A stretch of 64,000 nucleotides of DNA from Candidatus Vogelbacteria bacterium RIFOXYD1_FULL_46_19 (GTDB lineage: Bacteria; Patescibacteriota; Minisyncoccia; Phycocordibacterales; XYD1-FULL-46-19). Each line of letters starts with the position of its first letter. Within the stretch, counting starts at the first letter, position 1. The stretch is from assembly GCA_001824825.1 (NCBI GenBank), contig MHTK01000002.1, forward strand, positions 70,020 through 134,019. The letters are read 5' to 3'. The notes under the pieces are model-generated. The model had not been told where the DNA came from. It did not search any database and worked only from the letters and a program-made list of their open reading frames with translations. Positions 1-64,000 of this stretch are shown piece after piece. The translations under genes and the position numbers were made by a program.

Positions 1-5
1 GGTCA

Positions 6-395
6 TCATTTTGTTGATTGTTTAGGTTGATGGGGTTTTACTCTGGGAACTAATTTTGCCAATTTTTCCTCGGCTTTAACTGTCATCGAAGTGACCACCA
101 CCATCGCTGTCCAACCCGGTAAATTATTTAAATAGGGTATAAATTCCAGGACCGGCATCCCAAAAAAAGAAATCGTGCGCCATTTGTTACCTAAAAATTT
201 TACTCCTTTCATTGTAAACCATAACCAAAAGGTAAGCCAAGCAAAAGGCCACACAATATAGCCCGCTACCACGCCCCCGATCCCCCCAAGTGGTAAAGTC
301 ACAAAAGTAAAAAAAGCCGGAATGCCATCAAAAAACAAAGCGGTAGCTATCATAAAAAAATTATCTATAAAGTTTAGTTTCGGCTGATCAGACAT
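6..395 (-). CDS. small polytopic membrane protein, last gene of T4SS-like operon
   Basis: 129-aa ORF with three hydrophobic segments; its start overlaps the end of the VirB4-like ORF (388..2208) by 8 nt, consistent with translational coupling. Confidence 0.5.
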   Translation of the reverse strand: MSDQPKLNFIDNFFMIATALFFDGIPAFFTFVTLPLGGIGGVVAGYIVWPFAWLTFWLWFTMKGVKFLGNKWRTISFFGMPVLEFIPYLNNLPGWTAMVVVTSMTVKAEEKLAKLVPRVKPHQPKQSTK

Positions 396-2208
396 TACCG
401 GGCGAGGATTGCATTTTTAACTCATCTTTGGCTTTTTTGATAGAGAGTAGTTGGGATGGGTCGGAAGTAATAATCTGGTCTTCGGTATAAGAGGCAATAA
501 TTTTAATCGCCACCCGCTTCAGGCCGGCAAAAAAGATTCCTTCACCCACATTAGACTCCAACAGTAAGAATTTTTCTTCATCAGTTAGATTGAAAGTTTG
601 TTGGATTAGGTCGATTGAAGCTGGCGACTGTTTGAGGAGGAGTTGGAGGGAGGAGTTGGTGATAATTGGTGTTCCATAAGGGCTACGGAGGAAGTCCCCT
701 ACGTCTTGGGTGATAGTGGCGACACCCAAGTAGTATTTACGACCTCGCTTGACCAAGGAGAAGAGAAAAGAGGCAGTGTCCTCGGCCTTCATCATCCACC
801 AAGCCTCATCCACCACCATGAGGCGCTTTTTTAAATTACGGCGAATAGTGTTCCAAATGTGGTGCATCACAATGTACATAGCGACCGGCTTCAAATCGTC
901 TTCCATGTCTCGAACGGAAAAGACCACAAATTGTTTATTGATATCCACGTTGGTTGGCTTATTCAAAAAGCCCGACCAGGTGCCCTGGGTGTATTTAGCC
1001 AGACGCTGGGCCAGGGACTCCCCGCCTTCCATCCCCGCCAAAACTAATTCCAGGTCAGACAAAAGTGGGACCGGTTTGTTGGTAAAGTCGGTGCTGGGGG
1101 TAATATCTTTGAGGGCGTAAGTCTCGGAAATGGCATTGTCTATAATCGAGTCCTCTTCCGGGGTTAAGCCCCCAAGCATAATACGCATCAAGCCGACTAG
1201 GTTGATAATATTAGACCGCAAGACGTCGGCCGGAGCCTCGTCTTCTCGCGGAAAAGGTAGATCAAACGGGTTGATATGATGCTCTGATGACAAAGAAATA
1301 TTGAAATAGCGTCCGCCCACAGCTTCGGCTAAAAATTCATACTCTCGCTCCGGGTCGATGACAATAACGTCGATACCGTACATTAAGCTACGTAAGAGCT
1401 CTAACTTGGTGGCATAAGATTTGCCGGAACCAGACTTGGCAAAAGTGACCGAGTTGTAGTTTTCAAGGGAAAAGCGATCAAAGAGAACGAGGGACGAGTT
1501 GTGGCGGTTGACGCCGTAGAGGATCCCCTGATTGGAGGTGAGGTCGAAAGATACAAAAGGGAAAAGGCTAGATAAGGGCGAGGAGTTGAGTTTGGTGTGG
1601 ATAGATAAAACATCATCACCAAGAGGGGCTACACTCTGGAACCCTTCTTGTTGTTGAAAGAGGGCCGGTTTAATGTAAACCAGCTTGGCGTCTAAAATAG
1701 ACTTGATTTCGGACTCAGTCAGGTCCAACTCTTCTTTGTCAGCCCCGTAAATGGTGATATAGACGCCAATATCAAAAATTCTTTCCTGGGCTTGCTGAAG
1801 CTGGTCGCGCAGAGTTTCAATATCGGAGTAGGCTGTATCCAAAATAGGATCCCGGACAAAACCTCGTTCTTCCTTAATACTAATCTGACTTTCTACCTCG
1901 GCTAATTTTTTTTGTAAATCACGCAAGGCGGTCCCAGTATCGATAGGGTGGATAAAAATTGACACATCGAACACCTTATCTAGGTTGATGATCGGTGAAA
2001 ACCATTCTTCGGTTAAAAAACGTGGATAAGAGATAATAAAGAAGGTGCGGGCCATCTTGCTACCCAAGCTCACTTGATTGGGGGTGATACGTAGAGCCGA
2101 CGGCGCAATAATGTCACGGAGCTCCAGTACCCCCATATCGTAGATATCTTGGGGCATCACCGGGTTGATGTTTGGAGTATTTTTTTCTTTTTTATTAAGT
2201 GGCCACAT
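388..2208 (-). CDS. VirB4/TraE/PrgJ-like type IV secretion ATPase, core ATPase part (606 aa)
   Basis: Walker A KSGSGKS, Walker B MVVDEAWW (DEAW signature of VirB4 family), N-terminal YPRFLTEEWFSPII resembles conserved VirB4 linker; directly follows in same frame the N-domain ORF 2212..2856. Confidence 0.8.
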   Translation of the reverse strand: MWPLNKKEKNTPNINPVMPQDIYDMGVLELRDIIAPSALRITPNQVSLGSKMARTFFIISYPRFLTEEWFSPIINLDKVFDVSIFIHPIDTGTALRDLQKKLAEVESQISIKEERGFVRDPILDTAYSDIETLRDQLQQAQERIFDIGVYITIYGADKEELDLTESEIKSILDAKLVYIKPALFQQQEGFQSVAPLGDDVLSIHTKLNSSPLSSLFPFVSFDLTSNQGILYGVNRHNSSLVLFDRFSLENYNSVTFAKSGSGKSYATKLELLRSLMYGIDVIVIDPEREYEFLAEAVGGRYFNISLSSEHHINPFDLPFPREDEAPADVLRSNIINLVGLMRIMLGGLTPEEDSIIDNAISETYALKDITPSTDFTNKPVPLLSDLELVLAGMEGGESLAQRLAKYTQGTWSGFLNKPTNVDINKQFVVFSVRDMEDDLKPVAMYIVMHHIWNTIRRNLKKRLMVVDEAWWMMKAEDTASFLFSLVKRGRKYYLGVATITQDVGDFLRSPYGTPIITNSSLQLLLKQSPASIDLIQQTFNLTDEEKFLLLESNVGEGIFFAGLKRVAIKIIASYTEDQIITSDPSQLLSIKKAKDELKMQSSPGNV

Positions 2209-2211
2209 AAA

Positions 2212-2856
2212 TTAGGTTTTTACTGTTGGTACTCCTCGTTCGCCTGGGTTGAATATTTTAAAGTATAACTCAATCAATTCTTCTGTATTTAAACGAGCGG
2301 TTTTTACCCCTACTCGCCCCAGGCCGTCGGCTACCACTCCCAAGCGCTGTTCCAGTTGAACTTTATTATTTTGGAAATCTTCTTTGGTGGCGATTTTGGT
2401 GGTTTGTTGTTTGGATTTAGATAAGAAAGGTAGTTTAGACATTATAGTATCAGTGGTTTGAATAACTGATGGCTGATACGGGACGACAATAAAAAAGGTT
2501 TTTGTCATCACATTAGTAGCCTCGGTGAAAGTCTTGATAAAGTTCATATACTCGCGGGACTGAATTTTAATCAGTTCATTAACATGCTCCTTGGTGACCG
2601 CTTCTAAACTTGCTAAATAGGGCTGAATATCAAGCTTTTTTGACTGCAGATGAATTTGAATGGAAAAATCAAGCGAGTTTAAAAAATTTTGATACTGCAT
2701 AATAACCGCTTCTCGTTCGTCGGTGGACTTGAGAGCAAAGTTGATCGATGAGCCGATTAGTACTCCGCGATAGCTACCATCTTTTAAAATGACAATCCCG
2801 TCGCGAATTTCACGTAGGGCGACAAAATCTTGCGTTGGCTTTGCTTTAATGGCCAT
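2212..2856 (-). CDS. VirB4-family N-terminal domain encoded as separate 214-aa ORF (split gene or pseudogenised N-part)
   Basis: Sequence IRDGIVILKDGSYRGVLIGSSINFALKSTDEREAVIMQYQNFLNSLDFSIQI matches the characteristic N-terminus of Gram-positive VirB4 (TcpF/PrgJ/TraE type); ends at TAA 2212-2214, 3 nt before and in frame with ATG of 388..2208. Confidence 0.6.
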   Translation of the reverse strand: MAIKAKPTQDFVALREIRDGIVILKDGSYRGVLIGSSINFALKSTDEREAVIMQYQNFLNSLDFSIQIHLQSKKLDIQPYLASLEAVTKEHVNELIKIQSREYMNFIKTFTEATNVMTKTFFIVVPYQPSVIQTTDTIMSKLPFLSKSKQQTTKIATKEDFQNNKVQLEQRLGVVADGLGRVGVKTARLNTEELIELYFKIFNPGERGVPTVKT

Positions 2857-2858
2857 AG

Positions 2859-3257
2859 CTAATTGATATGTTCTTTAACATCTAAACTCCAAGACAACTG
2901 GTCTAACCGGCTCTCTGATATTTTTGGTAAGTCGATAGCGGCTTGGGCAACGACGGGTTTGGAGCGGGGTTGAGCGGTGGAACCTTTTTGCCAGATGTAT
3001 AGTTTGCTACCGAGGTAATATTTGAGCATTGACTGAATCACGTAAATTAACGAGCGGTTATTGAGTTTGTAGAAAGCGAGACCCAAGCCGCCGGCGATAG
3101 CTATGGCCATCGGCACCAAGGCGATATAAAGCGGTAACAAGACATAAAGTAAAAAGGCTACCGCCAGTCCCCCGACCACGAAAATAAACTGCGGAAATGA
3201 CAAGGGGCCAAAAATTTTATTTTCGACTTCGATAAATTGTGGCACTTGGAAGTTCAT
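2859..3257 (-). CDS. PrgI/VirB3-like two-transmembrane T4SS protein
   Basis: 132 aa, two adjacent TM helices, positioned immediately upstream of VirB4 as in Gram-positive T4SS loci. Confidence 0.55.
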   Translation of the reverse strand: MNFQVPQFIEVENKIFGPLSFPQFIFVVGGLAVAFLLYVLLPLYIALVPMAIAIAGGLGLAFYKLNNRSLIYVIQSMLKYYLGSKLYIWQKGSTAQPRSKPVVAQAAIDLPKISESRLDQLSWSLDVKEHIN

Positions 3258-3488
3258 TCTATATATTTTGCTCGGTTGGAGTCATTTAGTCTGACGGTTT
3301 AAAACTTTAGGTATTAAATTAAGGACTTAAGTCTCCCTATTATTTCCATCTTTTATTTTTACCCTACTGGTTCACTAATTATACTACAGATCGTTCTTTA
3401 GTGGTGAATAGGTTGTTGAAAATAGTTAGGTTTTAGAAAATAAGGGTGAGGAAAAAGGCTGCCATCATCCCTGCCGTATGATTACTCT

Positions 3489-3953
3489 TTACTCTACCGA
3501 TTCGCGATAGGGGTCGGCGTCAGCCAAGCGTGACGGAGCCGGAGGTAGGTTTACATCATCCGACTCCCCGGTTTCAAAAATAGATTGCATTTTTTGGTTA
3601 AAAATGTTTTGGCCGGGCTTGGCAACAGGTGTTTCTAGGGGAGGATTTTTTAAGTAATCGCGAACTTGAGCAAATATTTTAAGGTCAATTTCGTGGGCAA
3701 TATCATTGGCTTTGGTTTGATCAAGGTTTAAGGTGCGAGCCAAGCGGGCGGCAAACAAGTGAGGCCGGGTAAAGCCAAAGAGGACTAAACCGGTTTCATC
3801 GGCCACTTTCCCAATCTCGTCAATATGGAGCTGGTGCTGGTCGCCAATCGCTTTAATAATTTTTGCGGTATCAACCGACAAGACAGCGTCTTGGACGATA
3901 GCTGGTAGACTTTTGAAACGTTCTTGAATTTGTTCGTGGGTGTAATCGGACAT
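3489..3953 (-). CDS. hypothetical protein in T4SS-like operon
   Basis: 154-aa ORF, soluble, no recognisable motif; operonic position between VirB6-like and PrgI-like genes. Confidence 0.5.
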   Translation of the reverse strand: MSDYTHEQIQERFKSLPAIVQDAVLSVDTAKIIKAIGDQHQLHIDEIGKVADETGLVLFGFTRPHLFAARLARTLNLDQTKANDIAHEIDLKIFAQVRDYLKNPPLETPVAKPGQNIFNQKMQSIFETGESDDVNLPPAPSRLADADPYRESVE

Positions 3954-3961
3954 TAATTATA

Positions 3962-6562
3962 TTAGTTATAGGTTGTTTTTGGACCAAATCTATCAGGTTT
4001 TTGATAGTCACCCGCTCCAGCCGGGGTTACCACTTCTGGGGTTTTAGGGGCAGCTGGCTTAGGTGTAGCTCGGGTGGCTAGATACTCTTTTGTCTCACTA
4101 TTTCCGTGCGAGTCAATTGCTTTTTCAAGTTGACGCCAGTTATTAGCGCTCATGTTTCCACTTTTCTCTATTTGCTCCAAGTCTTTTGGAGTCACTTCTT
4201 TAACTATTTTTTCATTAGCGAGGATTTCGGGCTTGATAGCCGCTCGGTTCTTGTAGGTTAGTTTACCCATTTCCTCAATGATGGTCGTGGCGGTCTGGTC
4301 GTCTAGTGACTGTAAGTCGGTGGCGTGGTTGTTGATGGCTTCTATAGCAGTGGCCGTGTCGTCTTTAGCCGCTTGCTCCATTAAATCTTTTTGAGCCTTT
4401 TTGATTTTATGGTCTTTGTCGCCAGCTTGGCCTTTACGTAGGGCGCTTATAGCTTGTTTTAGACTCTCGTTTGGTCCCTTGTTAGCTTCGGTTTCAAATA
4501 TGGCTTTATCGGTGTCGGAGAGGGCTTCGTAAGCCAGTTTCTGGTAGTCTGCACTTAAGGCGGCAAAGTTCTTTAATTGTTCTTCATTGTTGGCCTCTTT
4601 TGTTACCGGCTTGCCATCTTTATCTTTTACTACGTTACCCTCGGCATCCTTAACTACCGTCTGTCTCAGTTCTTCCCGCAAGCGCTTGCCGAACTCCTCA
4701 TCAGCTTTTTCTCTCCTTTCTGGATCTTTAATTCCATTGCGCAGGGCTTTCATGTTTTCAGCTAGGGCTGGATTATCTTTAACGTTTTTGATTTCCAGAT
4801 CAGCTTTTTCTCGGTCACTTAGCTTCTCGTAATTCTTCTTGCGGTCTTCTTCATTTAGGTTACTCAAATATTCCGCTTTAAGTTTAGGATTACGCAATTG
4901 CCCTGCTATTTCTTCTTGGCGCTTTTGTCGTCTGTCTACGGTTTGAGTGTAGCCCCGGTCGGTACCGAAGCCATATCCAGCCACACCCGCCATTGCTTTA
5001 TTGGCTGCCCAGCCTATCTTTGGAGTTTTAGCTGTTAATTTTTTCATTCCATCTGAATTCTGAGCCTTCTTAGCAAGTATACCAATAGTGTTGCGTCCAG
5101 CTACACCAACAGCTCCTACAGTAGCGCCCCGTGCTGCCCACTTGGACAAACCAATTGCTTTGTTTGAAAAAGAGCTTCCTAGTTGACAGCCAACTTTCTG
5201 GGCAATTAACATTGAACCTAGCATTAAGCCGTTTAAGGTTAAAAAGGTAAAAATTTGTCCGGTCGGACCACTGGTGGTAATAGAATTAGAAGCTGCAGTA
5301 TTTAAATTTTTCATTATACCCAGTGTCACATACAAAAAAAACATAAATAGTGGGGCAAATAGCAGGTCACAGCGTAATCTGGTTGACCATAGGTTAAAAA
5401 CTTCTTTCAAGGGCGTGAAAGTATAGCCCAAAAAAGCTAAAGGTGAGGTCATGATTAAAAATAGGAGCGATACTCCTCGAATTAAAAACAAAAGAGAGGC
5501 TGCTAGAAGGGTAAATATGGTTATGGTTTGTAATATTAAAATCCCAATGTTTTTTACAAGTACCCCAGCAGTTAGCTTGAAATAGCCACTATTGTAGTCA
5601 TTGGGAGATTTAATTCCTTCAAAAAATGATAATTGATCTCTGAATGGTTGAGCGATACTTGGATCTTTATTGGGGTCATCTCCAATTTGTTGGTAAAAAG
5701 TCATGGCCACAATATTGGAGGCATCAATGGCAACTTTGGTTATAAAACCACTGAAATTAACCAGTAAGGCTATGACTATCACATTGACCAAGGTTTTTTT
5801 GGTGTTGACATTTGGTAGTTGTAAGATGGTTCCAATGGCAAGGTAAAGTAATATAAAAATAAAGAAAATGTTAGACAAGTCTCTGGCAACCGTCCATCCA
5901 ATATCAATTACCGACAAGTCTGTTACGTAATCCCTGAAGTCGGTGATAGTGGTTTTAACTATGTAAGCAAAAAGGGTATCAGCTAAACTAATTACCCAAG
6001 TGTAAAGCCACAGTAAAATACTAGATATGCCGTCTAAAATCCCTGCAAGACAGCCGTCCCAATTTGGATTAGTGCTGATAAGGTTGCAGTTGTAAACTTG
6101 CTGATCTCGTATGTTTTGAACTCTTTCACTGTAGGTGTTACTACTGGTTGTGCTGTCTTGAAGACGTTCCTCTCTAAGAGCAATTTGTTCTCTTAGTCTT
6201 TCAGCTTCCTGGGTGTTGTTATTATCTTCCGCAATTTGGGCGAGCGCATTATCTCTCTGAATAGTTAATCTTTGGATTTCTCTTCCTATTTCACCTATAG
6301 CCAAAATGTTGTCTTCTGCATCTCTATCCCCATCAATTCCAAGCCAATTTGTAAAAAAATCACTCCACCTTGTGGTTCCCCAGTCAGCCTGGCTTGCTGC
6401 TAATTCATCATATTGATTTTGTAGATTTGCTATATCTTCCTCAATTATTCTTACGAATTCCTCTTGGGATATTGGAGTTTGGGCATTTATTAATAGGGGT
6501 GATAGTAAAGTACATATCACTAAAGTAGAAATAATAATTTTTTTTAAGAATGAGATTCTCAT
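3962..6562 (-). CDS. VirB6/TrbL/TcpH-like polytopic membrane protein with long charged C-terminal tail
   Basis: 866 aa; N-terminal signal/TM, block of ~7-8 TM helices in aa ~180-470, then ~400-aa K/E/D-rich low-complexity tail; start overlaps upstream ORF by 4 nt. Confidence 0.65.
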   Translation of the reverse strand: MRISFLKKIIISTLVICTLLSPLLINAQTPISQEEFVRIIEEDIANLQNQYDELAASQADWGTTRWSDFFTNWLGIDGDRDAEDNILAIGEIGREIQRLTIQRDNALAQIAEDNNNTQEAERLREQIALREERLQDSTTSSNTYSERVQNIRDQQVYNCNLISTNPNWDGCLAGILDGISSILLWLYTWVISLADTLFAYIVKTTITDFRDYVTDLSVIDIGWTVARDLSNIFFIFILLYLAIGTILQLPNVNTKKTLVNVIVIALLVNFSGFITKVAIDASNIVAMTFYQQIGDDPNKDPSIAQPFRDQLSFFEGIKSPNDYNSGYFKLTAGVLVKNIGILILQTITIFTLLAASLLFLIRGVSLLFLIMTSPLAFLGYTFTPLKEVFNLWSTRLRCDLLFAPLFMFFLYVTLGIMKNLNTAASNSITTSGPTGQIFTFLTLNGLMLGSMLIAQKVGCQLGSSFSNKAIGLSKWAARGATVGAVGVAGRNTIGILAKKAQNSDGMKKLTAKTPKIGWAANKAMAGVAGYGFGTDRGYTQTVDRRQKRQEEIAGQLRNPKLKAEYLSNLNEEDRKKNYEKLSDREKADLEIKNVKDNPALAENMKALRNGIKDPERREKADEEFGKRLREELRQTVVKDAEGNVVKDKDGKPVTKEANNEEQLKNFAALSADYQKLAYEALSDTDKAIFETEANKGPNESLKQAISALRKGQAGDKDHKIKKAQKDLMEQAAKDDTATAIEAINNHATDLQSLDDQTATTIIEEMGKLTYKNRAAIKPEILANEKIVKEVTPKDLEQIEKSGNMSANNWRQLEKAIDSHGNSETKEYLATRATPKPAAPKTPEVVTPAGAGDYQKPDRFGPKTTYN

Positions 6563-9500
6563 CTTGCTAGGGTGATTGATTTAGTGATGTTCCCACCAGG
6601 GCTGGTGCATTCTAGCGAATAGTTGGGAGACAGGCTCGCGTCTATTGCTAAGCCATTTAAAGCAAAATAATAAGAACTAAAAACTGGATAAGCCGGATTG
6701 GTTGACGAGTTTCTGGCTAAGTTTATTTTTTCTAGTAATTTTTGACCTAGTTGGGATTGGGTTAGATTTTCAGTTACGGTAAATTCAACTAAATTAGTGG
6801 ACCCTACGTAAGGCCAAAAGGATACGGTGTATTTATCTCCAATTTGGATATCAGCCGGTAGCGGTAGTTTGTTAAGAGTAGATGTTTTAGAAGAGTTAAC
6901 CGAAGTGGCTATTTCTATGGAGTTATCAACATTGTTTCGAGTACGAATGAAACGCGGTTTGAAATTTAGGGGCAAAGATATGGTTCTTTCACTCTCACTA
7001 GGTACAACTGACCCTTTGGCATAGATTAAAGTGGGAGCGTCTGTACTATTTCCAGAAAACCAGTTGTTGGTCGCTCGACAGTTTGTGGCGCCAGGTATAG
7101 ACCAAGCTAGTTGGGCGGTGTTTGGTTGCCCGGCATTAACTTGAGAAAGTGGCAAAAGACTGTAATCAAAACTAGGTTCGGTGACAGGATTGTCGCTTTC
7201 TCCACTTCCTCCACCACCAAATAAGCTACCCAAGAGGTTTAAGATTTGGCCAATATCAAAGGAACCGGGGCCGGAACCCCCACCACCTTGGTCTGATGGG
7301 GTGTGCGTCCTAACTTCCTCTAAAGTTGGCCCACCACCAGGTGAAACATCGCCCGGCTCAGCTTCTTTATACAAATCTAAGCGGTAATTAAGGATGTCGG
7401 CAGCAGTTTCTTTGACTTGAATAGCCGGGGTAATAGTCTTCCACCGGCGACAAGCTTGACCGTCTTCGGTAAACTCTTCACACTCGCGGACTGGTAGATA
7501 GCCTTGGGCGGCTACTATTTGATTAATAGCGTCATTTTCTGCATCTGCTTGTCGTTGGACCAAGATTCGTTGATTGATTTTATAAGATGTTTCGGGACTG
7601 TTTGGAATAAAAGGATTTCTAATATTTTGATATAGTTTGGTCCACTCTTCACTGTCTGTTACTTCGCCCGTCACAAATCGTTGATAGTCTTCCAAAGAAA
7701 CTGTTGAAGTATCTGGTTTGATTGGGAGTTCTTTTAAAATTAAACTCTTGGAGACAACTTTGAATGAATCTTCAGATTTATCTAGATCATCCAAAAACAC
7801 ATTGGTTGCTTCAGGAATTACCAACTCATCCAAATGTGTCCTCAGGTTTTCCACATAAAGCGGCGCGTCTGGGCCTTGGCCGGTCGAGTCGTAACCTTTT
7901 TTGGTGTAGTCGATAAGCTCGGTTCGGTATTGTTCGGACTCTTCGTTGGCTTGTCGCCTTAGATCGACATCTTCGATAAATTCTTTTTGTTCGAAGGCGG
8001 TTTGGATGCGTTGAATCGATTTTAAGTAAGTACACATTTCGACGGTCAACTCTTCGATTTTTTTGGTGGTCTTGTCAATTTCACCGGCATAATTGTCGAT
8101 ACTGACGGTGGTCCTCATTAGTTTACCCTCTACCTCTTGAACGGGTACGTACACTCCTAAGCCCGGGATCGGTAAGTTTAGACCGCCTAATATTGGAACG
8201 TTGCCGAGTAAACCCCCAGCTACATTACCCACCGCTCCTTGCACCACGTTTCCTACTGCTCCGGTGATGCCAGTAGCCCCCAGTACATTGCTGGCAAACC
8301 CATCTAGGGCGCCACTAAAGCTATCGGTAATACCTCCCAAGACGCCACCAAAGGCGTCGGTGATCGGGCTGGTGATGTTGCCGATTAGGTTGCTGGTCAT
8401 ATCGGTAATTGGCGACAGGACCGAATCGGTAATACTGTCTAACATTCCGGTGACTGGGCTCATGATGCCGTCCATTAAACCACTTAGCTGATCAGTGATG
8501 GGAGAAATCAGGCCGTCGGTGATACCACTTAAGGCATCATCAAATACACCGGTGAATTGGCCAATAGTGTCGCCAATCACATCATCAAACACGCCAGTTA
8601 GTTCACCAAAAGTTTGGTCGATCACTGAGTCAAATTCGCCTAGTACTCCGTCTAAGACTCCGTCTAACATAGAGTCAAATTCGCCCGTTAAATCGTCTAA
8701 AATACCGCTGAGTTGTTGATCAATAACACCGGTAAATTGGCCCATCGTTTGATTAATAACATCATCTAAACTGCCGAGGGACTGGTCTAAAATTGAATCT
8801 AAGTTACCGGTGACCGAGTCTAAGACACCGTTTGTGATTTGATCGATAGATGCGTTAAGTCCGTCTAGAGCGGTGCCGGTGAATTCGTTTAACATTTCAT
8901 CGGTCAGGCGGTCGATCATGTCACTCGTTACCCCCGCTTCCCCGCTAAGTTCGTCGATTAGACCATCTTGAATCAGGGCACCTAATTCGGCCTCCATAAT
9001 TTGGGGTAGTTGTTCGGCTAGGGCTCCCGGTAACTGAGTGGTGAGGATTTCTTGCATCGCCGCCGGCAGGCCACTTCGGACGCTGTTTTGTAGAGCGTCG
9101 GGTAGTCCCGCTTCAATACTGCCCGTCATCGCTTGGCCAAAGTTGTCTTGAATCGAGCTGGTCATCAAGTCGGACATTATTTGTGACAAATCTTCTCGGA
9201 GGAGGGGTTCGATCCCTCCGTTGGTGGCGGCGTTGATGGCCTCGGGTAAGCGGTCTTGTAAGTCGGCTCGGACTAGATTGCCAAGTTCTTCGGGTAAATG
9301 TTCACGGACTTGGGTGTTTAGTTCAGCCGGTAGGCGGGTGGCAATTTCCTCTTGCAACTCAGCTGGCAAATTATCTTGCAGGACGTCGGAGGTGGCTTGG
9401 TTTAGAGCTTGGTTCATGGCTTGCCCGGCGGGGCTAGCGGCTCCCATTCCCCCTATACCACTTTCTTCCAGACATTTCTTTAAGTCTTCTTTTTGTTGTT

Positions 9501-9768
9501 GCTCTAATTTTTGTGCCTCCTCTTTAGATGCTTCCACATTAGCCTCGGCCCTTGGGTCATTTCCCCCACTATTGTTTATTTCTCGAGTAGAACTGAAGTT
9601 AAACCCACCCATACTGTGAGTAGAGGTGACACCGTTGGGGGTAGTAAATCCACCCTGAGCTTTTAAGCGAGGTAAGCCGATCATAAAAACAAAGATCACT
9701 AGGATTAATCCGATGGCGGCCAAAGTGATAGTTGTTTTAAGAGAAAAACGGTTCATAAATCTAATCAA
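6559..9768 (-). CDS. large secreted/surface protein with hendecad (11-residue) tandem repeats and Cys-containing C-terminal domain
   Basis: 1069 aa; N-terminal TM/signal; LPxxLxxxI-type repeats aa ~130-260, then about 200 aa of FxxVxDxxxGx 11-mer repeats, glycine linker GGGGSGPGS, non-repetitive C-terminus; overlaps VirB6-like gene by 4 nt. Confidence 0.7.
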   Translation of the reverse strand: MIRFMNRFSLKTTITLAAIGLILVIFVFMIGLPRLKAQGGFTTPNGVTSTHSMGGFNFSSTREINNSGGNDPRAEANVEASKEEAQKLEQQQKEDLKKCLEESGIGGMGAASPAGQAMNQALNQATSDVLQDNLPAELQEEIATRLPAELNTQVREHLPEELGNLVRADLQDRLPEAINAATNGGIEPLLREDLSQIMSDLMTSSIQDNFGQAMTGSIEAGLPDALQNSVRSGLPAAMQEILTTQLPGALAEQLPQIMEAELGALIQDGLIDELSGEAGVTSDMIDRLTDEMLNEFTGTALDGLNASIDQITNGVLDSVTGNLDSILDQSLGSLDDVINQTMGQFTGVIDQQLSGILDDLTGEFDSMLDGVLDGVLGEFDSVIDQTFGELTGVFDDVIGDTIGQFTGVFDDALSGITDGLISPITDQLSGLMDGIMSPVTGMLDSITDSVLSPITDMTSNLIGNITSPITDAFGGVLGGITDSFSGALDGFASNVLGATGITGAVGNVVQGAVGNVAGGLLGNVPILGGLNLPIPGLGVYVPVQEVEGKLMRTTVSIDNYAGEIDKTTKKIEELTVEMCTYLKSIQRIQTAFEQKEFIEDVDLRRQANEESEQYRTELIDYTKKGYDSTGQGPDAPLYVENLRTHLDELVIPEATNVFLDDLDKSEDSFKVVSKSLILKELPIKPDTSTVSLEDYQRFVTGEVTDSEEWTKLYQNIRNPFIPNSPETSYKINQRILVQRQADAENDAINQIVAAQGYLPVRECEEFTEDGQACRRWKTITPAIQVKETAADILNYRLDLYKEAEPGDVSPGGGPTLEEVRTHTPSDQGGGGSGPGSFDIGQILNLLGSLFGGGGSGESDNPVTEPSFDYSLLPLSQVNAGQPNTAQLAWSIPGATNCRATNNWFSGNSTDAPTLIYAKGSVVPSESERTISLPLNFKPRFIRTRNNVDNSIEIATSVNSSKTSTLNKLPLPADIQIGDKYTVSFWPYVGSTNLVEFTVTENLTQSQLGQKLLEKINLARNSSTNPAYPVFSSYYFALNGLAIDASLSPNYSLECTSPGGNITKSITLAR
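8270..8900 (-). repeat. degenerate 33-nt periodic coding repeats (hendecad peptide repeats)
   Basis: Recurring motifs such as atcatcaaa[ct]acaccggtgaattggcc and gagtcaaattcgcc at ~33-nt spacing inside ORF 6559..9768. Confidence 0.6.
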
Positions 9769-10456
9769 GATTGAAATAAAGGTTTAAGCTGGCTTCTTTG
9801 GGAAAAATAAGGTTGTGGTTGGCAAAGTAAACGTTAATATTTTCGGTGGCCCAAAAAAAGCTGGAGGCCCTTTTCAAATATTCTTGACCACTTTCTAAGC
9901 CGAGGGTCGGATTATTAAAAATATTGGCCATATTTTCTAAAAGTGGGATAACTTGACTGAGGCTGTTGACCAAGCGTACATGAACTAGCTGGGCATCTTT
10001 AGGAACTGACAGTTTGAGAAGTTCTGTTAGGGCTAATTTGTGCATATTGATCGTTTTTTGAATGGGGGCGAGTTGACTCTGGTTTTGATTGTTGAGCGCG
10101 GCCACCATTACCTCCGCTTCGTTAGGGCGGACAGTTTCGTAAGGCTTGAGAATTCTAAAAATATCGGTGGCGTATTGCCTGATGGTGGCCTCACTCACCT
10201 CCTCGTTTATCTTTAAGTTGCCAACTTGGTAGCGAGTGTAGCTCTTGTCGGAAGCGGTAGCTGTGAGACCTTTTTGGTTTAAGCGAGACGCGACGATGTT
10301 TTCCAGGTCTCGTTCTTTATCGAGCAGGGACTGGTAGTAGGTCAGGTCAGCCTCTTCTTTTTCCGACTCTTGTTGCAAGCCGAGCCAACGTAAAACGCCC
10401 AAAACAGCAACTAGGACTAAAACAATCAGTAAGATTACTGCCAGCTTTTTCTTCAT
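9761..10456 (-). CDS. N-terminally membrane-anchored protein, first gene of T4SS-like operon
   Basis: 231 aa; MKKKLAVILLIVLVLVAVLGVL anchor; overlaps downstream ORF by 8 nt. Confidence 0.55.
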   Translation of the reverse strand: MKKKLAVILLIVLVLVAVLGVLRWLGLQQESEKEEADLTYYQSLLDKERDLENIVASRLNQKGLTATASDKSYTRYQVGNLKINEEVSEATIRQYATDIFRILKPYETVRPNEAEVMVAALNNQNQSQLAPIQKTINMHKLALTELLKLSVPKDAQLVHVRLVNSLSQVIPLLENMANIFNNPTLGLESGQEYLKRASSFFWATENINVYFANHNLIFPKEASLNLYFNLD

Positions 10457-10563
10457 AAATTAATACGCTTATTATACCTTTTTTTATTTAAAATAATGTT
10501 GTTTTTTGCGGTATAAAGGTGGATAACGGTTGACCTAGTGCTGGTACGTGAAATGCTATACTA

Positions 10564-11430
10564 ATGGTGATGAAATTTTATTTGACCACTTTTTTTATAG
10601 CTGCCTTTTTACTGTTGGCATTATTACCAGTACCGCTAGAAGCTGCCCTAAACCGAAATTTATCTTTGGGGTCAAGTGGGTCCGACGTGTGGGAGCTGCA
10701 AAAGTTGCTTAATCGGGATCTGGCGACCATTATTGCCGGGAGTGGCCCGGGGTCCAGTGGTCTGGAAACCGTTTTTTTTGGCCCCCTAACCCAGTTGGCG
10801 GTGAGTCGCTTCCAAGAAAAATATGCCCCCGAAGTCTTGCACCCCCTTGGTTTAAGCCGTGGTACTGGCTATGTGGGGCAATTAACTCGCCAAAAACTAA
10901 ATAGCTTATTAGGGGCGGGAGCTGGGGCTACTTTAGCGATACCCTCAGCGTCGATGCCAGTTTATATCCCTCCCTTACCCCCTCCCATCCCCACGAGTGA
11001 GCTTGGGAGTGATGAAAAAAGTCCGACAAAACCAAGTAGTACGACCAAAAAATCAACAACGGCTAGTGAAATCGACCTATTAAACCAAACCGCTCAGTCT
11101 TTAGCTGGACTGACGGCGCCGGAGCGCTCAAAATTTATGTCTGTAGTGTCTATTTCACCCACTAGTGGTGGTCCAGGGACCACGGTAACCATTAAAGGTC
11201 ATGGTTTTTCCGAGAATAGTAATAAAGTTTATTTAGGTTATGATATCAAAGATAAGGTGCGCTCTACTAAGGACGGCACGGAAATTAAAGTTAAGATTGA
11301 AAACCCCTTTACCGATGGTGATTATAAAACTAGGGCGTCGGGTCAAGGGAGTCTAGAGATTCCCTTGGGTATTATGGTGGAAAATAATACCGGAATAAGT
11401 AATCACTTTATTTTTACCTTAAAATTTTAG
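10564..11430 (+). CDS. secreted protein with peptidoglycan-binding (PG_binding_1-like) domain and IPT/TIG-like C-terminal domain
   Basis: Signal peptide; LSLGSSGSDVWELQKLLNRDL and FGPLTQLAVSRFQ motifs typical of PG-binding domain; SISPTSGGPGTTVTIKGHGF resembles IPT/TIG fold. Confidence 0.6.
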   Translation: MVMKFYLTTFFIAAFLLLALLPVPLEAALNRNLSLGSSGSDVWELQKLLNRDLATIIAGSGPGSSGLETVFFGPLTQLAVSRFQEKYAPEVLHPLGLSRGTGYVGQLTRQKLNSLLGAGAGATLAIPSASMPVYIPPLPPPIPTSELGSDEKSPTKPSSTTKKSTTASEIDLLNQTAQSLAGLTAPERSKFMSVVSISPTSGGPGTTVTIKGHGFSENSNKVYLGYDIKDKVRSTKDGTEIKVKIENPFTDGDYKTRASGQGSLEIPLGIMVENNTGISNHFIFTLKF

Positions 11431-11439
11431 ATCTTTACT

Positions 11440-11805
11440 ATGTGGCGAAACTTTTTTATTAACAAAATTATTATCATTCCGCTAGTACTGGTTATTTTTG
11501 CCCTGTCGATTCCGTTTAAAGCCGAAGCTGGCCCAGGCTTACCCTTTGGGGGTCAAATTCTCTCAGTTATTCCCTGCTTGTGTAGTGCCAATCTTTTGAT
11601 AACCATGAGGCCTATTGGCCCCTTGTCGCCCCCTCAGGTTATATTTGGGCCCTCCAGTATATTATTTCCTTTCTATCAATTGTGGCGCCCCGGGGCTTAT
11701 CTTCTAGGTAACTATGGTCCACCGGTGCCCTGTGTGGTGTTTGCAATAATTTGTGTCCCCATTTCTGTGGCCCCACTTATATTGATGACCGGAACCTCGA
11801 TGTAG
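11440..11805 (+). CDS. hypothetical small hydrophobic protein
   Basis: 121-aa ORF, hydrophobic, Cys/Pro-rich; no homology recognised. Confidence 0.3.
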   Translation: MWRNFFINKIIIIPLVLVIFALSIPFKAEAGPGLPFGGQILSVIPCLCSANLLITMRPIGPLSPPQVIFGPSSILFPFYQLWRPGAYLLGNYGPPVPCVVFAIICVPISVAPLILMTGTSM

Positions 11806-11808
11806 TTT

Positions 11809-12570
11809 TTAGAGTAAATTTTGCCAATCGGTGAGAGTCAGGTCTTCGGCACGACTTTTTTCCGGTAGATCCCAACTGGTAAGGACTCCTTCGGCTAGGT
11901 TTAAGTTCGAGCGGAGCAATTTTCGTTTTTGGGCAAAGCCTTTTTTGATTAGGTCAAAGAAGGCTTTTTCAGTGAAGTCGCCAAAATAATTTTTATTAAT
12001 ATCACTGATGGCGAGAATAGCCGAGTCGACATTGGGTACGGGCCTGAAGGCCCCCCGGGGGACTTTGGCAATTAGTTTAGGTACACCATAAGCTTTAACC
12101 GACAGCGATAAAATACTTTCTTTGTGGTTTAAAGCGACAATTCTGTCCGCCACTTCTTTTTGCACCAAAATAACTGCCTGGGTGGGCTGGTGTTCGGCCT
12201 CTAAAAACTGACGGATAATTTCCCCGGTGATGTAGTAAGGGATATTGGCGACCAGTTTGTAGGGCGCTAAGGCCTGTAATAGGTTGGGCGGTAAATCTAA
12301 AGCGTCACATTCTAGTAGGGTTAGTTGGCCTTTTTCAATCTCCACTTTAAATTTTTCGGCCAAGGGCTCCATTAGGCGCCGGTCTTTTTCGATAGCGGTA
12401 ACTTTGGCGTCAGCGGCGAGTAAGCGCTCGGTTAAAGCTCCGCGCCCGGGGCCGATTTCCAGTACTTGCTCCCCTGGCTTTAGGCTGGCGGCGTCAATTA
12501 TTTTTTGCAGGGCCGACTGCGATACCAGCCAGTTTTGACCCAAAGATTTCTTAGCAAAAATATGATCCAT
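11809..12570 (-). CDS. rsmA: 16S rRNA (adenine1518/1519-N6)-dimethyltransferase
   Basis: N-terminal KKSLGQNWLVSQSALQKII and SAM motif VLEIGPGRGALT typical of KsgA/RsmA. Confidence 0.85.
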   Translation of the reverse strand: MDHIFAKKSLGQNWLVSQSALQKIIDAASLKPGEQVLEIGPGRGALTERLLAADAKVTAIEKDRRLMEPLAEKFKVEIEKGQLTLLECDALDLPPNLLQALAPYKLVANIPYYITGEIIRQFLEAEHQPTQAVILVQKEVADRIVALNHKESILSLSVKAYGVPKLIAKVPRGAFRPVPNVDSAILAISDINKNYFGDFTEKAFFDLIKKGFAQKRKLLRSNLNLAEGVLTSWDLPEKSRAEDLTLTDWQNLL

Positions 12571-12653
12571 GTGAACCCTATCATACCTCTTCGTTAATTT
12601 AAGTAAAACTAAATCCGGCTGGCGGGTTTTAAAGGATAGTCACTCGTTTGAGT

Positions 12654-12689
12654 AAAAAAATAGGCCCCGCACTGTTTGGGTGCGGGGCC
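12654..12689 (-). terminator. intrinsic terminator after 68-aa ORF
   Basis: 10-bp GC stem ggccccgcac/gtgcggggcc with 7-nt loop followed on minus strand by T7. Confidence 0.6.
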
Positions 12690-12704
12690 GTGAGGCTGAC
12701 TGGT

Positions 12705-12911
12705 TCAGGAAAAGGTTTCCCGAACTACCCCATCCACAATTTCTTTGGCGAGCTGGAGTAGCTCGCCCACCGGAACCCCTATCTCCTTTGATAGAGATTC
12801 GATTTCCTCGCGGGAGGCCGCACTAAGACGGATTCCTTCTTTCCGAACTAAAAAATTCAAAATTTGAAGGGCAATCTGACCCTTCCGCTCATCACTCAGA
12901 GGCATAAACAC
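12705..12911 (-). CDS. hypothetical small protein
   Basis: 68-aa ORF followed by strong terminator. Confidence 0.4.
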   Translation of the reverse strand: MFMPLSDERKGQIALQILNFLVRKEGIRLSAASREEIESLSKEIGVPVGELLQLAKEIVDGVVRETFS

Positions 12912-13031
12912 CTCCTTTCTACGAGAATTATAGACTAAAACTAATAATTTGTCAATAGATAGCGGTTAGGCTGGTTAAGATGATTTTCCAAGGTTTAACC
13001 TTGGAGTGGGGAGGGTGTGATGTAATGGGGA

Positions 13032-14957
13032 TTAGAAATCCAGTAGGTATTCGTAAGTAGGGGCGGCCGGGTCGACATCGCTATCTAAAAGCTCGTCCGG
13101 AATATCCATTAAAAATTCCGACGGCGTATTAACTTGCTGGGAGCCAAAAATGGTACGTAGTTGGGCGTAGGATAAAAACAATTTGGTCCGGGCGCGGGTA
13201 ACAGCCACGTAAAACAAGCGCCGCTCTTCCTCCTCATCGCGATCTTTTTCGCCAAAGCCCTGATGCGGAAACAAACCTTGTTCTAGTCCGGCCACAAAAA
13301 CTACATCAAATTCTAAACCTTTGGCGGCGTGAACGGTCATTAGTTTTACGCCATTTTGCTTTTCGTTCAAAGTGTCTTGATCTGACACTAGGGCGGCCTC
13401 TGTTAAGAGGGCCAACACCGCTTCCGCCCCCTCCAAATGGGCATACTTTTGTGACAAGGTGACCAACTCTTTAATGTTTTCCAGTCGTTCCAAGCCCTCC
13501 TCCCCTTCACCTAAGAGTTCCTTTTCCAGTCCGCTTTCCGCTAAAATAAATTTAACGGTGGCCGCCATCGTTTCCGTTTCAATTTTAGTGCGAATGCGTT
13601 CTAACAGTCGGCGAAAAGCCTCAATCTTTTCTTTAGTGGCACGCGGTAAATCACCCTCAGCTCCAGCGGCCATTTTGGTGAGGGTGGCTTTGCCGATACC
13701 ACGTTTAGGCACATTGATGATGCGTTTTAAACTGTCAAAATCAGTGTCATTAAGAGCCGCTTGCATATAGGCCAAGATGTCCTTAATTTCTTTACGTTCA
13801 AAAAAGCGTACCCCTAAGACTTGGTAAGAGACCCCGGCTTTGAGGAAAGCTTCTTCTAGGGCTCGCGACTGAAAGTTGGCCCGGTACAGGACGGCCATTT
13901 CTTCCGCTTTTTGCCCATTTTGGACCAGCTGTTTGGCCCGATCAGCAATGGCTCTAGATTCCGTACCCTCATCTAAAAAGCTATCCAGTCTAATTTTGTC
14001 TCCGGCCCCATTCTGCGTAAAAAGTTTTTTGTCTCGGCGGTTAACATTTTTTTCAATCACCGCATTGGCGGCGGTTAAGATGTTCTGCGTCGAGCGGTAG
14101 TTTTGTTCGAGGAGTACCACTTTGGCTTTGGGGTGATCTTCTTCAAAACGCAGCAGGTTGGTATAGTCGGCTCCTCGCCAGCTGTAGATCGATTGGTCCA
14201 CATCTCCTACTACACAAATATTGTCGGCCGGGCCACATAAAAGGCGGGTCATTTCGTATTGGACCTGATTGGTATCTTGGTACTCATCAATATGTAAATA
14301 GCGGAAGCGGTCTTGGTACATAGCCCTAATCTGATCATGCTCGCTTAAAAGTAAAACAGTTAAAAGCAATAGATCGTCAAAATCCATACTGTTTTCGGCT
14401 CGTAAAATTCGAGCGTAATTTTCCCAGACCTCCCCTACTACCTCTTGCCAGTAACCGGAGACGTTTAAGCGATAGCTTTGGCCGGACTGCCCTTTACTTT
14501 TGGCAGCCGAAATCGAGCTTAAGATTTTTTTAGGTTCAAACTGTTTTCGGTCAATGCCGGCTTTATCCATCGCTTGCTTGATCTTAGATAAGCTACCCTC
14601 GCGGTCTAAAATGGTAAAAAACCGGGTAAAGCCCAGAGTGTGGGCGTGCTGTCTTAAAATATGAACCGCTAAAGAGTGGAAGGTGCTGGTAAAAGGTTGG
14701 GCTTCACCGGCGTAGGCTGAGCGAGGTTCGGTGTTAAGTAGCTTCTGTAGGCGTTCCGACATTTCTTTAGCGGCTTTGTTGGTAAAAGTTACCGCTAAAA
14801 TGTTCCCAGGAGTCACGCCGGATTTTATTAAGTGTAAAATGCGGTGCGTCACCGTTTTGGTTTTGCCGGCTCCGGCGCCAGCCACAATTAAGAGCGGGCC
14901 GTCTTGGTGCAAAACTGCTTCTTTTTGCGCGTCATTTAGTTCATTTAAATATTCCAC
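13032..14957 (-). CDS. ATP-dependent DNA helicase UvrD/PcrA family
   Basis: Walker A AGAGAGKTKT, DEYQDTN Walker B, YRSTQNI and VHAAKGLEFD helicase motifs. Confidence 0.9.
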   Translation of the reverse strand: MEYLNELNDAQKEAVLHQDGPLLIVAGAGAGKTKTVTHRILHLIKSGVTPGNILAVTFTNKAAKEMSERLQKLLNTEPRSAYAGEAQPFTSTFHSLAVHILRQHAHTLGFTRFFTILDREGSLSKIKQAMDKAGIDRKQFEPKKILSSISAAKSKGQSGQSYRLNVSGYWQEVVGEVWENYARILRAENSMDFDDLLLLTVLLLSEHDQIRAMYQDRFRYLHIDEYQDTNQVQYEMTRLLCGPADNICVVGDVDQSIYSWRGADYTNLLRFEEDHPKAKVVLLEQNYRSTQNILTAANAVIEKNVNRRDKKLFTQNGAGDKIRLDSFLDEGTESRAIADRAKQLVQNGQKAEEMAVLYRANFQSRALEEAFLKAGVSYQVLGVRFFERKEIKDILAYMQAALNDTDFDSLKRIINVPKRGIGKATLTKMAAGAEGDLPRATKEKIEAFRRLLERIRTKIETETMAATVKFILAESGLEKELLGEGEEGLERLENIKELVTLSQKYAHLEGAEAVLALLTEAALVSDQDTLNEKQNGVKLMTVHAAKGLEFDVVFVAGLEQGLFPHQGFGEKDRDEEEERRLFYVAVTRARTKLFLSYAQLRTIFGSQQVNTPSEFLMDIPDELLDSDVDPAAPTYEYLLDF

Positions 14958-15019
14958 CCGCCTACTATAGCATAATTTCTTTCGCAGATGACGGTGATTA
15001 AGCTATAATAAATAGTAAT

Positions 15020-15424
15020 ATGTTAGAACAAAAATTATCATCAAATATTGAAGCTGAAATTGCCGACTTGTCGCGCCAAATTGAAGCCAAAAGACGGTTG
15101 TTGGAAACCGAAAGTGGTATGGTGGAGGATAAACAAGTGGTCGCAGCCGTGGTTAAAGTGCCAGCTGAGGACACCTCTGTTCCTATCCTACGGCCCGTTA
15201 GTGGTAATCAGAGCAATCAAGACGGATCGCTTTCGTACTTAGACAGCTTGGATGATCAAACTAAAGAAAGAGTTTTGGAGTTGGTTGATAAAGTTTTTGA
15301 GCGGGGTTTGGGCCGAACCATTAGTGAAGCTAAAAAGCTGGAGGCCCTCGACCTAGACGCTTTTCACGATACGCTGACCGATCGAGTTTACAACGAGTTA
15401 AAAAAGCGCGGATTGGTGAAGTAA
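15020..15424 (+). CDS. hypothetical protein upstream of coupling ATPase
   Basis: 134-aa ORF, coiled-coil-like N-terminus. Confidence 0.45.
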   Translation: MLEQKLSSNIEAEIADLSRQIEAKRRLLETESGMVEDKQVVAAVVKVPAEDTSVPILRPVSGNQSNQDGSLSYLDSLDDQTKERVLELVDKVFERGLGRTISEAKKLEALDLDAFHDTLTDRVYNELKKRGLVK

Positions 15425-15483
15425 CCCAAGACGATAAAAGGTAAGGCTGATTATTCTTTAAAACAAGTTCCCCCGGGGTTTAT

Positions 15484-17841
15484 ATGGACTTTATAATATA
15501 TAGTTTGCTGGGTTTAGGACTCTTGCTGGCCCTCGGGGGCCTATGGTGGTATCAGCGCCGAGGTAATTTTGGCAGTTTAAACTTAAAAGTGCTACTGGTT
15601 AAGATTCCCGAGCGAGAAAGTAAGGACCCGAAAGAATTTTTACATGACATTGCTTTAAGTGAGCAACTTTTTAGCTCACTGTCGGCTATCAAGGAGCCGA
15701 TTGTATTTGAAACCGCTGTTCATAATACCGGCGGAGAAATTTATTTTTATCTAGCTGTTCCGGCTGATCGGGTCGAGTTTGTGTCGCGACAGATCCAAGG
15801 TCTATTCCCGGCGGCCGAGGTGGATTCGGCTTTGGATTACACTATTTTTGCTACCGAACACGGAATCAGGGCCGGTTACTTGGCTCTGGAGGAGTCACCG
15901 GTGGTGCCAATTCGCACTTACTTGGAAAGCGAAGTTGATTCTTTTGCTCCCATTGTGAGCACTTTGTCGCGGTTGCGGGAAGAAGGCGACGGGGCCGCCA
16001 TCCAAATTGTATTGCGGCCGACCAGCTCCAAATTTAAGCAAAAAGTTCAGTCTATTTTAAGCCGGTTAAAAAAAGGTGAATCACTTAATGAAGTACTGAA
16101 AAGTTATAAGGCTTGGGCACCTTTGGTGGATTTGGCTAAAGATTTGTCGGGGAGTAATAAAAGCCCCGATTCTCTGCCTTCGGAACCCAAGTCGATGGAT
16201 GATGAATTGGTAGCTTCACTGGAAACCAAGATCAAAAAGCCTTTGTTTGATGTGAATGTTCGCCTGATTACCGCGGCGGATACGCCCAACGAGGCCAGTG
16301 ATCTTTTGTTATCAATTAGTGGTTCTTTCAGCCAGTTTTCGGCACCTCGACGCAATAGTTTTAAAATTGTCTCCCCTCGTAAAATTACGCGTTTGGTTTA
16401 CGAATATATTTTTAGAGAATTCAATGAGGATCAGGTAATGGTTTTGAATACCGAAGAAATTGCTAGTATTTTTCACTTGCCTACCACCTCGACCGATGTC
16501 CCTCGTATTAAATGGTTGAAAAGTCGTGAAGCGCCACCACCGGAAAATTTACCCACCGCTGGGGCGGTGATTGGTCAGAGTGTGTTCCGAGGTGACATCA
16601 AACCAGTTCGCTTATCTGATCAGGATCGGCGTCGTCATTTCTACGTGATCGGGCAAACTGGTACTGGTAAATCGTTCTTTATGTTGAACCAGGTGGTCCA
16701 GGATATGCAAAACGGTAAAGGCTTATGCGTGATTGATCCCCACGGCGACTTGGTGGATAAAATTTTAGAGCGGGTGCCGGCCAGTCGCTTGGAAGATGTG
16801 ATTGTCTTTAACCCGGGTGATGTGGCGAGACCCTTGGGCCTTAATATGTTGGAGTTTAACCCAGCTCGACCCGAGGAAAAGACTTTTATCGTTAATGAGA
16901 TTCAGTCCATTTTTAACCGCCTCTTCTCGGAGGAAACCATGGGGCCAATGTTTGAGCAGTATATGCGTAATGCCCTGCTCTTACTGATGGAAGATGCTAA
17001 GCATGAACCAGCCACGCTCATGGAAGTGCCGCGAATTTTTACTGATCCGGATTTTCGGTCGCGTAAGCTGGCCCGTATTACCAACCCCACCGTCATCGAC
17101 TTTTGGGAAAAAGAGGCCGCTAAAACCAGCGGCGAGCAAGGTTTGGCCAATATTACCCCGTACATAACGTCTAAGTTTGGCAACTTTATTGCCAATGATT
17201 ATATGCGGCCGATTATTGGTCAACCAAAATCCGCCTTTAATTTTCGGGAGGTAATGGATGACGGTAAAATTCTTTTGGTTAATTTGGCTAAAGGTAAAAT
17301 TGGGGATATTAATGCTGGACTCTTGGGGATGGTGGTGACCGGGCGACTACTCCTTTCGGCTTTGTCTCGCCAGGATATGGCGGAAGACGATCGCCGGGAC
17401 TTTTATTTATACATCGACGAGTTTCAGAATTTCACCACCGACTCGATCTCGGTTATTTTATCGGAAGCCCGCAAGTACAAACTGAATCTGATTTTGGCTC
17501 ACCAATTTATTGCCCAGCTATCGGATGATATTCGGGAGTCGGTGTTTGGTAATGTGGGCTCCTTGGCGGCCTTCCGGGTAGGTATGACCGACGCGGAAGT
17601 GCTGGTCAAACATTTCCACCCCACCTTTAGTGAAAGTGATTTAATTAATATTGAAAATCAAGAGGCTTTTGTCCGGCTCTTAATTAATGGCGAGCCGGCT
17701 CGACCTTTTAATATTAAAACGGAACAAGTAGTTGGCGGTTCCGATGAACTGCGAGAACAACTGAAAGAACTATCGCGACTTACTTATGGTCGGGATATTG
17801 ATGAAGTAGAGCGGGAGATTTTGGCACGACTAAGGCACTAA
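15484..17841 (+). CDS. VirD4/TraG/TraD-like type IV coupling protein (FtsK/HerA-superfamily ATPase)
   Basis: N-terminal TM helix; Walker A GQTGTGKS followed by CVIDPHGD; Walker B YLYIDEFQNF and LILAHQFIAQL (Qs..QL-like T4CP motif). Confidence 0.6.
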   Translation: MDFIIYSLLGLGLLLALGGLWWYQRRGNFGSLNLKVLLVKIPERESKDPKEFLHDIALSEQLFSSLSAIKEPIVFETAVHNTGGEIYFYLAVPADRVEFVSRQIQGLFPAAEVDSALDYTIFATEHGIRAGYLALEESPVVPIRTYLESEVDSFAPIVSTLSRLREEGDGAAIQIVLRPTSSKFKQKVQSILSRLKKGESLNEVLKSYKAWAPLVDLAKDLSGSNKSPDSLPSEPKSMDDELVASLETKIKKPLFDVNVRLITAADTPNEASDLLLSISGSFSQFSAPRRNSFKIVSPRKITRLVYEYIFREFNEDQVMVLNTEEIASIFHLPTTSTDVPRIKWLKSREAPPPENLPTAGAVIGQSVFRGDIKPVRLSDQDRRRHFYVIGQTGTGKSFFMLNQVVQDMQNGKGLCVIDPHGDLVDKILERVPASRLEDVIVFNPGDVARPLGLNMLEFNPARPEEKTFIVNEIQSIFNRLFSEETMGPMFEQYMRNALLLLMEDAKHEPATLMEVPRIFTDPDFRSRKLARITNPTVIDFWEKEAAKTSGEQGLANITPYITSKFGNFIANDYMRPIIGQPKSAFNFREVMDDGKILLVNLAKGKIGDINAGLLGMVVTGRLLLSALSRQDMAEDDRRDFYLYIDEFQNFTTDSISVILSEARKYKLNLILAHQFIAQLSDDIRESVFGNVGSLAAFRVGMTDAEVLVKHFHPTFSESDLINIENQEAFVRLLINGEPARPFNIKTEQVVGGSDELREQLKELSRLTYGRDIDEVEREILARLRH

Positions 17842-18107
17842 GTCCAGCCAAAAAGCTAGAACAAAATCTATTTTTAGGTTATCCACAGGGGCGACGAATT
17901 GGGTTGCCTTTTCTTACTACTGGTGTAAAATTGTTGTGTACCGTTAGTTGGGCTTCCGAGATGACTGTTGGCAAAAATCCTTATTTTTAGCCATTCCTGA
18001 GCGAGAGCTAGCCATTACTATATAAAACAAGGCTTATTTTAGGTAACTTACAAGAGTCTAAGGTTGGCCCCCGCCAGCCAGACAAAACTAGGTTTCGCGA
18101 TCAAACT

Positions 18108-19157
18108 TTGTCCCCAAGGCTTATTTTAGGTTTTTTGGCCGTTATCCTCATTTTTACCACTTACCACACTGCTCATGCTGGGGTGTTTTCAGCTTTAGGT
18201 AGTAAGTTGAGTGGCGAAACTCCTTTTTATGTTCTAAATCAGGCCGTGGGGGCCAACTCTCAGAAGCTAGCTCTACTGGAACCGGAAGCAACTTTGGCCA
18301 GTAGTGCTCGTGGTGGCTTGGATCCGCAAATCGAAGATGGAGTGGCCCTGGCCCCGGTGGAAGGTTTCGAGGGATCGGCTCAAGCTACAGCTATTATTCC
18401 CCCCAACGACCAAATTAGTGTTTATGTAGTCAAAGAGGGAGACAGTTTGTCACAGGTGGCTGAAATGTTTGGGGTGTCCGTCAATACTATTATGTGGGCC
18501 AACAATATTAAGAAGTCCACTAGTATTAGTGAGGGTGATGTGCTGGTGATTTTACCTATTACTGGTGTTCGACATATCGTGAAGGCTGGAGAAACGATTG
18601 CTAAGATCGCTAAACTCTACAGTGCTGATACGACAGAAGTGGCTAATTATAATGCTTTAGCGGAAGGAACGACGCTTAAAGCCGGGGATGAAATAATAGT
18701 TCCACACGGCGTCATCCCGGCGCCGAAGGCTCCAACTAAGAAAGCACTGGTTAAATCCAAGGATGGCTCCTCTCCTTCGACCGCGTCTAAGTACGCTAAC
18801 TTACCCGATTCTTCTGGTTACTTTATCCAGCCTTTGGTGGGGGGACGCAAAACCCAAGGTATTCACGGTAATAATGCCGTTGACTTGGCGGCGAGCTTAG
18901 GAACGGAGCTACGAGCGGCGGCGGCTGGTAAAGTTATTATTGCGCGAACTGGTGGCTGGAACGGAGGTTATGGCAACTACGTGGTCATTAGTCATGATAA
19001 TGGTTCTCAAACTTTGTACGCTCATATGTTAGATGTGGTGGTGTCTCCCGGCCAAGCAGTAGCCCAAGGACAGAGTATTGGTCACCTTGGGTCTTCTGGT
19101 AATTCGACCGGACCTCATGTTCACTTCGAAATTCGGGGGGTCCGCAATCCCTTCTAG
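18108..19157 (+). CDS. secreted LysM-LysM-M23 family peptidase (peptidoglycan hydrolase)
   Basis: Signal peptide; two LysM repeats (YVVKEGDSLSQVAE..., HIVKAGETIAKIAK...); C-terminal M23 motifs HGNNAVD...GYGNYVVISH...GPHVHFE. Confidence 0.85.
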   Translation: MSPRLILGFLAVILIFTTYHTAHAGVFSALGSKLSGETPFYVLNQAVGANSQKLALLEPEATLASSARGGLDPQIEDGVALAPVEGFEGSAQATAIIPPNDQISVYVVKEGDSLSQVAEMFGVSVNTIMWANNIKKSTSISEGDVLVILPITGVRHIVKAGETIAKIAKLYSADTTEVANYNALAEGTTLKAGDEIIVPHGVIPAPKAPTKKALVKSKDGSSPSTASKYANLPDSSGYFIQPLVGGRKTQGIHGNNAVDLAASLGTELRAAAAGKVIIARTGGWNGGYGNYVVISHDNGSQTLYAHMLDVVVSPGQAVAQGQSIGHLGSSGNSTGPHVHFEIRGVRNPF

Positions 19158-19221
19158 GCTGGCCGTGGGCCACTAAATTTTTGGATCTAGATAAAATATC
19201 CCATTGGTCGATTCATAAAAA

Positions 19222-19242
19222 CCTCACACAAGTGGGGTTTTT
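19222..19242 (+). terminator. putative intrinsic terminator after M23 peptidase gene
   Basis: cctcac-acaa-gtgggg hairpin followed by T5. Confidence 0.45.
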
Positions 19243-19285
19243 ATGATAAAGTAGAGTCACTACTCACTTTTTAAAGATTATTTTA

Positions 19286-20017
19286 ATGTTTAAATTTAAA
19301 TCGCTATTTAAAAACCAACCATCGGCTGTTCATTTAAATGTTCCGGCTAAAGACTTGCCCCTAGAAACTTTGACGGCCGAAGACGTGGATCAAGCCATCA
19401 AGCGCCGGATTGGCAGTATTCAGCGAGAGTTTACTCATGGTTTTAATTTCATTAAGGCTCACGGTAAATCTGTTACTTTTTTTGGTTCGGCCAGACTGTC
19501 GGCCACCGACCCCTATTATGCTAAGGCTAGAGAGTTAGGGCGGAAGTTGGCGCAAGCTGGCTATGCTGTTATTACTGGTGGTGGGCCTGGGATTATGGAG
19601 GCCGGGAATCGTGGGGCGTTTGAAGCGGGGGGAGATTCCTTGGGGTTAACTATTAAGCTACCGATGGAGCAAAGTACCAACCCTTATGTAACAGCTCACG
19701 CCGATTTCTATTACTTTTTTACCCGCAAGGTTTGTATGAGTTTTTCAGCCGAGGCCTACGTTTATTTTCCTGGCGGGTTTGGAACTTTAGATGAATTTTT
19801 TGAAATATTAACTTTGGTTCAGACAAAAAAAATTGAACGAGTACCAATAATTTTAGTTGGCACCGATTTTTGGCGACCACTCGTTACTTGGATTGATACT
19901 GAGCTTCGAAATCGTTTTAAGACTATCGATCAAGAAGATACTAATTTATATCACTTGCTTGATGATGAGCAAATGATAGTTGATCTTATAGAGGAGGTGC
20001 CGGTTAAAATTGGTTAG
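19286..20017 (+). CDS. LOG family protein (TIGR00730 Rossmann-fold nucleotide-binding, cytokinin riboside 5'-monophosphate phosphoribohydrolase-like)
   Basis: GGGPGIMEAGNRGA and PGGFGTLDEFFE motifs. Confidence 0.85.
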   Translation: MFKFKSLFKNQPSAVHLNVPAKDLPLETLTAEDVDQAIKRRIGSIQREFTHGFNFIKAHGKSVTFFGSARLSATDPYYAKARELGRKLAQAGYAVITGGGPGIMEAGNRGAFEAGGDSLGLTIKLPMEQSTNPYVTAHADFYYFFTRKVCMSFSAEAYVYFPGGFGTLDEFFEILTLVQTKKIERVPIILVGTDFWRPLVTWIDTELRNRFKTIDQEDTNLYHLLDDEQMIVDLIEEVPVKIG

Positions 20018-20025
20018 ACTGTTGG

Positions 20026-21762
20026 CTAGACACTGATTTGTTCGCGCCAAAGGGCGGAGTACAAGCCCCCGGCGATGACGAGTTCGTGATGACGTCCGGA
20101 CTCAATGATTTTACCCTTTTCAAAAACGTAGATTCGATTAGCGTGGGCAATGGTCGAGAGTCGGTGGGCAATGAGAATTGTGATCAACTTTGGTTGAGCT
20201 TGCTCTATATTTCTGATGGTATCAGTAATGGCTTTTTCAGTAATGGAGTCTAAACTAGAAGTTGCCTCGTCAAAAACAATTAAGTCTGGTTGGCGCAAGA
20301 GGGCGCGGGCGATGGCCAGACGCTGGCGCTCCCCGCCTGATAGTTTGATGCCACCCTCACCTATTTTGGTGTCTAGTTTATCACCGCGGGCTAAGATTGT
20401 TTCAGCTTGGGCTAGTTTAAGGGCCTGCATACAGTCTTCATCGTCGGCTTCGGGTTTAACGAAGAGGAGGTTGTCTCGAATGGTCCCAGCAAATAGTTGA
20501 GTTTCCTGAGCCACTAGTCCGATTCGTTGACGTAGTTTTTCAATATCCAGTTGGGGGGTGGGTATACTGTTGAAAGTAATTTGTCCCGCCGTCGGCAGAT
20601 AAAGGCCGGTTAAGAGTTTCACCATCGTGCTTTTACCTGACCCCGATGGCCCAACCAGGGCGATAGTTTCTCCGGCCGATACCTGTAGGCTGACGTTTTG
20701 GAGAACATCTTGGCCAGTAGAGCTGTAAGCCAAACTTACATTGTCATAATTAATGGTGTTTATTTGGTGTAAAGGGGTAGCTTGGTCTGGTTTGGGGGTA
20801 GGCGGTAGAGATAACAAATTATCAAGTTGAGCCAAGCTGGCCCGGGCCTCCTGATAACTTGAAGCTACCGTTCCTAATTGGGAGAGGGGCATAAAGATGG
20901 CAAACGAGTAAAAAAGTAAACTAAAAAATTCTCCCAAAGTAATACTGCCACGGAAGATGAGCCAAAGCATTAGGAGCATTAAACCGGAGCGGAGAGCGTT
21001 AATTAAAGTTCCTTGGATAAAGTCTAGCGACCGCACCAGTTTCACTTTTTTTAGTTCAAGCTCTAAAATGGCATCATTGGTGCTATTAAGGCGCTTAATT
21101 TCCTGATTTTCTAGGCCGAGACTTTTAACTAGTTCCACATTACGTAGAGTTTCGGTGGTGGCTCCGGATAGCATGGCAGTTTCCTGAACAATTCTTTGCT
21201 GAGCCTCTTTGATTTTGCGGCTTAAAATAAAAGTGGCCATACCCAAGCTGGGCACAATCAGAAAGTAAACTAAACCGATTAAGGGATGAACATAAGTCGC
21301 GTAAATTAAAACGAAAATCATTCCAACTAAAGACAGAAATAAAATATTGATGGCATTGGTGATCAGTAACTGAGAGTCGGCCCTAGCTTTTTGTAGTTTG
21401 TTTAATAGCTCACCTGATCTTTCGTCTTCAAAGACAGCATAAGGCAAAGAGAAGGCATGGGCTACGCTTTTGGCATACAAGCGGTTGCCGGAGCGCTGGG
21501 TGATAACATTGACATAATAATCTTGAAAGGCCTTGGCGACACGGGAGATAAAAGCTACCGCGACTACACCTAAGAGTAGTAAGCCCACTCCCCTGATGAA
21601 ATCGGCTGGGGCTAATTCACCCGGTCTGGTGGCGTAGTTGTCCACTATTAAGCGAAAAAGTTGAGGGTCCAAAAGGGAAAAAACCTGATTGATAGTAGCC
21701 AGGATTAAGGCTCCAATCAACAAAGGTTTATGATTAATTAGTTCTGCCCACAAAAGTTTCAT
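20026..21762 (-). CDS. ABC transporter ATP-binding/permease fusion (MsbA-like exporter)
   Basis: 6-TM N-terminal domain, Walker A GPSGSGKST, signature LSGGERQRLAIARAL, Walker B LIVFDEATS. Confidence 0.9.
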   Translation of the reverse strand: MKLLWAELINHKPLLIGALILATINQVFSLLDPQLFRLIVDNYATRPGELAPADFIRGVGLLLLGVVAVAFISRVAKAFQDYYVNVITQRSGNRLYAKSVAHAFSLPYAVFEDERSGELLNKLQKARADSQLLITNAINILFLSLVGMIFVLIYATYVHPLIGLVYFLIVPSLGMATFILSRKIKEAQQRIVQETAMLSGATTETLRNVELVKSLGLENQEIKRLNSTNDAILELELKKVKLVRSLDFIQGTLINALRSGLMLLMLWLIFRGSITLGEFFSLLFYSFAIFMPLSQLGTVASSYQEARASLAQLDNLLSLPPTPKPDQATPLHQINTINYDNVSLAYSSTGQDVLQNVSLQVSAGETIALVGPSGSGKSTMVKLLTGLYLPTAGQITFNSIPTPQLDIEKLRQRIGLVAQETQLFAGTIRDNLLFVKPEADDEDCMQALKLAQAETILARGDKLDTKIGEGGIKLSGGERQRLAIARALLRQPDLIVFDEATSSLDSITEKAITDTIRNIEQAQPKLITILIAHRLSTIAHANRIYVFEKGKIIESGRHHELVIAGGLYSALWREQISV

Positions 21763-21892
21763 AATTTGAAAGTAAAGTTAATCCAATTACTAGTTAGACA
21801 ATACTAACATAAAGACCTCGAGCCGGGCGAGAGCGATGGTTATGATTTGTAGTTTAGTAGTAAAAAATTAATTAAAAGAGTGAAATTACAGA

Positions 21893-23431
21893 TTAGTTTT
21901 GAATTTTCGGGCGATATGATAGCGCTTCCAAGAGATGTGGTTCTTTAATGTTCTTCTCTTGATCTAAGTCGGCAATGGTCCGGGCCAGCTTGATGACCCG
22001 ATGATAAGCTCTGGCCGATAAGCCCAAGCGGCCCGCTGACCGATTTAGTAGATTTTCTAAGTCAGCTGACAGTGGGGCTAAAGCTTTGATATGACGATTA
22101 GACATTTCGGCATTAGTGGTGAGACCGCTGTCTTTAAGACGGGCCGCTTGAAGCTGGCGGGCGGCCATTACTTGATGTTGAAGGGTTGTGGAACTTTCTG
22201 TTTCGTTACTTCTTAACAAATCCTCGTGCTTTACTTCTGCCACGTGCAACCAAACATCGATGCGGTCGATAATCGGGCCGGATAATTTTCGCTCATAACG
22301 GTTTAGCGCTTGAGGGCCACAAACACACTCGCGTTGTCGGGAACCGCGCCAGCCACAAGGGCAAGGATTCATAGCGGCCACTAAAATAAACCTAGCCGGA
22401 AACTCCAAGCTGTGTTTGGCCCGGGCCACGGTAATTTTACGATCCTCCAAGGGTTGCCGGAGGGACTCAATCACCCGCTTATCAAATTCGGCAAACTCAT
22501 CGAGAAATAAAACACCGTGATGGGCCAAGGTGATTTCTCCGGGTTTAGGCGTGGCACCTCCACCGACTAAAGCCACATAACTGCTGGTGTGATGAGGGGC
22601 ACGAAAGGGTGGGGTGGTCACCAAGCCGCGACTGGTCCCAGCTGCTGAGTGAATACCGGTTGTCTCTAGTATTTCCGCTAAAGATAATGGAGGTAAAATG
22701 CCAGTAAAAGCTCGAGCCAACATGGTTTTGCCGGTGCCCGGTGGCCCAAACATCGCCACATTGTGGCCACCGGCGGCCGCAATCACGAGACCTCGCTTAG
22801 CGGCGGTCTGACTTTTAACTTCGGAAAAATCTATTTCGGCTTTGGGGGCAACGGTTTTAAGTCTGGTCGGTCTGGTGGGTTTAAGGTCAAAATTAAGTTC
22901 AGTGTTTTGGTCGGGTTTGGACGATAAGTGGGCGGTAACCTCTTTTAAGGTGGAACAAGGTCTGACAATAATACCACTAATCAAGGCTGCTTCTCGGGCA
23001 TTGGCGGCCGGTACAAATATTTCACTAAAGCCGGCAGCTTGCGCTTTCTGGGTTAAAAACAAGATTCCCCGTACCGGTCGAATCTGTCCGTCTAGAGCCA
23101 GTTCCCCAATAAATATTTTGTCCTCGGAATTAAAATCTATTTCTTTGGTGGCTTTCAAATAAGCGAGGGCCATGCCTAGGTCAAAGTGGGTGCCACTTTT
23201 TTTCAAGTCAGCTGGCGACAAAGAAATAATGACCTTGCGGTTTCCGCGGGCGGGCGCTTTAAAGCCGGAGTTTTTAATGGCGGCGTTCAAGCGGTCTTTA
23301 GCCTCTTCTACGGCTTTATCCGGCAGGCCGACTAGAGAAAACGAGTGTAGGCCTTTGCCGATATCCACTTCAATACCAATAACATCGGCCACGAGGCCGA
23401 TGAGTTGAACTGAATTAGTTGTCGCAAACAT
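21893..23431 (-). CDS. comM: YifB/ComM family Mg-chelatase-like AAA+ ATPase
   Basis: N-terminal Lon-like domain, Walker A GPPGTGKT, VLFLDEF, C-terminal ChlI-like region. Confidence 0.85.
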   Translation of the reverse strand: MFATTNSVQLIGLVADVIGIEVDIGKGLHSFSLVGLPDKAVEEAKDRLNAAIKNSGFKAPARGNRKVIISLSPADLKKSGTHFDLGMALAYLKATKEIDFNSEDKIFIGELALDGQIRPVRGILFLTQKAQAAGFSEIFVPAANAREAALISGIIVRPCSTLKEVTAHLSSKPDQNTELNFDLKPTRPTRLKTVAPKAEIDFSEVKSQTAAKRGLVIAAAGGHNVAMFGPPGTGKTMLARAFTGILPPLSLAEILETTGIHSAAGTSRGLVTTPPFRAPHHTSSYVALVGGGATPKPGEITLAHHGVLFLDEFAEFDKRVIESLRQPLEDRKITVARAKHSLEFPARFILVAAMNPCPCGWRGSRQRECVCGPQALNRYERKLSGPIIDRIDVWLHVAEVKHEDLLRSNETESSTTLQHQVMAARQLQAARLKDSGLTTNAEMSNRHIKALAPLSADLENLLNRSAGRLGLSARAYHRVIKLARTIADLDQEKNIKEPHLLEALSYRPKIQN

Positions 23432-23440
23432 AGAGAGGGT

Positions 23441-23809
23441 TTAGGCTCCGACGTGAGCCAGACAAGTGGTGGCGGCCGGGTTGGCCTCGAGGCGGGCCGG
23501 TTCGATCTCACCGCCACAGACCTCACATAGGCCGAACTGATCTTGGGCGAGGCGGTCCAGAGCTTTTTCTACTTCAGCCAAACTGCCCCCCAGGGCTGCT
23601 TCCTGACTTTGGCGTTCCTCCATATCTTCTAGTCGGTCGGCTACCTCGTCTCTGGTTTCAACAGGTTGGTCTTTTTCGGAAGCCATCGTACTCCACTCTT
23701 CTGGCTCGACATGAGTCTCATTAGTGGCGATACTTTTTAAGTCTGCCTCTAGTCGCTCTTTTTCGGCTAATAATTTTTGTTGATAGTGGTTTAAGTCAGT
23801 CATGGTCAA
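23441..23809 (-). CDS. DksA/TraR-family C4 zinc-finger protein
   Basis: C-terminal CEVCGGEIEPARLEANPAATTC four-Cys motif preceded by acidic coiled-coil. Confidence 0.75.
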   Translation of the reverse strand: MTMTDLNHYQQKLLAEKERLEADLKSIATNETHVEPEEWSTMASEKDQPVETRDEVADRLEDMEERQSQEAALGGSLAEVEKALDRLAQDQFGLCEVCGGEIEPARLEANPAATTCLAHVGA

Positions 23810-23842
23810 TTAATGGTAGCACTATGTTTAAGGCTAATCAAG

Positions 23843-25138
23843 CTACTGGGTAGCCGTGGCTTTACCTCTTTCATAGGCACTTTGGACCTTAAAAAAGGCC
23901 TCCGGGCTTTCCGTAAACACTAAGGTTTTACGGTCTAAAAAGGCGTATAAGGCGATTACTTCCCCAGCGCTGTTTTTAATCACTCGAGTATCAAGGTTGT
24001 TGATTATTTGGTCCTCAAAAGGTTGGAAACGGATAGCGAAAGTATTTTCTGGTGGGGCCAACTTGCCAAACAGGGCGTGAGTGATCAGGCTGCCTTCGCG
24101 CAGCAAAATATCAAAGGTGTGTTCAAAACTGCGGGTCGTGAAAATAAAAATATGGGATTGATTTTGGCCCGGGGCATCATAAACAGCTGTCATAAATTTC
24201 GGTTCTAAAAAGTGAACAAAGTCAGCTGGTAGTCCGAGATTGGCCTGGGCCAGGAAATCTATGACCGGTAGCACCTCGGTTATTTTTCGGCCATCTTCGG
24301 TTGAGGTGGTGGTAGTAAAATAAATATCAATGAGAGATTCGCGGCTAGGGACCCCACGCCAGGCGGTCGCGAGGGCTGACATTATTTCATCTGGGGTTAG
24401 GCCGTCGATAGCAATAACCCGTTGGTCCTCGGCAAACACTAGCGGTACGACCATTTCAGCCTTAACACCGGCCAGACGCTTGGAGTAGACATGATAGGCC
24501 CCATAGGCGACAACCAAGCTACCAGCTAAAAAAGCTAGACCCAACAACCAAACCGCCAGAGATAAGCGAGTTTTTTTACGGGTTGCCGCCGTAGCCCGAG
24601 ACGACTTACTCAATTCTTGTTCTTTAGCCTGCAGGGCAAGCTTGGCTTCACTGGTGCCGGTAGCTCCTAAGTTAGAAAAAATATCAGTTGAAAAAGTACG
24701 CCCTTTGGCCAGTTCAGGGGGCGCGGAAGCTATCGCTGTCATTTCTTTTTTAGCCTCATTGATTTGTTCGCGGTATTTATCCCACTGGCCTGGTGGTGGG
24801 GCGGTAATGGGAATTTCCGGGTGGCCCTTTTGGGCGGCTAAAATTTCCCGCTTTTTTTTAACTATCTCAATTTGTTGCTGACGCAGAAGTTCTTCTCGTT
24901 CTTTTTTCTGGACTAGTTCCCTTTCTCGCCGCCGCTCGGCCCCCTCCATAGCGTGACGGGCTTCACTCCTTTTTTCGTTAAGTTCACCCCCGGCGTTAGT
25001 GGGTCCGCTAGCGTCCCCTACCTCGGTAGAATCAACTGAAAAAAACTGATCAGGTTCAGTTTTTTTTGGTTTCGCCCGACCGGCACTCATGGCTTGCCTG
25101 GCGGCTTGTCTTTTTTGTTCTAAATCGGCGTCGGACAT
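23843..25138 (-). CDS. hypothetical single-pass membrane protein with charged coiled-coil N-terminus
   Basis: 431 aa; K/E/R-rich N-terminal 180 aa, TM LSLAVWLLGLAFLAGSLVVAYGAY, 215-aa C-terminal domain. Confidence 0.5.
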   Translation of the reverse strand: MSDADLEQKRQAARQAMSAGRAKPKKTEPDQFFSVDSTEVGDASGPTNAGGELNEKRSEARHAMEGAERRRERELVQKKEREELLRQQQIEIVKKKREILAAQKGHPEIPITAPPPGQWDKYREQINEAKKEMTAIASAPPELAKGRTFSTDIFSNLGATGTSEAKLALQAKEQELSKSSRATAATRKKTRLSLAVWLLGLAFLAGSLVVAYGAYHVYSKRLAGVKAEMVVPLVFAEDQRVIAIDGLTPDEIMSALATAWRGVPSRESLIDIYFTTTTSTEDGRKITEVLPVIDFLAQANLGLPADFVHFLEPKFMTAVYDAPGQNQSHIFIFTTRSFEHTFDILLREGSLITHALFGKLAPPENTFAIRFQPFEDQIINNLDTRVIKNSAGEVIALYAFLDRKTLVFTESPEAFFKVQSAYERGKATATQ

Positions 25139-25176
25139 AATTTAAATTACTTGACCGTGGGTCGCCTAACTTCGTT

Positions 25177-26436
25177 CTACTTTAACCAAGGAAAAGTTTT
25201 TTTGGCTTCCTTGATTTGTTCTGGCGAGAGTGAACTGCCTTGGCCAGCCACATCTTCTTTAAAAGTGCGAAGTTTAGGTAAGTCGCTGGTTTCGTTTGGC
25301 AAGAAAGGTGGTACGTCTATTTCGTCTTGATTGGTTTTAGAATTTACCCCAGAGATATTTCCCTCAATCTTGACGGCGGAAGCCTCCGGGTCGGGAGTGT
25401 TGCCCGCTTTATTTTCAGTGCCAGTGTTGGGGATACTTATTGTTTCAGCTTTTGGATTGGGATTTGGTTCGGAAGGAGTCGTTGTCTGAGTTGGGGTGGC
25501 CGCGGCTTTAGCTTTTTGTATAGCCTCCTGGCGTTTCATTTCTAGGTCGGCACGTATTTTTTGTTCGAGCGCATTTTTTTGGGCTTGGGCTAAAGCTTGT
25601 TTTTGAACTTCGGCCTGACGCTGTTTTTCGGCGGTAGCCTGCTCGGCCGCCTTCGCTTCATCCTCAGCTTTTTTACGAGCTAAGAGTTCGGCCCGTGCCC
25701 GTTCCCGTTTGTCGGCTTCCAACGCTTCAGCTTCTTGGCGCCGTTTTTGTTCCGCTTCTATTTGTTTAGTTTGTTCGTCTGCCTGTTGACGTTCTTCTTC
25801 CAGTCGTACTTTTTCTTTAGCGGCTTGAACTTCATACTCTAAATTTTCAATTTGTTTATTAATGACATCTTCTTCATCCAAAAGTTTCTGATAGGCATCG
25901 GTATTTTTTTTGAGGTCAGCTTCAATGACCAGAACTTTATTTTCTAGTTCCCATTTACGTTTTTCTAAATCTTTTCTTTTATCTTGAACAGCCCAACGTT
26001 TTTTTTCAAATTGCTGTCGTTCGGTTACATCGCTGGTGGTGTGTTCCTCACCTTCTAAAACGTCTTCTTCTAATTCGATTTTTTCTTCTTCCTGTTTGAT
26101 TGGTGTCAATAGAGTTTCGAGTTCACTTTGTTTGCCGCTCAACACCACCCAGTTGATCTCCAATTTTTCTTTTTGCTTGCCGATGAAACTGAGTTGTTTT
26201 TCCAGTTTTGAATTCTCATCCCTAACTTTTTTTTCAGTTTCTTCTTCCTCACGTTTAACCGTTCGCTCCGGGCCTTCCATGGCGAGTCGGGCGGCTTCTA
26301 GTTTGTCTTTAAAATTTTCCGGTTCGATCGGGTTAGCTGCCGGCTCGTTCGTCGTCGGTGTAGTTGGTTCTGTTGTAACTGGATCGTTCATACTTTGTTC
26401 CCCGTCATTTTTTGGTAAAGTGTTTTCGTCTGACAT
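25177..26436 (-). CDS. hypothetical E/K/Q-rich coiled-coil protein
   Basis: 419 aa, low-complexity charged repeats, T/P-rich N-terminus. Confidence 0.5.
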   Translation of the reverse strand: MSDENTLPKNDGEQSMNDPVTTEPTTPTTNEPAANPIEPENFKDKLEAARLAMEGPERTVKREEEETEKKVRDENSKLEKQLSFIGKQKEKLEINWVVLSGKQSELETLLTPIKQEEEKIELEEDVLEGEEHTTSDVTERQQFEKKRWAVQDKRKDLEKRKWELENKVLVIEADLKKNTDAYQKLLDEEDVINKQIENLEYEVQAAKEKVRLEEERQQADEQTKQIEAEQKRRQEAEALEADKRERARAELLARKKAEDEAKAAEQATAEKQRQAEVQKQALAQAQKNALEQKIRADLEMKRQEAIQKAKAAATPTQTTTPSEPNPNPKAETISIPNTGTENKAGNTPDPEASAVKIEGNISGVNSKTNQDEIDVPPFLPNETSDLPKLRTFKEDVAGQGSSLSPEQIKEAKKTFPWLK

Positions 26437-26535
26437 TGTTTACATTATAAAGATAACGCCGCTCTTATACTAGCGGCGTTATCAATTCTTTTGTGAATTA
26501 CTAGTGAAACAGCTCATCTGTTAAAATTGTGCTTT

Positions 26536-28653
26536 TTAAGCAGTAGTTGATGATGGCTTGATAAAGTCTGGATCTGCTTTTTTAATCGAGAGATTGATGC
26601 GGTTTTGATTATCGATTTCTTTGATGACGACTGGCACTGCTTGCCCGACAGCTAAGTGGTCGCCCACTTTGTCGACGCGGAAGGTGGCAATTTCGGAAAC
26701 ATGCACCAGACCTTCAGTGTCGGGACCAATTTTTACAAAGGCCCCAAAGTCCATTAAGCGTGTAACTGTACCGGTGAAACGTTCACCAGCTTGGTATTCG
26801 TGCGTTAAATCGCTGATGATTTTTTTAGCTTGTTCAGGTCCGTCGCCACGACCGGTAATGAAGACCGTGCCGTCTTCCTCAATATTTATTTCAGCCCCCG
26901 TCTCGTCGCTGATTTTATGAATCATTTTGCCGCCGGGGCCAATTACTAAACCAATTTTCGATACCGGAATAGTAAGGGTGGTAATGCGCGGGGCTGATTC
27001 TTTTAGGGCGGTGCGAGGGGTGGCAATAGCCGCGGTGATTTTGTCTAAAATATGCAGGCGCGCGGCTTTCGCTCCGGCGAGGGCTTCCACTAAAATAGGT
27101 ATCGGTATACCGTCGACTTTAATATCGAGTTGAATTCCGGTGACCCCTTCGGAGGTACCGGCCACTTTAAAGTCCATATCACCATGATGGTCTTCTGGTC
27201 CTTGAATGTCGGTTAACACTTTGTAATTTTTCTCGGTGTCAAAAAACAAACCCATGGCAATCCCGGCGACCGGCCGCGTGATGGGTACCCCACCATCCAT
27301 CAAAGCTAGAGTGGAAGCACAAACTGAACCCATGGACGTGGAACCGTTCGACGCGAGGGCCTCGGATACTAAGCGAATGGTGTAAGGAAAAGTTTCACGG
27401 TTGGGCAACACGGCGACGAGTGATTTTTCGGCGAGTGCCCCGTGGCCAATGGCCCGGCGATTCATCCCACCCAAGCGCCCGGTTTCGCCCACGGAAAATG
27501 GTGGGAAGTTGTAGTGGTGCATGAAGTATTTTTTACCTTGCGTTTCAATGTCTTCAATCAGTTGTGAATCTTGTGGACCGGATAAAGTTAAAACCGACAA
27601 GATGTGGGTGCCGCCACGATAAAAAATTCCGGTGCCGTGGACCACTTCGGTTAGCCCGCCGGCTTGCGCAAAAATCGGCCGCACTTCATCTAAGACGCGA
27701 CCGTCAGCGCGCCGACTGTTAGACAAAGCTTCGGTGTGCAAGACTTCATTAATTTTTTCATCCAAGAATCTAAGACCCTCTCCAACTTGGTCGGGGGCTT
27801 CAGTTTTTAAAATTTCTTTCCAGGTGGCAGCTAGTTCCCCCATTAAACCTTTACCTGGTGTACCGGAAAAAACATGATCGATTAATTTAGGAGCGATATA
27901 CTGGTCAAACAATTTACTAACGATGGCGCTAGTTTCCGGCCAGGTGACCGGGACTTTAGTTTTGCCGACGGCGGCAATAATTTCCGTTTGCCATGATTGT
28001 AGTTTTTCAATTTCTGTTACCGCCTGCTCGAAAGCGCGCGCTAAAATATCTTCTGTCACTTCGCGCGCTTCGGCTTCGATCATGTTAATATTTTTATTTT
28101 TTCCGCAGACCAGTAAGTCGAGTGCCAAGTCACCATTTTCGGTGTTGGCGGGATTGACGGTGAAGTTGGCAAGCTCGCCCGACTTTAGGCCGAGACGGAC
28201 CGCGGACACCGGACCGTTCCACGGAATGTCGGAAGTAGCGAGTGCTAGTGACGCTCCTAAAATGGCCGGCACCGACGGATCGTTTTTGTCATCAATCGAT
28301 AACACGGTGGCAATGACTTGTATCTCTTGGCGCAAGCGGTCGTCGAACAACGGGCGGATAGTGCGGTCGATCATCCGACCAGTGAGCACTGCTTCTTCAC
28401 TTGGTCGGCCTTCTCTTTTTATAAAACGACTGCCTAAAATTTTACCGACGGCGTAAAACTTTTCTTCGTAGTCGACAGTTAGGGGGAAGTAGTCGATATC
28501 GTCGCGACTCTTCACGCCCATCACGGCTGTCACTAAAACGACAGTGTCCCCCAACCGCACCATCACCGAGCCGTTGGCTTGGTCGGCCAAGTCGGAAAAA
28601 GTAGCGGTGAGTTTACTACCTCCCAACTCCGTGGCAAATTCTTTGGTTTGCAT
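26536..28653 (-). CDS. pnp: polyribonucleotide nucleotidyltransferase (PNPase)
   Basis: Two RNase PH domains, KH (GPGGKMIHKI) and S1 domains; start assigned to MQTKEF (internal Met of ORF 26536..28686). Confidence 0.9.
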   Translation of the reverse strand: MQTKEFATELGGSKLTATFSDLADQANGSVMVRLGDTVVLVTAVMGVKSRDDIDYFPLTVDYEEKFYAVGKILGSRFIKREGRPSEEAVLTGRMIDRTIRPLFDDRLRQEIQVIATVLSIDDKNDPSVPAILGASLALATSDIPWNGPVSAVRLGLKSGELANFTVNPANTENGDLALDLLVCGKNKNINMIEAEAREVTEDILARAFEQAVTEIEKLQSWQTEIIAAVGKTKVPVTWPETSAIVSKLFDQYIAPKLIDHVFSGTPGKGLMGELAATWKEILKTEAPDQVGEGLRFLDEKINEVLHTEALSNSRRADGRVLDEVRPIFAQAGGLTEVVHGTGIFYRGGTHILSVLTLSGPQDSQLIEDIETQGKKYFMHHYNFPPFSVGETGRLGGMNRRAIGHGALAEKSLVAVLPNRETFPYTIRLVSEALASNGSTSMGSVCASTLALMDGGVPITRPVAGIAMGLFFDTEKNYKVLTDIQGPEDHHGDMDFKVAGTSEGVTGIQLDIKVDGIPIPILVEALAGAKAARLHILDKITAAIATPRTALKESAPRITTLTIPVSKIGLVIGPGGKMIHKISDETGAEINIEEDGTVFITGRGDGPEQAKKIISDLTHEYQAGERFTGTVTRLMDFGAFVKIGPDTEGLVHVSEIATFRVDKVGDHLAVGQAVPVVIKEIDNQNRINLSIKKADPDFIKPSSTTA

Positions 28654-28859
28654 ATTTAAAATTGGCGCTCGCGGACAGATCGCCAAGTCGAACGGTTGCC
28701 CGTTAGAGTCTGGTTATCTGACCACCAGCAGATTAGGAATAATTGACCATAAATTACCACACCTCCCCCAAAAGAAAAAGCCACATGAAGGACAAAGAAC
28801 TTTTTGGTTCAAGTGCCTAACACCCGGCGGCGGTCTTTGGCATGTGGGGTATGGTTTAG

Positions 28860-30395
28860 TTAAAGATCTTGATTATTTCCGTAGTTAACATTAACTAAGC
28901 CGGGTGAGATTTTCCCATTTATAATATCTAGGACTTTTTCAGTCACCGCTTTAGGTGGGGTGGATAGTTTTTTCAGTTCTTGGCCGTAGGTATTGATGTA
29001 AGCATCTCCGAGGGTAGAAGGGCTGATCAACGGGGTGTTGAGGTAGTAAGCTTCAAATATGTCTTGGTAGTGTCTGTTTATCTCGCTTACTAGTGAAAGC
29101 AGGGCTGAGTTGCTAACACTGTAGTTTATTAAGTGTTTGTGTTTGGCGGTTGGTTTGCCGGCTAGCCAAATTAATTTAATTTTGTGGGTCGGGCGGTTTT
29201 TAAGTAGAGCATTTAGTAATAATAAACTGCCACTAAGTTTGGTCGATATTAAATCTTTAATACCGTTTACGGTTAAATTTTCCAGATCTCCTTTACCGTT
29301 GCCGGGGTCCGCTGAAAAGATTATTACATGGGTATCCGAGGTCTCTTTTAAAAGTGTTTTTACTGAACTTGCGGAATTAATATTACACACTCTTTCATGC
29401 CAAAGTTTTTTACTGACTATTTTGGCTGATCTACTATAAAGCCATACGTCCCACCCTGCATTTTTTAGCTGGTTACCAATAGTTCTCCCTAAAGAATATT
29501 TTTTGGTTCCAGCTACTAATACTTTTGGGGTGTATCCTTTATGGGCGGTTATAAATGCCCAACCAATTTTTTTGCTTTTAACTGCACTTACTATACTTAA
29601 GTACCGGTTTTTTAGATCCCGCTCTGCTCGGCTTGGGTTGGCTACAATTTCATCCATTTGGTGAGCAAGTTTTTTGTAGGTATTTACCATATCTTCATTT
29701 TTTTGTTCAATTTTTATGTTTGAAAAAGATAGTCGTTTTAAGATTCTTTTGTAGGTAGCTGAAGATAACCCGTTGTCCCAATTAACCAGTTCTTTTATAA
29801 GTTGGGCTTCATTATTGTTTAAACTTTTGGTGGTCTCGTTTGATAAAAAGTCGGCTATAACCATAACTCCACCCGGGGCCATTAGTTCATACAAATTAGA
29901 AAATAGTTTTGATTTATTGGGTATCAAAAAAATTGCGTCTTGGCTAATAATGTGAGTAATAGTATTTTTTTGTTTAGCGAGTTTTTTGTCTATGTTGGAG
30001 GCTCTACTTCTGATAAAGCTTATATCTAGAATTCCAGCTGTTAAATTTGACGGTTTACTGTTAATTAATTTTATTTTTTTGTTGGCTTCTTTAATCATCT
30101 CATCACTAATATCTACTCCAATACCTTTGCAGTGATATTTTAAACAAATATCAATTAATGTTTGACCAGTGCCACAACCAATATCTAAAACGACAGAGCG
30201 CGAGTCTAGTGTTCTGGATGTGTTAACTTTGTTTATTAAGTGTTCTGTTGCGTTTAAGAATGACTTACTTAATGAATCATTTTTCGACGAAAACAAACCA
30301 ACGTGCAGGGTGTGATGTTTGGGATCCCACGTTTTGTCGTAATGTTTTTTTAGGGAGTTAAATTTTTTTCTAGTTTTTTCCTCGGTGGTTATCAT
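28860..30395 (-). CDS. fusion protein: class I SAM-dependent methyltransferase (CFA-synthase-like) + Rossmann NAD(P)-binding domain
   Basis: N-term HYDKTWDP...VLDIGCGTGQTLIDI motif I; C-term KVLVAGTKKYSLGRTIGNQL dinucleotide-binding-like; AT-rich codon usage distinct from flanks. Confidence 0.65.
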   Translation of the reverse strand: MITTEEKTRKKFNSLKKHYDKTWDPKHHTLHVGLFSSKNDSLSKSFLNATEHLINKVNTSRTLDSRSVVLDIGCGTGQTLIDICLKYHCKGIGVDISDEMIKEANKKIKLINSKPSNLTAGILDISFIRSRASNIDKKLAKQKNTITHIISQDAIFLIPNKSKLFSNLYELMAPGGVMVIADFLSNETTKSLNNNEAQLIKELVNWDNGLSSATYKRILKRLSFSNIKIEQKNEDMVNTYKKLAHQMDEIVANPSRAERDLKNRYLSIVSAVKSKKIGWAFITAHKGYTPKVLVAGTKKYSLGRTIGNQLKNAGWDVWLYSRSAKIVSKKLWHERVCNINSASSVKTLLKETSDTHVIIFSADPGNGKGDLENLTVNGIKDLISTKLSGSLLLLNALLKNRPTHKIKLIWLAGKPTAKHKHLINYSVSNSALLSLVSEINRHYQDIFEAYYLNTPLISPSTLGDAYINTYGQELKKLSTPPKAVTEKVLDIINGKISPGLVNVNYGNNQDL

Positions 30396-30407
30396 AATAG
30401 TCTAAAA

Positions 30408-31877
30408 TTAGATGTTATTTTTAAGTAGGTAGTCGACCATATTTCCTAATAATTTATAGGTTTTTACTCTAATTGATTCTTGGGTTTTCCACCCCGCTCT
30501 GTAAGTTAAGATGTGATTACTTAATTCGTGGCTAATTTTCCAATCAGTTTTATCTCTTATTGGTAAACCAAGTATATCTTTTCGTGGTAAACCTGGATAA
30601 ACGTCTAGAAAGGCTAATATATTGTTATTTATCATTTGGCTGGTCAGGGCTTGTTGATCAATAGCGTTTCCGTCTGCTGTATTTATAACAATTACTCCAG
30701 GTTTCATTTTTAGAATAAGTTTCTCGTTTAATGTGTTTTCAGCGTGGTGTGCCGGAAGATTGATTGAAATAATGTCCGCAATCTCAGACATTTTTTCAAG
30801 GGTTGAATACTTTATGCCAAGAGTCTTCTCCAGGTCGACTTTTCTTGTTTTAGAATAATAAATGACCTTAAAACCCATTCCGGTGGCTATTTTCGCCACT
30901 AAAAATCCAATTCTTCCCAACCCTACTATTCCGAACGTTTTACCGTTGAATGAATAAGTACTGGAAACAAGATTGCTAACATCTACGAGTTTATCTCCAA
31001 AGAGTATTTGAGATTTATTAAGATCAAATAAGTTAATATTTTTTGCCTCATAAAATATTATTTCGTTATCGGTTAAAAACTTAAAGTAACTCGCCAGTGT
31101 AGATTCGGTAAGTTGATATTGCTCGCAAATAACTCCAAGGGCCGTTAATCTTTCTATGGTAACGTTTAAGCCTTGCATATTAAGGAATCCAACTTTCCTA
31201 TTTTGGAGGAGTTTTTCTGGAATTAGGTCTTCCATATTTCTTTCGCTGAAGTCGAATTTTACTTGTCCTATTTTGTGAAAATGATGGACAAATTTACCGC
31301 GCCTAGTATTTTTTTCGTTACTTGAAAGTTTTCGGAAAAATCCAAATAAGTGATTAATAATAGTGTGCGATACCTCTTCTTGGTTTTTGGTCGAAGTGAA
31401 AGTGGTGGGGAAGTTTCTGGTGATTAATGAGAACAAACCAGCAAATACCACTTCTGAAACTGACTCCGTACCGTAGTCCGGGATATTAGTCACTTCTATA
31501 CCTAGTTTTTTAGCTAAAAGGGTGTTGATTCGATGCTCCTTTTCGTGGGTCCAAAAGATAACTAGTTTTAATTGGGGGTTCAATTTTAATATTTCATCCG
31601 GTATGTTGGTCCAACAACTAATAATAACGTCTGCACCCTCGACCCTACTCATTAGTAATTGAAGAGGAATGTTGTCGGTGGCAATTTCGGTGTAACACTT
31701 TTTACCTGTAAATACCCCCGGGTTATTCTCGTAGTCTTTTTCTAGACTTGCTGGGAGACTGGAGGGGTATTCTATTACCTCACGCGAAATACTGTTCAGA
31801 AGTTTTCGATGCTCGGGATAAAAGATTACCGTGTCTAGAATTACCACTTTATTAAATTTTTTGGCTAGGTTGATCAT
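30408..31877 (-). CDS. D-isomer-specific 2-hydroxyacid dehydrogenase family protein with ~150-aa insertion between catalytic and NAD-binding domains
   Basis: N-terminal catalytic-domain pattern (ADVIISCW...LKLVIFWT...GIEVTNIPDY...SVSEVVF) and NAD-binding GIVGLGRIGFLVAK separated by unmatched segment. Confidence 0.65.
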   Translation of the reverse strand: MINLAKKFNKVVILDTVIFYPEHRKLLNSISREVIEYPSSLPASLEKDYENNPGVFTGKKCYTEIATDNIPLQLLMSRVEGADVIISCWTNIPDEILKLNPQLKLVIFWTHEKEHRINTLLAKKLGIEVTNIPDYGTESVSEVVFAGLFSLITRNFPTTFTSTKNQEEVSHTIINHLFGFFRKLSSNEKNTRRGKFVHHFHKIGQVKFDFSERNMEDLIPEKLLQNRKVGFLNMQGLNVTIERLTALGVICEQYQLTESTLASYFKFLTDNEIIFYEAKNINLFDLNKSQILFGDKLVDVSNLVSSTYSFNGKTFGIVGLGRIGFLVAKIATGMGFKVIYYSKTRKVDLEKTLGIKYSTLEKMSEIADIISINLPAHHAENTLNEKLILKMKPGVIVINTADGNAIDQQALTSQMINNNILAFLDVYPGLPRKDILGLPIRDKTDWKISHELSNHILTYRAGWKTQESIRVKTYKLLGNMVDYLLKNNI

Positions 31878-32007
31878 AGGATATATATAACATAAACATA
31901 CACTATAGTCAAGTAAATAGTCTTAAGATTGTTGTAAATTATAAAAGATGTATAATATTTATATACACTTTTGATTAAAATAAGCTAGATATATCTATAT
32001 TTTTCGT

Positions 32008-32790
32008 ATGAATGATAAAAATTCCTTTTCTCCAGATTTTTACACTTCGTTAAGTGAATTAGGGTTATCTCAGTTGGAAATTAACTTGTATACAATATCT
32101 CTACAGCTTGGCCCAAGCCCCATTTCTCTACTTGCAAAGTATATGGGTATCTCTCGACCGAATGTTTATAAGGTTATAGAGGGGTTACGAGACAAAGGTC
32201 TTGCTTCATTTTACGGTCAGGAAAAGTATGCTAGAAAATTTATGGTTGAATCACCTTCAATTGTTCTTGAAAAGTTGAGAAAAAAAGGAGAGTTGTTGAA
32301 GGGCTTGGACGGTAGTTTAACGGCTTCCCTGCCTGATTTGTTGGCCTTTTATCAGCAAGGAGGTAAAGACACTAAGATAAAAGTAATTAAAAATCAGGAC
32401 CAGTTTTTAAAAATTTTCCATCAGTCTTTGGAAGAGACCCGAGTTGGTGGAATGATGGAATTTTTTGGTTCGGCTAGTGATTTTATTAGTTTTGTCGGTT
32501 GGCAAACCGAACGGGAATGGATTAAAGGTCGTTTAAAGAAGAAAATATCTATCCGGACTTTAGTTTCTCCCGATAAAGATGCGGCCACCTTAAGAGTGGG
32601 GCAGGAGAAGGAGTTAAGAGAAGTGAGACTTTATAACGGAGAAGCCAACTTCCCTACTTCCTTTTTGATTTACGGTAATAAGCTGGTAATTTGGCAACCC
32701 AAAGCTCCACTAGCGGTATCTATTGAGGATGAGTATATGGCAGTTATGTTTAAGAGTATATTTTATACTTTGTGGGAAAAGTCGAAGTAG
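32008..32790 (+). CDS. TrmB-family HTH transcriptional regulator
   Basis: N-terminal LGLSQLEINLYTISLQLGPSPISLLAKYMGISRPNVYKVIEGLRDKGLAS typical TrmB wHTH. Confidence 0.65.
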   Translation: MNDKNSFSPDFYTSLSELGLSQLEINLYTISLQLGPSPISLLAKYMGISRPNVYKVIEGLRDKGLASFYGQEKYARKFMVESPSIVLEKLRKKGELLKGLDGSLTASLPDLLAFYQQGGKDTKIKVIKNQDQFLKIFHQSLEETRVGGMMEFFGSASDFISFVGWQTEREWIKGRLKKKISIRTLVSPDKDAATLRVGQEKELREVRLYNGEANFPTSFLIYGNKLVIWQPKAPLAVSIEDEYMAVMFKSIFYTLWEKSK

Positions 32791-32871
32791 ATAATTACCA
32801 CACCTCCCCCAAAAGAAAAAGGTTCTTCTTGAGTTTGATTAAATAATCAATAGCACTTAATATTAAGAAAT

Positions 32872-33246
32872 ATGAAACCTAAATTTGAAAAAGGTTTTCC
32901 TTTATCTAATAAAAGTGAAACATTGCCTGAGTCGGACATTGCTCGCTATTGGAAGAGAATGGGTTTTTCTTTTAGCTCACCCAAGCCAGGTAGTCCGGCG
33001 GAGGCGAGATTGAGGGAGGCTTGTGAAAGTTATAGTCGTTTTATTGTGAACCCAAGTTTAAGAGGGGCTACTGGAAGTGAGGGCCGTCGCCGCCAGCTTC
33101 ACAATGAAATTTCCATAATGACTGTCGGTGAACCAAGAAGTGGGATGGAAAGTGAGAAGGCAGAAAAAATAGCGGATTTTGCCTGCTTGGTGGCCACCGG
33201 CTTAACCGCCGCTGAGCTTCTTAAAGATGAGATGAGTCGTAATTAA
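32872..33246 (+). CDS. hypothetical protein
   Basis: 124-aa ORF, no motif recognised. Confidence 0.35.
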   Translation: MKPKFEKGFPLSNKSETLPESDIARYWKRMGFSFSSPKPGSPAEARLREACESYSRFIVNPSLRGATGSEGRRRQLHNEISIMTVGEPRSGMESEKAEKIADFACLVATGLTAAELLKDEMSRN

Positions 33247-33284
33247 AGAAAAAATTAAGGCCAGCACTGGAGAGTGCTGGCCAA

Positions 33285-33500
33285 CTAGAGCAGGCTGGTG
33301 GTAATACAGTGAAACTTTTTACCCAGAGCTAGTGCTTCGTGGTGGTAAACATCGTCACCCCCGCGAATTTGATTTTTGCAAACTAATTGCCCTCCGGCTT
33401 TGATTAAGTCTTGAATCTCTTGTCTGCTAGCAGTATAGACTGGGCGATTTTCTTCCCAACCCTCGGTGATTTTTTTCACCAATACTTCGAGTTTTTCCAC
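33285..33500 (-). CDS. hypothetical small protein
   Basis: 71-aa ORF. Confidence 0.3.
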   Translation of the reverse strand: MEKLEVLVKKITEGWEENRPVYTASRQEIQDLIKAGGQLVCKNQIRGGDDVYHHEALALGKKFHCITTSLL

Positions 33501-33579
33501 GGAGCCTCCTTTTTACTATTAGCCAAATTCAAGAATAGCACGTTACTAAACTATTGTCAAATATTAGCAGAGTGAGCTT

Positions 33580-34137
33580 TTAGATAGCTTTGAGGGCTTT
33601 CTTTCCCGCGCGGCGGCCGTTACCATTGCGACCATAAATGAGGAATTTTTTTGGCTCCTTATCGAGATCGATAAAATCGTCCACTGACTCCTTCAAGCGC
33701 GAGGAAGAACTGCGACCAAAAGACACAGCTTCCACCTGGCAACCCATATTGGTTTGGAGGTATTCGACCAGGGGTACAAAGTCGCCATCGCCAGAGGCGA
33801 TGATCACTGCGTCTAACTTAGGCGCCATAGAAATGGCGTCGACCGCGAGACCTACGTCCCAGTCGGCTTTTTTGGCACCACCTAGAAATATTTGCAAATC
33901 TTTAGTTTTAACCTCAATCCCGATTTTATGCAAAGCCTCAAAAAAAGGCTGTTCTTCCCCGCTTTCCGTGGTCACGACGTAGGCGCGGGCTCTAATTAGG
34001 TTGCGATCCCCGACGGCTGCTTCCAAAATGGCGCCAAAGTTAACTCGAGCGTTGTATAGATTTTTGGCGGAGTGATAAAGATTTTGGGTATCAATAAATA
34101 CCCCAACTCGTTGGTTTTTATGCTTAATTACGGGCAT
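33580..34137 (-). CDS. NYN-domain (LabA-like) protein
   Basis: VGVFIDTQNLYHSAKNLYNARVNFGAIL and IIASGDGDFVPLVEYLQ characteristic of NYN/PIN-like fold. Confidence 0.7.
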   Translation of the reverse strand: MPVIKHKNQRVGVFIDTQNLYHSAKNLYNARVNFGAILEAAVGDRNLIRARAYVVTTESGEEQPFFEALHKIGIEVKTKDLQIFLGGAKKADWDVGLAVDAISMAPKLDAVIIASGDGDFVPLVEYLQTNMGCQVEAVSFGRSSSSRLKESVDDFIDLDKEPKKFLIYGRNGNGRRAGKKALKAI

Positions 34138-34227
34138 ATAACTTATATAAAATTAAAGAAACTAGTATTAAATAAAATTCTACCTCAGTTCTCGCACTTC
34201 TAACTTAAGAAAAAGTTGATCAGGGGA

Positions 34228-34250
34228 AGAAAAAAGGCCTAGGCGGCCTC
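34228..34250 (-). terminator. putative terminator overlapping rpsO stop
   Basis: aggcc-taggc-ggcct hairpin followed on minus strand by T6. Confidence 0.35.
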
Positions 34251-34490
34251 TTTCTTGCTCTCTGCCTTCTTGGCTTTGGTGTCCAAATATTTTTGATGGG
34301 CTCGGCGTTTGGCTACCAATTTAAGCAAACCACGGCGAGAGTGATGATCTTTGTTATGGGTCTTTAGATGGTCCGACAGTTCGGTGATGCGTTCATTTAA
34401 CAGGGCAATTTGCACTTCCGAAGAGCCAGTATCGGTCTCGTGTTTGGCCGTCTTTTTGATCACACTAACTTTTTTCTTAGTCGTAAGCAT
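34239..34490 (-). CDS. rpsO: 30S ribosomal protein S15
   Basis: [42 protein letters not shown] is the S15 signature; start at internal Met MLTTKKK. Confidence 0.9.
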
Positions 34491-34906
34491 AGGGCTATAG
34501 TAGCATAAAAGAGTTATTTTTGCAAGTAAACCGTACATAATTAGCTTAGGTAAAATAAAGGCCGATCCAGTTTGGGTATAGGGGAGGCTGGAGCGGCCTT
34601 ACTCATTGCTGTGCTGTGTAGACCTTTTTTGTCCGGTGTTAGGTGACTGGAAGGTATACGCTTTGAGTATTCCTATTTTACCTTTATTGGTTAGGCTTGT
34701 CAATCCCCCTCATATGGAATGATTCCGCTGACTGGTACCCCCAGGTTTCTCTGCGCTCAAAAGAGCAAAGCCATTCCATGTTTTTTTTGGGGGGGGTGTA
34801 CACCCCCCTGTAAATGTGCTCTAGGAGGGTCCTTAGAGTGGTAGTTTGTCTTGAAGTTGTAATATTGTGCGACTCTTTCTATACTGAATCAACAAAACTA
34901 CTAAAT

Positions 34907-35818
34907 ATGAAACTCATTGAACAACAGAAGCAAGAATTTCTCGACTACTTAGAGATTGAAAAGGGGCGGAGCTTGAAGACTCGCAGTAGTTATGATCGCT
35001 ATTTAAGCCTTTTTTTTAAGCAAACGAAAATCTCGTCCCCGACTGATATTGATGAGAATCTACTTAGAGAGTTTCGTTTGTGGTTGAATCGCCAGCCCGG
35101 TACGACCGGCACCTTGAAAAAAAATACCCAAAATTATTATTTAATTGCTCTTAGAACTTTTTTGAAGTACTTGGCGAGGCGGGGTGTTCCTTCCCTCTCG
35201 CCAGAGCGGATTGAACTGGCTAAAACGCCTGGTCGGGAGATTGATCTCTTAAATGAGGTGGAACTCGGCCGGCTACTTACTATGCCGGCCGACCAAGACG
35301 AAAAAAGTTTGAGAGATAAGGCTATTTTGGAGCTATTGTTTTCGACCGGCCTTCGGGTGTCCGAGTTAACCGGCTTAAACCGTGATTCCATTGACTTGTC
35401 TCGCGACGAGTTTAGTGTGCGAGGGAAGGGTGAAAAAGTGCGGCTGGTATTTTTGTCGCTCGACGCCAAAGAAGCTATTAAGACTTATTTAAAAAAACGA
35501 GTTGATATTGAAGAGGCTCTATTTGTGAGTTTAAAAAATAAAGTCGGTGATGCTCCGACTCGCCTCACTTCTCGTAGTGTGGAAAGAATAGTGAAGTTTT
35601 ACGCTACGAAGGCGGGTATTGGCAGTAAGGTTACCCCGCACACCATTAGGCATAGTTTTGCGACTGACCTCTTACAAAATGGGGCTGATATCCGCTCGGT
35701 GCAAGCTATGTTGGGCCACTCGAGCGTGGCCACTACCCAAATATATACTCACGTGACCGACAAGCACTTACGAGAGATTCATCAGAAATTTCACAATCGT
35801 AAAAATACTGGCTCTTAA
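34907..35818 (+). CDS. tyrosine site-specific recombinase, XerC/XerD family
   Basis: N-terminal FLDYLEIEKGRSLKTRSSYDRYL core-binding domain and C-terminal HTIRHSFATDLLQNGADIRSVQAMLGHSSVATTQIYTHV (R..H..R...Y); start at MKLIEQQKQ. Confidence 0.85.
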   Translation: MKLIEQQKQEFLDYLEIEKGRSLKTRSSYDRYLSLFFKQTKISSPTDIDENLLREFRLWLNRQPGTTGTLKKNTQNYYLIALRTFLKYLARRGVPSLSPERIELAKTPGREIDLLNEVELGRLLTMPADQDEKSLRDKAILELLFSTGLRVSELTGLNRDSIDLSRDEFSVRGKGEKVRLVFLSLDAKEAIKTYLKKRVDIEEALFVSLKNKVGDAPTRLTSRSVERIVKFYATKAGIGSKVTPHTIRHSFATDLLQNGADIRSVQAMLGHSSVATTQIYTHVTDKHLREIHQKFHNRKNTGS

Positions 35819-36072
35819 TTTTTGAAAAAGTGGATAACTTTTAGGGAGGAAAAAGGTTTGGTGGTTGTGTCCGATAAGGGCCTAGCACTTATCCACAACC
35901 AATTCCTTGTCCTATACTCTGTCTGATAGTAAGATAAGCCTAGGTCTGATTTGGTCTTATCGAAATGTCCTATAGGTCGGTTTCCCCTTGATATTTTTTC
36001 TCCTCATTCAAGGCGAGCTCCTCATTTTTTCACTTGGATCTCTATGGATCCCAACCTGTTTGACACTTTCAA

Positions 36073-36107
36073 CCCCGCCATAACCAGTGCGGGGTTTAGT
36101 TTTTTTG
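36073..36107 (+). terminator. intrinsic terminator between xer and cca (convergent)
   Basis: ccccgc-cataaccagt-gcgggg hairpin then tttagttttttt. Confidence 0.45.
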
Positions 36108-36139
36108 TTTTCCGCTTTTTCCTATTTTTACTACACCCC

Positions 36140-37612
36140 CTACTTGACACCGTGACGCTGACGAATTTTTTTTAGCTCCTTATTCTCGGTCTCACTCTTT
36201 TTTTCTTTACCTTGGGCGGCTAGTTTGGCTAATTCTTTATCCCCCAATTCATTAAGATCTTTAGCTCGGTTTAATAAGTATTCCTTGGTATTTTGGGTGG
36301 GCTCGTCGAGTACCTCTTCCAATAGAGCATGCAAAATTTGCCCGATTTGGGGACCAGGTTTCACGTGCAACTCGTTCATTAAGTCATTCCCGTCAATTTT
36401 TAGCATAGTGACCGAGGTGGGGCTACGCAAGGCCTCTTCAATCATCGATTCGTATTTTCTCAAGCGATAAGGGTGTTCCTTGGGCCGGCCCATACCGATT
36501 CGGTCGCTGGTGCGTAGCTTCATCAAGTCCCAGACATTGTTCTCCCCCACTTTGGCTATAATTCGGCGGACGGCTGACAAGGTAATTTGATCAACATCCA
36601 CAAAAAACATATGGTTTCTAACCAGTTTTTCCACCACCTCGGCAGTTTTAGACGGGTATTTTAGGTCGGCCATAATTTTCTGTACCAGTCGCGCTCCCAC
36701 TACCTCATGACCGTAAAAGGTCCAGTCATTTTTCTCTTTAATCCAGCGCCTGGTGGCTGGTTTACCAATGTCATGAAACAGAGCCGCTAGACGTAGGTGA
36801 AGGGGGAAGTCTCTCTCAGCGGCGTGTTGCAAAGCTCGGAGCGAGTGTTCCCAGACATCAAAGATATGATCCCCGTTTTGCTCAGTGCCGATTGCTGGTA
36901 CTAAGTCGGGTAAAACGTGCGGTAAAAGTTCAAGCTTGGAGATAAGCTGTAGACCCATCATTGGTCTTTTAGACATAATAATCTTGTTAAATTCTTCACG
37001 CAGTCTTTCTTTAGAAATCCGTCCGAGTAAGCCCGCCTCTGCCTCGATGGCTTGCTCAGTCACCGGGTCAATACTAAAGCCTAGCTCGGTAGCCAAGCGG
37101 ACAGCCCTAAGCAGGCGCAAGGCATCTTCGCGGAAGCGCTCGGTGGGTGAGCCGACGGTTTTGATGATCTTGTCCTTTATATCAGCTACTCCCCCAAACA
37201 GATCAATAAGTTGTCCTTTATCAAGATTATAGGCTAGGGCATTAATGGTGAAGTCGCGACGAGCTAAATCATCTTCTATCGATTCGGCAAAGTGGACTTG
37301 ATCTGGGTGGCGGTGGTCAGTGTACTCAGATTCAGTGCGGTATGGAGTAACCTCGACATTTTTTAAAGTTGGGTCATCGGTGTCCTCATTCACGATTGTG
37401 ACTGTGCCGAAGCGGTTTTCGTAAAAAGTCTTAGTAAATAAGGCCTCAATCTCAGAGGGAGTGGCTTTGGTAGTAATATCCCAGTCTTTAGGTTCGCGGT
37501 TCATTAGGCTGTCACGAACACAGCCTCCCACAATAAAAGCCTCAAAACCAGCATTTTCCAGGGTTTTGGTTATACGTGAAACTTCTTTTGGGACTGGTAA
37601 CGATATTTTCAT
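36140..37612 (-). CDS. cca: CCA-adding tRNA nucleotidyltransferase with HD domain
   Basis: GGCVRDSLM...DWDITT polymerase-beta motif, RRDFTINA, HD motif FHDIGK; start at MKISLP (ORF 5' extension overlaps tRNA-Arg). Confidence 0.85.
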   Translation of the reverse strand: MKISLPVPKEVSRITKTLENAGFEAFIVGGCVRDSLMNREPKDWDITTKATPSEIEALFTKTFYENRFGTVTIVNEDTDDPTLKNVEVTPYRTESEYTDHRHPDQVHFAESIEDDLARRDFTINALAYNLDKGQLIDLFGGVADIKDKIIKTVGSPTERFREDALRLLRAVRLATELGFSIDPVTEQAIEAEAGLLGRISKERLREEFNKIIMSKRPMMGLQLISKLELLPHVLPDLVPAIGTEQNGDHIFDVWEHSLRALQHAAERDFPLHLRLAALFHDIGKPATRRWIKEKNDWTFYGHEVVGARLVQKIMADLKYPSKTAEVVEKLVRNHMFFVDVDQITLSAVRRIIAKVGENNVWDLMKLRTSDRIGMGRPKEHPYRLRKYESMIEEALRSPTSVTMLKIDGNDLMNELHVKPGPQIGQILHALLEEVLDEPTQNTKEYLLNRAKDLNELGDKELAKLAAQGKEKKSETENKELKKIRQRHGVK

Positions 37613-37637
37613 AAAGAAACTAGTACTCCACTTGTGT

Positions 37638-37708
37638 GCTCTCGGAGGGACTCGAACCCCCAACGACGGTTCCGAAGACCGTTGTGATATCCATTTCACC
37701 ACGAGAGC
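37638..37708 (-). tRNA. tRNA-Arg (anticodon TCG)
   Basis: Manual fold: acceptor GCTCTCG/CGAGAGC, D stem GTGA/TCAC, anticodon stem ACGGT/ACCGT loop CTTCGGA, T arm GGGGG-TTCGAGT-CCCTC, discriminator A; no encoded CCA. Confidence 0.8.
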
Positions 37709-37790
37709 CTAATGGCCATAGAATAGCGTGGAATTGAAAAAAAAGCGAATTTTTTAGGTTGTTTACTCTCGAGGAATAGTAAGTATTATA

Positions 37791-37989
37791 TGTGCGGGTA
37801 GGGAGAATCGGTCAGGAATATCTTGCCCTCCGTCGAGGACAAGATTTCACGACCCTGGCTCACCTGTTTTTCTTGCTAGAAAAACATAGTTCCGCCTTTC
37901 GATTCTCCACGCAAGTAAAGCAGTTTACTTGCTCATTCCGTCACTAAAACCACAAAAAACCAGGTTAAAACCTGGTTTTTTGTGGTTAG
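37791..37989 (-). repeat. tRNA-Gly trailer module copy A: terminator + ~150-nt structured core + 18-19-nt direct repeat of tRNA-Gly(GCC) 3' end
   Basis: Reverse complement of 43354..43555 is near-identical (150-nt core 100% identical); 37793-37810 tgcgggtagggagaatcg repeats tRNA 3' end at 37990-38007. Confidence 0.8.
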
Positions 37990-38060
37990 TGCGGGTAGGG
38001 AGAATCGAACTCCCGACTCGTCCTTGGCAAGGACGTGTTCTACCACTAAACCATACCCGC
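37990..38060 (-). tRNA. tRNA-Gly (anticodon GCC)
   Basis: Manual fold: acceptor GCGGGTA/TACCCGC, anticodon stem CGTCC/GGACG loop TTGCCAA, T arm GGGAG-TTCGATT-CTCCC, discriminator A. Confidence 0.8.
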
Positions 38061-38205
38061 TACTTTTTACTTCCCTAGTATAGCTAATTTATGGCGATAG
38101 TAAAGAAGTTTAAGCAAAATATGTTAACCTGTAAGTGTAAGGAAGCTTTAGCCCAGCAGTCTAATAATTATAAGGAAGGTATAAAATATATAATTCTTTT
38201 TATTT

Positions 38206-38742
38206 ATGAATAAATCCGTTGGTATAGTGGTAGCAGTGATTGTTTTACTCATATTGTTGGGTCTATGGGCGGCATTTAAAGAAAATGAGGAGCAAATCAT
38301 CCCAATAGACGACGATGACTCACCGGCTACCCAAGAGATAAGTCTGTTTTTTCTCAATGAAGACCGTTTTGCTGTGGGAACAGAGCCTTATGAGGATGGA
38401 GTCACTCGCTCTATTCCCGCCTCTAGCGAGGCTAAACAGGCGGTAATTAGCGCCCTTTACGCTGGACCAACAGCGGATGAAACCGACCAATCACTACGTA
38501 TGGTTTATAGCGAGTCGACGGGCGCCAGGGTAGACTTTGACGAAGCCACAGGCACTGCCTCGGTTTATTTAGAGAGTGGCTGTAATAGTGCTGGGGCGAC
38601 TTATACGGTGGCTAATTTAATAATCAGGAATCTAGAGCAGTTTTCAGACGTAAATCGGGTTATTATCTATGATCCGGAGGGTGAAACCTTAGGCTCTGAG
38701 ACAGATATTGGTAATTTGGTCCCCGCTTGTTTACAACCGTAG
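38206..38742 (+). CDS. secreted GerMN-like domain protein
   Basis: Signal/TM anchor, acidic linker, then pattern ISALYAGPT...ASVYLESGC...NRVIIYD reminiscent of GerMN (germination/sporulation lipoprotein-like) domain. Confidence 0.5.
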   Translation: MNKSVGIVVAVIVLLILLGLWAAFKENEEQIIPIDDDDSPATQEISLFFLNEDRFAVGTEPYEDGVTRSIPASSEAKQAVISALYAGPTADETDQSLRMVYSESTGARVDFDEATGTASVYLESGCNSAGATYTVANLIIRNLEQFSDVNRVIIYDPEGETLGSETDIGNLVPACLQP

Positions 38743-38797
38743 TTGGGCTGGCTTTTAGACTCAAGTGTCCCCTAGCTACCCCAACCGTGGCTTATAA

Positions 38798-38826
38798 ATA
38801 TCGCTTAGTTGAGCGATATTTTGTTA
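38798..38826 (+). terminator. putative terminator after GerMN-like gene
   Basis: atatcgct-tagttg-agcgatat hairpin followed by tttgtt. Confidence 0.45.
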
Positions 38827-39059
38827 AAAAAGTGGATAACCTTGGGGACAATGTGTATAACGGACAGTCTTTTTAAAGTAGAGTTTGTCTTTTTACAATG
38901 AGAGAATATTGAAATTATGTTGATAGATAAGGCTTTTACTGGAAAATAAAGGAAAATGGTTAATTCTCAAGAGAAAATCCTAATTTGGTTACATATGTAA
39001 CACTTTCTATAAAAGTTATACATGAAACTTTAACTTAAGGATGTGCTAAACTTTAGTTA

Positions 39060-39455
39060 ATGACGGCGAAAGCTCGATTGGGAGCCCTGGGGGAACAGGT
39101 AGCGGCTAAATATCTAAAGCAAGCCGGCTTTAAAGTGGTGGCACAAAATTACCGGAAACCCTGGGGAGAAATTGACCTAGTGGCTACTAAAGGAGGAAAT
39201 CTTCACTTTGTGGAAGTGAAAACAGTCACTAAAGCCGAGAATGTTTTACATGAAACAGGGGAGCAGGGTGATGATTATGAGCCGGCCGACAATATTCACC
39301 CCTGGAAGTTGAAGCGCCTGGCTCGGGCGATGGAAAGCTTTATGCTTGATCAGAACATTCCCGAAGAGGTGGACTATCAGTTGGATGCCATTTTGGTCTA
39401 CTTAAGCCCTAAGGAGCAGGTGCTTAAAATAGAGTATTTACCGGATATTTTTTAG
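39060..39455 (+). CDS. YraN/UPF0102 family endonuclease-like protein
   Basis: GALGEQVAAKYLKQAGFKVVAQNYRKPWGEIDLVA and FVEVKT motifs typical of UPF0102. Confidence 0.75.
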   Translation: MTAKARLGALGEQVAAKYLKQAGFKVVAQNYRKPWGEIDLVATKGGNLHFVEVKTVTKAENVLHETGEQGDDYEPADNIHPWKLKRLARAMESFMLDQNIPEEVDYQLDAILVYLSPKEQVLKIEYLPDIF

Positions 39456-39520
39456 TAAATTGGTCATAAAAGTGTTGGTTTTTTAAGAAGTTTCGTGTTA
39501 CGATGGGGGAGTTAAAAAAT

Positions 39521-39546
39521 GGGACGTGGTGTAACGGCTAACATTT
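39521..39546 (+). repeat. partial copy of tRNA-Pro 5' half (acceptor-5'/D-arm, 26 nt)
   Basis: gggacgtggtgtaacggctaacatt identical to positions 2-27 of tRNA-Pro at 39576..39648 but followed by sequence that cannot complete a cloverleaf. Confidence 0.7.
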
Positions 39547-39575
39547 TTGGTTTGCCTGTCCGCCAAAGCCAGAGC

Positions 39576-39648
39576 CGGGACGTGGTGTAACGGCTAACAT
39601 TCTCGGTTTGGGACCGAGCGATTCCGGGTTCGAATCCCGGCGTCCCGA
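39576..39648 (+). tRNA. tRNA-Pro (anticodon TGG)
   Basis: Manual fold: acceptor CGGGACG/CGTCCCG, D stem GTGT/ACAT, anticodon stem CTCGG/CCGAG loop TTTGGGA (G37), T arm CCGGG-TTCGAAT-CCCGG, discriminator A. Confidence 0.8.
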
Positions 39649-39669
39649 AAGGGGGCGATGGCAGGTGGG

Positions 39670-39707
39670 GGACCGAGCGATTCCGAGTTCGAATCTCGGC
39701 GTCCCGA
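39670..39707 (+). repeat. partial copy of tRNA-Pro 3' half (anticodon-stem 3' strand through discriminator, 38 nt) with compensatory T-stem substitutions
   Basis: ggaccgagcgattccgAgttcgaatcTcggcgtcccga vs tRNA ggaccgagcgattccgGgttcgaatcCcggcgtcccga; the two differences keep the T stem paired. Confidence 0.75.
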
Positions 39708-39757
39708 CAAAAAAACCACCAAAGACTCCGCTTAAGCGGGGTCTTTGGTGGTTTTAT
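39708..39757. terminator. strong bidirectional intrinsic terminator after tRNA-Pro cluster
   Basis: A7 - accaccaaagactccgc ttaa gcggggtctttggtggt - T4; 17-bp stem. Confidence 0.7.
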
Positions 39758-39925
39758 AAAACTAGTTCGATCAAATCCAACGAAGCTAAATACACTTTTC
39801 GTGTTCATAAAATAAGTACCCGCATTATTTATTGATTGACAAACTGGCTTTTATTGAGCAGGCTAATCAATAGTATTGTTGTGTTCTAGTGTTATTGTAA
39901 TATAGTCAACGAAGGAGGATTTCTG

Positions 39926-40342
39926 ATGAAACGTGAATTTAGCCTCTTGTTGCTAGTGGTGGTGGTTACGTTGGTGGTCGGCTGTCCCACGACAGTGCCG
40001 GGGGAGCGAGAATACTGGATCACGATCGAAAACCACACTGACATGGAGCTGACAGAGTTGTATATTAGCCCCTGCGGTGAAAGTTACTGGGGCGACAACT
40101 GGCTAGTAGGATCCATCGATCCCTGGACGTCCCACTACGAGGTTCTATTTGCCAACCAGTGTTGGGATATCCGGATTGTGTCGGAGTATGGAAACACAAT
40201 GACGACTCAGTTGTTTTTAGACTCCGACTACCTGATTCCTGTCTACCAAAGCAAGTCGGGTCAGTTGCTCGGAGAGAGCGAGGAAGCCTACTGGGAAGAT
40301 GGTGATTTTCTCTTAAAAGAATATCCACCACCCACCGAGTAA
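39926..40342 (+). CDS. small secreted lipoprotein-like protein
   Basis: Signal peptide with LVVGC lipobox-like motif; W/Y/E-rich mature part, 4 Cys. Confidence 0.5.
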   Translation: MKREFSLLLLVVVVTLVVGCPTTVPGEREYWITIENHTDMELTELYISPCGESYWGDNWLVGSIDPWTSHYEVLFANQCWDIRIVSEYGNTMTTQLFLDSDYLIPVYQSKSGQLLGESEEAYWEDGDFLLKEYPPPTE

Positions 40343-40531
40343 CCAGTGCTCGAATCGTTTGCCGTCCCTATCAACAGTAGGGGCGGCACTTCATTTCCGG
40401 AGTTTTTTGATTTCATAGTCAACTTAATATCTCGAGTAAAATTTTTAACTTTTTATCTTGACAGGTTTTTATTAATAATGGACAATGCCCAGCAGATTTA
40501 GTAGTGGTTACACAACTGGGAGGAGACTATA

Positions 40532-41284
40532 ATGCCAAAGCCCAAGTGGAGCGACTTCTGTTTTTTGTTCGTGTTTGGGGCGTCAATGGCTAGCTTGTGT
40601 TTGGTGGAGGCTTACTTAGACGGGTCAGCTTTAAAGCTCGATGTGATTCTCGGCGTCGTTATCGGAGTGCTTGTTACGGTGGTCTACACCGGATTCCGTT
40701 GGTTTGATTGGGACAGGCGAAACGAGGCCATGGTCGAGATCTTACGTTATCATCCGAATGATATCGAAGTCTTTCTCGGGCGGTGGGGTGTGCGGGTGAC
40801 GGCGCAAACCTTCGTCTGTGATATGGCGTTGTTTCGTCAGCATTCGGCCAAATATCTCGGCGCGGTGTTAGCTAAGCTCCTGGAGTATAAGCTTGACCGT
40901 AATGGCTGTCGGCCCGACTACCGCTATAGTGGTCAGTCAGCCTACACCGACTTGGTGCGGATGGCGGTGGTAGCTTACGATCAAGCTAGTCTGCCTAAAG
41001 GCTTTGTCACAGGTTTGAAAAATTACTCGGCTTGCGCGGAATATGAGTTGAGACGAGCGGTAGCGGCGGTGGATTACTATGACCGCCTCACAAGTTGGAC
41101 GACAGAATTGCACGAAATGGAGGAGCGGTTTGCGGGTGAACGCGAGGAGGCAGTGCAAGCTTCTTTAACACCGGTTGCCACTGTTCGGTTGTGGAACTGG
41201 ACCTGGTGCAAGTTGAGCCGGTTGCGACCCACGATTTGGGCGCCCACTTGGACCGCCCCGGCGGTCAAAGAGGCAAAACTCTAA
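40532..41284 (+). CDS. hypothetical membrane-anchored protein in GC-rich patch
   Basis: 250 aa, two N-terminal hydrophobic segments; local GC clearly higher than flanks. Confidence 0.5.
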   Translation: MPKPKWSDFCFLFVFGASMASLCLVEAYLDGSALKLDVILGVVIGVLVTVVYTGFRWFDWDRRNEAMVEILRYHPNDIEVFLGRWGVRVTAQTFVCDMALFRQHSAKYLGAVLAKLLEYKLDRNGCRPDYRYSGQSAYTDLVRMAVVAYDQASLPKGFVTGLKNYSACAEYELRRAVAAVDYYDRLTSWTTELHEMEERFAGEREEAVQASLTPVATVRLWNWTWCKLSRLRPTIWAPTWTAPAVKEAKL

Positions 41285-41405
41285 ACAGATATCCGGTGCC
41301 TCCTTTGAAATTTCTCAAGGGAAGCACCGGTTTTTTGATGCGGGTAATAATATTGACAAAACGCTTAAATTTGTTATAATATAAGAAGATTAAAAAAGGG
41401 GAGGA

Positions 41406-41699
41406 ATGAATATGACTTGGGAGCGCGTTTTTAATTTTTTGGCGGCGGCAGTGACTTTTGTCTGGCGCGAGCTCTTGGGTCCCGTTGTCACCGGCTTGGT
41501 TCGGGGCGCTGGCGAGGGCTTACGAGCGGTGGCCCGGCGACTCGTCCCGCCAGTGGCCGTGGTCGGCCTCTTGGTCCTCTGGTACCGGACCAACCCGGAG
41601 AGTCTGGCCGACTCAATCGGTCTCGTGGTTTTCTTGGGCCTCTTGGCCTGGGTTGGTCGCGAGTGGTTCCGGGCGGCCTTCTCCGGGCGAAGGCGATGA
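41406..41699 (+). CDS. hypothetical small membrane protein in GC-rich patch
   Basis: 97 aa, two TM segments, Arg-rich C-terminus; very GC-rich codons. Confidence 0.4.
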   Translation: MNMTWERVFNFLAAAVTFVWRELLGPVVTGLVRGAGEGLRAVARRLVPPVAVVGLLVLWYRTNPESLADSIGLVVFLGLLAWVGREWFRAAFSGRRR

Positions 41700-41924
41700 G
41701 GGTGTTTCGAGCCGAGGGAAATCTCCTTCGGCTCTTATTTTATACACTTTTATATACAGACAAGTTCTAGCTGATTGACTTTTTTACTGTTTCTGTTATA
41801 CTAGACAGCGTGCGTGTAAATATCTCAAAAAGTTTTCTCTCCAGGTGTATACAAACGCGAGGGAGCAGAGATCAGTATGAGGGGTCGTTACTTCGCATAT
41901 GTTAATAAGTTAAATTGTATACAC

Positions 41925-42191
41925 ATGGCTAAGAAGTTATACGTTGGTGGTTTGCCTTACTCTACCACTGACAGTGAACTCCAGGAGGCTTTTGCTCAGG
42001 CCGGTGCAGTTTCTTCGGCAACCATCATCATGGACCGAATGACTGGCCGTTCCAAGGGCTTTGGTTTCGTTGAGTTTGAAAACGATGGCGACGCTGACAA
42101 AGCGATCGACATGTGGAATGGCAAAGACTTTGGTGGACGGAATCTAACCGTCAACGAAGCTCGCCCGCTCGAAGAGCGACCTCGCCGCTAA
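41925..42191 (+). CDS. RRM-domain RNA-binding protein
   Basis: RNP2 KLYVGGLPY and RNP1 KGFGFVEF motifs; start at MAKKLYV. Confidence 0.85.
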   Translation: MAKKLYVGGLPYSTTDSELQEAFAQAGAVSSATIIMDRMTGRSKGFGFVEFENDGDADKAIDMWNGKDFGGRNLTVNEARPLEERPRR

Positions 42192-42217
42192 CCGTAAGGT
42201 TACGACTGGTTTCTACC

Positions 42218-42246
42218 AAAAAAACCGCCCCAAGGGCGGTTTTTTG
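42218..42246 (+). terminator. intrinsic terminator after RRM gene
   Basis: A7 - ccgcccc aag gggcgg - T7. Confidence 0.7.
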
Positions 42247-42346
42247 TTTTAGGTTGATTTAGATGTTTTTATAAAAATATTAAAGCCGAAGTTACAGTGG
42301 TGTGTGCAACTTCGGCTTTACGAACAGAAACCTCCCCCGCGATATG

Positions 42347-42664
42347 TCATTTTTCCGACCTTCCATGGTGTTGGTGTATCTCCCACGTGTGCGTGATGGC
42401 CGCCTTGGCCCCGCTCCAAATCATGGTGGCCACGATAATTTGAGGCGGATTTTTAGGATTAGTTGGAACAAGTATCCGAAGTTCCTCACTTTGCAGTTTG
42501 GGATACACATCGGAGTTAAATCTGAGAGTGATGCTGGCGCCGTCTGGATTGTGGGAAATCTCAGAGACAACACCTCTATGTCTCGGGGCCACAGTTCCTC
42601 TGGCCGCGTTTATTATTTTGTCATCTAGCGACAAGTTGCGCACTTCAAGCAACACTAGGATCAC
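42347..42664 (-). CDS. hypothetical protein
   Basis: 105-aa ORF more protein-like than overlapping + strand ORF; no motif recognised. Confidence 0.3.
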   Translation of the reverse strand: MILVLLEVRNLSLDDKIINAARGTVAPRHRGVVSEISHNPDGASITLRFNSDVYPKLQSEELRILVPTNPKNPPQIIVATMIWSGAKAAITHTWEIHQHHGRSEK

Positions 42665-42806
42665 CTCCTTTCTGGTGCGGTGGAAATGGGTTTAGTTTCG
42701 ATCACAAAGAACAGATACCCTCATTTTAATAGGGTCGGAATTTATGTCAATGTCAACAATTCCCGTAAGGATGGCTCTCTTCTTTTGGTCGTGATAAAAT
42801 TTATCA

Positions 42807-43220
42807 ATGCCAATTATATTTTTGCTGGTAATTTTAGTGGTCGCGGTGGTGGGTGGGGTGACCAGTGGGTATATAAAGTATCACCGCCGACACGGAAAAA
42901 AATTAGAATGCGCTATTACTACCGATTGTGAGCAGTTATTTTCCAGTTCTTACGAGGCTTGGCGGGGGATAGATAATGAAAAGCTTGGTTTATGGTTTTT
43001 TGGCTTAGTGATTGCTTTTGCGGTCCTTGGGGCGGTGGTAGGGGTTTATTGGTGGCTTAAGGTAGGTTTGCTCTTGGTGACCATGGCTGGAGCCGGGTAT
43101 GGAATTTATTTAATCCACGCCCAAATTAGAGTGATTAAGCACTGGTGCACTTGGTGTTTGGTGCCGACCGTTTCGGCGGTAATCATTCTCTTGGCGGTGT
43201 TGGGGTTACTGGCAGCTTAA
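42807..43220 (+). CDS. VKOR-like (vitamin K epoxide reductase family) membrane thiol oxidoreductase
   Basis: 4 TM helices; loop CAITTDC...SSSYEAW and in-membrane CTWC redox motif. Confidence 0.5.
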   Translation: MPIIFLLVILVVAVVGGVTSGYIKYHRRHGKKLECAITTDCEQLFSSSYEAWRGIDNEKLGLWFFGLVIAFAVLGAVVGVYWWLKVGLLLVTMAGAGYGIYLIHAQIRVIKHWCTWCLVPTVSAVIILLAVLGLLAA

Positions 43221-43282
43221 ATTTTCAGATTGAAACGGCCGAGCAATTTTGCTAGTATGCCTGGTGTTACTCTGTAACATAT

Positions 43283-43353
43283 GCGGGATTAGTTAAATGG
43301 TATAATATCAGTTTTCCAAACTGAGGTTGGGAGTTCGATTCTCCCATCCCGCA
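43283..43353 (+). tRNA. tRNA-Gly (anticodon TCC)
   Basis: Manual fold: acceptor GCGGGAT/ATCCCGC, D stem GTTA/TAAT, anticodon stem TCAGT/ACTGA loop TTTCCAA, T arm GGGAG-TTCGATT-CTCCC, discriminator A. Confidence 0.75.
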
Positions 43354-43555
43354 CAAACCACAAAAGACCGGATTTTAACCTGGTCTTTTTTTGGTTTTAG
43401 TGACGGAATGAGCAAGTAAACTGCTTTACTTGCGTGGAGAATCGAAAGGCGGAACTATGTTTTTCTAGCAAGAAAAACAGGTGAGCCAGGGTCGTGAAAT
43501 CTTGTCCTCGACGGAGGGCAAGATATTCCTGACCGATTCTCCCATCCCGCACAAA
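43354..43555 (+). repeat. tRNA-Gly trailer module copy B: terminator + ~150-nt structured core + 22-nt direct repeat of tRNA-Gly(TCC) 3' end
   Basis: 43534-43555 cgattctcccatcccgcacaaa = 43336-43357; core identical to reverse complement of 37811-37960. Confidence 0.8.
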
Positions 43556-43584
43556 AATTTACCCACCAGACGTGATCTGGTGGG

Positions 43585-44088
43585 TTAGTCGGCAAAACTG
43601 GAAACGATGTCGTAGTGGCAATCAAGGACTATGCCTTGATTGGACCCAGGTTGATACTTGCACCACCCACGTATTTTTTGGTCAGACAAGATGAGTGGTA
43701 GAAAGGTGTAGTCGCCAGCCATCATCTCCACTTGGCGGGGGTTGGCGATCAAGTCAGAAATGTTAAACCACTGACCTTTGACCATTTCCTCACTGTCCTG
43801 GGGCTCACCCTGGTACTTGGTGGTGGTGAAAATATGGACCAAGAACTCTGAATCCGGCCCGTTGTGGAAGGTGATTTCCGCCACTTTAATCAGGTCGGAG
43901 GCTACGAGCTTGACCTCGGTTTCTTCCCGGGTTTCGCGCACGGCCGTTTCTGGTGGGGTTTCGCCCACTTCACATTTACCACCCGGCCCGGTGTACTTAC
44001 CGATACCGATTTTTCCGGTTTTACGGCCCATAAATACTTGGCCATTCCTGTTGGATATAAAAACCAGTGCGCCCACTTTTTTACTCAT
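43585..44088 (-). CDS. NUDIX hydrolase
   Basis: Nudix box GGKCEVGETPPETAVRETREETEV. Confidence 0.85.
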   Translation of the reverse strand: MSKKVGALVFISNRNGQVFMGRKTGKIGIGKYTGPGGKCEVGETPPETAVRETREETEVKLVASDLIKVAEITFHNGPDSEFLVHIFTTTKYQGEPQDSEEMVKGQWFNISDLIANPRQVEMMAGDYTFLPLILSDQKIRGWCKYQPGSNQGIVLDCHYDIVSSFAD

Positions 44089-44205
44089 AGTATTTCTCCG
44101 GTTAGGGTTTCTGACTCAACTCTACCATCATTATTATTTAGCACAAGTCTACTCTTTTGAAAAAGTTTGCTACAATCGGAGGCGTAATAACTAACTTAAT
44201 TTACC

Positions 44206-45039
44206 ATGCTGACATACTGTTATGCTAAGGGAAAAATTGTCCGTTTAAGCCAAGCGACTGTTCCGGCCAATGATCTGGCGATTTTGCGCGGTTACGCCGT
44301 GTTTGATTTTACCCGCATTTATAACGGCCGGCCGTTTCACCTTAAAGATCATTGGGCTCGTTTCAATCGCTCGGCTCGGGAGCTGGATCTTAAGGTACCG
44401 GTTAAGCTAACAGAAGTTGAACAGGCAATTAGTGATCTCTTAAAAAAGAACAAGGTTAAAGATGCTTCCGTCCGCCTGGTGTTGACCGGTGGGGCTAGTG
44501 TGGACTCTATAGCTAAAGGCCCGGCCGAATTTTTTATCTTAATGGATTATCATTATAACTTACCCCCGGCAGTTTTTACGGAGGGAGCTCGGTTGATAAC
44601 CTATGAGTTACAACGGGTACTACCGACGGCTAAAAATACCAATTATGCAGCGGCGGTAAAACTACAGAAGGATCTAAAAAAGGCTAAAGCGGTCGAGGTG
44701 CTCTATGTTAACAATGGTGCCATTTTAGAGTGTTCGACCAGTAATTTTTTTATCGTTAAAAACAAAGTGATAATAACGCCGAAAGATAAAATTTTGACCG
44801 GGGTGACTCGTCAGATCGTGCTTAGACTGGCACGGAAAAAATATAAAATAGAGGAGCGGTCGCTTAAGTTTGTCGAGCTTAAAACCGCCGACGAGGCTTT
44901 CTTAACCGCGAGCAATAAATACGTGACCCCGGTAGTGAAAGTGGATGAGATGGTGATCGGATCTGGTCGGGTTGGCGAGGTGACTAAAGAGTTACTCGCG
45001 ACCTATCACGAAGAAATAAAGAAAGAGTGTTATAGCTAA
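44206..45039 (+). CDS. class IV aminotransferase (branched-chain/D-amino-acid aminotransferase or aminodeoxychorismate-lyase-like)
   Basis: Fold-type IV pattern (FDFTRIY..., VLTGGAS, E..FLTAS..V.PV..VD). Confidence 0.7.
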   Translation: MLTYCYAKGKIVRLSQATVPANDLAILRGYAVFDFTRIYNGRPFHLKDHWARFNRSARELDLKVPVKLTEVEQAISDLLKKNKVKDASVRLVLTGGASVDSIAKGPAEFFILMDYHYNLPPAVFTEGARLITYELQRVLPTAKNTNYAAAVKLQKDLKKAKAVEVLYVNNGAILECSTSNFFIVKNKVIITPKDKILTGVTRQIVLRLARKKYKIEERSLKFVELKTADEAFLTASNKYVTPVVKVDEMVIGSGRVGEVTKELLATYHEEIKKECYS

Positions 45040-45053
45040 AGTATTCGGGACAC

Positions 45054-45081
45054 AAAAAAACCGCTTCTGAGCGGTTTTTTT
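45054..45081. terminator. bidirectional intrinsic terminator between aminotransferase and HU genes
   Basis: A7 - ccgcttctgagcgg - T7. Confidence 0.7.
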
Positions 45082-45106
45082 GTGTAGTGAGAAACGACTT
45101 AGCTGT

Positions 45107-45379
45107 TTACTTGACAGCGTCCTTAAGAGCCTTAGCGGCTCGAAACTTGGGCACACGCATAGCCGGTACTTGAACGGTTTCGCCGGTGCGCGGATTGCGG
45201 GCTGTTCGGGCGGCGCGATCCTTGGTGGAGAAAATACCCAGTCCGGCGATTGATACTTCCTCGCCTTTCTTTAAGGTGTTGACGATGGAGTCAACTACCA
45301 CATCGACTGCTTTCTCAGCGCCGGCCTTGGTTCCGCCGATGGCGACGTGCACTTCCTCGATGATTGCTTGTTTGTTCAT
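45107..45379 (-). CDS. hup: HU family DNA-binding protein
   Basis: MNKQAIIEEV...GLGIFSTKDRAARTARNPRTGETVQVPAMRVPKFRAAKALKDAV. Confidence 0.9.
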   Translation of the reverse strand: MNKQAIIEEVHVAIGGTKAGAEKAVDVVVDSIVNTLKKGEEVSIAGLGIFSTKDRAARTARNPRTGETVQVPAMRVPKFRAAKALKDAVK

Positions 45380-45575
45380 ACCATAGATGGTTAATTTGCT
45401 AATGGCACGACCTTAATACCTTGATTAATAGTATATATTTTAGGGCTAGATGGTGCAATAGCTAGGTATTTTGGTGATCCGGGGTTTTTATGATTAAACA
45501 ATAAGCACCCAGACCGGTTTATCTTACCGATACGGGTGCTGATTAGTAAAAAGTGAAGTTAAAATCGATTCAAAA

Positions 45576-47105
45576 CTAGCGAGCGTACTCTACCACACGG
45601 GAATCACGGATGACCGTGACCTTAATTTCTCCTGGATACTTAAGTTCGCGCTCGATGCGCAAGGTAATGTCATGAGCTAATTTTTTAGCTTCCAAGTCAC
45701 CGAGTTCTTCTGGTCGGACAAAGACTCGAATTTCCCGGCCAGCTTGAATAGCATAGGTTTTTTCAATACCACCAAAGGAATTGGCAATATCCTCTAAATC
45801 TTTTAGGCGTTTAAGATAATTTTCCAAACTGTCGCGTCTAGCGCCTGGCCGCCCGCCCGAGATAGCATCGGCGGTTTGGACGATAATGGATTCAATCGTT
45901 TCGTATGGGTACTCCTCGTGGTGCGATTGCATGGCTTTGATAATCGCTTGGTCCGCCCCAAATTTTTCCAGAATGCGCCGGCCAATTTCTACGTGAGTAC
46001 CGGAAACTTCATGATCCACCGCTTTACCGATATCGTGCAGGAGAGCTCCGGCCTTAGCGACTTGGACGTCAGCTCCCAGTTCTTCGGCGAGCATGCCGGC
46101 AAAGTGGGCCATTTCGATCGAGTGATGCAAAACATTTTGGCCGTAGCTGGTGCGGAAGTGTAGGCGACCTAAGATGAGCAGGATGCGCGGATCCAAATTT
46201 AATACCCCCACTTCATAAGCGGCCTGTTCACCTCGCTCTTTAATGATTTTAGAAATTTCTTCTTTGGCTTTAGCTACAAATTCTTCAATTTTAGCCGGTT
46301 GAATGCGGCCGTCTAAAATCAAGTTTTCCATGGCCGCTTTAGCAATTTGGCGACGGATCGGGTCAAAGGACGAGAGGACAATGGAGCCGGGGGTGTCGTC
46401 GATAATCACTTCCACTCCGGTTTCTTTTTCGAAAGTTCGAATATTGCGACCCTCTTTACCGATAATTTTGCCTTTAACATCGTCGGATGGAATATCGACA
46501 TTGGTCGACATAATGTCAGGAACGCTAGAGTTGGCTAACCTTTGAATGGTGGTAGCTAATATATCGCGCGATTTTTGTTCCAACTTGTCTTCAGCATTCA
46601 TCTCCAATTTATGCATCCGAATGAGCAAATCTTCCTCGTAGTCTTTTTCAACTCGGCTAATCATTTCTTGGTAGGCCTCTTCCTTGGTTAAGCCAGCAAT
46701 GCGAGTTAGCTCTTTCTCTTGTTCATCTTGTTTGGCTTCTGTTTCCTCTTCGGCACGTTTAATGTTTTCGGCTTTGGTGCGTAAGTTTTCGGCTTCTTGG
46801 TCAATATCCGATTGCCGTTTGTCTAAAAGCTCGTCTTTTTTGATCAAGCGATCCTCTAATTTTTTGAGCCCGGCCTCTTTACTTTTTTCTTGTTCCTTGG
46901 CCTCCAATAAGATGTGGGCCGATTCTTTTTCCGCATCTTGCACAATTTGCTGAGCTTTATCCTTGGCCTCCAGCAAAGTTTGCTTGATGGTTAGTTCAAT
47001 TGAACCTTTTTGTCCCAAGGTAACCAGCCAGCGCAGAAAGTAGCCAATGACTACGCCACCGAGACTGGTGGTCCCGGCAATAATTATTACAGTTACTAAG
47101 TTCAT
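45576..47105 (-). CDS. rny: ribonuclease Y
   Basis: N-terminal TM, coiled coil, KH domain (GKIIGKEGRNIR), HD domain (LLHDIGKAVDHE); start at MNLVTVII. Confidence 0.9.
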   Translation of the reverse strand: MNLVTVIIIAGTTSLGGVVIGYFLRWLVTLGQKGSIELTIKQTLLEAKDKAQQIVQDAEKESAHILLEAKEQEKSKEAGLKKLEDRLIKKDELLDKRQSDIDQEAENLRTKAENIKRAEEETEAKQDEQEKELTRIAGLTKEEAYQEMISRVEKDYEEDLLIRMHKLEMNAEDKLEQKSRDILATTIQRLANSSVPDIMSTNVDIPSDDVKGKIIGKEGRNIRTFEKETGVEVIIDDTPGSIVLSSFDPIRRQIAKAAMENLILDGRIQPAKIEEFVAKAKEEISKIIKERGEQAAYEVGVLNLDPRILLILGRLHFRTSYGQNVLHHSIEMAHFAGMLAEELGADVQVAKAGALLHDIGKAVDHEVSGTHVEIGRRILEKFGADQAIIKAMQSHHEEYPYETIESIIVQTADAISGGRPGARRDSLENYLKRLKDLEDIANSFGGIEKTYAIQAGREIRVFVRPEELGDLEAKKLAHDITLRIERELKYPGEIKVTVIRDSRVVEYAR

Positions 47106-47331
47106 AAGCGCGTGGCCTCGTCCGCTTGGCAAGGCTAGCTAAACAGTTTGGCGGTAAGCTACATCCCAAAATTAGCTGGTCGGGGGTCCGGCCAGGTCAT
47201 TAACAATGGGTTTAGAAATAGCAAATGGTCCAGAGTTCGGTCGGTCATAGCAGTCGCAAGCAGAGTAAGCCTTTTACAATTAATAATAAGGTAACCGAAT
47301 CATATCAGGACTTTTCCACTTTGTCGAATCA

Positions 47332-47374
47332 GTTTAAAACCCCCGCCAGAGCCTAGGCTCTGGCGGGGGTTTTG
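47332..47374. terminator. bidirectional terminator downstream of clpP
   Basis: 13-bp stem ccccgccagagcc tagg gctctggcggggg flanked by A-run/T-run. Confidence 0.6.
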
Positions 47375-47386
47375 ATGGAACGGTCT

Positions 47387-47974
47387 CTACTTTTTAGTTT
47401 TAGGCTTAATCACGTTATCAATCAGGCCGTACTTTTTGGCTTCCTCGGCTGACATATAGAAGTCGCGATCAGAATCTTTTTCCACTTGTTGCAGGGGCTG
47501 GCCGGTAAACTTGGCCAACATGCGGTTTAATTGATCTTTGGTTTTTAAGATGTGGCGGGCGGTAATTTCTAAATCAGAGGCTTGACCCTCGGCACCGCCT
47601 AAAGGTTGGTGAATCATTACTTCCGAGTTGGGTAGGGCCAGACGCTTGCCTTTGGTACCAGCGGCGAGCACCAAGGCTCCGCCGGAGGCGGCAATACCGA
47701 CAACAATCGTAGAAACATCCGGTGCTACATGCTCCATGGTGTCGATAATAGCTAGGGTGGAGGTGACGGATCCGCCAGGGGAATTAACATACAACTTAAT
47801 ATCTTTTTTGGGATCTTCTGATTCTAGGAACAATAGCTGAGCAATAACAGTATTGGCCACATTGTCATTAATGGGGCCACCTAAAAAAACGATTCGCTCT
47901 CGCAAGAGGCGCGAGTAAATGTCGTAAGCTCTTTCACCAAATTGAGATTTTTCGATGACGGTTGGGATAAGCAT
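47387..47974 (-). CDS. clpP: ATP-dependent Clp protease proteolytic subunit
   Basis: [51 protein letters not shown]. Confidence 0.9.
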
Positions 47975-48004
47975 AGGTTTATGATGATTATGAAAAATTA
48001 TAAG

Positions 48005-49066
48005 TTATTTAGTCACTGTCGACAATTGGTCACCTGGTTGATCCGGGTCGATAAAGTTCATTACCAAGTTATTTGTTAAAACGTTTTCGACATACGCCCG
48101 GAGACGATCAGGGGAAGTTTGGCCGGCAGTTTCTGGTAGGCGCACCATTAGCTGGTCCATTTCTTTGGCTACTTGTTCAGGCGCCGGCTTTAGTTCATAT
48201 TTCTCGGCCAAGTGGCTCGCGACCAAGCCAAACATGACGCGTTTCTTGGCCTCGTTTTCCCAATCTGACTTTAGATCCGCTTCGGTTTTCTTAAGGTGAC
48301 TTAAGTAGTCGGTGAAAGTGAGACCCATGTGCTCGATTTGTCCGCGCATTTCCGCCAACATTTTTTCCTGTTCTTTTTTAACCAAAACTGGTGGCAGGGG
48401 GACAGCGGCTTGTTCACCCAAGGTTTGAATGATTAGGAGGCGACGCTTGTCTCTAGCTTCGGAAATTTTCTCGGCTAACATATTAGTTTTAAGCTGGCTT
48501 TTAAAATCGTCAACGGACTTGAAATCACCAAGAGTTTTGACAAAGTCATCAGACAGCTCCGGTAAGTCAGGCTTGAGCTCGTCGGCCGAGGCTGGCTTTA
48601 CTCGGCTGCGACGGATATTATCAATCGTTTGGTTTAATTCTTCCTCAGTCACCTCAGTGGGTAGTGGCTGGTCTTTAGCCACTTGCTCGGCTAGAGGTTT
48701 GTGATCGGGCAGATTAAATTCCGGCCGGACGGCGACTTTTAAGGTAAAACCCAAAGGATTGTCTTTAGCGAGTTTGGTGAGGGCAACTTCGGGTGGACCG
48801 ATCGGTTCTAGCTGGTGATTTTTAATGAGTTCCGGGTACAAATCGCTAATAGCTCTTTCGGCCATTTCCGTTAAAATGGCCGGTTCCCCAAGGCGTTCCA
48901 GAGCGATTTTGTCCGGAGTATGGCCGGGACGGAAACCAGCCACGTTCAACTGACTTTTAAAGTCGGCTAACACAGTTGGCCAGTGAGCCATAAAATCAGC
49001 GGTGGCAATTTCCCCGCTTAGTTCCACTTCGGAAGTGTCCAATTTTTTTAACTCAACTTTACCCAT
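48005..49066 (-). CDS. tig: trigger factor (short form)
   Basis: N-terminal ribosome-binding domain with GFRPGHTP signature; 353 aa lacks part of canonical length. Confidence 0.75.
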   Translation of the reverse strand: MGKVELKKLDTSEVELSGEIATADFMAHWPTVLADFKSQLNVAGFRPGHTPDKIALERLGEPAILTEMAERAISDLYPELIKNHQLEPIGPPEVALTKLAKDNPLGFTLKVAVRPEFNLPDHKPLAEQVAKDQPLPTEVTEEELNQTIDNIRRSRVKPASADELKPDLPELSDDFVKTLGDFKSVDDFKSQLKTNMLAEKISEARDKRRLLIIQTLGEQAAVPLPPVLVKKEQEKMLAEMRGQIEHMGLTFTDYLSHLKKTEADLKSDWENEAKKRVMFGLVASHLAEKYELKPAPEQVAKEMDQLMVRLPETAGQTSPDRLRAYVENVLTNNLVMNFIDPDQPGDQLSTVTK

Positions 49067-49153
49067 ATGAAGAGGTTAGTTTAGCTTAATTATAATTTTT
49101 TGCAATCAGCCTAAATTAACCGGTGGATGACCCGAGATAGGTAAAATAACTAG

Positions 49154-49507
49154 TTACTCCAAGTTTGTCTCGAGTAAGTCTAGTTCACCTTCCAGAGAGG
49201 AAAAGTTGGCGGCTTCCAGATCTTCTTCAATATCATCTAAGTTGGTTGAGGTGCCGGTAGTCATCCAGGTTGGTTCAGTAACCATCGTGGCGGCTGATTC
49301 TGAATTATCAGCTTCAAGTGGAAGAGGGACGGTGATATCTGTGTTTTCGTTTTGCCAGCTCCGGCTCTTTTGATACTGCTGGTAAAAAACGGCGATGGCT
49401 CCTAGGACTAGTACTATTATTATTATTACAGTTCCAATGAGAGGGCCGGTGGAACCACCAGCAGGGGTTGGATTAGTGAGGGTATCTTCCGGGTTATTAT
49501 AATCCAT
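49154..49507 (-). CDS. hypothetical single-pass membrane protein
   Basis: 117 aa, TM GTVIIIIVLVLGAIAVFY, acidic C-terminus. Confidence 0.45.
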   Translation of the reverse strand: MDYNNPEDTLTNPTPAGGSTGPLIGTVIIIIVLVLGAIAVFYQQYQKSRSWQNENTDITVPLPLEADNSESAATMVTEPTWMTTGTSTNLDDIEEDLEAANFSSLEGELDLLETNLE

Positions 49508-49512
49508 AACCT

Positions 49513-50100
49513 TTACTCGTTACTTAGAGTTTTGGCGGTCTCAATCGCCTCGGCCAAGAGGTCGCGGACTTGGCCTAATTTAACCACCGCTTCTTCGATC
49601 ATCATTTTAATGTCACGAATAGTTTGACCGGGATCAGTGGAGGTGAAAACGGCAGTGGTGCTGGCTCTAGCAACAGCGATAGTAGTACTGGCTTGATCCA
49701 GGAGTAGACCAGCTTCGTTGGCTTGATTTTGAACTTTGGTAGTATCTTTACCATTAGTCGAGAGTTCGGCTAAGCTCGAATCTAAGCGATTTAAAATACC
49801 GCTTAAGTATTCTGAGTAACGTTCGGTATTGGTGAGGACTCGGTCGTACGAAGCTAAAATGGTTTTCTGACGGAGACTCAAGATTCTTTCTTCTAAACTT
49901 TTAATTTTGTCTTGAATCGAATCAGAAGAAGCAGAATCGACAACGGTCGATCCAGTGGTTTGTTGTTTTAGAAACGATTCACGGTGAGCTCGAGCTCGGT
50001 CTTGGATGGTGGCATAGTCGGTACTTTGGGCTAAAGTGGTGGCTGGAAGTATCAAACTCAAAGATCCTAGTGTTAAGCTGATAACGGCTAAAAATTTCAT
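49513..50100 (-). CDS. hypothetical secreted protein
   Basis: 195 aa with signal peptide, coiled-coil-like. Confidence 0.45.
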   Translation of the reverse strand: MKFLAVISLTLGSLSLILPATTLAQSTDYATIQDRARAHRESFLKQQTTGSTVVDSASSDSIQDKIKSLEERILSLRQKTILASYDRVLTNTERYSEYLSGILNRLDSSLAELSTNGKDTTKVQNQANEAGLLLDQASTTIAVARASTTAVFTSTDPGQTIRDIKMMIEEAVVKLGQVRDLLAEAIETAKTLSNE

Positions 50101-50235
50101 GTTTTTGATTATTTAAGGACTAAAGTCGGCTTAAACCCGCCAAAAAAGCGAGGTTGCCAATAGGATCACTATAGCATTTTAAATAGGCAAATTCCACCAC
50201 TTTATCCAGCCTCAGGCTAGAGCTTAAAGTGAGGC

Positions 50236-50769
50236 TTACTCAGCTTTGACTTGGAACTTATCGTGGTAGAGCACAAAAGATCGTTCGATATCCCGCTTAG
50301 CTTCACTGGCATTGCGCCAGTCGGCCACTATTACTTCCTTTTTTTGCAGATCTTTGTAGACTTTGAAGAAGTGTTTAATTTCTTCTAGAGTGTGGGTGTC
50401 GAGATCGGTAATATCTTTAACGTAATTGTAACGGGGGTCTTTGATGGGTACTGATAGAACTTTAGCGTCGGAGTCGCCATCATCAGTCATTTCCATCACA
50501 CCGATGGGTCGGGCTTTGACGAGGCAGCCCGGCACAAAAGGTTCGTGCGACATCACGAGGACATCCAAGGGATCACCATCAGGCCATAAGGTTTGAGGGA
50601 CGAAACCGTAGTTGGTCGGGTAGTGCATTGGCGAGTACAGGACGCGGTCGACGTGAATCAGGCCGGTGTCTTTATCCAGTTCATATTTAATGCGAGATAG
50701 CTTAGGAATTTCGATGATTACGTTTAACTCGTCTGGGGTACCGGCGGGAACATCATGCCAAAGGTTCAT
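50236..50769 (-). CDS. ppa: inorganic pyrophosphatase
   Basis: IEIPKLSRIKYELDKDTG, DGDPLDVLV family-I PPase motifs; start at MNLWHDVPAG. Confidence 0.9.
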   Translation of the reverse strand: MNLWHDVPAGTPDELNVIIEIPKLSRIKYELDKDTGLIHVDRVLYSPMHYPTNYGFVPQTLWPDGDPLDVLVMSHEPFVPGCLVKARPIGVMEMTDDGDSDAKVLSVPIKDPRYNYVKDITDLDTHTLEEIKHFFKVYKDLQKKEVIVADWRNASEAKRDIERSFVLYHDKFQVKAE

Positions 50770-50806
50770 AAATAATATAAGAGTTAAGTTTAATAAAGGT
50801 TGGTGT

Positions 50807-51985
50807 TTAACTGGTTTCGGTTTCAGGTGGGGCATCAGCTATCTCTGACTCAGCACTGGCTTCTGGTTCTAGTTTGACTGCTAAGTCTTCCGGAATCTCG
50901 GGGGTGGTAATATTTATTTTCCAGCCGGTAAGCTTGGCGGCTAAGCGGACGTTTTGACCGCCTTTGCCGACCGCGAGAGAAAATTGATCAGCACTCACAT
51001 CCACAGTCGCTTGATGCTCGTCTTCATTTAGGGTCACATCATTAACTTTGGCCGGTGATAGGGAGTTGGTAATAAACATAGACATATTATCCGACCACTC
51101 GATAATATCGATTTTTTCTCCGCCCAGTTCGGCGATCACGGTGTTCACCCGAGAACCGCGCTGGCCCACCATCGAGCCAACCGGATCAATACTATTATCA
51201 TGAGAGGTGACGGCAATTTTGGTGCGAGAGCCGGCTTCACGGGCGACCGCTTTTATTTCCACGGCGCCACTGCCGATTTCCGGTGCTTCCATGGCAAACA
51301 ATTGCTCGACAAATTTAGGGTGCGAGCGGGAGAGTTTCAGAGCAATCCCCCGTGGGGTGTCTTCTACCAAGTAAAGATAAGCCCGAATACGCTCGCCTTG
51401 ACGGTAAAATTCCCCGGGGATTTGTTCCTCGTAGGGGAGGATAGCGGTGGTGCGGCCCAGGTCCACAAACACATTACCACGTTCGATTTTTTGTACTTTA
51501 CCACTGGCAATCTCGCCTTCCTTTTCGGCGTATTCATCCAAAATAGAAACCTTTTCGGCTTCACGGATGCGCTGGATAATCACTTGCTTGGCCGTTTGGG
51601 CGGCGATGCGGCCGTAGTCGTCTTTGGTTTCCAAGGGGAAAATCAGTTCTTCACTCACTTGGATATCTTTTTTAATTTTTTTGGCATCATCAATCAAAAT
51701 GTGATGTTCCTCATTAAAGAGAGGACGTTCGTCTGCATCGTCACGAGGCTCCTCTTCATCGAAGCGAACGGTGGTGCCGTCGACGGCAATTTTAACCTGG
51801 TTAAATTCAATGGCGCCGGTGTTTAGATCAAAGTTGGCCCGCACAATTTGCCCTTTCTTACCATAGTCTTTTTTATAAGCGGCCACTAAAGCATCGTTAA
51901 TAGCTTCGGTGATTTTTTCCCGGGGAATGTGACGCTCTTCTTCCAGTTCGCTCAGGGCCGCGTTTAAAGCTTTTAAGTCAATCAT
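50807..51985 (-). CDS. nusA: transcription termination/antitermination factor NusA
   Basis: N-terminal domain, S1 and tandem KH domains; acidic C-terminal tail. Confidence 0.9.
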   Translation of the reverse strand: MIDLKALNAALSELEEERHIPREKITEAINDALVAAYKKDYGKKGQIVRANFDLNTGAIEFNQVKIAVDGTTVRFDEEEPRDDADERPLFNEEHHILIDDAKKIKKDIQVSEELIFPLETKDDYGRIAAQTAKQVIIQRIREAEKVSILDEYAEKEGEIASGKVQKIERGNVFVDLGRTTAILPYEEQIPGEFYRQGERIRAYLYLVEDTPRGIALKLSRSHPKFVEQLFAMEAPEIGSGAVEIKAVAREAGSRTKIAVTSHDNSIDPVGSMVGQRGSRVNTVIAELGGEKIDIIEWSDNMSMFITNSLSPAKVNDVTLNEDEHQATVDVSADQFSLAVGKGGQNVRLAAKLTGWKINITTPEIPEDLAVKLEPEASAESEIADAPPETETS

Positions 51986-52332
51986 AAGGATTAAGTATTT
52001 AGTGTATTGTATTTTGTATGGAGACTATGAAGTCAAGATACAAAATCACTGATAATTTTAATAAAAAACCCGCTCTTCCTGGTCAGAATAGCGGACTAAC
52101 ATTCGTATATTAATGATACCAAACCATGAGTAGGGTGTCAATTTATTTTTAGAAAAACCTAATTTTAGGGTACGGATTTTTTGAAGCTTAAAAAATCCTG
52201 AAACGTTCGGTTCGACAACCTCACGACCCCCTAAAATAGGTTTTTCTATGATTTTAGTATCAATCCCCCACGAGGCTTAGCCTCGTGGGGGATTGTGGTT
52301 CTAGATAAGGATATTTTTGATAGGTAAAAATC

Positions 52333-52361
52333 TTGACGAAAATTAGATAAAAGTGTATAAT
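52333..52361 (+). promoter_or_regulatory. consensus sigma70-type promoter for ORF 52424..53023
   Basis: -35 ttgacg (52333-52338), 17-nt spacer, -10 tataat (52356-52361); purine-rich RBS aagaaggag before ATG 52424. Confidence 0.55.
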
Positions 52362-52423
52362 TAAATAAGATAAGGTGGTGGCTTTGCATAAGGCAAGGTC
52401 AAAAAAAAGAAGGAGAAGTTGTC

Positions 52424-53023
52424 ATGGCTAACGTCGTTGGCGACGAAGTGTTGGGCAAGATTGCTCGGCAGCAGCATGATTGGTTTCGACGGGTGAAAGA
52501 AGGATCATTGGATCCTGCCGAGGTTTTGCTGGTCCATCAGATTATCCAAGACTTTGGGGACGGTAAAATACCGAACTTACTGGGACTAAGGAGAGGAACT
52601 CATGAACTTCGGCCAGTCAAATATGTTATCGACTGCGACGCCGACCCCTTCCTGCCTGACGGCTGGAAAGTGGAAGATCACCAGCAGGGCGGTATCCTTA
52701 AATGGACGGAGTCGCTCATCGCTCTCTATCTCGACCAGAGACAGCAGAGCGGCCGGTGCATCGGTCACGACCTGCGCCGGGCGCTCAGGAATCAGAAGGT
52801 TCTGAACGCCAACGTGTTAGACTTCCTCTTACAGCACCCCGAGCTCATCCCTGAAGAGTGGAAGGGCAAAGAAGTTTTCTTCTGGGGCACCATCTACCTC
52901 ATTTCTGACGACAATCTCTGCGTCCGTTCTTTGTCCTGGCACGGCGATGAGTGGCGCTGGAGCCACTTCTGGCCCGACTTCATCTGGCCCAACAACTACC
53001 TTGCCGCGGTGCGCGCAAGTTAG
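52424..53023 (+). CDS. hypothetical protein, GC-rich orphan gene
   Basis: 199-aa ORF, Trp-rich C-terminus, no motif recognised; GC visibly higher than neighbours. Confidence 0.5.
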   Translation: MANVVGDEVLGKIARQQHDWFRRVKEGSLDPAEVLLVHQIIQDFGDGKIPNLLGLRRGTHELRPVKYVIDCDADPFLPDGWKVEDHQQGGILKWTESLIALYLDQRQQSGRCIGHDLRRALRNQKVLNANVLDFLLQHPELIPEEWKGKEVFFWGTIYLISDDNLCVRSLSWHGDEWRWSHFWPDFIWPNNYLAAVRAS

Positions 53024-53198
53024 CCCTTTGGGATTGGTTTCTGTGTTCTAAACTTAACTTAGGTACCCTGACCTTAGTTCTTGAGCCCCGTGCTTTTCTG
53101 TGTAAACACAGATTAGCGGCGGGGCTCTTTTTGTTTGGTTAAGATACCAACAGTTGGGGGGCGGTAAAAAATTGATCTGATGGTATAATTTTAAAAAC

Positions 53199-54842
53199 AT
53201 GAGTTCTTCTATCTTGCTTAATTTTTTAGTGACCAGTCGTTTGTTGTCACCAGCGGAAGCCGACAGTGTGGCCGCGGAAGCGGAGGAGCACGGCTTGTCG
53301 GCTTCGGAGCTACTCCTGGCTCGGGGACTTTTTACCGGTGATGAGTTGCGCCGCTTGGAAGCGCGGCTCTCGGGGGTACCTTTTATTTCCGCTTGGGATG
53401 AGCCGGTACCGTTTGAAGTGTTGGCCCGGATTCCGGAGCCGGTGGCCCGCAATCACAATGTGATTGCGGTGCGGGAAAATGACGGTGCCTTGGAAGTAAT
53501 TGGGCTAGATATGAGTGCTTTTCCGGCGGTAGAAAAGTTGGTAGGTGAACACAAGTTGCGACTCTTACCACGCTTGGGGAGCGAGCCGGTGGTACGCAAG
53601 CTTTTGAAGACTTATCAGAAAGATTTGTTTGACCGCTACGGCCAGACCCTACGACACTTGACGGAGACTGGGCCGGAGGATGGTTTGACCGAGCAGCACT
53701 TAAACAATGTTTTGGAAGTTTTATTTAACCAAGCCGCCACCGCCAGAGCCAGACGCATTCATTTTGATATTACCCCACAGGAAACTTTGGTCCGTTATCG
53801 GATCGGTTCGCGACTGTATAATGCCCTCGCTTTAAACAGTAGTGCCGGCGAACTTTTAACGACTTTGAAAGCAGAATCGGTGCCGGCGACTGCTGCTTAC
53901 TCTTTGGCCGGGTTACACACGGCAGATTTGGGTACTAAAATGATTTTCACGGCTAAAAATCAAATGACTGATTTGTCCCTGCCGGCGCTCGGTTTATGGG
54001 GGCAAGGTCTGGATGATTTGGAGGCGGCCCTAGAGCGGCGCGGTATAATTTTTATTGGTTCGGAAGCCCTTAGCAGTCGGAAAAATTTGTTTTACGCTAT
54101 CGCTGCTACTTTATCCAAAGCTGGCCGGGCGGTGGCGATGGTGGAAGCTGACAGGGAGCGTTACCTACCTCATGTTCATCAAGTGATAACAACCAATCTC
54201 TCGACTACGGCCACGACTGACTTGATGCGCCAAGTTTTAAAACAAGATGTGGATGTTTTAATAATTGACCGGTTGCTCGCGGTAGAGACAGCCGCTTTGG
54301 CTACTGCCGCGGCGGCGCGCGGAGTGACGGTGGTGGTTGGACTGGAAGCCAAAACCACGGTGGATGTTATCACGACGGCTCGCATCTTGGTGGGTGATGA
54401 TTATATTTTAGCGATTAATGCCTCACTGTTTGGCTTGGTGGAGCCGGTACGAGCCCTGGGTTCCGATAGCCGGCCGGCCAATTTAAGTGAGGACGAGCTG
54501 AAAGATTTGAAAGGTTTTGTAAATTTACCGAACATAGCTCAAGCCCTAGCCGATGGAGCTCCGCTAGTGGGGGCGGTTGCGAGCCTTGCCAACTCAAATT
54601 GGCGTACGAGGAGCCAAGGAGCCTCTGAGCCACTTTTAAATAAAAAAAGGTTGCTGACGGAAATTTTACCGGTGACGGCGGTGATGGAGCATCAGCTTAA
54701 AGATGGTAAAACCACCGCTGAAATTTATAAGGAAGCGCGCCAGACAGGGGTTTTATCCCTCGGGGAAGACGCGCTGACCCAAGCGGCTCAAGGGTTGGTG
54801 GATTTAAATGAGGCGATAGCGGTGGTGAGACGAGCGGTGTAA
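53199..54842 (+). CDS. PilB/GspE-like protein with GspE-N domain and degenerate ATPase motifs (probable pseudo-ATPase)
   Basis: N-terminal GspE_N-like domain; N2-like ARRIHFDITPQETLVRYRIGSRL; Walker A position reads GSEALSSRKN instead of GPTGSGKST, Asp box VEADRE, His box absent; PilB-like C-terminus GVLSLGEDALTQAAQGLVDLNEAIAV. Confidence 0.6.
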   Translation: MSSSILLNFLVTSRLLSPAEADSVAAEAEEHGLSASELLLARGLFTGDELRRLEARLSGVPFISAWDEPVPFEVLARIPEPVARNHNVIAVRENDGALEVIGLDMSAFPAVEKLVGEHKLRLLPRLGSEPVVRKLLKTYQKDLFDRYGQTLRHLTETGPEDGLTEQHLNNVLEVLFNQAATARARRIHFDITPQETLVRYRIGSRLYNALALNSSAGELLTTLKAESVPATAAYSLAGLHTADLGTKMIFTAKNQMTDLSLPALGLWGQGLDDLEAALERRGIIFIGSEALSSRKNLFYAIAATLSKAGRAVAMVEADRERYLPHVHQVITTNLSTTATTDLMRQVLKQDVDVLIIDRLLAVETAALATAAAARGVTVVVGLEAKTTVDVITTARILVGDDYILAINASLFGLVEPVRALGSDSRPANLSEDELKDLKGFVNLPNIAQALADGAPLVGAVASLANSNWRTRSQGASEPLLNKKRLLTEILPVTAVMEHQLKDGKTTAEIYKEARQTGVLSLGEDALTQAAQGLVDLNEAIAVVRRAV

Positions 54843-54856
54843 AGCCTTATGCTATA

Positions 54857-55657
54857 ATGACGGGTATGAAAGATAAACTGATTGTTTTTAACTGGAAAAT
54901 GAACCCGGCGGAAGCTAAGGAGGCTCGCTGGTTGGGGGCCAAGGTTAAAACTATCAGTAGCCGACTAAAAAAGGTGCAGACGGTGATGGTGCCACCGGCG
55001 GTTTTTTTACCTCTCCTCACATCGACCAAGCCGAGCCGGCGGTGGTCCCTCTCGGCTCAAGATATCTCGCTCGAAAAAGAGACGGGGGCTTTTACTGGTG
55101 AAATTTCGGCGACCCAGGTGGCTTCGGTGGGAGCCAAGTATGTAATAGTCGGCCACTCGGAACGTCGAGGGAGGGGAGACACTGACGATGTGGTGCGCGG
55201 GAAGCTCATGGCCGGCCTCATGGCCGGCCTTAGTGTTATTCTATGTGTGGGCGAAAAAGCCAGGGACGCGCACGGTGCTTATTTAGATTTTTTGCGAGCT
55301 CAACTGATTTCCGCAACCAAAGCTTGTCGCCGGGCTGATTTTAAAAATCTAATCATTGCCTATGAGCCGGTCTGGGCGGTGGGTGACCAAGCAGCCGGGG
55401 CGGATACACCGGATAATTTTTTCCATAACGCTCTGTTTATCCGGAAGGTCATTAGTGGGCTGGCCGGACAAGAGACAGCCCTTTCTATCCCGATTTTATA
55501 CGGTGGGTCGGTTAATTCAGCTAATGCGGTCGAGTTTTTAGCCGCTGGTCGGGCCGATGGTTTACTGATCGGACGAGCCTCGCTCGTGCCGGAGGAGGTG
55601 AAGGCGATATTGCTCTTGGCCGATCAGGTGAAGGTAAAAGTAAAAGTTAAAAAATAA
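54857..55657 (+). CDS. tpiA: triosephosphate isomerase
   Basis: LIVFNWKMN, VIVGHSERR, AYEPVWAVG, GGSV motifs; ends with VKVKVKVKK tail; alternative start 54866. Confidence 0.85.
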   Translation: MTGMKDKLIVFNWKMNPAEAKEARWLGAKVKTISSRLKKVQTVMVPPAVFLPLLTSTKPSRRWSLSAQDISLEKETGAFTGEISATQVASVGAKYVIVGHSERRGRGDTDDVVRGKLMAGLMAGLSVILCVGEKARDAHGAYLDFLRAQLISATKACRRADFKNLIIAYEPVWAVGDQAAGADTPDNFFHNALFIRKVISGLAGQETALSIPILYGGSVNSANAVEFLAAGRADGLLIGRASLVPEEVKAILLLADQVKVKVKVKK

Positions 55658-55660
55658 GTT

Positions 55661-56779
55661 ATGGCCAAAATTCCTTTTAAAAGTATTAAAGAATTAAAAC
55701 CGGTCGCTTTGAAAGGTAAGTATGTCTTGGTGCGGACCGATTTTAACGTGCCGGTCGACCAAGGTCGGGTGACCAACAATTTTCGCCTTAAGCAAGCTTT
55801 ACCAACTTTGGAGTATCTAAGGCGAGCCGGGGCCCGGGTATTGGTGATTAGTCACACGACCGGACCAACCCTAAAGCCTATGGCTTTGGAATTGGAGACT
55901 TTTATTAAAGCTGGTTTTTCCCAGCTTATTTTTGATGATGGTCGTTTCCAAGCGATGCCTGATGGCTCGGTGATGGTGTTGGAAAATTTGCGCGGCCAAG
56001 TGGAAGAAGAAAAAAACAGCGAGTCTTTAGCCAAACGGCTGGCCTCTTTGGCTGATGTTTATGTCAACGACGCCTTTTCGGCCTCTCATCGCCGGCACGC
56101 CTCTATTGTAAGCTTGCCTAAACACTTACCGAGCTACGCCGGTTTAAATTTTGGGCGTGAGTATACAGAGTTATCTAAAATTTTTAAAGCGCCAAAACCA
56201 TTTACGATAATTTTAGGGGGAGCTAAATTTTCCACTAAGTTGCCCTTGGTAGAGTCGCTCCTGCCTAAGGCCGACCACATTTTTGTCGGTGGGGCCCTGG
56301 CTCACACTTTTTTTCGTAAGCTAGGTTATGAAATCGGCAAATCGCTAGTAGAAGAAGATATGAGAGGTCTGACAGAGTTGCTAAAAAATAAAAAAATAAT
56401 TTTACCGACCGATGTAGTGGTAAAAACCGCTGAGGGTTCAGAAGTTAAACAACTAGAAAGCATCCGCCGGCAAGATATAATCGTAGACGTTGGACCGGCC
56501 ACTTTGAAACAATTAAGTAAACTTGTGCGTGAGTCCAAATTTATTTTATGGAATGGGCCGTTGGGAAATTTTGAAAAGGGTTTTGCCGGGGGTACCGAGA
56601 AACTGGCGCGTATCGTGGCGCGGGCCGATGCTTATTCCGTGGTGGGCGGTGGGGATACGGTGGCAGCTATTGAAAATTTAAAGTTGGCGGAAAAATTTAA
56701 CCACCTATCAACGGCCGGCGGAGCGATGATGGAATTTTTGGCCACCGGTACTTTACCGGGGATTGAAGCCTTAAAATAA
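55661..56779 (+). CDS. pgk: phosphoglycerate kinase
   Basis: VLVRTDFNVP N-terminal signature, GGAKFSTKL, GGGDT. Confidence 0.9.
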   Translation: MAKIPFKSIKELKPVALKGKYVLVRTDFNVPVDQGRVTNNFRLKQALPTLEYLRRAGARVLVISHTTGPTLKPMALELETFIKAGFSQLIFDDGRFQAMPDGSVMVLENLRGQVEEEKNSESLAKRLASLADVYVNDAFSASHRRHASIVSLPKHLPSYAGLNFGREYTELSKIFKAPKPFTIILGGAKFSTKLPLVESLLPKADHIFVGGALAHTFFRKLGYEIGKSLVEEDMRGLTELLKNKKIILPTDVVVKTAEGSEVKQLESIRRQDIIVDVGPATLKQLSKLVRESKFILWNGPLGNFEKGFAGGTEKLARIVARADAYSVVGGGDTVAAIENLKLAEKFNHLSTAGGAMMEFLATGTLPGIEALK

Positions 56780-56853
56780 TAAATTTGACATCCATCTCTA
56801 GTAGCGTATTCTCTGTTTCAGATATCTAGGAACTTTGACTAAAGGAGTGATAG

Positions 56854-58428
56854 ATGAAAAGAGTGGTGACACAAAGGGTGTCGGCTGAGCAACTCTATAA
56901 TTCGGATGATACTTTGCGTCTTCGTGACGTAGTGTATTTTCCTGGGAGTTGGGGTAAGCCGATTGAAGATGAAGATTTAGTTCAGGTGCTTAAGCTACTG
57001 TGGTTTCAGGAGCGAGCCGGTCGAGAGAGTTTGCGGTGGTTCGGTGAGCACCCCGGTTTTGTGATGGACACTCTCCAATCTTTTTATGAGGTGGATATTG
57101 GTTGCTATTGTGGACTCGAGCCTGCTTGGATTCACGATCTACCGAGAAGTCTCAGAAGACATCTTCGGGTACTGGGAGATATAGCCGCCCAGCGGGCCCC
57201 TCAAGACGTCTTCCAACTAATCCCGCAGCTACCGTTTACCGGCTTTGGACTGTCGGTGGAAGAAGGAGGGATGGTTGAGGCGGTGTATCGACACTGGCCT
57301 TTGCCAAGACTCGCTCGGGTGCGTCAGTTAGGGATGTTATCTCTTCCAGTTGTTGGACCAGAGCGACCCCACTTTTATGGTATCGGCTTTCAGCATACGC
57401 GTTATGTGCATAGTCTGATTGCGTATGCTTTTGCCACTTTGTGGGCGACCACTTGTGGCTTGACGGAGGACGAAAGTACAGTGATTAGACTAGCGGCTTT
57501 AACTCATGATCTCTTGACGCCGGCTGGTAGCGACACTACTAAACAGGTGGATCCGGTTCGTTTTGATGAAGACGCCAACTACTTCCGTTTGTTCGAACAC
57601 CCCGGTTGGCCCGCTTTAGCGGACAAATTCCAGGTTAACCAGTCGTTACTTTTAGAGACGATTGCCGGCCAAGGCCCTTTGGGCAAGCTTCTAGATTTGG
57701 CCGACAAGCTGTCCTACACCTTGGTGGACGCTGATAGTTTGCGTCGCCAACTACCGCGTGGCGTAATAGACTCGCCCGAGCTTGACTTGTTCCACCGGTT
57801 ACTGGAGAGCTATCCCTTTATTTTAAGCTGGTGGGATAGGGTGATGATGATGGAAGGACAAATGGTGGTAGCGTCGCCTCGGCGACTGGCGAATTTTCTC
57901 TTGTTGAGGGCGCTTATGTTCAAGATTCTTTACTTGAATCCGGCGGCCCGTTTGGTAGAGGAGGTTTACGGTTTAGCTCTTCGTTTTCTCTATGAACGAG
58001 GCGAGGTGACCACTTGCGACTTGCTCGATGGTGGGGACGAGGTAGTTAAAACCAAAGTGTTGGCGCTATTAGGGGAAAGCGACCTCCTTTCTGGTGATGA
58101 TGATATGTGGCGGCCTCGTCTCCAAATGTTTGAAACAGAAAAGGAGGCAGTAGACTACGAACAAACTATTCATCCACCGTGGATCGCTATTCGGACGGTC
58201 CGGCGCCCCATTAAATCGGCCCTGGATTCTTTCCCTGTTCTCTATTGCGGGCGGGTGGAATCACTACGCTTAGTCAGACCGGCAGAGGCGACCGAGATTG
58301 AGCGACTAATTGCTATTGATCGGCCATATTGCGTTTACTCTTGGTCTATTGAAGAAATTCGTCGCAACGGATCAAGAGAATTTGCTGGTTGGCTTGAAGG
58401 TGGAGGTGGAAGTATCGTTTCTCATTAG
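56854..58428 (+). CDS. HD-domain-containing protein
   Basis: HTRYVHSLIAYAFATL...AALTHDLLTPAGSD consistent with HD phosphohydrolase fold; rest unassigned. Confidence 0.5.
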   Translation: MKRVVTQRVSAEQLYNSDDTLRLRDVVYFPGSWGKPIEDEDLVQVLKLLWFQERAGRESLRWFGEHPGFVMDTLQSFYEVDIGCYCGLEPAWIHDLPRSLRRHLRVLGDIAAQRAPQDVFQLIPQLPFTGFGLSVEEGGMVEAVYRHWPLPRLARVRQLGMLSLPVVGPERPHFYGIGFQHTRYVHSLIAYAFATLWATTCGLTEDESTVIRLAALTHDLLTPAGSDTTKQVDPVRFDEDANYFRLFEHPGWPALADKFQVNQSLLLETIAGQGPLGKLLDLADKLSYTLVDADSLRRQLPRGVIDSPELDLFHRLLESYPFILSWWDRVMMMEGQMVVASPRRLANFLLLRALMFKILYLNPAARLVEEVYGLALRFLYERGEVTTCDLLDGGDEVVKTKVLALLGESDLLSGDDDMWRPRLQMFETEKEAVDYEQTIHPPWIAIRTVRRPIKSALDSFPVLYCGRVESLRLVRPAEATEIERLIAIDRPYCVYSWSIEEIRRNGSREFAGWLEGGGGSIVSH

Positions 58429-58451
58429 TTGTACTCTGTGGCAACAAATCA

Positions 58452-58492
58452 GGGCCACGAGCGTCTTTGCGTTCGTGGCCCCTTTTATATTT
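58452..58492 (+). terminator. putative terminator after HD-domain gene
   Basis: gggccacgagcg tctttgc gttcgtggccc hairpin then cttttatatttt. Confidence 0.45.
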
Positions 58493-58514
58493 TATACTAT
58501 GTATTTAAAGTCTC

Positions 58515-58919
58515 TTACTCTTTTTGCTCAGAAGTTAGAGTGTCTTTAATAAGTTGAGCATTGGTGGTGAAATCTTTTTTGTCCCCTCGAGCTTTAGAGC
58601 TGGGATAGACCCAGATGTGGGCGTGGGGCACTTCGTCACCCACAATTTTAGATAAAATCCACTCGGTATTAAAGGCTTGTCTTTGGGCTAAGGCTACTTT
58701 ATGAGCGACGGCAAAATATTTTTCGATGGTGGGCCCCTCCTTCGCCAAGGCTTCGGCGGGCAGGTCCCAAACCCAGCGGTAATGTTTTTTGGGTATCACT
58801 TGGACGTGGCCAACGGACTGTGGGTTGATATCGAGGAAGGCTAAAAAATTTTCATCCTCGTACACAGTATAAGACGGAATCTCACCAGCGACTATTTTAC
58901 AAAAAAGGCAATCGTTCAT
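58515..58919 (-). CDS. HIT (histidine triad) family protein
   Basis: CLFCKIVAGEIP N-terminus and HxHxHxx-type HAHIWVY motif. Confidence 0.85.
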   Translation of the reverse strand: MNDCLFCKIVAGEIPSYTVYEDENFLAFLDINPQSVGHVQVIPKKHYRWVWDLPAEALAKEGPTIEKYFAVAHKVALAQRQAFNTEWILSKIVGDEVPHAHIWVYPSSKARGDKKDFTTNAQLIKDTLTSEQKE

Positions 58920-59003
58920 TAGTTTACTATAGCAAAATTAATTAATAGTCGTCCAAGTTAACCATTTTAGGTGAGGTCTGTAACTTGAGTTATAATAGCC
59001 AAG

Positions 59004-60740
59004 ATGCAAAAACGCTGGCTATTAAAACAAACGACCAGCCATTCGGACCTGGCGGGCTTGACTGAACTTTCAGCCACGATTTTAGCTAATCGCGGAGTTA
59101 CCTCAGGGCTTGAGGTTGCGGCTACCATTAGTCCCGACTATGCCGAGCACTTGCATGACCCTTTTTTAATGAAGGATATGGCGGGTGGAGTAAAACGCAT
59201 TCTCCAAGCGATAAAAAAGCAGGAAAAAATATTAATTTTTGGTGATTATGACGCCGACGGAGTACCAGCCTCCGCGGTTCTCGCTTGTTTTTTCAAACAA
59301 ATCGGTTACGAGCATTTTGATGTTTATATACCCGATCGCCACAATGAACAGTACGGCTTGTCGGTCGCCTCGATAGAAAAGTTTGCTGGGGAAGGGGTGA
59401 AGCTCATTATCACTGTCGATTGTGGGGTTTCCAATATCAAGGAGATTAAACGAGCCGGGGAGTTGGATCTCGAGGTGGTGGTGACCGATCATCACTTGCC
59501 ACCAGCCGAGTTGCCCCCGGCGGTGGCGGTGATTAATCCGAAGCGCTTGGATGATACCTATCCTTACAAATTTTTAGCGGGTACCGGGGTGGCTTTTAAG
59601 CTGGTGCAAGCTCTGATGGCTAAAGGTAAATTTACTGCGATTAAACCGGGTTGGGAAAAATGGCTCCTGGATCTGGTGGCGATTGCGACCGTGGCTGATA
59701 TGGTGCCGATGACGGGCGAAAACAAAGTGTTAACGCGCTTTGGACTGTTGGTACTTAAAAAAACCAGACGGGTTGGTCTGCTTGCCCTATTTAAAGCTTT
59801 GAAGTTGAAGCAACAATTTCTAGTGGAAGAAGATATTGGTTTTATGATCGGACCAAGGCTAAACTCGGCCGGTCGGATGTCGCATGCTTCGCAAGCTTAT
59901 TTTTTGTTAATGACGGATAATGACACGGAGGCCAGAACTATTACCACTCACTTGGAAGAAAAAAACCAAGAGCGGCGTAGTCAAGTGACTGACATTTTGG
60001 CGGAAGCGGATTTAAAGTATCAAGCGGCTGAAATTCCAGCGGTCGTGGTCTTAGGGCGGACGGAGTGGGGACTGGGAGTTTTGGGTCTCGCGGCGGCGCG
60101 GATTTCGGAAAAGTATAAGCGGACCACTTTTATTTGGGCCAAAAACGGCAATGGCGAAATCAAGGGTTCTTGTCGTTCGGGCGGTGAAGTAAATGTGGTG
60201 GATTTAATGGCGGCGGCCGGCGGGCGAGAATTCTTTTCCGACTTTGGGGGGCATGCTTTTGCGGGCGGATTTTCTTTGCCAGAGTCGCGCTTGGAACAGT
60301 TGGAGGAGACTCTCCTTAAGGCTTATGAAGATTTGCCTAAAACCGAAGTTATTGAGGAAGAGGAGGCCGATGCCAAGATTGGTCTTGATGATATTACTTG
60401 GGCTACTTTCAGCGAGGTAGAAAAGCTGGCACCGTATGGTTTGGAATTTCCGAAACCGGTGTTTTGGTTAGAGGGGGTGGAAATTGTGGCCGCTAAAAGT
60501 TTTGGTAAAACCGGTGGTCACGTGGAGCTGGTGTTTAAAAATTCTAAAGGGGAGTCGATACCAGCCATCGCCTTTTTTTCATGCGAGGGAGAACTGGCCT
60601 ATGACCAAGGCCACATTTGGCTCGGAGTAAATTTAGCCCCTGGTCGGCGAGTAGACGTACTTGCTAATATTGAGAAATCAACTTTTAAATACAAGCCGGA
60701 ACTCCGCTTGCGTATAGTTGACTTAAAGCAAAGTATTTGA
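59004..60740 (+). CDS. recJ: single-stranded-DNA-specific exonuclease RecJ
   Basis: DHH motifs ILIFGDYDADGV, ITVDCG, VVTDHH; DHHA1 GGGHAFAGG. Confidence 0.9.
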   Translation: MQKRWLLKQTTSHSDLAGLTELSATILANRGVTSGLEVAATISPDYAEHLHDPFLMKDMAGGVKRILQAIKKQEKILIFGDYDADGVPASAVLACFFKQIGYEHFDVYIPDRHNEQYGLSVASIEKFAGEGVKLIITVDCGVSNIKEIKRAGELDLEVVVTDHHLPPAELPPAVAVINPKRLDDTYPYKFLAGTGVAFKLVQALMAKGKFTAIKPGWEKWLLDLVAIATVADMVPMTGENKVLTRFGLLVLKKTRRVGLLALFKALKLKQQFLVEEDIGFMIGPRLNSAGRMSHASQAYFLLMTDNDTEARTITTHLEEKNQERRSQVTDILAEADLKYQAAEIPAVVVLGRTEWGLGVLGLAAARISEKYKRTTFIWAKNGNGEIKGSCRSGGEVNVVDLMAAAGGREFFSDFGGHAFAGGFSLPESRLEQLEETLLKAYEDLPKTEVIEEEEADAKIGLDDITWATFSEVEKLAPYGLEFPKPVFWLEGVEIVAAKSFGKTGGHVELVFKNSKGESIPAIAFFSCEGELAYDQGHIWLGVNLAPGRRVDVLANIEKSTFKYKPELRLRIVDLKQSI

Positions 60741-60792
60741 TATAATATAAAGAGATAAGTCTTAGTCAAAAACCCACCAAAGGAGGTGTGCG

Positions 60793-61422
60793 ATGAGTTT
60801 CTTTAAGGTTTTGCTGATAGTGGCCTGGGTCAGTCTTGTAACAGTGGCCGGAGGTGAAGACGAAACCCCAACCGGGGTGTTGTCGGGAGTGGTAATTGAG
60901 GGTCAAGTGGAGATTAGGGAAAATCCCCACGCCGTTCCGACCGAAGAGTTTGTGGAGGCCTGCCGGAAGGAGATGCCCGTTGGGTCTCGGTTTTGGCAGG
61001 GTAAAACTTACCTGCGCTACTCGGGTCGCCAGATCGACTTTGAAATTGATCATCCACCCTTTGAGGGGTTACCCGCTGGTAAAGCGGACCGACGGCCGGT
61101 GGTGAAGCTGGTCGAAGCTATGGATTTGCCGACCCCGGCCAACTTTCGGCGGCCAGCTGACTGGTTTGGCTGGCAAACGGCAGCCGGCGAGGTGATCTTA
61201 AAGTTCGGTGGGTGCCTCGAAACCTTCGAGCTGAACCTTTTGCGGGTAGTGAGGGAGGAGGGCGAGGACTGGCAGTCAGAGTCGGTATACACAATGGGTT
61301 TCAATCGAGATCAGTTGATGGGTACCACGATCCGGGTGGGGAAGCTTCCACACCAAGAGGATTTAACTCCTTTAATGGCCAAGTTGGAGGAGCTCGGTGT
61401 TGTCGAGCCGCTGGCCCAGTAA
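60793..61422 (+). CDS. hypothetical secreted protein
   Basis: 209 aa with signal peptide. Confidence 0.5.
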   Translation: MSFFKVLLIVAWVSLVTVAGGEDETPTGVLSGVVIEGQVEIRENPHAVPTEEFVEACRKEMPVGSRFWQGKTYLRYSGRQIDFEIDHPPFEGLPAGKADRRPVVKLVEAMDLPTPANFRRPADWFGWQTAAGEVILKFGGCLETFELNLLRVVREEGEDWQSESVYTMGFNRDQLMGTTIRVGKLPHQEDLTPLMAKLEELGVVEPLAQ

Positions 61423-61532
61423 ATAAATAAGATAAAGTTTTTTCCACCGGTGAGCCATAGCTTTGGCCCGCCGGTTATTTTTATCCCCATTTTTAGTTGA
61501 GTTAAATAATCTACGGTATATTATAAACTTAA

Positions 61533-63020
61533 ATGAAGCTAAAACTTATTGTAATCATAGTTGTAAGTCTGATGACACTGGGGTTTGGAGTTGGTTCGAC
61601 CTTAGCTCAGACCGTACCGCCTATTTGTAACCGTAATTTTCCCAATGAGTTAACGAAAAATTTGTTTGAAAATCCAGTGGGGTGTGCTTGTAGTAACAGT
61701 GCAACAAATCCATCTTTTTATCCTGGTTATAATCATCGAATTTTTACTTATTATGAATGGCCAGCGGGAACAGTCTGGGGGCCTTCTATGTATTGTCGAT
61801 ACCCCGGGGACCCGTTTAATCCACCTAGTACTGCCGTGGGCAAGGTTGAATATTGTGCGGATTTAGACGAGGGCCGATTTTGGTGGAGGAGTTCTTTGCA
61901 ACAGTATTATACTGGGCACTTACAAGGGAGGTACGCTTCCTTGCTTGATTTTGCTGCCATTAAACAAAGAAACGGCCCAAATGTCCCCGAAAATCAACGT
62001 CAAGAATTTTTATTTTGTGAAGGGAACGATTGGCATGAGTGTAGCACTAATCAAAACTGTGCCTATCAGCCCAAAGGGTATGGTCATAGTGAAGCTACTA
62101 GTAAATGTTTGGTAAATAAATACTCTCCGCCCGGCCGAAAAACTTGCCACTTTTTAAAAGATATTAAATTAGACGGTATTACTGTTTCTTCCCCTAAAGC
62201 CAGGGTTATATTTTTAGTGGACGCCACAGGCCGGCGGGACACTTTTGATGCAGCCGCGGTGGCTAAAACATTGGCGACAGCCGTGGCTAATACTGAACCA
62301 TTTAAGACTGTGCAACAAGAAAAGGGCTCAATTCAATTTTTATATATTGCGGGGGACATTGGCTCACAAATACCACCTCGGGAATTTGTTAAAAGTCATG
62401 ATGAAAGATGGACAATCAGTGATGGAGCACGGGACGATATTGAAAAATATATGAAGAAAATTGCTGGACAGGTAACTAATCAAAAGACTGTAATGGTTTT
62501 TATCGATGCTTCAATGAATAAACCTAGTCAGAACCCGGATGATATCATTGCTTTTGGGGGCGTACAGTTTGTTTATATGCCTTACTCGGCAAATTCTTTT
62601 GACAATAAAACGACAATAGTTCATGAGTTGGGCCATTCGCTATTTGATTTAAGTGACGAATATTCTTATCTAGAGGGTGGATTAGATCGATCTCATTATA
62701 GTTTAGGTCTAAATGTTATATCACAAATTTCTGTGTATGGCGTTAGGGGGTTTATATGTCATAAATTTGATGATTACAGTCTTAAATGGCCTAATTGCTA
62801 CGGTATAGGCTCTAATCAAGAAACCCATGAAGGCTTGACTGTGTGGAAATCGACCCAAAACAGTGTAATGAACGATCCGTGGGAGGAGGATAGATATAAT
62901 GTTATTAGTTGTGCCAGCATTCTGCGAGAACTGGGTTATGAAAGTGATTTAAATAAGGCAGTTAGAAAGTGTCAAACACCGCCTATATCCTTAGGAATAA
63001 TTCAAAATGAAAATCAATAA
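61533..63020 (+). CDS. secreted Cys-rich zinc metallopeptidase-like protein (HEXXH)
   Basis: Signal peptide, many Cys in N-terminal half, TTIVHELGHSLFDLSDEY zinc-binding motif; AT-rich codon usage. Confidence 0.6.
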   Translation: MKLKLIVIIVVSLMTLGFGVGSTLAQTVPPICNRNFPNELTKNLFENPVGCACSNSATNPSFYPGYNHRIFTYYEWPAGTVWGPSMYCRYPGDPFNPPSTAVGKVEYCADLDEGRFWWRSSLQQYYTGHLQGRYASLLDFAAIKQRNGPNVPENQRQEFLFCEGNDWHECSTNQNCAYQPKGYGHSEATSKCLVNKYSPPGRKTCHFLKDIKLDGITVSSPKARVIFLVDATGRRDTFDAAAVAKTLATAVANTEPFKTVQQEKGSIQFLYIAGDIGSQIPPREFVKSHDERWTISDGARDDIEKYMKKIAGQVTNQKTVMVFIDASMNKPSQNPDDIIAFGGVQFVYMPYSANSFDNKTTIVHELGHSLFDLSDEYSYLEGGLDRSHYSLGLNVISQISVYGVRGFICHKFDDYSLKWPNCYGIGSNQETHEGLTVWKSTQNSVMNDPWEEDRYNVISCASILRELGYESDLNKAVRKCQTPPISLGIIQNENQ

Positions 63021-64000
63021 ATCGATTTTAAAATATTTGGGTCTCACTTTAATACTCGTAGTGGGGGTATTGTCTTTGGGGTGGCACGGGGATGAGTACT
63101 TAAGTTTTACCGTTTACGCCGGTAACTCGCTGGCGCGGACGGCCAAAAGTTTGCTGGCCCAAGTGTCCTCTAGTGTTTCTTCGCCTATTGTTTCCAGTGT
63201 AGATTTAATGGGATCGGGAGTGGTGGGCAACAGCTGGCAAGTGGGGACCACCAACACTGTAACTTGGTCTTACGGCAATTTTAGTCCCACAGTAAAAACC
63301 GTATCCTTAAGCTTGTGTAACCCGATTACCTCAGGATCGTTTGAGTATTGCATTTTGATGAGTCATGGGCCTGATCAGCCGCAAAATAAAGTTGTATCAG
63401 GCGATGGTCAGATAGCGGGCACCGCCACCTCTCTCCAACCTCTCGGCCAAGCGGTAGTATCAAAACATATCAATCCTTACTACCACCTCTCAGTGGAAGA
63501 AAAGAAAGCTAAAGGGGCGCTCCTGGCCGCAGCCTTTAGTGGATATCGTACTAGAATTAAAGTTTGTCCGACTGATGATTTAGGCCAAACACCGGGTGGG
63601 GCGAGATGTGCTTACAGCCAAATCTATTACGTTAGTGACCCAGCTAATCCGCCACCATCTAGTGAACCATCAGTGACCACTTTCCCGCCAACGGTGTTCA
63701 CGGTTAATATTAGCGGTAGTGGTATGGTTTCTAATACTCGCTGGCAAGTGGGCACCTCTAATACCTTAAGTTGGACTTATAAAGATTTTAGTAGCACTGC
63801 TAAAACTGTATCTCTAAGCCTATGTAATCCAGCCCTCTCCGGGACTAATGAATACTGTATTTTGATGAGCCGGGGACCCAATCAACCACAAAATAAAGTT
63901 GTATCAGGCGATGGTCAGGTAGCGGGCACCGCCACCTCCCTCCAGCCCCTCGGCCAAGCAGTGGTATCAAATTACATCAACCCTTACTATTATCTGTCGA
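63007..64000 (+). CDS. secreted tandem-domain repeat protein (5' partial in window, continues past end)
   Basis: ATG 63007 overlaps upstream stop by 14 nt; signal-anchor MKINKSILKYLGLTLILVVGVL; two ~180-aa homologous domains visible (…CNPITSGSFEYCILMSHGPDQPQNKVVSGDGQIAGTATSLQPLGQAVV… repeated). Confidence 0.6.
   Translation, partial: MKINKSILKYLGLTLILVVGVLSLGWHGDEYLSFTVYAGNSLARTAKSLLAQVSSSVSSPIVSSVDLMGSGVVGNSWQVGTTNTVTWSYGNFSPTVKTVSLSLCNPITSGSFEYCILMSHGPDQPQNKVVSGDGQIAGTATSLQPLGQAVVSKHINPYYHLSVEEKKAKGALLAAAFSGYRTRIKVCPTDDLGQTPGGARCAYSQIYYVSDPANPPPSSEPSVTTFPPTVFTVNISGSGMVSNTRWQVGTSNTLSWTYKDFSSTAKTVSLSLCNPALSGTNEYCILMSRGPNQPQNKVVSGDGQVAGTATSLQPLGQAVVSNYINPYYYLS
63130..64000 (+). repeat. tandem ~540-nt coding repeat (about 85% identical units, second unit truncated by window end)
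   Basis: 63380-63480 region (aaagttgtatcaggcgatggtcagatagcgggcaccgccacctc...) recurs at 63895-63990 with few substitutions. Confidence 0.65.

Follow-up and report, generated by a model that had tools for sequence, protein, structure and literature searches.

A 4.04-kb islet of three genes lies at positions 28752-32821 of the stretch of DNA analyzed here (64 kb, hereafter the window) from a groundwater Candidatus Vogelbacteria (CPR) genome. We consider it quite probable that the islet as a whole is best explained as a foreign, integrase-less acquisition carrying a self-regulated mobile module, and the horizontal transfer itself is strongly supported. Its genes encode a methyltransferase-SDR fusion (MT-SDR; 28860-30395, minus strand, 511 aa), a protein resembling 2-hydroxyacid dehydrogenases (HADH-like; 30408-31877, minus strand, 489 aa) and a TrmB-family regulator (32008-32790, plus strand, 260 aa); no integrase or recombinase gene is among these three ORFs. 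An earlier note on this DNA had delimited the same ORFs and read them as a methyltransferase joined to a Rossmann domain, a split 2-hydroxyacid dehydrogenase and a TrmB-type regulator, domain calls that hold in Pfam, including the TrmB HTH. It had also described the segment as AT-rich, and a sliding-window check agrees: GC content of the 4041-bp islet is 0.361, against a mean of 0.462 (sd 0.019, minimum 0.412) in 207 other segments of that length (z = -5.4), all of which it also exceeds in tetranucleotide distance (z = +7.8). The three islet ORFs have the lowest three GC values (0.359, 0.361 and 0.382; window mean 0.4545) among the 55 window ORFs of at least 100 aa, and their codon-usage distances correspond to z = 1.6 to 2.9.

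A repeat search revealed a perfect 29-bp direct repeat that encloses precisely the three islet genes. The left, att-like copy (AATTACCACACCTCCCCCAAAAGAAAAAG, 28752-28780) lies 99 bp upstream of the pnp start codon, while the right copy (32793-32821) starts 3 bp past the stop codon of the TrmB gene, and only these two copies occur in the 64 kb even when 3 mismatches are allowed (expected, 0). The source is a metagenome-assembled genome, so that a chimeric join might conceivably have made both the repeat and the composition jump, but this is exceedingly improbable given that the arrangement and its junctions are identical in contigs of at least five independent samples and assemblers (ENA SPAdes, MEGAHIT, JGI, Logan), with both repeat copies in every same-population contig spanning both cassette ends. 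Neither an empty site nor a circular junction was found in the same population. A 79-bp tail (28781-28859, minus strand) separates the left repeat from the stop codon of MT-SDR; it forms a weak hairpin (CCACAUG...CAUGUGG), and the U-tract after this hairpin falls within the left repeat. The tail folds in isolation no better than shuffled sequences (z = -0.75), and because no intrinsic terminator is predicted on its minus strand, transcription from the islet operon could possibly read through into pnp.

Downstream of the insertion is pnp, encoding PNPase (26536-28653, minus strand; Pfam RNase_PH twice, KH and S1), preceded by a leader (28654-28751) that contains a long hairpin at approximately 28666-28730 (fold z = -3.3). 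On the other side, also on the minus strand and identified by Pfam, are rpsO (34239-34490) and an NYN-domain gene (33580-34137), in a unit (rpsO-NYN-o71) that is closed ahead of the islet by a strong hairpin terminator (33259-33282, minus strand; 10-bp stem with 7 GC pairs and a T-run). The earlier note held that rpsO and pnp are normally adjacent and put the spacer between them at about 5.5 kb. They are indeed separated here, by 5.6 kb, and the block is indeed conserved, in 66 of 80 related Paceibacteria, but its order is rpsO-NYN-pnp and the inserted unit is 4.04 kb rather than the full spacer; the rest of the interval holds the NYN-domain gene and two small ORFs. With the islet removed, the NYN-pnp gap is 886 bp, inside the range of the relatives, whose median is 380 bp, with a 75th percentile of 1387 bp and a maximum of 3.7 kb.

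Horizontal acquisition, which the note had proposed, is upheld by the significant difference in composition and by the relatives, 0 of 80 of which (none above 61% PNPase identity) carry the cassette at the pnp locus, including all 54 in which 5 kb or more of sequence precede pnp. That distance to the relatives, together with a NYN-pnp gap that varies and holds assorted genes, leaves some room for an ancestral, vertically inherited segment, in which case a locally AT-rich Vogelbacteria stretch was lost by the relatives. However, such a history sits badly with the absence of the cassette from every relative, with a perfect 29-bp repeat around precisely three genes, with the GC and tetranucleotide anomalies, and with a module that archaea and other phyla carry in unrelated surroundings. 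It is close to refuted, and we regard it as highly improbable.

As to mechanism, we hypothesize that the islet entered the pnp leader by recombination across the 29-bp core, which would now be duplicated at both junctions, and that this insertion split the lineage-conserved rpsO-NYN-pnp block. The repeats could alternatively be by-products, rather than att sites, of illegitimate, microhomology-mediated or homologous recombination of transformed or circularized DNA. Such an arrival is possible, if doubtful: the islet carries no integrase, our search found no viral or other vehicle for it, and the flanking repeats of other cassettes vary in sequence and length, but a perfect 29-bp duplication is long for microhomology, and a gene for a Xer-family tyrosine recombinase (here at 34814-35818) occurs 2 kb from the islet, and in another genome (L015) a Xer gene is found 1.3 kb from its cassette, although the local gene is the conserved housekeeping copy. 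The islet most resembles small genomic islands or integrative elements flanked by att repeats, integrase-less ones mobilized in trans included (IMEX-type nearest). Like these it is anomalous in composition, has a perfect direct repeat at its flanks, is missing from relatives, brings accessory genes together with a regulator for them and has no integrase aboard. It differs from these in its target, neither a tRNA gene nor dif-like, in a core devoid of dif-type dyad symmetry, and in its very small size (4 kb) without an identified vehicle or recombinase.

The TrmB/HADH-like/MT-SDR module recurs in unrelated contexts, both in DPANN archaea (Woesearchaeota) and across many lineages of CPR bacteria, with a patchy distribution among these ultra-small bacteria and archaea; it adjoins thrS in Uhrbacteria, for example, and sugar genes in another Patescibacterium. 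Among the metagenome loci (24 in tier 1 and 9 in tier 2) gene order is permuted and the fusion is split in some, and cassette GC is usually 0.01-0.11 below that of the flanks. Direct repeats of 12 bp or more tightly flank 4 of 22 cassettes compared with 2.4% of 288 control blocks, and those of 17 bp or more flank 2 of 22 compared with none of the 288. The flanking repeats (12, 14, 17, 29 and 75 bp) differ in sequence between cassettes; being unrelated, they do not define a common att site. Tier-2 proteins of Woesearchaeota and Parcubacteria are 59% identical, the same value as between the two Woesearchaeota proteins. The nearest cassette homologs are just 49-63% identical, too distant to point to a donor; an insertion old enough for such divergence ought to show GC amelioration, unless the donor is unsampled.

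The regulator scores 39.8 bits against Pfam TrmB (cutoff 25.6), and a profile of 16 regulator sequences aligns over its full length with TrmBL2 (5box; 19-257 against 14-260, E = 1.2e-5), consistent with a TrmBL2-like architecture of a winged helix without the sugar-binding domain. Its gene is divergent from the operon, which it adjoins in 13 tier-1 and 4 tier-2 loci. A candidate promoter of the HADH-like/MT-SDR operon lies at 31884-31912 on the minus strand (TTGACT at 31912-31907, 17 nt, TATATA at 31889-31884), its -10 box ending 6 nt ahead of the ATG, and the spacer contains the operator half-site GTGTATG (31903-31897, minus strand); across 10 aligned cassettes TTGAC never varies, nor does the G of the half-site. 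A palindromic operator had been suggested as worth seeking in 31878-32007, and the search recovered one conserved across cassettes, the perfect palindrome TGTATA-N7-TATACA (31949-31967), whose left arm contains a perfect TATAAT on the TrmB side (31951-31956, plus strand). This putative operator is the sole perfect match in the window (0.10 expected at up to one mismatch), keeps its register in all 10 of the cassette intergenic regions aligned, and occurs exactly once per locus in 26 cassette loci; the exact palindrome is absent from the pnp loci of the 80 relatives and from tier-3 loci. The regulator most likely binds the palindrome, overlapping its own -10 box and so repressing itself, and most likely binds the half-site in the operon promoter spacer as well, so that the operon would be held off until a ligand is present. 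TrmB-family operators can be palindromic, as in the TGM motif TATCAC-N5-GTGATA. With TrmB and TrmBL2 of Thermococcales (5box, 3qph) the regulator shares the TrmB wHTH, a length of ~260 aa, alignment over the full profile and a palindromic 6-N-6 candidate operator overlapping promoters. It differs in its bacterial (CPR) host and in the putative operator TGTATA-N7-TATACA, and it appears to serve one adjacent operon rather than to act as a global or chromatin-like regulator.

In the HADH-like protein, Pfam 2-Hacid_dh and 2-Hacid_dh_C (2.4e-30) are split by an insert, as the earlier note had seen, but alignment to P. horikoshii glyoxylate reductase (residues ~151-307 against 115-145) gives a length of ~125 aa rather than ~150. 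The note's label of 2-hydroxyacid dehydrogenase is unsuitable because the catalytic triad of that family is absent: in an alignment with canonical 2-HADHs, Arg/Glu/His are replaced by D402/L430/R460, and a motif survey found the same loss in all three tiers. All NCBIfam scores are far under the cutoffs. The AF2 model (pLDDT 90.6) has 2dbq as its best Foldseek match (TMt 0.69, TMq 0.49, 18% identity), and the protein shares with D-isomer-specific 2-hydroxyacid dehydrogenases (PH0597/2dbq, PHGDH, D-LDH, CtBP) the two-domain fold and GxGxxG dinucleotide site (Foldseek probability 1.0, TMt about 0.7) and with NADP-bound 2dbq the motif YYS(K/R)TRK after beta-B, here YYSKTRK. It retains the 2-HADH fold and its dinucleotide-binding site, with a preference for NADP(H) that we infer. 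Unlike those enzymes, to which it is 14-19% identical, it has WTHExEHR in place of the substrate loop 'vGxDxiD', and its alpha/beta insert and ~36-aa N-terminal extension fall outside every solved structure (TMq about 0.5). The insert segment matches just 7 of 1.84 billion representatives; the five strongest, which other searches also recovered, are members or fragments of the HADH-like family, and the two weakest are P0180 and P0181. Across 97 HADH-like sequences at 38-63% identity, ~48 positions are invariant (including H23, C88, H111, E112, H115, R116, H198, H201, K202, D402 and R460), with new invariant motifs CWT, WTHExEHR, HHFHK and YRAGWKT. The loops of the canonical 2-HADH substrate pocket are known from GRHPR and D-LDH structures; the new motifs would sit exactly at these loops and, judging from the replaced triad, the new His-rich loops and the ~125-aa insert, the pocket is rebuilt.

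Residues ~1-287 of the fusion constitute a small-molecule class-I SAM methyltransferase and residues ~288-511 an atypical SDR-like NAD(P) domain (AF2 pLDDT 86.8); every NCBIfam match is far under cutoff (best 58 bits against 240). The first half matches Pfam Methyltransf_31/23/25/11/12 and CMAS (1.1e-8), with the class-I methyltransferase at residues 60-230, and its best fold match is the sarcosine/dimethylglycine methyltransferase 2o57 (TMt 0.86), followed by PfPMT, RebM/AtmM and CFA synthases. It shares with the clade of SDMT (2o57) and phosphoethanolamine N-methyltransferase (3uj6), which also takes in RebM and CFA/mycolic-acid synthases, the class-I fold, a 'YYDxxWD...H(T)LHVGxF' N-terminal lid, motif I (LDxGCGxG) and the acidic residue ending beta-2, but is only 13-23% identical and is fused to the SDR-like domain. 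The CMAS match, the CFA/mycolic-acid synthases among the fold matches and the dependence of CPR bacteria on host lipids would suit a role in lipid remodeling, in which, by analogy with tuberculostearic-acid synthesis, a CFA-synthase-like methyltransferase would add a methylene group to an unsaturated acyl chain, leaving the fused reductase to reduce it to a methyl branch. We think this improbable: in fold and in sequence alike, the top matches are soluble N-methyltransferases (SDMT and PMT) rather than CFA synthases, there are no conserved membrane segments or lipid genes nearby, and the HADH-like partner is left unexplained.

The Rossmann NAD(P) domain of the earlier note is SDR-like, and its profile matches SDRs at E = 1e-6, but it is an atypical SDR in which Y425...N429 is invariant (YxxxN) where YxxxK is expected, the catalytic Lys thus missing. 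Catalysis by the HADH-like and SDR domains is putative because both are without the canonical catalytic residues. It may be that they are non-catalytic NAD(P)(H) sensors or scaffolds (cf. CtBP, NmrA) tuning the methyltransferase as sole enzyme, a reading that accommodates both losses and the cassettes whose methyltransferase is without the SDR half (L098, L113, L114). We judge it unlikely in view of the many invariant positions of the HADH-like family, of new motifs that appear to replace exactly the canonical substrate-pocket loops, and of the tier-3 operons (Streptomyces, Kibdelosporangium, Pyrinomonadaceae, Microgenomates), where the HADH-like protein accompanies classical SDRs and radical-SAM enzymes much as a pathway enzyme would. 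These operons, which adjoin thrS, encode rSAM-SPASM, HADH-like, rSAM, a classical SDR and a truncated ThrRS paralog. They share the remodeled HADH-like subfamily (WTHxxEHR, YRxGW, Arg/Glu/His lost) and its pairing with an SDR and methyl- or radical-transfer enzymes; they differ in 30-34% identity, a shorter insert, radical-SAM enzymes instead of a SAM methyltransferase, and the absence of TrmB genes and of the palindrome.

We found neither experimental nor literature support for any substrate of the cassette, and nothing specific in favor of the cell-surface modification that had been suggested for it. The likely chemistry is an NADPH-dependent redox reaction on a small non-carboxylate metabolite, which may bear an amine or phospho-base, coupled to its SAM methylation. 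We read the cargo of the islet as a self-contained module, regulated from within, that is in circulation in both CPR bacteria and DPANN archaea.

The AT-rich islet beside pnp (26536-28653, minus strand) carries three genes, at the positions and with the domain content that the earlier note had claimed: a 511-residue methyltransferase with a C-terminal Rossmann half (MT-SDR, 28860-30395, minus strand), a 489-residue protein in which the Pfam domain pair of 2-hydroxyacid dehydrogenases (2-HADHs) is split by an insert (HADH-like, 30408-31877, minus strand), and a divergent 260-residue protein with a TrmB-type helix-turn-helix (32008-32790, plus strand). Its AT-richness is borne out quantitatively, and the deviation from the host extends to tetranucleotides: the three ORFs have the lowest GC of 55 compared in the window, a GC trough spans about 29100 to 32900, and the islet, taken as a 4041-bp unit, has a GC of 0.361 versus 0.462 ± 0.019 (minimum 0.412; z = -5.4) in 207 other segments of the same size, with a tetranucleotide distance of z = +7.8. 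The unit is flanked by a perfect 29-bp direct repeat, AATTACCACACCTCCCCCAAAAGAAAAAG, at 28752-28780 and 32793-32821, the left copy ending 80 bp beyond the MT-SDR stop codon and the right copy beginning 3 bp past that of the regulator. No further match occurs across the 64 kb with up to 3 mismatches allowed, and none is expected by chance. Both copies and the identical gene order recur in independently assembled contigs of several samples, which excludes an assembly artefact. An empty-site variant was not seen, the identical PNPase and NYN proteins retrieving islet-bearing contigs only. The empty-site junction would read ...CAAGAAGAAC + CTTTTTCTTTTGGGGGAGGTGTGGTAATT + TATGGTCAATTATTCC... on the minus (pnp-coding) strand, and the circular, excised junction, with the islet ends joined, ...GAAAAGTCGAAGTAGAT + AATTACCACACCTCCCCCAAAAGAAAAAG + CCACATGAAGGAC... 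on the plus strand.

The host, a Candidatus Vogelbacteria genome from Rifle groundwater, belongs to the CPR (Parcubacteria/Paceibacteria). The surroundings of pnp were mapped in 80 species-level Paceibacteria relatives recruited via PNPase (54-61% identity). The order NYN-pnp holds in 71 of them and rpsO-NYN-pnp in 66, so that the ancestral block is rpsO-NYN-pnp and not the direct rpsO-pnp adjacency that had been assumed. In the window, rpsO lies at 34239-34490 and the NYN gene, encoding an NYN-domain (LabA-like) putative RNase, at 33580-34137 (minus strand; loci L017-L094 surveyed). This is an RNA-metabolism block that usually adjoins a divergent Xer gene and the CCA-adding enzyme gene: the divergent Xer recombinase gene is upstream in 51 relatives, usually with the CCA-adding enzyme gene ahead of it. 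Cassette genes are absent from the pnp locus in all 80 relatives, among them the 54 whose sequence extends 5 kb or more upstream of pnp. Among relatives the median distance between NYN and pnp is 380 bp and the longest is 3725 bp; in the window it is 4927 bp, of which 886 bp, an ordinary value, is left without the 4041-bp unit. The larger gaps of relatives carry unrelated cargo of host-like GC (a PIF1 helicase, DUF475/TerC, an HAD hydrolase, an S49 peptidase, an LpxC-like gene or another TrmB-family gene), and the site thus tolerates accessory genes. The DUF475/TerC-family membrane protein occupies this gap in Kaiserbacteria-like relatives (L062, L058, L060, L066, L086, L088, L089), being divergent from another TrmB-family regulator in L062 (7970-9793) and accompanied by a PIF1-like helicase in L086 and L088. 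Directly downstream of pnp, 23843-26436 (minus strand) encodes two low-complexity proteins rich in Glu, Lys and Gln, of 431 and 419 residues, which have no Pfam match; weak homologues (20-40% identity) stand at the same position in many relatives.

Shifted composition, flanking direct repeats and absence from the same site in relatives are the marks of a site-specifically integrated genomic island that the islet bears; an integrase or recombinase of its own and a tRNA, tmRNA or dif target are those it lacks. No recombinase is among its three genes, no tRNA lies within 3.5 kb, no dif-like dyad is apparent in the 29-bp repeat by inspection, and the neighbouring Xer gene is one conserved in relatives. 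A viral vehicle was rejected, since IMG/VR contains neither the cassette nor the att core, and no relative of the HADH-like protein. Two small ORFs to the right of the islet, o124 (124 residues, plus strand) and o71 (71 residues, minus strand), occupy 32872-33500 and converge on a terminator hairpin at 33259-33282. They have no Pfam or NCBIfam match and no tblastn match in the 80 relatives, and were rejected as islet members, being outside the repeat, of host-like GC and without homologues in relatives. Elsewhere in the window, two more ORFs of low GC, at 3962-6562 (minus strand, 0.408) and 61533-63020 (plus strand, 0.401; the strongest codon-usage outlier among host genes), may be further acquired genes.

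The same module recurs well beyond this genome. Homologues of HADH-like and MT-SDR are often found on the same contigs, and the order TrmB (minus), HADH-like (plus), MT-SDR (plus) appears in three other settings: in Uhrbacteria beside thrS, in another Patescibacterium amid sugar and O-antigen genes, and on a 1.08-Mb contig 1.3 kb from an Xer gene and about 4 kb from an intact rpsO-NYN-pnp block. A metagenome scan yielded 70 loci in three tiers. Tier 1 (49-63% identity) has the same cassette, sometimes with MT and SDR separate, the order swapped or SDR missing; tier 2 (37-40%), which includes Woesearchaeota, has the permuted order TrmB/MT-SDR/HADH-like; and tier 3 (30-34%) belongs to a different operon. 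In tier 2, archaeal proteins share 59% identity with bacterial ones, as much as two Woesearchaeota proteins share with each other. At six loci a tandem AsnC/Lrp-type helix-turn-helix protein takes the divergent position of TrmB, and the SDR is then separate and classical; this protein was considered as a siroheme-decarboxylase-like enzyme and is better read as a probable regulator because of the position it occupies. A link of the CPR cassette to thrS was likewise set aside: clustering confines ThrRS or ThrRS-like neighbours to tier-3 operons except for 1 of 24 tier-1 loci, and the Uhrbacteria adjacency is thus treated as coincidence. In one genome (L015:1100-5574) a second divergent TrmB-family gene lies directly upstream of the cassette, with a 260-residue unknown protein, a B12-binding radical-SAM enzyme and a choline/aminoglycoside-kinase-family protein as its partners, so that two TrmB-controlled modules appear to stand side by side.

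As a rule, cassettes are lower in GC than the DNA on either side; those most closely related to the one in the window (L096-L098, 62-63% identity) have a GC of 0.355-0.362 within flanks of 0.44-0.47. Tight flanking direct repeats were found at three other loci (17 bp in L121, 14 bp in L113 and 12 bp in L013), so that repeats of at least 12 bp bracket 4 of 22 cassettes versus 2.4% of 288 control gene blocks, and repeats of at least 17 bp bracket 2 of 22 versus none of the 288. The repeat sequences are mutually unrelated, and there is accordingly no common att core. What looks like another insertion signature is present in L120, where a perfect, GC-rich 75-bp direct repeat (22-96 and 2683-2757) surrounds an AT-rich segment (GC 0.356 versus 0.464) holding a tier-2 HADH-like gene and small ORFs. 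Together, the junction repeat, the composition, the absence in relatives and the recurrence support and sharpen the original reading of the islet as a horizontally transferred three-gene system.

The label '2-hydroxyacid dehydrogenase' proved right for the fold of the central protein and wrong for its active site. The two-domain architecture (catalytic plus Rossmann NAD(P)-binding) is present, with matches to PF02826 (2.4e-30) and PF00389 (1.3e-8) and Foldseek matches to 2dbq, 1wwk and 5tx7 at a probability of 1.0, and the GxGxxG motif is intact (GIVGLGRIG), with G316, G319 and G321 invariant in 97 sequences. In alignment with canonical 2-HADHs, the catalytic Arg and the Glu-His pair are absent: Asp (D402, 'INTADGN') stands in for the carboxylate-binding Arg, Leu (L430, 'YPGLP') for the Glu and Arg (R460, 'YRAGW') for the catalytic His. 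These replacements hold in all three tiers, with Val as the variant at the Arg position in tier 3. A non-catalytic, redox-sensing role is a less likely rival reading. The family has a set of new invariant motifs (CWT, WTHExEHR, HHFHK and YRAGWKT), one of which stands where the canonical 'vGxDxiD' loop would be. That loop lines the substrate pocket in established 2-HADH structures, and its replacement by an invariant motif leads us to read the site as rebuilt rather than decayed. The sequence YYSKTRK following beta-B is the same as in the NADP-bound glyoxylate reductase of P. horikoshii, a likeness that suggests use of NADP(H). A confident AF2 model (pLDDT 90.6) superposes its core on 2-HADHs with a TMt of about 0.7 and a TMq of about 0.5, at 14-19% identity. 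Foldseek found no solved counterpart of the alpha/beta insert of ~125 residues, which alone matches 7 proteins among 1.84 billion representatives; five of these (P0066, P0153, P0167, P0168, P0169), which the other searches also recovered, belong to the same family, whole or as fragments, and the two weakest (P0180, P0181) are outside that count. Public records name the family 'lactate dehydrogenase-like 2-hydroxyacid dehydrogenase', 'glyoxylate reductase' or 'NAD(P)-dependent oxidoreductase'; it is probably an error to count its members among the fermentative D-lactate or glyoxylate reductases when CPR or DPANN metabolism is reconstructed.

The methyltransferase half of the fusion has complete SAM motifs, with motif I and the acidic residue at the end of beta-2 in place (L70, D71, G73, C74, G75, G77 and D95 invariant), and a fold that, including the N-terminal lid, matches 2o57 with a TMt of 0.86 and an rmsd of 3.1 Å, and PfPMT, AtmM and RebM with a TMt of 0.7-0.8. 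Its nearest relatives by fold are sarcosine/dimethylglycine and phosphoethanolamine N-methyltransferases, followed by RebM-type and CFA-type enzymes; lipid remodelling is an unlikely rival account of what the cassette does. No NCBIfam equivalog (ArsM, SDMT, BioC, UbiE and others) is reached, the best score being 58 bits versus a cutoff of 240 and the rest likewise falling far short, and membership in arsenic methylation, hinted at by the top NCBIfam names, was rejected at scores 4-10 times below cutoffs. A known anti-phage defence system was also rejected: PADLOC gives a generic match of the methyltransferase core to mad2 only, and none for the other islet proteins. Only profile searches recognise the SDR half (SDR chains 6jh7 and 9cly, E = 1e-6; weak adh_short matches are recorded for homologues). 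Its cofactor motif TGxxxGxG takes the variant form AGTKxKSIGR, with G296 invariant and the second Gly replaced by Ser, and the catalytic Tyr-x-x-x-Lys is absent, Y425 being invariant and the +4 position an invariant Asn, N429.

The regulator of the window scores 39.8 bits against PF01978 (cutoff 25.6), and the N-terminal TrmB-type winged helix-turn-helix is matched by Pfam in all 16 cassette regulators. It differs from TrmB and TrmBL1 in lacking their C-terminal sugar-binding domain, and its NCBIfam scores for these families are 20-25 bits versus cutoffs of 600-650. The likeness is instead to TrmBL2, a short family member without the sugar-binding domain, to which a profile of the 16 cassette regulators aligns end to end. 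The search for an operator palindrome that the earlier note had suggested yielded a candidate, TGTATA-N7-TATACA, at 31949-31967 in the divergent intergenic region, its sole perfect match in the window. The palindrome is kept in register in ten cassettes with proteins only 40-60% identical, and each of 26 cassette-bearing loci has the exact pattern a single time, whereas it is absent from the 80 pnp loci and from the tier-3 loci. On the TrmB side, a perfect TATAAT (31951-31956) falls inside the left arm, and on the operon side TTGACT-17-TATATA (31912-31884) has a conserved GTGTAT half-site in its spacer. With this arrangement the regulator would repress its own gene and also block the promoter of the operon.

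The conserved core across CPR and DPANN is a winged-helix regulator, an HADH-like protein, a methyltransferase and, usually, an SDR as well. Such a set could modify a small metabolite in two or three inducible steps, with methylation coupled to NADPH-dependent redox chemistry on a substrate that lacks the usual alpha-carboxylate. The replacement of Arg by Asp, the likeness to N-methyltransferases and the Lrp-type alternative regulator hint at an amine or amino-acid-derived compound. Our literature searches on the cassette, the tier-3 operon, CPR islets and the substrate gave nothing relevant.

In tier 3, found in Streptomyces, Kibdelosporangium, Pyrinomonadaceae and Microgenomates, the remodelled HADH-like protein is encoded within a larger, recurrent and uncharacterised operon that adjoins a full thrS (for example L142:6566-14878 and L140:6069-16978; similarly L136, L139, L141, L143, L149 and L160). 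Its neighbours there are an rSAM-SPASM enzyme, a second rSAM enzyme, a classical SDR and a truncated ThrRS paralogue, with HemN-like and B12-binding rSAM enzymes added at some loci. Through this operon the chemistry of the shared enzyme could become accessible in a culturable organism, and conservation of the remodelled pocket from Streptomyces to Woesearchaeota points to an undescribed reaction. The islet represents a familiar type of genomic island; neither the cassette nor its central enzyme family has been characterised, and public records mis-annotate both. We offer, as a tentative proposal well short of an even chance, that the cassette is a metabolic element, small, self-regulated and lacking an integrase, which hops between the genomes of ultra-small CPR and DPANN episymbionts and so across the divide between bacteria and archaea, and that its HADH-like protein founds a new enzyme class, using the 2-HADH scaffold and an NADPH site for non-carboxylate chemistry, possibly metal-assisted via the new His/Cys cluster, that is coupled to SAM methylation in CPR and to radical-SAM enzymes and a ThrRS paralogue in actinobacterial operons; the product might be a metabolite that the episymbiont trades with its host cell or scavenges from it.

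For the host, the islet parts pnp from the rpsO-NYN unit, and may set it downstream of a regulated foreign operon. The strong terminator at 33259-33282 ends the rpsO-NYN-o71 unit ahead of the islet, and no convincing terminator was found between MT-SDR and pnp. Rfam detects no RNA family in 26000-36500, bar a sub-threshold match on the terminator hairpin. The pnp 5' leader contains a long, stable hairpin (~28666-28730, minus strand), within a 217-nt region that folds with z = -3.3; enterobacterial pnp leaders carry an RNase III-processed autoregulatory stem, which the predicted hairpin recalls.

CPR genomes are small and streamlined, and to our knowledge clear, mechanistically legible recent horizontal acquisitions are uncommon in them. 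The islet has exact junctions, a defined cargo, an operator and promoters that can be predicted, and a demonstrable spread over CPR and DPANN lineages; it thus offers a tractable model of how accessory metabolism moves among episymbionts.

Follow-up and report, generated by a model that had tools for sequence, protein, structure and literature searches.

In tRNA-targeting integrative elements, which use tyrosine-integrase att sites, the inserted DNA is bordered by a repeated tRNA 3' end in direct orientation that begins at the T-loop and extends slightly beyond the discriminator; the tRNA is left intact and presence among relatives is patchy. The T-loop is reportedly a classic sublocation for tRNA-targeting integrases. 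Self-splicing group I introns, found in the anticodon loop of bacterial tRNA and the T-loop of tmRNA, are structured RNAs that interrupt tRNA-like genes, and their P1/P10 pairings and internal guide sequence complement both sides of the junction. In Patescibacteria they are frequent in tRNAs, usually without a homing endonuclease, and tmRNA is known to carry introns in its T-loop (PMC13011429). The tRNA-like minihelix RNAs (the tRNA-like domain of tmRNA, the precursors of 4.5S RNA and phage C4 RNA, bacterial YrlA and mascRNA) contain a helix equivalent to the acceptor stem plus T-stem, a discriminator and often a 3' CCA, and are co-transcribed with a tRNA or resemble one. REP/BIME, ERIC, Correia, RPE and other MITE-like elements are 100–200 nt long, intergenic, hairpin-forming and multicopy per genome, and can mediate rearrangements. 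Inversions by homologous recombination between identical inverted copies, such as rRNA operons or IS copies, leave both orientations in natural populations and contigs that break at the repeat. The locus described here shares these features with each of the systems listed.

The window (the whole 64,000 nt stretch analysed, from Candidatus Vogelbacteria) contains two tRNA-Gly genes that face each other. Behind each lie a hairpin, a core that is the same in both places and a copy of that tRNA's own 3' end. This layout was recognized in a preliminary description made from the sequence alone, and was confirmed using ARAGORN, Rfam and a repeat search. From the comparisons below, both modules appear to be copies of a widespread and apparently undescribed family of structured RNA elements located just 3' of tRNA genes in Patescibacteria. 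The features of the locus are as follows.

37792..37810, minus strand: distal sense copy S2 of module 1, the 3' end of tRNA-Gly(GCC), 19 nt.
37811..37897, minus: three-way-junction core of module 1, 100 % identical to the core of module 2.
37898..37944, minus: strand A of module 1, with the same sequence as in module 2 (seen by direct reading).
37945..37988, minus: palindromic hairpin after tRNA-Gly(GCC), a 19 bp perfect stem (37948-37966/37969-37987) then a T-run.
37990..38060, minus (start 37989/37990): tRNA-Gly(GCC), by ARAGORN and Rfam; its 3' part, 37990-38007, is the proximal copy S1.
38077..38104, minus: promoter-like site 5' of tRNA-Gly(GCC), a consensus match only.
37959..43385, no strand: 5427 nt segment between the identical arms, seen in both orientations on contigs from other samples.
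43230..43258, plus: promoter-like site 5' of tRNA-Gly(TCC), TTGAAA-17-TAGTAT, TG extended, a consensus match only.
43283..43353, plus (end 43353/4): tRNA-Gly(TCC), by ARAGORN and Rfam; positions 56-73 (43336-43353) are the proximal copy S1.
43355..43399, plus: palindromic terminator-like hairpin after tRNA-Gly(TCC), stem 43362-43389 plus T-run.
43400..43446, plus: strand A of module 2 (read from the sequence and the fold; relatives show the same layout).
43400-43410, plus: within strand A, imperfect antisense of the acceptor 3' strand, GTGACGGAATG.
43412-43433, plus: within strand A, inserted hairpin A, loop AACUGCUU.
43436-43446, plus: within strand A, antisense of the T-stem 3' strand and the entire T-loop, GGAGAATCGAA.
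43447..43533, plus: three-way-junction core of module 2, AGGCGGA ... GAGCCAGGGUCGUG ... CCUGAC, conserved.
43534..43555, plus: distal sense copy S2 of module 2, tRNA-Gly(TCC) positions 56-73 plus CAAA, the direct repeat of the preliminary description.

The repeat search of the window found a 168 nt inverted repeat (37791-37958 and 43386-43553, 98 % complementary, 5427 nt between the arms), and its arms differ at just 2 nt, the AT/TA dinucleotide that distinguishes the acceptor stems of the two tRNAs. The direct repeats are exact (37792-37810 with 37989-38007, 19 nt; 43534-43555 with 43336-43357, 22 nt), and each derives, as had been proposed, from the 3' end of its own tRNA. The preliminary description missed that the 5' part of each module, strand A, repeats the tRNA 3' end in antisense, which makes the direct repeat one side of a helix. 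Because both modules have the same strand A, the AUG in module 1 pairs with the CAU of the TCC-type repeat and not with the CUA of its own repeat. A palindromic hairpin with a T-run does follow each tRNA, but the terminator scan flagged that of tRNA-Gly(TCC) as terminator-like and left that of tRNA-Gly(GCC) unflagged. The stem of the former begins directly 3' of the discriminator and runs on into strand A. In a scan of both modules, no promoter-like site was found between tRNA and module. A 50 nt core probe matched only these two places in the window, where no match was expected by chance, and a covariance model likewise found both (37792-37908, 91.1 bits; 43436-43552, 91.7 bits) and none further. 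The module by itself is predicted to fold stably (−70.9 kcal/mol, z = −7.5), with A:S2 pairing closing the core; in this predicted P1 the discriminator and position +1 are also paired, which differs from an acceptor end. The original list of enclosed genes holds, with Pfam matches to Germane (weak), UPF0102/YraN, RRM_1 and VKOR, plus a tRNA-Pro.

The idea of a family of miniature tRNA-associated elements was borne out, with more than 150 copies in Candidatus Vogelbacteria and other Patescibacteria, but the specificity for tRNA-Gly was not. Among the core matches in genome loci, 22/24 lie 1–85 nt downstream of a same-strand tRNA. A degenerate pattern matched at least 120 metagenome contigs and no viral contig; among the matches listed, 95 of 122 cores are within 250 nt downstream of a same-strand tRNA, representing at least 38 anticodons, and some of the remaining cores sit 3' of apparent tmRNA 3' ends. 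The layout is fixed: tRNA, usually a terminator hairpin, strand A, the three-way-junction core and S2. No family in Rfam 15 matched the element, and a literature search found no description of one. Using nhmmer, diverged homologues were found at the syntenic site in related species, among them L019 (81 % identity), which retains the module at the orthologous site even though its RNase Y is just 84 % identical; neutral intergenic DNA is unalignable between species in which the module is conserved. Distribution is nevertheless patchy. There are empty sites, and in a close relative the core following a given tRNA is of another type; in the related locus L021, tRNA-Gly(GCC) has no module and tRNA-Gly(TCC) has another core type. 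Decayed copies (L047, L076, L078) and orphan modules with no neighbouring tRNA but intact minihelices (L099, a stand-alone module with a full minihelix, and L195) were also found. Young copies have fresh 37–57 nt flanking duplications, from C56 through the terminator, and tandem arrays; L134 and L172 duplicate trailer and terminator too. Elsewhere, paralogues within a genome are usually 65–80 % identical and mostly old, with no recent burst seen.

The relationship of S2 to the tRNA is close. In 44 of 95 modules, S2 is identical to tRNA positions 56-73 at 18/18 nucleotides, and in L064 three paralogues each match their own tRNA. Strand A is complementary to tRNA positions 54-67, and it always complements the whole T-loop of the proximal copy plus the trailer. 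Its antisense copy spans the T-loop and the 3' end and reaches into the trailer, so that A prolongs the terminator palindrome. Complementarity of A to the acceptor is more variable: among the 80 modules with perfect S2 it reaches at least 7/8 in just 11, S2 matching the tRNA nonetheless, and in 47 there is no meaningful anti-acceptor strand, so that no acceptor-like stem can form within the module, whereas L089, L098 and L076 have perfect anti-acceptor strands. S2 often has an encoded CCA behind it; the CCA is present at the distal copy only in 13 modules and at the proximal copy only in none. In L019, S2 tracked a change in the tRNA acceptor and A did not. In its encoded CCA and its co-variation with the tRNA, S2 behaves like a real tRNA 3' end, and the direct repeat would then be a built-in, maintained part of an RNA rather than an integrase footprint.

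The core is about 90 nt long and asymmetric, with conserved unpaired nucleotides. In nine sequences, 15 of 29 core pairs showed compensatory changes. In 132 distinct sequences, double changes occurred at all 29 pairs, 94.4 % of cells were paired compared with 69.1 % in shuffles, and the covariation score was 0.597, a value reached by 0/500 shuffles (0.164 shuffled; slid controls 0.06–0.09). G.U pairs are conserved, in 123 of the 132 sequences at one pair and in 51 at another, which assigns the structure to the tRNA-sense strand. The modules differ from REP/BIME-type elements in these G.U pairs and in the asymmetry and conserved unpaired nucleotides of the core, in the strict position and strand relative to tRNA genes, in flanks copied from the host tRNA and in having no terminal inverted repeats of their own.

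We think it somewhat better than an even chance that the modules are structured RNA elements appended to tRNA-like 3' ends, which act as an optional, intron-like insertion and whose two paralogues in the window recombine and were homogenised. Transcription that stops at the hairpin would give an ordinary tRNA. On read-through, A and the hairpin would sequester the proximal 3' end and the 5' acceptor and T-stem strands of the tRNA would pair with S2 instead, to give a cloverleaf with a 130–200 nt T-loop insertion between positions 55 and 56. Strand A would span the exon junction like an internal guide, and the element would amount to an insertion with its own spare 3' end and terminator. Alternatively, tRNA-processing enzymes might release A-core-S2 as a small RNA capped by a tRNA minihelix. 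In the minimum-free-energy structure predicted for the window from tRNA through S2, nucleotides 1-7 pair with S2. Of 88 read-through transcripts modelled, 87 have the proximal 3' end sequestered by A and the acceptor and T stems closed with S2, a thermodynamic prediction that follows in part from the choice of modules with both A and S2. Against this reading, co-transcriptional folding would favour the native tRNA first, and the RNA may be rare, because the hairpin resembles a terminator that is efficient in both directions and the module has no promoter-like site ahead of it. If the insertion were removed, the product would be identical to the short form, leaving no evident benefit. The existence of orphan modules also counts against it, and the matching of A and S2 to each new tRNA is left unexplained. 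The resemblance to group I introns is also limited: the Rfam group I model is unmatched, the core consists of a plain three-way junction, the 5' junction has no U.G, omega-G is absent, and the 'intron' starts with a full copy of the 3' exon and a terminator, so that the tRNA would not need splicing.

Patchiness and decayed copies likewise count against the insertion reading, and fresh duplications and tandem arrays fit a selfish or unstable element as well as they fit a host RNA. A selfish, RNA-structure-dependent element, an intron- or ribozyme-like T-loop parasite with no host function, is the most serious alternative, though we consider it on the whole unlikely. It would spread among tRNA genes by using the conserved T-loop sequence TTCGA either as its target or for microhomology, and be tolerated because a replacement 3' end and terminator come with it. 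In its favour, every tRNA type can carry the element, the junction is type-specific (55/56 in types A and C, about 60/61 in type B) and core boundaries coincide with the T-loop TCGA/CGA. Also consistent with it are the young copies and tandem arrays, the decayed copies, the patchy distribution with turnover of core types, the modelled cover of the exon junction by A, and the frequency of group I introns in Patescibacteria tRNAs and of T-loop introns in tmRNA (PMC13011429). However, the mostly old, diverged paralogues do not suggest recent bursts, no ribozyme family in Rfam matched, and the core is far below the size of a group I core. Nor does this reading offer a mechanism for re-templating A and S1/S2 from each new tRNA, and the minihelices of orphan modules are intact.

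It is more doubtful that the modules are independent small RNA genes. Here the closing helix of A-core-S2, by imitating an acceptor/T-stem minihelix, would let RNase P, RNase Z and the CCA-adding enzyme excise this RNA from its co-transcript with the tRNA, and the excised RNA would act in trans as a tRNA-type-specific mimic (decoy, primer or aminoacylatable handle), pairing of S2 with the tRNA body being irrelevant. RNase P is known to accept minihelices, 4.5S RNA and tmRNA precursors as substrates. The stable predicted fold of the module alone, the perfect anti-acceptor strands in three loci, the stand-alone module in L099 and the CCA encoded 3' of S2 point in this direction. However, the 47 modules that cannot form an acceptor-like stem argue against it, complementarity of A to the proximal T-loop and trailer would be needless in a stand-alone RNA, and P1 does not end like an acceptor. 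The modules differ from known minihelix RNAs in having five extra base pairs and a three-way junction in place of the T-loop, in the missing 5' acceptor strand of most members and in a helix sequence that copies the neighbouring tRNA, whatever its identity.

The preliminary description had proposed that a tyrosine integrase placed miniature non-autonomous elements, or larger ones of which scars remain, at the tRNA 3' end, with the 19–22 nt repeat as an attL/attR duplication. We regard this as very unlikely. The extent of the repeat, relatives with empty sites, a Xer-type recombinase gene about 2 kb from module 1 (34814-35818) and the commoner CCA at the distal copy, expected if that were the displaced original end, are in its favour. 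However, a search of the 6 kb downstream of every tRNA in the window and in 80 related loci found no larger element flanked by repeats, and no integrase belongs to the modules. At the AT/TA dinucleotide each repeat agrees with its own tRNA, which is impossible from a single attP, and at least 38 tRNA species are followed by the same core, with flanks matched to them. At the distal junction the T-stem 5' strand is missing, and with it the dyad of an att core; strand A is left unexplained; and RNA-type covariation with conserved G.U pairs, conservation at an orthologous site across species and the lack of matches in viral contigs all disfavour a target-site duplication.

That the modules are functionless by-products of replication, sense-antisense-sense triplications (tandem inversion duplications) that arose when the replication template switched at two palindromes (the terminator hairpin and the T-loop TCGA) and whose junction was filled later, is scarcely credible, because although the D - rc(D) - D architecture has junctions exactly there and L134 and L172 duplicate trailer and terminator, this accounts neither for a conserved, covarying core at hundreds of loci, nor for conservation between species amid unalignable intergenic DNA, nor for the CCA asymmetry; template switching is insufficient as a full explanation, but may be the origin of the flanks.

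Returning to the optional insertion and its recombining paralogues, the window's two modules look like paralogues at two tRNA-Gly genes homogenised by gene conversion, since the cores are 100 % identical, yet the shared strand A fits the TCC-type repeat only. Conversion would have run from the TCC copy to the GCC copy, and such conversion among long-standing paralogues accounts better for the core identity than two recent insertions would. The suggestion that the inverted identity could support inversion also gained ground. In other samples, L008 (VKOR, tRNA-Gly(TCC), module, tRNA-Arg, CCA enzyme) and L005 (NUDIX, TCC-type repeat, core, GCC hairpin, tRNA-Gly(GCC)) each show one of the two reciprocal junctions that inversion would produce, on short contigs, one at 1.5x coverage, assembled across the 168 nt repeat. 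Unlike inversions between rRNA operons or IS copies, the repeat is just 168 bp and no dedicated invertase is implied. A crossover inside the core swaps the distal repeats between the tRNAs, so that in the inverted form the repeat mismatches its tRNA at 2 nt, as in L005. By these junctions, the inverted module pair appears to flip the enclosed 5.4 kb by recombination.

The window contains four tRNA genes, each located by both ARAGORN and Rfam, and none encodes CCA. A repeat search found the inverted and direct repeats. The element that follows tRNA-Gly(GCC) on the minus strand is referred to as module 1, and the one that follows tRNA-Gly(TCC) on the plus strand as module 2. Related genome loci and metagenome contigs compared with the window are denoted by L numbers.

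Genes for tRNAs in the window and repeats of the two modules.
37636–37708, minus strand: tRNA-Arg(TCG)
37989–38060, minus strand: tRNA-Gly(GCC)
39576–39648, plus strand: tRNA-Pro(TGG)
43283–43354, plus strand: tRNA-Gly(TCC)
37791–37958 and 43386–43553: inverted arms, 168 nt, 98 % complementary, separated by a 5427-nt spacer
37792–37810, identical to 37989–38007: direct repeat of module 1, exact
43534–43555, identical to 43336–43357: direct repeat of module 2, exact

The two tRNA-Gly genes face each other. Each has on its 3′ side a long palindrome that forms a hairpin and ends in a T-run, then some 150 nt common to both loci and a copy of the 3′ end of that tRNA. A 50-nt probe matched the window in two places only, both of them in the modules, where none was expected by chance. 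The anatomy given in the preliminary description, namely facing tRNA-Gly genes each with a hairpin, an identical core and a repeat of their own 3′ end, is thus borne out. The only two mismatches between the 168-nt arms are the AT/TA that distinguishes the acceptor stems of the two tRNA-Gly. Promoter-like sites at the two tRNA-Gly loci were found only upstream of the tRNAs, and the hairpin after the tRNA has the appearance of a good terminator. Coding potential in the 180-nt modules is limited to ORFs of 51 aa on the antisense strand, mirrored in both copies and rejected as artefacts. Among the neighbouring genes, that for the CCA-adding enzyme (36140–37612, minus strand) is directly downstream of tRNA-Arg and module 1. 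A gene for a XerC/D-like tyrosine recombinase (34814–35818, plus strand; Phage_int_SAM_1 and Phage_integrase domains) lies some 2 kb from module 1, with the S15 gene on one side and that for the CCA-adding enzyme on the other.

The module folds at −70.9 kcal/mol (z = −7.5 relative to shuffled controls). In the predicted fold, the 3′ repeat (CGAUUCUCC-CAU-CCCGCAC) pairs with GGAGAAUCG and GUGACGGAAUG in the 5′ part of the module, with three hairpins between the paired ends. It follows that the 5′ strand, here called A, copies the tRNA 3′ end in antisense; it contains the full T-loop complement (AAUCGAA) and continues via the hairpin palindrome into the complement of the tRNA trailer. The proximal and distal sense copies of the tRNA 3′ end are called S1 and S2.

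The RNase Y of the window is at most 84 % identical to those of species representatives, the best match being labelled Candidatus Vogelbacteria (Patescibacteria), and an exact 50-mer of the module had no match in species-representative genomes. A search with nhmmer of 80 loci from related species found diverged homologues of the module, one of them at the syntenic site in L019 (81 % identity over 201 nt). In the genome loci, 22 of 24 core matches have a same-strand tRNA 1–85 nt upstream and the remaining two are near contig ends. Several core types share one flanking layout there. Type A, the type in the window, and type C form a single family under one covariance model, R1, and type B differs in sequence. 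R1 found 24 copies in the window and genome loci, including the two in the window, which score 91–92 bits, and 134 copies in the 558 kb of metagenome loci listed, with up to 6 per contig. A degenerate type-A pattern matched at least 120 metagenome contigs and no viral contigs, and a 24-mer of the module was likewise not found in viral contigs.

Among the metagenome matches listed, 95 of 122 cores lie no more than 250 nt downstream of a same-strand tRNA, and these tRNAs have at least 38 different anticodons, with almost every amino acid represented. On inspection, several of the others follow apparent tmRNA 3′ ends, and a few are orphans (L099 and L195).

Apparent tmRNA hosts, found by inspection, on the strand of the module.
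L100, approximately 5780–6140
L112, approximately 2700–3016
L150, approximately 3600–3922
L157, approximately 1150–1496

Each appears to include a tag-like coding sequence ending ...ALAFA*, a T-arm and a ...CUCCAC(C)A 3′ end, to which A is perfectly complementary. The range of hosts does not allow the specificity for tRNA-Gly 3′ ends suggested initially; most cores follow tRNAs, some lie behind apparent tmRNAs and a few are orphans. Both window copies are placed as is usual in the family: they share the strand of a tRNA-like 3′ end and begin at most about 250 nt beyond it, with A the reverse complement of positions 54–65 or beyond and S2 a copy of 56–73. A copy of the tRNA's own 3′ end within about 450 nt downstream was found for 26 of 136 tRNAs in related loci, or for 32 of 140 with a stricter criterion and the window included, numbers that cover nested tRNA-in-tRNA genes, one tandem tRNA gene and other core types as well as A-core-S2 modules. 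The tRNAs concerned include Gly, Pro, Arg and others. A full-text literature search found no description of a tRNA-trailing A-core-S2 element, and the interpretation of the modules as a new family of tRNA-trailing structured RNA elements is supported.

The flanks track the host tRNA. In 95 modules, A is typically complementary to 10–14 of the 14 nucleotides at tRNA positions 54–67, and in 44 of them S2 is identical to positions 56–73 at 18 of 18 nucleotides. In L064, three paralogous modules after Gly-GCC, Gly-TCC and Arg-TCG each have the stems of their own tRNA. The acceptor of tRNA-Gly(TCC) has AT in the window and TA in L019, and S2 matches the tRNA in each species, whereas the A strand of L019 is still of the AU type. 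Among the 80 modules with a perfect S2, anti-acceptor complementarity in A reaches at least 7 of 8 in only 11 and is 5 of 8 or less in 47. The acceptor part of S2 is thus usually without a partner inside the module, yet it is identical to the tRNA. Of the same 80 modules, 25 encode CCA after the distal copy and 12 after the proximal one; 13 have it only distally and none only proximally. Inspection of the tRNA-Gly(TCC) list indicated that tRNAs with a terminator hairpin directly 3′ generally lack CCA, an absence that fits RNase Z logic. It also implies that S2 is handled as the true 3′ end of a tRNA would be where no hairpin adjoins it. About half of the differences between S2 and the tRNA preserve pairing, but pairing with A and pairing with the tRNA 5′ strand are not separable in these, and nested tRNA-Pro cases contaminate the set.

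RNAalifold predicted a three-way junction for nine cores, with compensatory changes in 15 of 29 pairs. Among 132 distinct sequences, 94.4 % of cells form a standard pair (69.1 % when shuffled) and all 29 pairs have changed on both sides (shuffled mean, 20.3). The covariation score is 0.597, compared with 0.164 for shuffled alignments, none of 500 reaching the observed value, and 0.06–0.09 for slid partners; the alignment was fitted to the model, which somewhat inflates these measures, but the gap to the slid controls is very large even so. Two core pairs are G.U in 123 and 51 of the 132 sequences and would read A.C on the opposite strand, which assigns the structure to the tRNA-sense strand. 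The substitution pattern indicates that the RNA structure of the core is under selection. Both window copies have the three-way-junction pattern ..TCGAA-NGNC-GGA..GAG-GNC-NGGGUCG..GUGAC-CGA.. and the covarying helices.

The CGGA/GAG internal loop fits a K-turn on the non-bulged strand only. A hammerhead-like junction (GAAA and CUGAC-CGA) was considered and rejected, as it has an extra nucleotide, C3 is unconserved (G in most members) and no Rfam match supports it. A hairpin inserted in the antisense strand, hairpin A, is present in the window (43412–43433 and 37911–37932) and in L048, L047, L076, L099 and L201. Its stem covaries and its loop, AACUGCUU, is conserved; the core hairpin loops are often (C)AGCA(G). 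The two kinds of loop may form a kissing-loop tertiary contact (UGCU/AGCA).

In the minimum-free-energy fold of tRNA-Gly(TCC) through S2 (43283–43560), A and the hairpin sequester the proximal 3′ end, with all seven nucleotides of the T-loop, and the tRNA 5′ acceptor strand and T-stem 5′ strand are paired with S2. The same arrangement, with A sequestering S1 and S2 closing the tRNA, is predicted for 87 of 88 family members, whatever the type of tRNA or core, a thermodynamic prediction that follows in part from the selection criteria used. The long form would be a cloverleaf with 130–200 nt inserted at the 55/56 junction (near 60/61 in type B), and A would lie across the insertion junction like an internal guide. 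Such a form would account for the complementarity of A to the whole T-loop and trailer, for the fixed T-loop start of S2, for the co-variation of S2 with the tRNA even where A does not co-vary, and for the frequent CCA on S2. Given the terminator-like hairpin and promoter-like sites only upstream of the tRNAs, it would be a minority product. Among the readings considered, we favour an optional T-loop insertion, because it alone would explain A, S2, CCA and the junction positions jointly. It is possible, but on balance doubtful, that the elements constitute a new class of intervening sequence in the tRNA and tmRNA genes of bacteria. This would be a small structured RNA in the T-loop at 55/56, with A as internal guide over the exon junction and a decoy 3′ exon and terminator, possibly a new ribozyme or a substrate of a hypothetical bacterial tRNA-splicing pathway, so that one gene would yield the tRNA either via termination or via read-through and excision.

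The elements may serve the host, through alternative 3′-end formation or as a small RNA capped by a minihelix, or they may be intron-like parasites that are harmless because they carry a spare 3′ end. A tRNA-like minihelix, of the kind that RNase P and the CCA-adding enzyme use as substrate, would have an acceptor-like stem and a free discriminator (and CCA). Such a stem is present in some members (L089, L098 and L099), whereas in the window it is imperfect and pairing covers the discriminator, and the anti-acceptor strand of A is absent (5 of 8 or less) in the 47 of 80 members already mentioned. In a group I intron, an internal guide would pair with both exon ends (P1/P10). Strand A is complementary to tRNA positions 54–64 or beyond, spanning the 55/56 junction, but the base opposite U55 is an A and not a G. 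Group I introns have a conserved P3–P9 core, whereas the core here is approximately 90 nt with three helices. There was no RF00028 match in the window even at E≤10, and none at the gathering threshold in six related loci.

Target-site duplication by a tyrosine integrase, as first proposed for the modules, fails on several counts. No integrase gene is found inside the 180-nt modules, and no larger repeat-flanked elements were found up to 6 kb downstream of any tRNA in the window and 80 related loci. Both repeats match their own tRNA at the AT/TA and are not an identity block from one attP. The distal junction, CCTGAC|CGATT, lacks the T-stem 5′ arm and the att-core dyad expected around a 7-nt overlap. 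The antisense copy and the covariation of the core also speak against it, and a single integrase att reading does not fit flanks that match each of dozens of tRNAs. A likeness to ZTP, SRP RNA or RNase P was dismissed for lack of Rfam support: searches with 4227 models (including self-cleaving ribozymes, riboswitches, tmRNA, SRP RNA, RNase P RNA and 6S RNA) gave only tRNA matches at the gathering threshold in the window and six related loci, and the sub-threshold matches at E≤10 over the window modules were hairpin noise.

Nested tRNA genes were also observed. In the window (39520–39708, plus strand), a second tRNA-Pro, with an intact 5′ half (39521–39554) and an intact 3′ half (39664–39707), carries the complete tRNA-Pro(TGG) in its anticodon loop, and the short flanks of the inner gene pair with each other in a helix that joins the outer halves. 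Further nests are in L042 (19825–20620) and L027 (11597–11740). The three in L042 are two Pro and one Arg in the D-loop, with outer acceptor stems compensated relative to the inner (CGGGCTG/CAGCCCG versus CGGGATG/CATCCCG). The insertions in L042 have common conserved boundaries, CCC... and ...GGGUGAA. The outer genes look functional, which would require a route for excision and joining. This arrangement hints that bacteria may have working tRNAs that are split or carry introns; in the literature searched, such genes were found for archaea and a red alga only. The nested tRNAs strengthen the case for unusual handling of disrupted tRNA genes in these bacteria.

A 277-kb groundwater contig matches the window at 99.995 % over the 20.5 kb compared, and contigs with identical proteins from other samples often end inside a module. 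Contig L008 (JGI 3300003358) reads VKOR, tRNA-Gly(TCC), hairpin 2, core, GCC-type repeat, tRNA-Arg and CCA-adding enzyme, and L005 (ERZ5996431, 1.5× coverage) reads NUDIX, TCC-type repeat, core, hairpin 1 and tRNA-Gly(GCC). These are the reciprocal junctions of an inverted arrangement, and L001 and L016 have the window orientation. It is therefore likely, in line with the possibility first raised from the inverted identity, that the 5.4-kb segment inverts by recombination within the core, judging from short contigs assembled across a 168-nt repeat. The points of crossover fall inside the 168-bp identity, which is what homologous recombination would produce. A programmed inversion system would have a dedicated invertase, short specific inverted sites and a regulatory effect of the flip; the gene for the Xer-type recombinase is nearby. 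As each tRNA moves together with its promoter-like site, inversion would not shift promoters relative to genes; it would place tRNA-Gly(TCC) and its module upstream of the CCA-adding enzyme operon. In L005, the anticodon region of tRNA-Gly(GCC) (about 890; window about 38024) reads ...CCTTAGCAA rather than CCTTGGCAA as in the window, either a sequencing error at this coverage or a strain variant that changes the anticodon.

Cores do not cluster by genome, the nearest neighbour being in the same locus for only 8 of 57, and cluster weakly by anticodon (8 of 84, 3 % expected by chance); they are too short for a reliable tree. Within-genome paralogues, with identities mostly of 65–85 %, appear mostly old, which makes the 100 % identity of the window cores exceptional. 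The A strand common to both window modules fits only the TCC-type repeat (AUG/CAU versus CUA), and the most economical explanation is that the TCC copy recently converted the GCC copy. This agrees with the recombination that would also give rise to the inversion.

Relatives include decayed copies and, in L021, a type B module at tRNA-Gly(TCC) with no module at tRNA-Gly(GCC), hence both type turnover and an empty site of the kind sought. In the young copies of L134 and L172, A-core is flanked on either side by exact duplicates, 37–57 nt long, of the stretch from C56 through the terminator. The layout is D–rc(D)–core–D, with junctions at two palindromes, the terminator and the T-loop TCGA. Fold-back template switching at these palindromes is a candidate origin of the flanks and would leave the core unexplained. 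Modules can be dense, with up to 5–6 covariance-model matches per contig and about five within approximately 1.2 kb in L136; L110 and L108 have tandem arrays, and L019 has two different core types in series after one tRNA-Pro. Through such arrays, tRNA clusters acquire many short repeats, direct as well as inverted.

Dense or tandem modules.
L019, 20282–20604
L136, 7100–8330
L158, 1165–6857
L110, 860–4883

In practice, metagenome assemblies break at the elements, inversion polymorphisms probably arise from them, and annotation can mistake them for att sites of integrases or for fragments of tRNA pseudogenes. If the family is real, a large set of related structured RNAs, whose architecture has no described counterpart, follows a considerable fraction of the tRNA genes in a bacterial radiation that ranks among the largest. 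The family bears on whether there is a new small ribozyme or a bacterial pathway for tRNA splicing or alternative 3′-end formation, on tRNA maturation in organisms with minimal RNase sets, and on the spread of structured RNAs among tRNA genes. If the intervening-sequence reading were true, then, together with the nested tRNAs, Patescibacteria would process disrupted tRNA genes in ways that, until now, only archaea and a red alga are known to use.

Follow-up and report, generated by a model that had tools for sequence, protein, structure and literature searches.

A tRNA-Pro(UGG) gene probably nested within an older, split tRNA-Pro(UGG) gene in a Patescibacteria genome, with similar layouts in related bacteria

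The 64-kb stretch of DNA analyzed here (the window), from Candidatus Vogelbacteria bacterium RIFOXYD1_FULL_46_19, contains an intact tRNA-Pro(UGG) gene with a partial tRNA-Pro copy on either side, and, judging from its sequence, we consider it highly probable (about 0.85) that this gene lies nested in an older tRNA-Pro(UGG) gene, the resident one, which has been split between nucleotides 35 and 36. If this structural reading is taken together with the mode of insertion proposed below, the combined statement is still favored, with noticeably less assurance. The features of the locus, in window coordinates, are the following.

39495..39513, + strand: conserved upstream motif GTGTTACGATGGGGGAGTT, possible promoter region of the resident tRNA-Pro gene
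39520..39554, + strand: probable 5' half of the outer (resident) tRNA-Pro, positions 1-35, with acceptor 5' strand, D arm, anticodon-stem 5' strand TTTGG and loop TTTG (repeat family D4, exact 24-mer match)
39555..39564, + strand: left arm of the insert, CCTGTCCGCC, complementary to 39654-39665
39565..39575, + strand: 11-nt linker AAAGCCAGAGC (direct sequence reading)
39576..39648, + strand: inner intact tRNA-Pro(UGG), functional gene (ARAGORN; Rfam tRNA, 61.6 bits)
39649..39669, + strand: right side of the insert, with linker AAGGG, right arm GGCGATGGCAGG (39654-39665) and terminal TGGG (39666-39669)
39670..39707, + strand: probable 3' half of the outer (resident) tRNA-Pro, positions 36-73, with loop GGA, anticodon-stem 3' strand, variable loop, T arm CCGAG/CTCGG, acceptor 3' strand and discriminator A (repeat family D2, pattern match)
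39712..39755, + strand: terminator-like 22-bp palindromic hairpin closing the transcription unit (inverted repeat I4, 95% complementary)

The 115-bp insert (39555-39669) is wholly accounted for by its arms, its linkers and one tRNA, with 73 of the 115 nt belonging to the tRNA and 42 nt only to the rest. ARAGORN finds four tRNAs in the window, among which tRNA-Pro(TGG) at 39576-39648 is, as the original prediction had expected, the single intact proline tRNA; with its intron option, the program reports the inner gene alone. An Rfam scan of 36500-44500 (E <= 10) returned the four tRNAs and noise, with no intron, ribozyme, or known small-RNA family on the insert or on the tRNA-Gly modules described below. 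A search for similarity to the 11-nt linker elsewhere found none.

Both flanking copies are real. The upstream one, first described as 26 nt long, was extended by the repeat finder to 34 nt (39521-39554, 94% identical to 39577-39610, with the first 25 nt exact); with the addition of T39520 it spans tRNA positions 1-35, ends exactly after nucleotide 35 (TTTG), and includes the 5' strand of the anticodon stem, which reads TTTGG owing to two C>T changes. The predicted 38-nt downstream copy was found at 39670-39707, where it begins 21 nt past the gene, exactly at nucleotide 36, and matches positions 34-72 of a tRNA-Pro profile (nhmmer, E = 5.7e-5). Its comparison with the gene confirmed that only two differences exist, 52 G>A and 62 C>T, and that they keep the T stem paired (CCGGG/CCCGG to CCGAG/CTCGG). 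A weaker similarity extends back to 39664 (39664-39707 versus 39605-39648, 44 nt, 91%). In 100 shuffles, there were no chance matches to either copy.

The two copies had been interpreted as independent scars, a view which was not borne out. In fact, 39520-39554 joined to 39670-39707 (that is, at 39554|39670) gives a 73-nt cloverleaf fold, which ARAGORN calls a canonical tRNA-Pro(tgg) with the loop TTTGGGA, so that a second full tRNA can be folded from the copies, an outcome that the original prediction had itself named as refuting it. The outer allele thus reconstructed differs from the inner one at five sites: C1T, C27T, and C29T, which create G-U pairs in the outer allele, and the two sides of the T-stem pair 52/62. 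The junctions, TTTG|CCTGTC and GGTGGG|GGACCG, present neither a duplication nor a repeated att core. The placement of the break in the anticodon loop was correct, and it can now be narrowed to nucleotides 35|36. A conservative site-specific crossover with a 6- to 8-bp core was considered and set aside, the junctions being without overlap.

The surroundings of the halves, and the relationships of the two alleles, suggest which of the two genes is the older one. The upstream motif GTGTTACGATGGGGGAGTT aligns with TGTTAGGATAGGGGAGT, which is placed 7 to 8 nt 5' of tRNA position 1 in L197 and L194, the closest relatives; the motif can be written TGTTAsGATrGGGGAGT. In the window, the motif is separated by 7 nt from the 5' half and is absent directly 5' of the intact gene. 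A promoter role for 39495..39513 may be supposed from this conserved placement; a scan of 39380-39930 for the sigma-70 consensus found no promoter. At the other end, the terminator-like hairpin comes after the downstream copy and does not directly follow the intact gene. Other members of its family, D1, are located 3' of both tRNA-Gly genes; an automatic terminator scan of 39380-39930 did not call the hairpin of the proline locus. The T stem CCGAG/CTCGG of the outer allele is the common state in relatives (L193/L194, L002, and L001), in agreement with the earlier suggestion that the downstream half comes from another, once-functional tRNA-Pro allele. The inner gene shares its T stem CCGGG/CCCGG with L197, to whose tRNA-Pro it is identical at 72 of 73 positions, and over its first 46 nt it does not differ from the tRNA of the sister strain L021. 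Since motif, terminator hairpin, and clade-typical T stem all go with the outer halves, the older gene, still in its native setting, is most probably the one that these halves represent, and the newcomer is the inner one. The inner and outer acceptor stems are identical in the window, and the alleles are too alike for a chimera test; therefore, the case that the halves belong together rests here on the exact 35|36 fit and on the relatives. Among the relatives fetched, a closely related "empty" allele, with the outer gene uninterrupted, was not found.

Relatives were collected through protein searches with the neighboring YraN gene, which provided 14 syntenic loci from reference genomes and 80 from metagenomes, and the closest ones were fetched by exact protein look-up. 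The gene order tRNA-Arg / tRNA-Gly, YraN, tRNA-Pro is general in the clade. With a profile built from 72 proline tRNAs, orphan halves were sought outside annotated genes, and the layout half, arm, whole tRNA-Pro, arm, half was retrieved in at least seven related Paceibacteria loci. All three proline isoacceptors are involved, with TGG in L081 and L001, CGG in L040 and L032/L034, and GGG in L052 and L055, and in every nested locus the 3' half begins at profile position 34/35.

Three of these loci allow the comparison that the window does not. In L040, L081, and L052, the outer 5' acceptor strand forms 7/7 Watson-Crick pairs with the outer 3' strand, while the cross-pairings with the inner strands amount to 4 and 4 in L040, 6 and 6 in L081, and 6 and 6 in L052. 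Since the outer strands match each other best, the intact gene of these three loci is not a chimera of host and element. Furthermore, L052 and L055 are reciprocally nested: the outer halves of L052 match the inner gene of L055 at 31/31 and 34/37 positions, and those of L055 match the inner gene of L052 at 29/31 and 36/37, with the coding DNA of the two being only 70 to 75% identical. The outer genes can also be arranged in a series of decay, which starts with the canonical one of the window, continues with the nearly intact ones of L081, L052, and L055, where 1 to 2 extra nucleotides at the junction give 8- to 9-nt loops, and ends with L032, L040, L001, L055-CGG, and L070, in which they are damaged or half missing. 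This series favors relics of different ages and a repeated process. At the level of sequence comparison, these loci establish a recurrent process in Paceibacteria, not a one-off.

As for the arms of the insert, the minimum free energy fold and the duplex prediction pair 39555..39564 with 39654-39665 over 10 bp with a 2-nt bulge in the window; treated as terminal inverted repeats, CCTGTCCGCC and the reverse complement of GGCGATGGCAGG agree at 10 positions, with a gap of 2 nt. Taken by itself, this pairing is no better than that of shuffled sequences (p = 0.19), and for this reason its statistics are not used as evidence for the window. In the relatives, arm complementarity beats the shuffles in L081, L040, L052, L055, and L001 (z between -5.9 and -4.4, with 0/2000 shuffles of equal stability), and also in L032, where p was 0.01. 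The arm skeleton across relatives is TTGCCC...ATCTTTT / AAAAGAT...GGGTGAA, of which the arms of the window are a variant. Both of these arms are joined in L001 as the hairpin GGCGATGGCAGG-TGGG-CCTGCCCGCC, and both constitute stem P3 of a tRNA-Pro module in L197; the motif GGCGATGGCAGGTGGG is exact in L001 and has a related form in L197, and within the 64-kb window there is a single occurrence of the arm motif. The same skeleton surrounds different cargo tRNAs, which a simple model in which the cassette moves with its cargo does not fully explain.

Two known classes of small mobile sequence were considered for these arms. A model with ends of the IS200/IS605 type was not adopted, the arms being complementary to each other and neither forming its own hairpin. 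With miniature inverted-repeat transposable elements, the insert shares the terminal inverted repeats, whose pairing is not significant in the window alone, but there is no target-site duplication at the junctions and the window has a single arm motif. DNA searches of viral contigs did not find a copy of the cassette, with 0 matches for the variant 3' half and 0 for the module hairpin; a 14-mer of the module had 91 matches there, none accompanied by the flanking module motifs, and these were treated as due to chance.

The original prediction also linked the proline locus to the nearby tRNA-Gly modules, as signs of repeated use of the tRNAs of this region as integration targets. Downstream of both tRNA-Gly genes in the window come a hairpin, a segment of about 150 nt, and a 19- to 22-nt copy of the 3' end of the tRNA concerned, and the segments of about 150 nt are 98% identical between the two modules. 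According to a self-comparison of the relatives' sequences, the same modules occur at many of their Arg, Gly, Leu, and Pro genes. They share one structure, consisting of hairpin 1, a segment that is complementary to the T loop and stem of the host tRNA and forms pairs with the distal copy, and another two stems; the pairing is found in 91% of cells versus 69% in shuffles, and compensatory changes are seen in 27/34 pairs. The distal copy in L197 (CTCGGCGCC) is an older allele than the gene before it, and hence the T-loop modules fit an insertion of the attL/attR type; a target-site duplication was ruled out for them, as that copy differs from the gene. The repeated targeting of tRNAs therefore stands, and extends to related genomes, but the tRNA-Gly modules and the proline nest are not inserts of the same kind: the modules are a separate, widespread family of structured elements directed at the T loop. 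A literature search on tRNA-like RNAs or miniature integrative elements in Parcubacteria returned nothing relevant, and the family of structured elements of about 150 nt at the 3' ends of many tRNA genes appears to be undescribed.

The attL/attR logic of these neighboring modules is one of the points in favor of the reading from which the analysis started, namely, that a tyrosine-integrase element entered the anticodon loop, where it made the gene whole again with a 3' half of its own and pushed that of the host downstream (attR), that all but 21 nt of it was subsequently lost, and that the 5' copy is an unrelated scar. An attR in the anticodon loop would indeed retain position 36 onward, and a XerC/D-type recombinase gene lies at 34814-35818. 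The latter, however, is the nearest recombinase gene, is about 4 kb off, and looks like housekeeping XerC/D; no recombinase or endonuclease gene is in or adjoining the insert, and no obvious mobility enzyme gene was seen in the insert or in the 64-kb window. Moreover, no core or overlap is shared by the flanks of the insert (TTTG|CCTG and TGGG|GGA), the 5' half is in its native position behind the motif, and it stops exactly where the 3' half starts, so that together they make a canonical tRNA. In L040, L081, and L052, the 5' strand of the intact gene pairs less well with the displaced 3' half (4, 6, and 6 pairs against 7 of 7) than the outer strand does, and the loss of a large element is at odds with an insert that is uniformly tiny in every locus found. 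We regard an integrase origin as unlikely.

A different possibility is that the nested arrangement is a working precursor, in which the arm helix would hold the outer halves together until, once the inner tRNA is released, they are trimmed and ligated to give a second proline tRNA, with a tRNA serving as the "intron." The joined outer tRNA of the window is canonical, none of the five inner/outer differences disrupts pairing (they result in three G-U pairs and one compensatory pair), conservation of the arm helix is seen across loci despite sequence change, and outer halves are near-identical to live alleles in spite of coding DNA about 25% diverged. Against this, no ribozyme core is present (no Rfam match, 42 nt of non-tRNA sequence, and G35 in place of the U of group I introns), the outer halves are damaged in L032, L040, L001, L055-CGG, and L070, the junctions of L081, L052, and L055 would give the 8- to 9-nt loops, and a second copy reading the same codons as the first offers no obvious gain. 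In addition, we know of no bacterial enzyme set that could excise and ligate such a precursor. Even though the insertion point is the 35/36 site favored by the self-splicing group I introns of Patescibacteria (PMC13011429), we find a functional precursor improbable. If true, it would represent a bacterial tRNA with a tRNA "intron" at the very site of those introns.

A family of HNH endonucleases provides a possible link between this locus and enzymes that act on tRNA genes. In the sister strain L021, whose YraN is 98% identical, an HNH endonuclease open reading frame (ORF) lies between YraN, itself a nuclease-fold protein (UPF0102), and the same tRNA, directly upstream of the latter, and the 5' half is missing; the short contig of L021 terminates inside the tRNA. 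Homologues of the HNH protein are common in Patescibacteria, and eight of their loci were examined (L021, L198, L199, L202, L205, L207, L209, and L044). In all of them (8/8), an intact tRNA-Pro(TGG) is found 16 to 115 nt downstream of the ORF, and upstream of it the sequence, when read directly, shows a decayed 5' part of tRNA-Pro that ends in the T loop (8/8); the profile search supports the latter in L198, L205, and L044 only. Among viruses, a single-query search of viral contigs did not find a close relative, and a profile search placed tRNA-Pro(TGG) within 1.2 kb in 22/80 loci of the best viral homologues. Of the phage homologues, the best belongs to Synechococcus phage S-CAM3, where it overlaps tRNA-Pro(TGG) and the same remnant has been retained upstream; that of a Klebsiella phage (DP) sits within a tRNA cluster. 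In our view, this family resembles in its behavior the free-standing homing endonucleases found in the tRNA regions of phages, and it is plausible that it is the source of breaks and replacement events at the tRNA-Pro gene. The relics next to the HNH genes have their ends in the T loop instead of at 35/36, and the connection of the family with the 35/36 insertion is therefore circumstantial; a homologue was not found in the 64-kb window.

The same loci invite an explanation by two separate events, in which the upstream half would be what remains of an arrangement "5' relic, HNH gene, tRNA-Pro" after loss of the HNH gene, and the downstream half would stem from an insertion of the module type. 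The HNH gene of L021 is at exactly the same place, a tRNA-Pro 5' relic precedes the endonuclease gene in the HNH loci, and there is a resemblance between the window's right arm and the end of the L197 module. This account is nevertheless quite improbable: the HNH-linked relics reach the T loop, not position 35, the exact 35|36 complementarity of the halves would have to be a coincidence, the left and right arms form one hairpin in L001 and L197, and matched halves occur in relatives with no HNH gene.

Proline isoacceptor genes 20 to 40 nt apart do exist among the relatives (TGG-GGG in L066, CGG-TGG in L067, TGG-CGG in L087, and CGG-GGG in L027), and one could imagine three such genes in a row of which the first lost its 3' part and the last its 5' part. 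Such a decayed array is very unlikely, given that the UGG type is common to both halves, that these adjoin exactly at 35|36, that the same breakpoints recur in seven loci, that the outer halves match each other better than the middle gene (L081, L040, and L052), and that the arms are complementary. An assembly artifact from a tandem tRNA array, which the end of the short L021 contig in its tRNA might recall, as repeats sometimes cause such ends, can be dismissed, because six independent assemblies (L015-L020, from different samples and assemblers) are 100% identical over the 470-nt region, so that the copies are, as first assumed, not a product of misassembly.

Returning to the nested gene, we tentatively propose the following course of events, to which we would give somewhat less than even odds. 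A small, non-autonomous, hairpin-ended cassette would insert into the anticodon loop of a proline tRNA and, by bringing its own tRNA copy, would let the cell survive the loss of an essential gene. The best candidate for the driving force would be repair of the double-strand-break or homing type, provoked by the free-standing HNH family; a hairpin-specific recombinase acting in trans is an alternative. Today, the locus would be read as a single transcript, from the resident promoter to the resident terminator, from which RNase P and the 3' processing enzymes would free the inner tRNA; this would leave the outer halves with no other role than that of leader and trailer, and they decay over time.

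In this arrangement, a tRNA gene appears to be targeted in a different manner, that is, by a split in the anticodon loop and the supply of a whole replacement gene, not by restoration of the 3' end alone, and the cassette is scarcely bigger than its tRNA. The recurrence in three isoacceptors, the relics of different ages, and the one reciprocal pair suggest that tRNA-Pro alleles in these reduced genomes turn over by overwriting, not by point mutation. Furthermore, the HNH family, which accompanies tRNA-Pro(UGG) in phages as well as in Patescibacteria, offers a concrete candidate for a homing enzyme specific for a tRNA gene. In practical terms, nested genes and tRNA halves of this sort will mislead the annotation of tRNAs in the genomes of candidate phyla, and likewise the detection of islands by means of tRNAs.

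Split, intron-containing, and permuted tRNA genes are known from archaea and other organisms, such as Nanoarchaeum, Caldivirga, and Cyanidioschyzon, and tRNA halves of the archaeal type are essential and joined by a bulge-helix-bulge endonuclease and a ligase. The nested locus resembles archaeal split tRNAs in that its halves are broken in the anticodon loop and adjoin pairable sequences; in contrast to them, the host is bacterial, an intact copy lies between the halves, and the halves decay in relatives. When the fold was inspected by eye, the arms were seen to form an intron-intron helix, and 3-nt bulges at 35/36, as in a bulge-helix-bulge geometry, were not evident. Fragments of tRNA genes in prokaryotes are interpreted in a preprint as annotation errors and by-products of integration (bioRxiv 10.1101/2022.07.05.498093); these too are partial, non-canonical tRNA genes beside real ones, but the nested replacement of a whole gene is a specific architecture beyond such fragments. 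Group I introns at position 35/36 have been reported in tRNA genes of Patescibacteria (Nakagawa et al. 2026, PMC13011429), where, like the nested layout, they are missed by standard tRNA finders (PMC13011429). They share with our insert the phylum and the same unusual insertion point in the anticodon loop. On the other hand, group I splicing involves a U as the last nucleotide of the 5' exon and a size of about 200 nt or more (PMC13011429), whereas here nucleotide 35 is a G, no ribozyme core is present, and the 115-nt insert holds a tRNA.

With tRNA-targeting integrative elements, the locus has in common the insertion into a loop, the tRNA sequence that keeps the gene working, and the displaced fragment that is left as a marker. 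Elements with tyrosine integrases reportedly target tRNA genes at anticodon-loop and T-loop sublocations. Different from these, a whole tRNA is carried instead of a 3' segment, both halves of the old gene remain, and the insert, of 115 bp only, has neither an integrase gene nor a repeated att core. Free-standing homing endonucleases, such as SegB of T4 and the HNH enzymes of T5, reside in phage tRNA clusters and spread via break repair, co-converting neighboring markers. The likeness with them lies in the HNH family tied to tRNA-Pro(UGG) in phages, in Patescibacteria, and in the sister strain L021, although the window itself has no endonuclease gene and, to our knowledge, nested split-gene products have not been described for such enzymes. 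Among the known systems, it is these last two, the tRNA-targeting integrative elements and the free-standing homing endonucleases, that come closest to the locus.

The tRNA-Gly genes of the window (GCC and TCC) are each followed by a T-loop module, a structured element separate from the nested tRNA-Pro. At both genes the hairpin of the module comes first in the 3' direction, then a core some 150 nt long and last a copy of 19 to 22 nt of the gene's own tRNA 3' end.

37791-37988, - strand: tRNA-Gly module 1, hairpin, core and copy of the tRNA 3' end
43355-43555, + strand: tRNA-Gly module 2, hairpin, core and copy of the tRNA 3' end

The two cores share 98% identity, and the TA/AT difference between the acceptor strands of the GCC and TCC genes is mirrored in the 3'-end copy of each module. 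Members of the same family follow Arg, Gly, Leu and Pro genes at more than 20 related loci, and their structure is conserved, with 91% of cells paired and a strong covariation in which 27 of 34 pairs are compensatory. A search of Rfam gave no match for the family. The modules have the look of tRNA-like elements that combine an acceptor stem with an extended T stem.

Taken together, the modules form an inverted repeat of 168 nt (37791-37958 versus 43386-43553, 98% identity), which encloses a 5.4-kb segment with YraN, a protein gene near tRNA-Pro, the tRNA-Pro itself and several small open reading frames (ORFs). Since relatives differ in how tRNA-Pro and tRNA-Gly are oriented with respect to YraN, an inversion of this segment is conceivable. 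Within the YraN-matched region of L033, a related locus, lies a hairpin (around 2690-2730) similar to the arm motif that brackets the inner tRNA-Pro of the window (CCTGCCCGTCC GGCAGGCGGG). The YraN match is there about 11 residues above the usual length, and the hairpin may be a small insertion in the coding region.

Directly after tRNA 3' ends, the window carries three hairpins composed of an A-tract, a palindrome and a T-tract, which constitute one family (68 to 70% alike).

37938-37987: A-tract/palindrome/T-tract hairpin
39704-39753: A-tract/palindrome/T-tract hairpin
43346-43395: A-tract/palindrome/T-tract hairpin

They look like bidirectional terminators; a simple terminator scan did not call these hairpins after the window tRNAs.

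In four relatives (L193, at 3557-3900, L051, L077 and L084), two T-loop modules stand in a row behind one tRNA. Each stacked module ends with a tRNA 3'-end copy of its own, an arrangement which suggests that the same gene was hit by insertion repeatedly. What looks like a multi-layer nest of tRNA-Pro occurs in a further relative (L001, 1546-1684), where one intact tRNA-Pro, flanked by a perfect 13-bp inverted repeat, precedes two consecutive tRNA-Pro 3' halves differing in their T stems and acceptor strands.

Elsewhere in the window, the G+C content of the region at 28860-31877, which encodes two large - strand ORFs (511 and 489 aa), falls to 0.34 across 30-32 kb, versus about 0.45 outside it. 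This region may be foreign DNA.

A family of HNH endonucleases of about 125 aa is encoded immediately 5' of tRNA-Pro(TGG). It has this position in the sister strain of the window, at seven further Patescibacteria loci and in a T4-like cyanophage.

L021 (sister strain), 469-849: HNH endonuclease upstream of tRNA-Pro(TGG)
L198, L199, L202, L205, L207, L209 and L044 (Patescibacteria loci): HNH endonuclease upstream of tRNA-Pro(TGG)
NC_031906.1 (T4-like cyanophage), 183804-184224: HNH endonuclease upstream of tRNA-Pro(TGG)

The sequence upstream of each HNH gene can be read as a decayed 5' part of tRNA-Pro, which a profile search confirmed at three loci. Additional truncated tRNA-like 5' fragments are present in L205 (1916-1942 and 2147-2173), in the interval from the HNH gene to tRNA-Pro and also before tRNA-Ala, and tRNA fragments seem to be common in genomes related to the window. 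Among viral HNH loci, tRNA-Pro(TGG) lies within 1.2 kb in 22 of the best 80.
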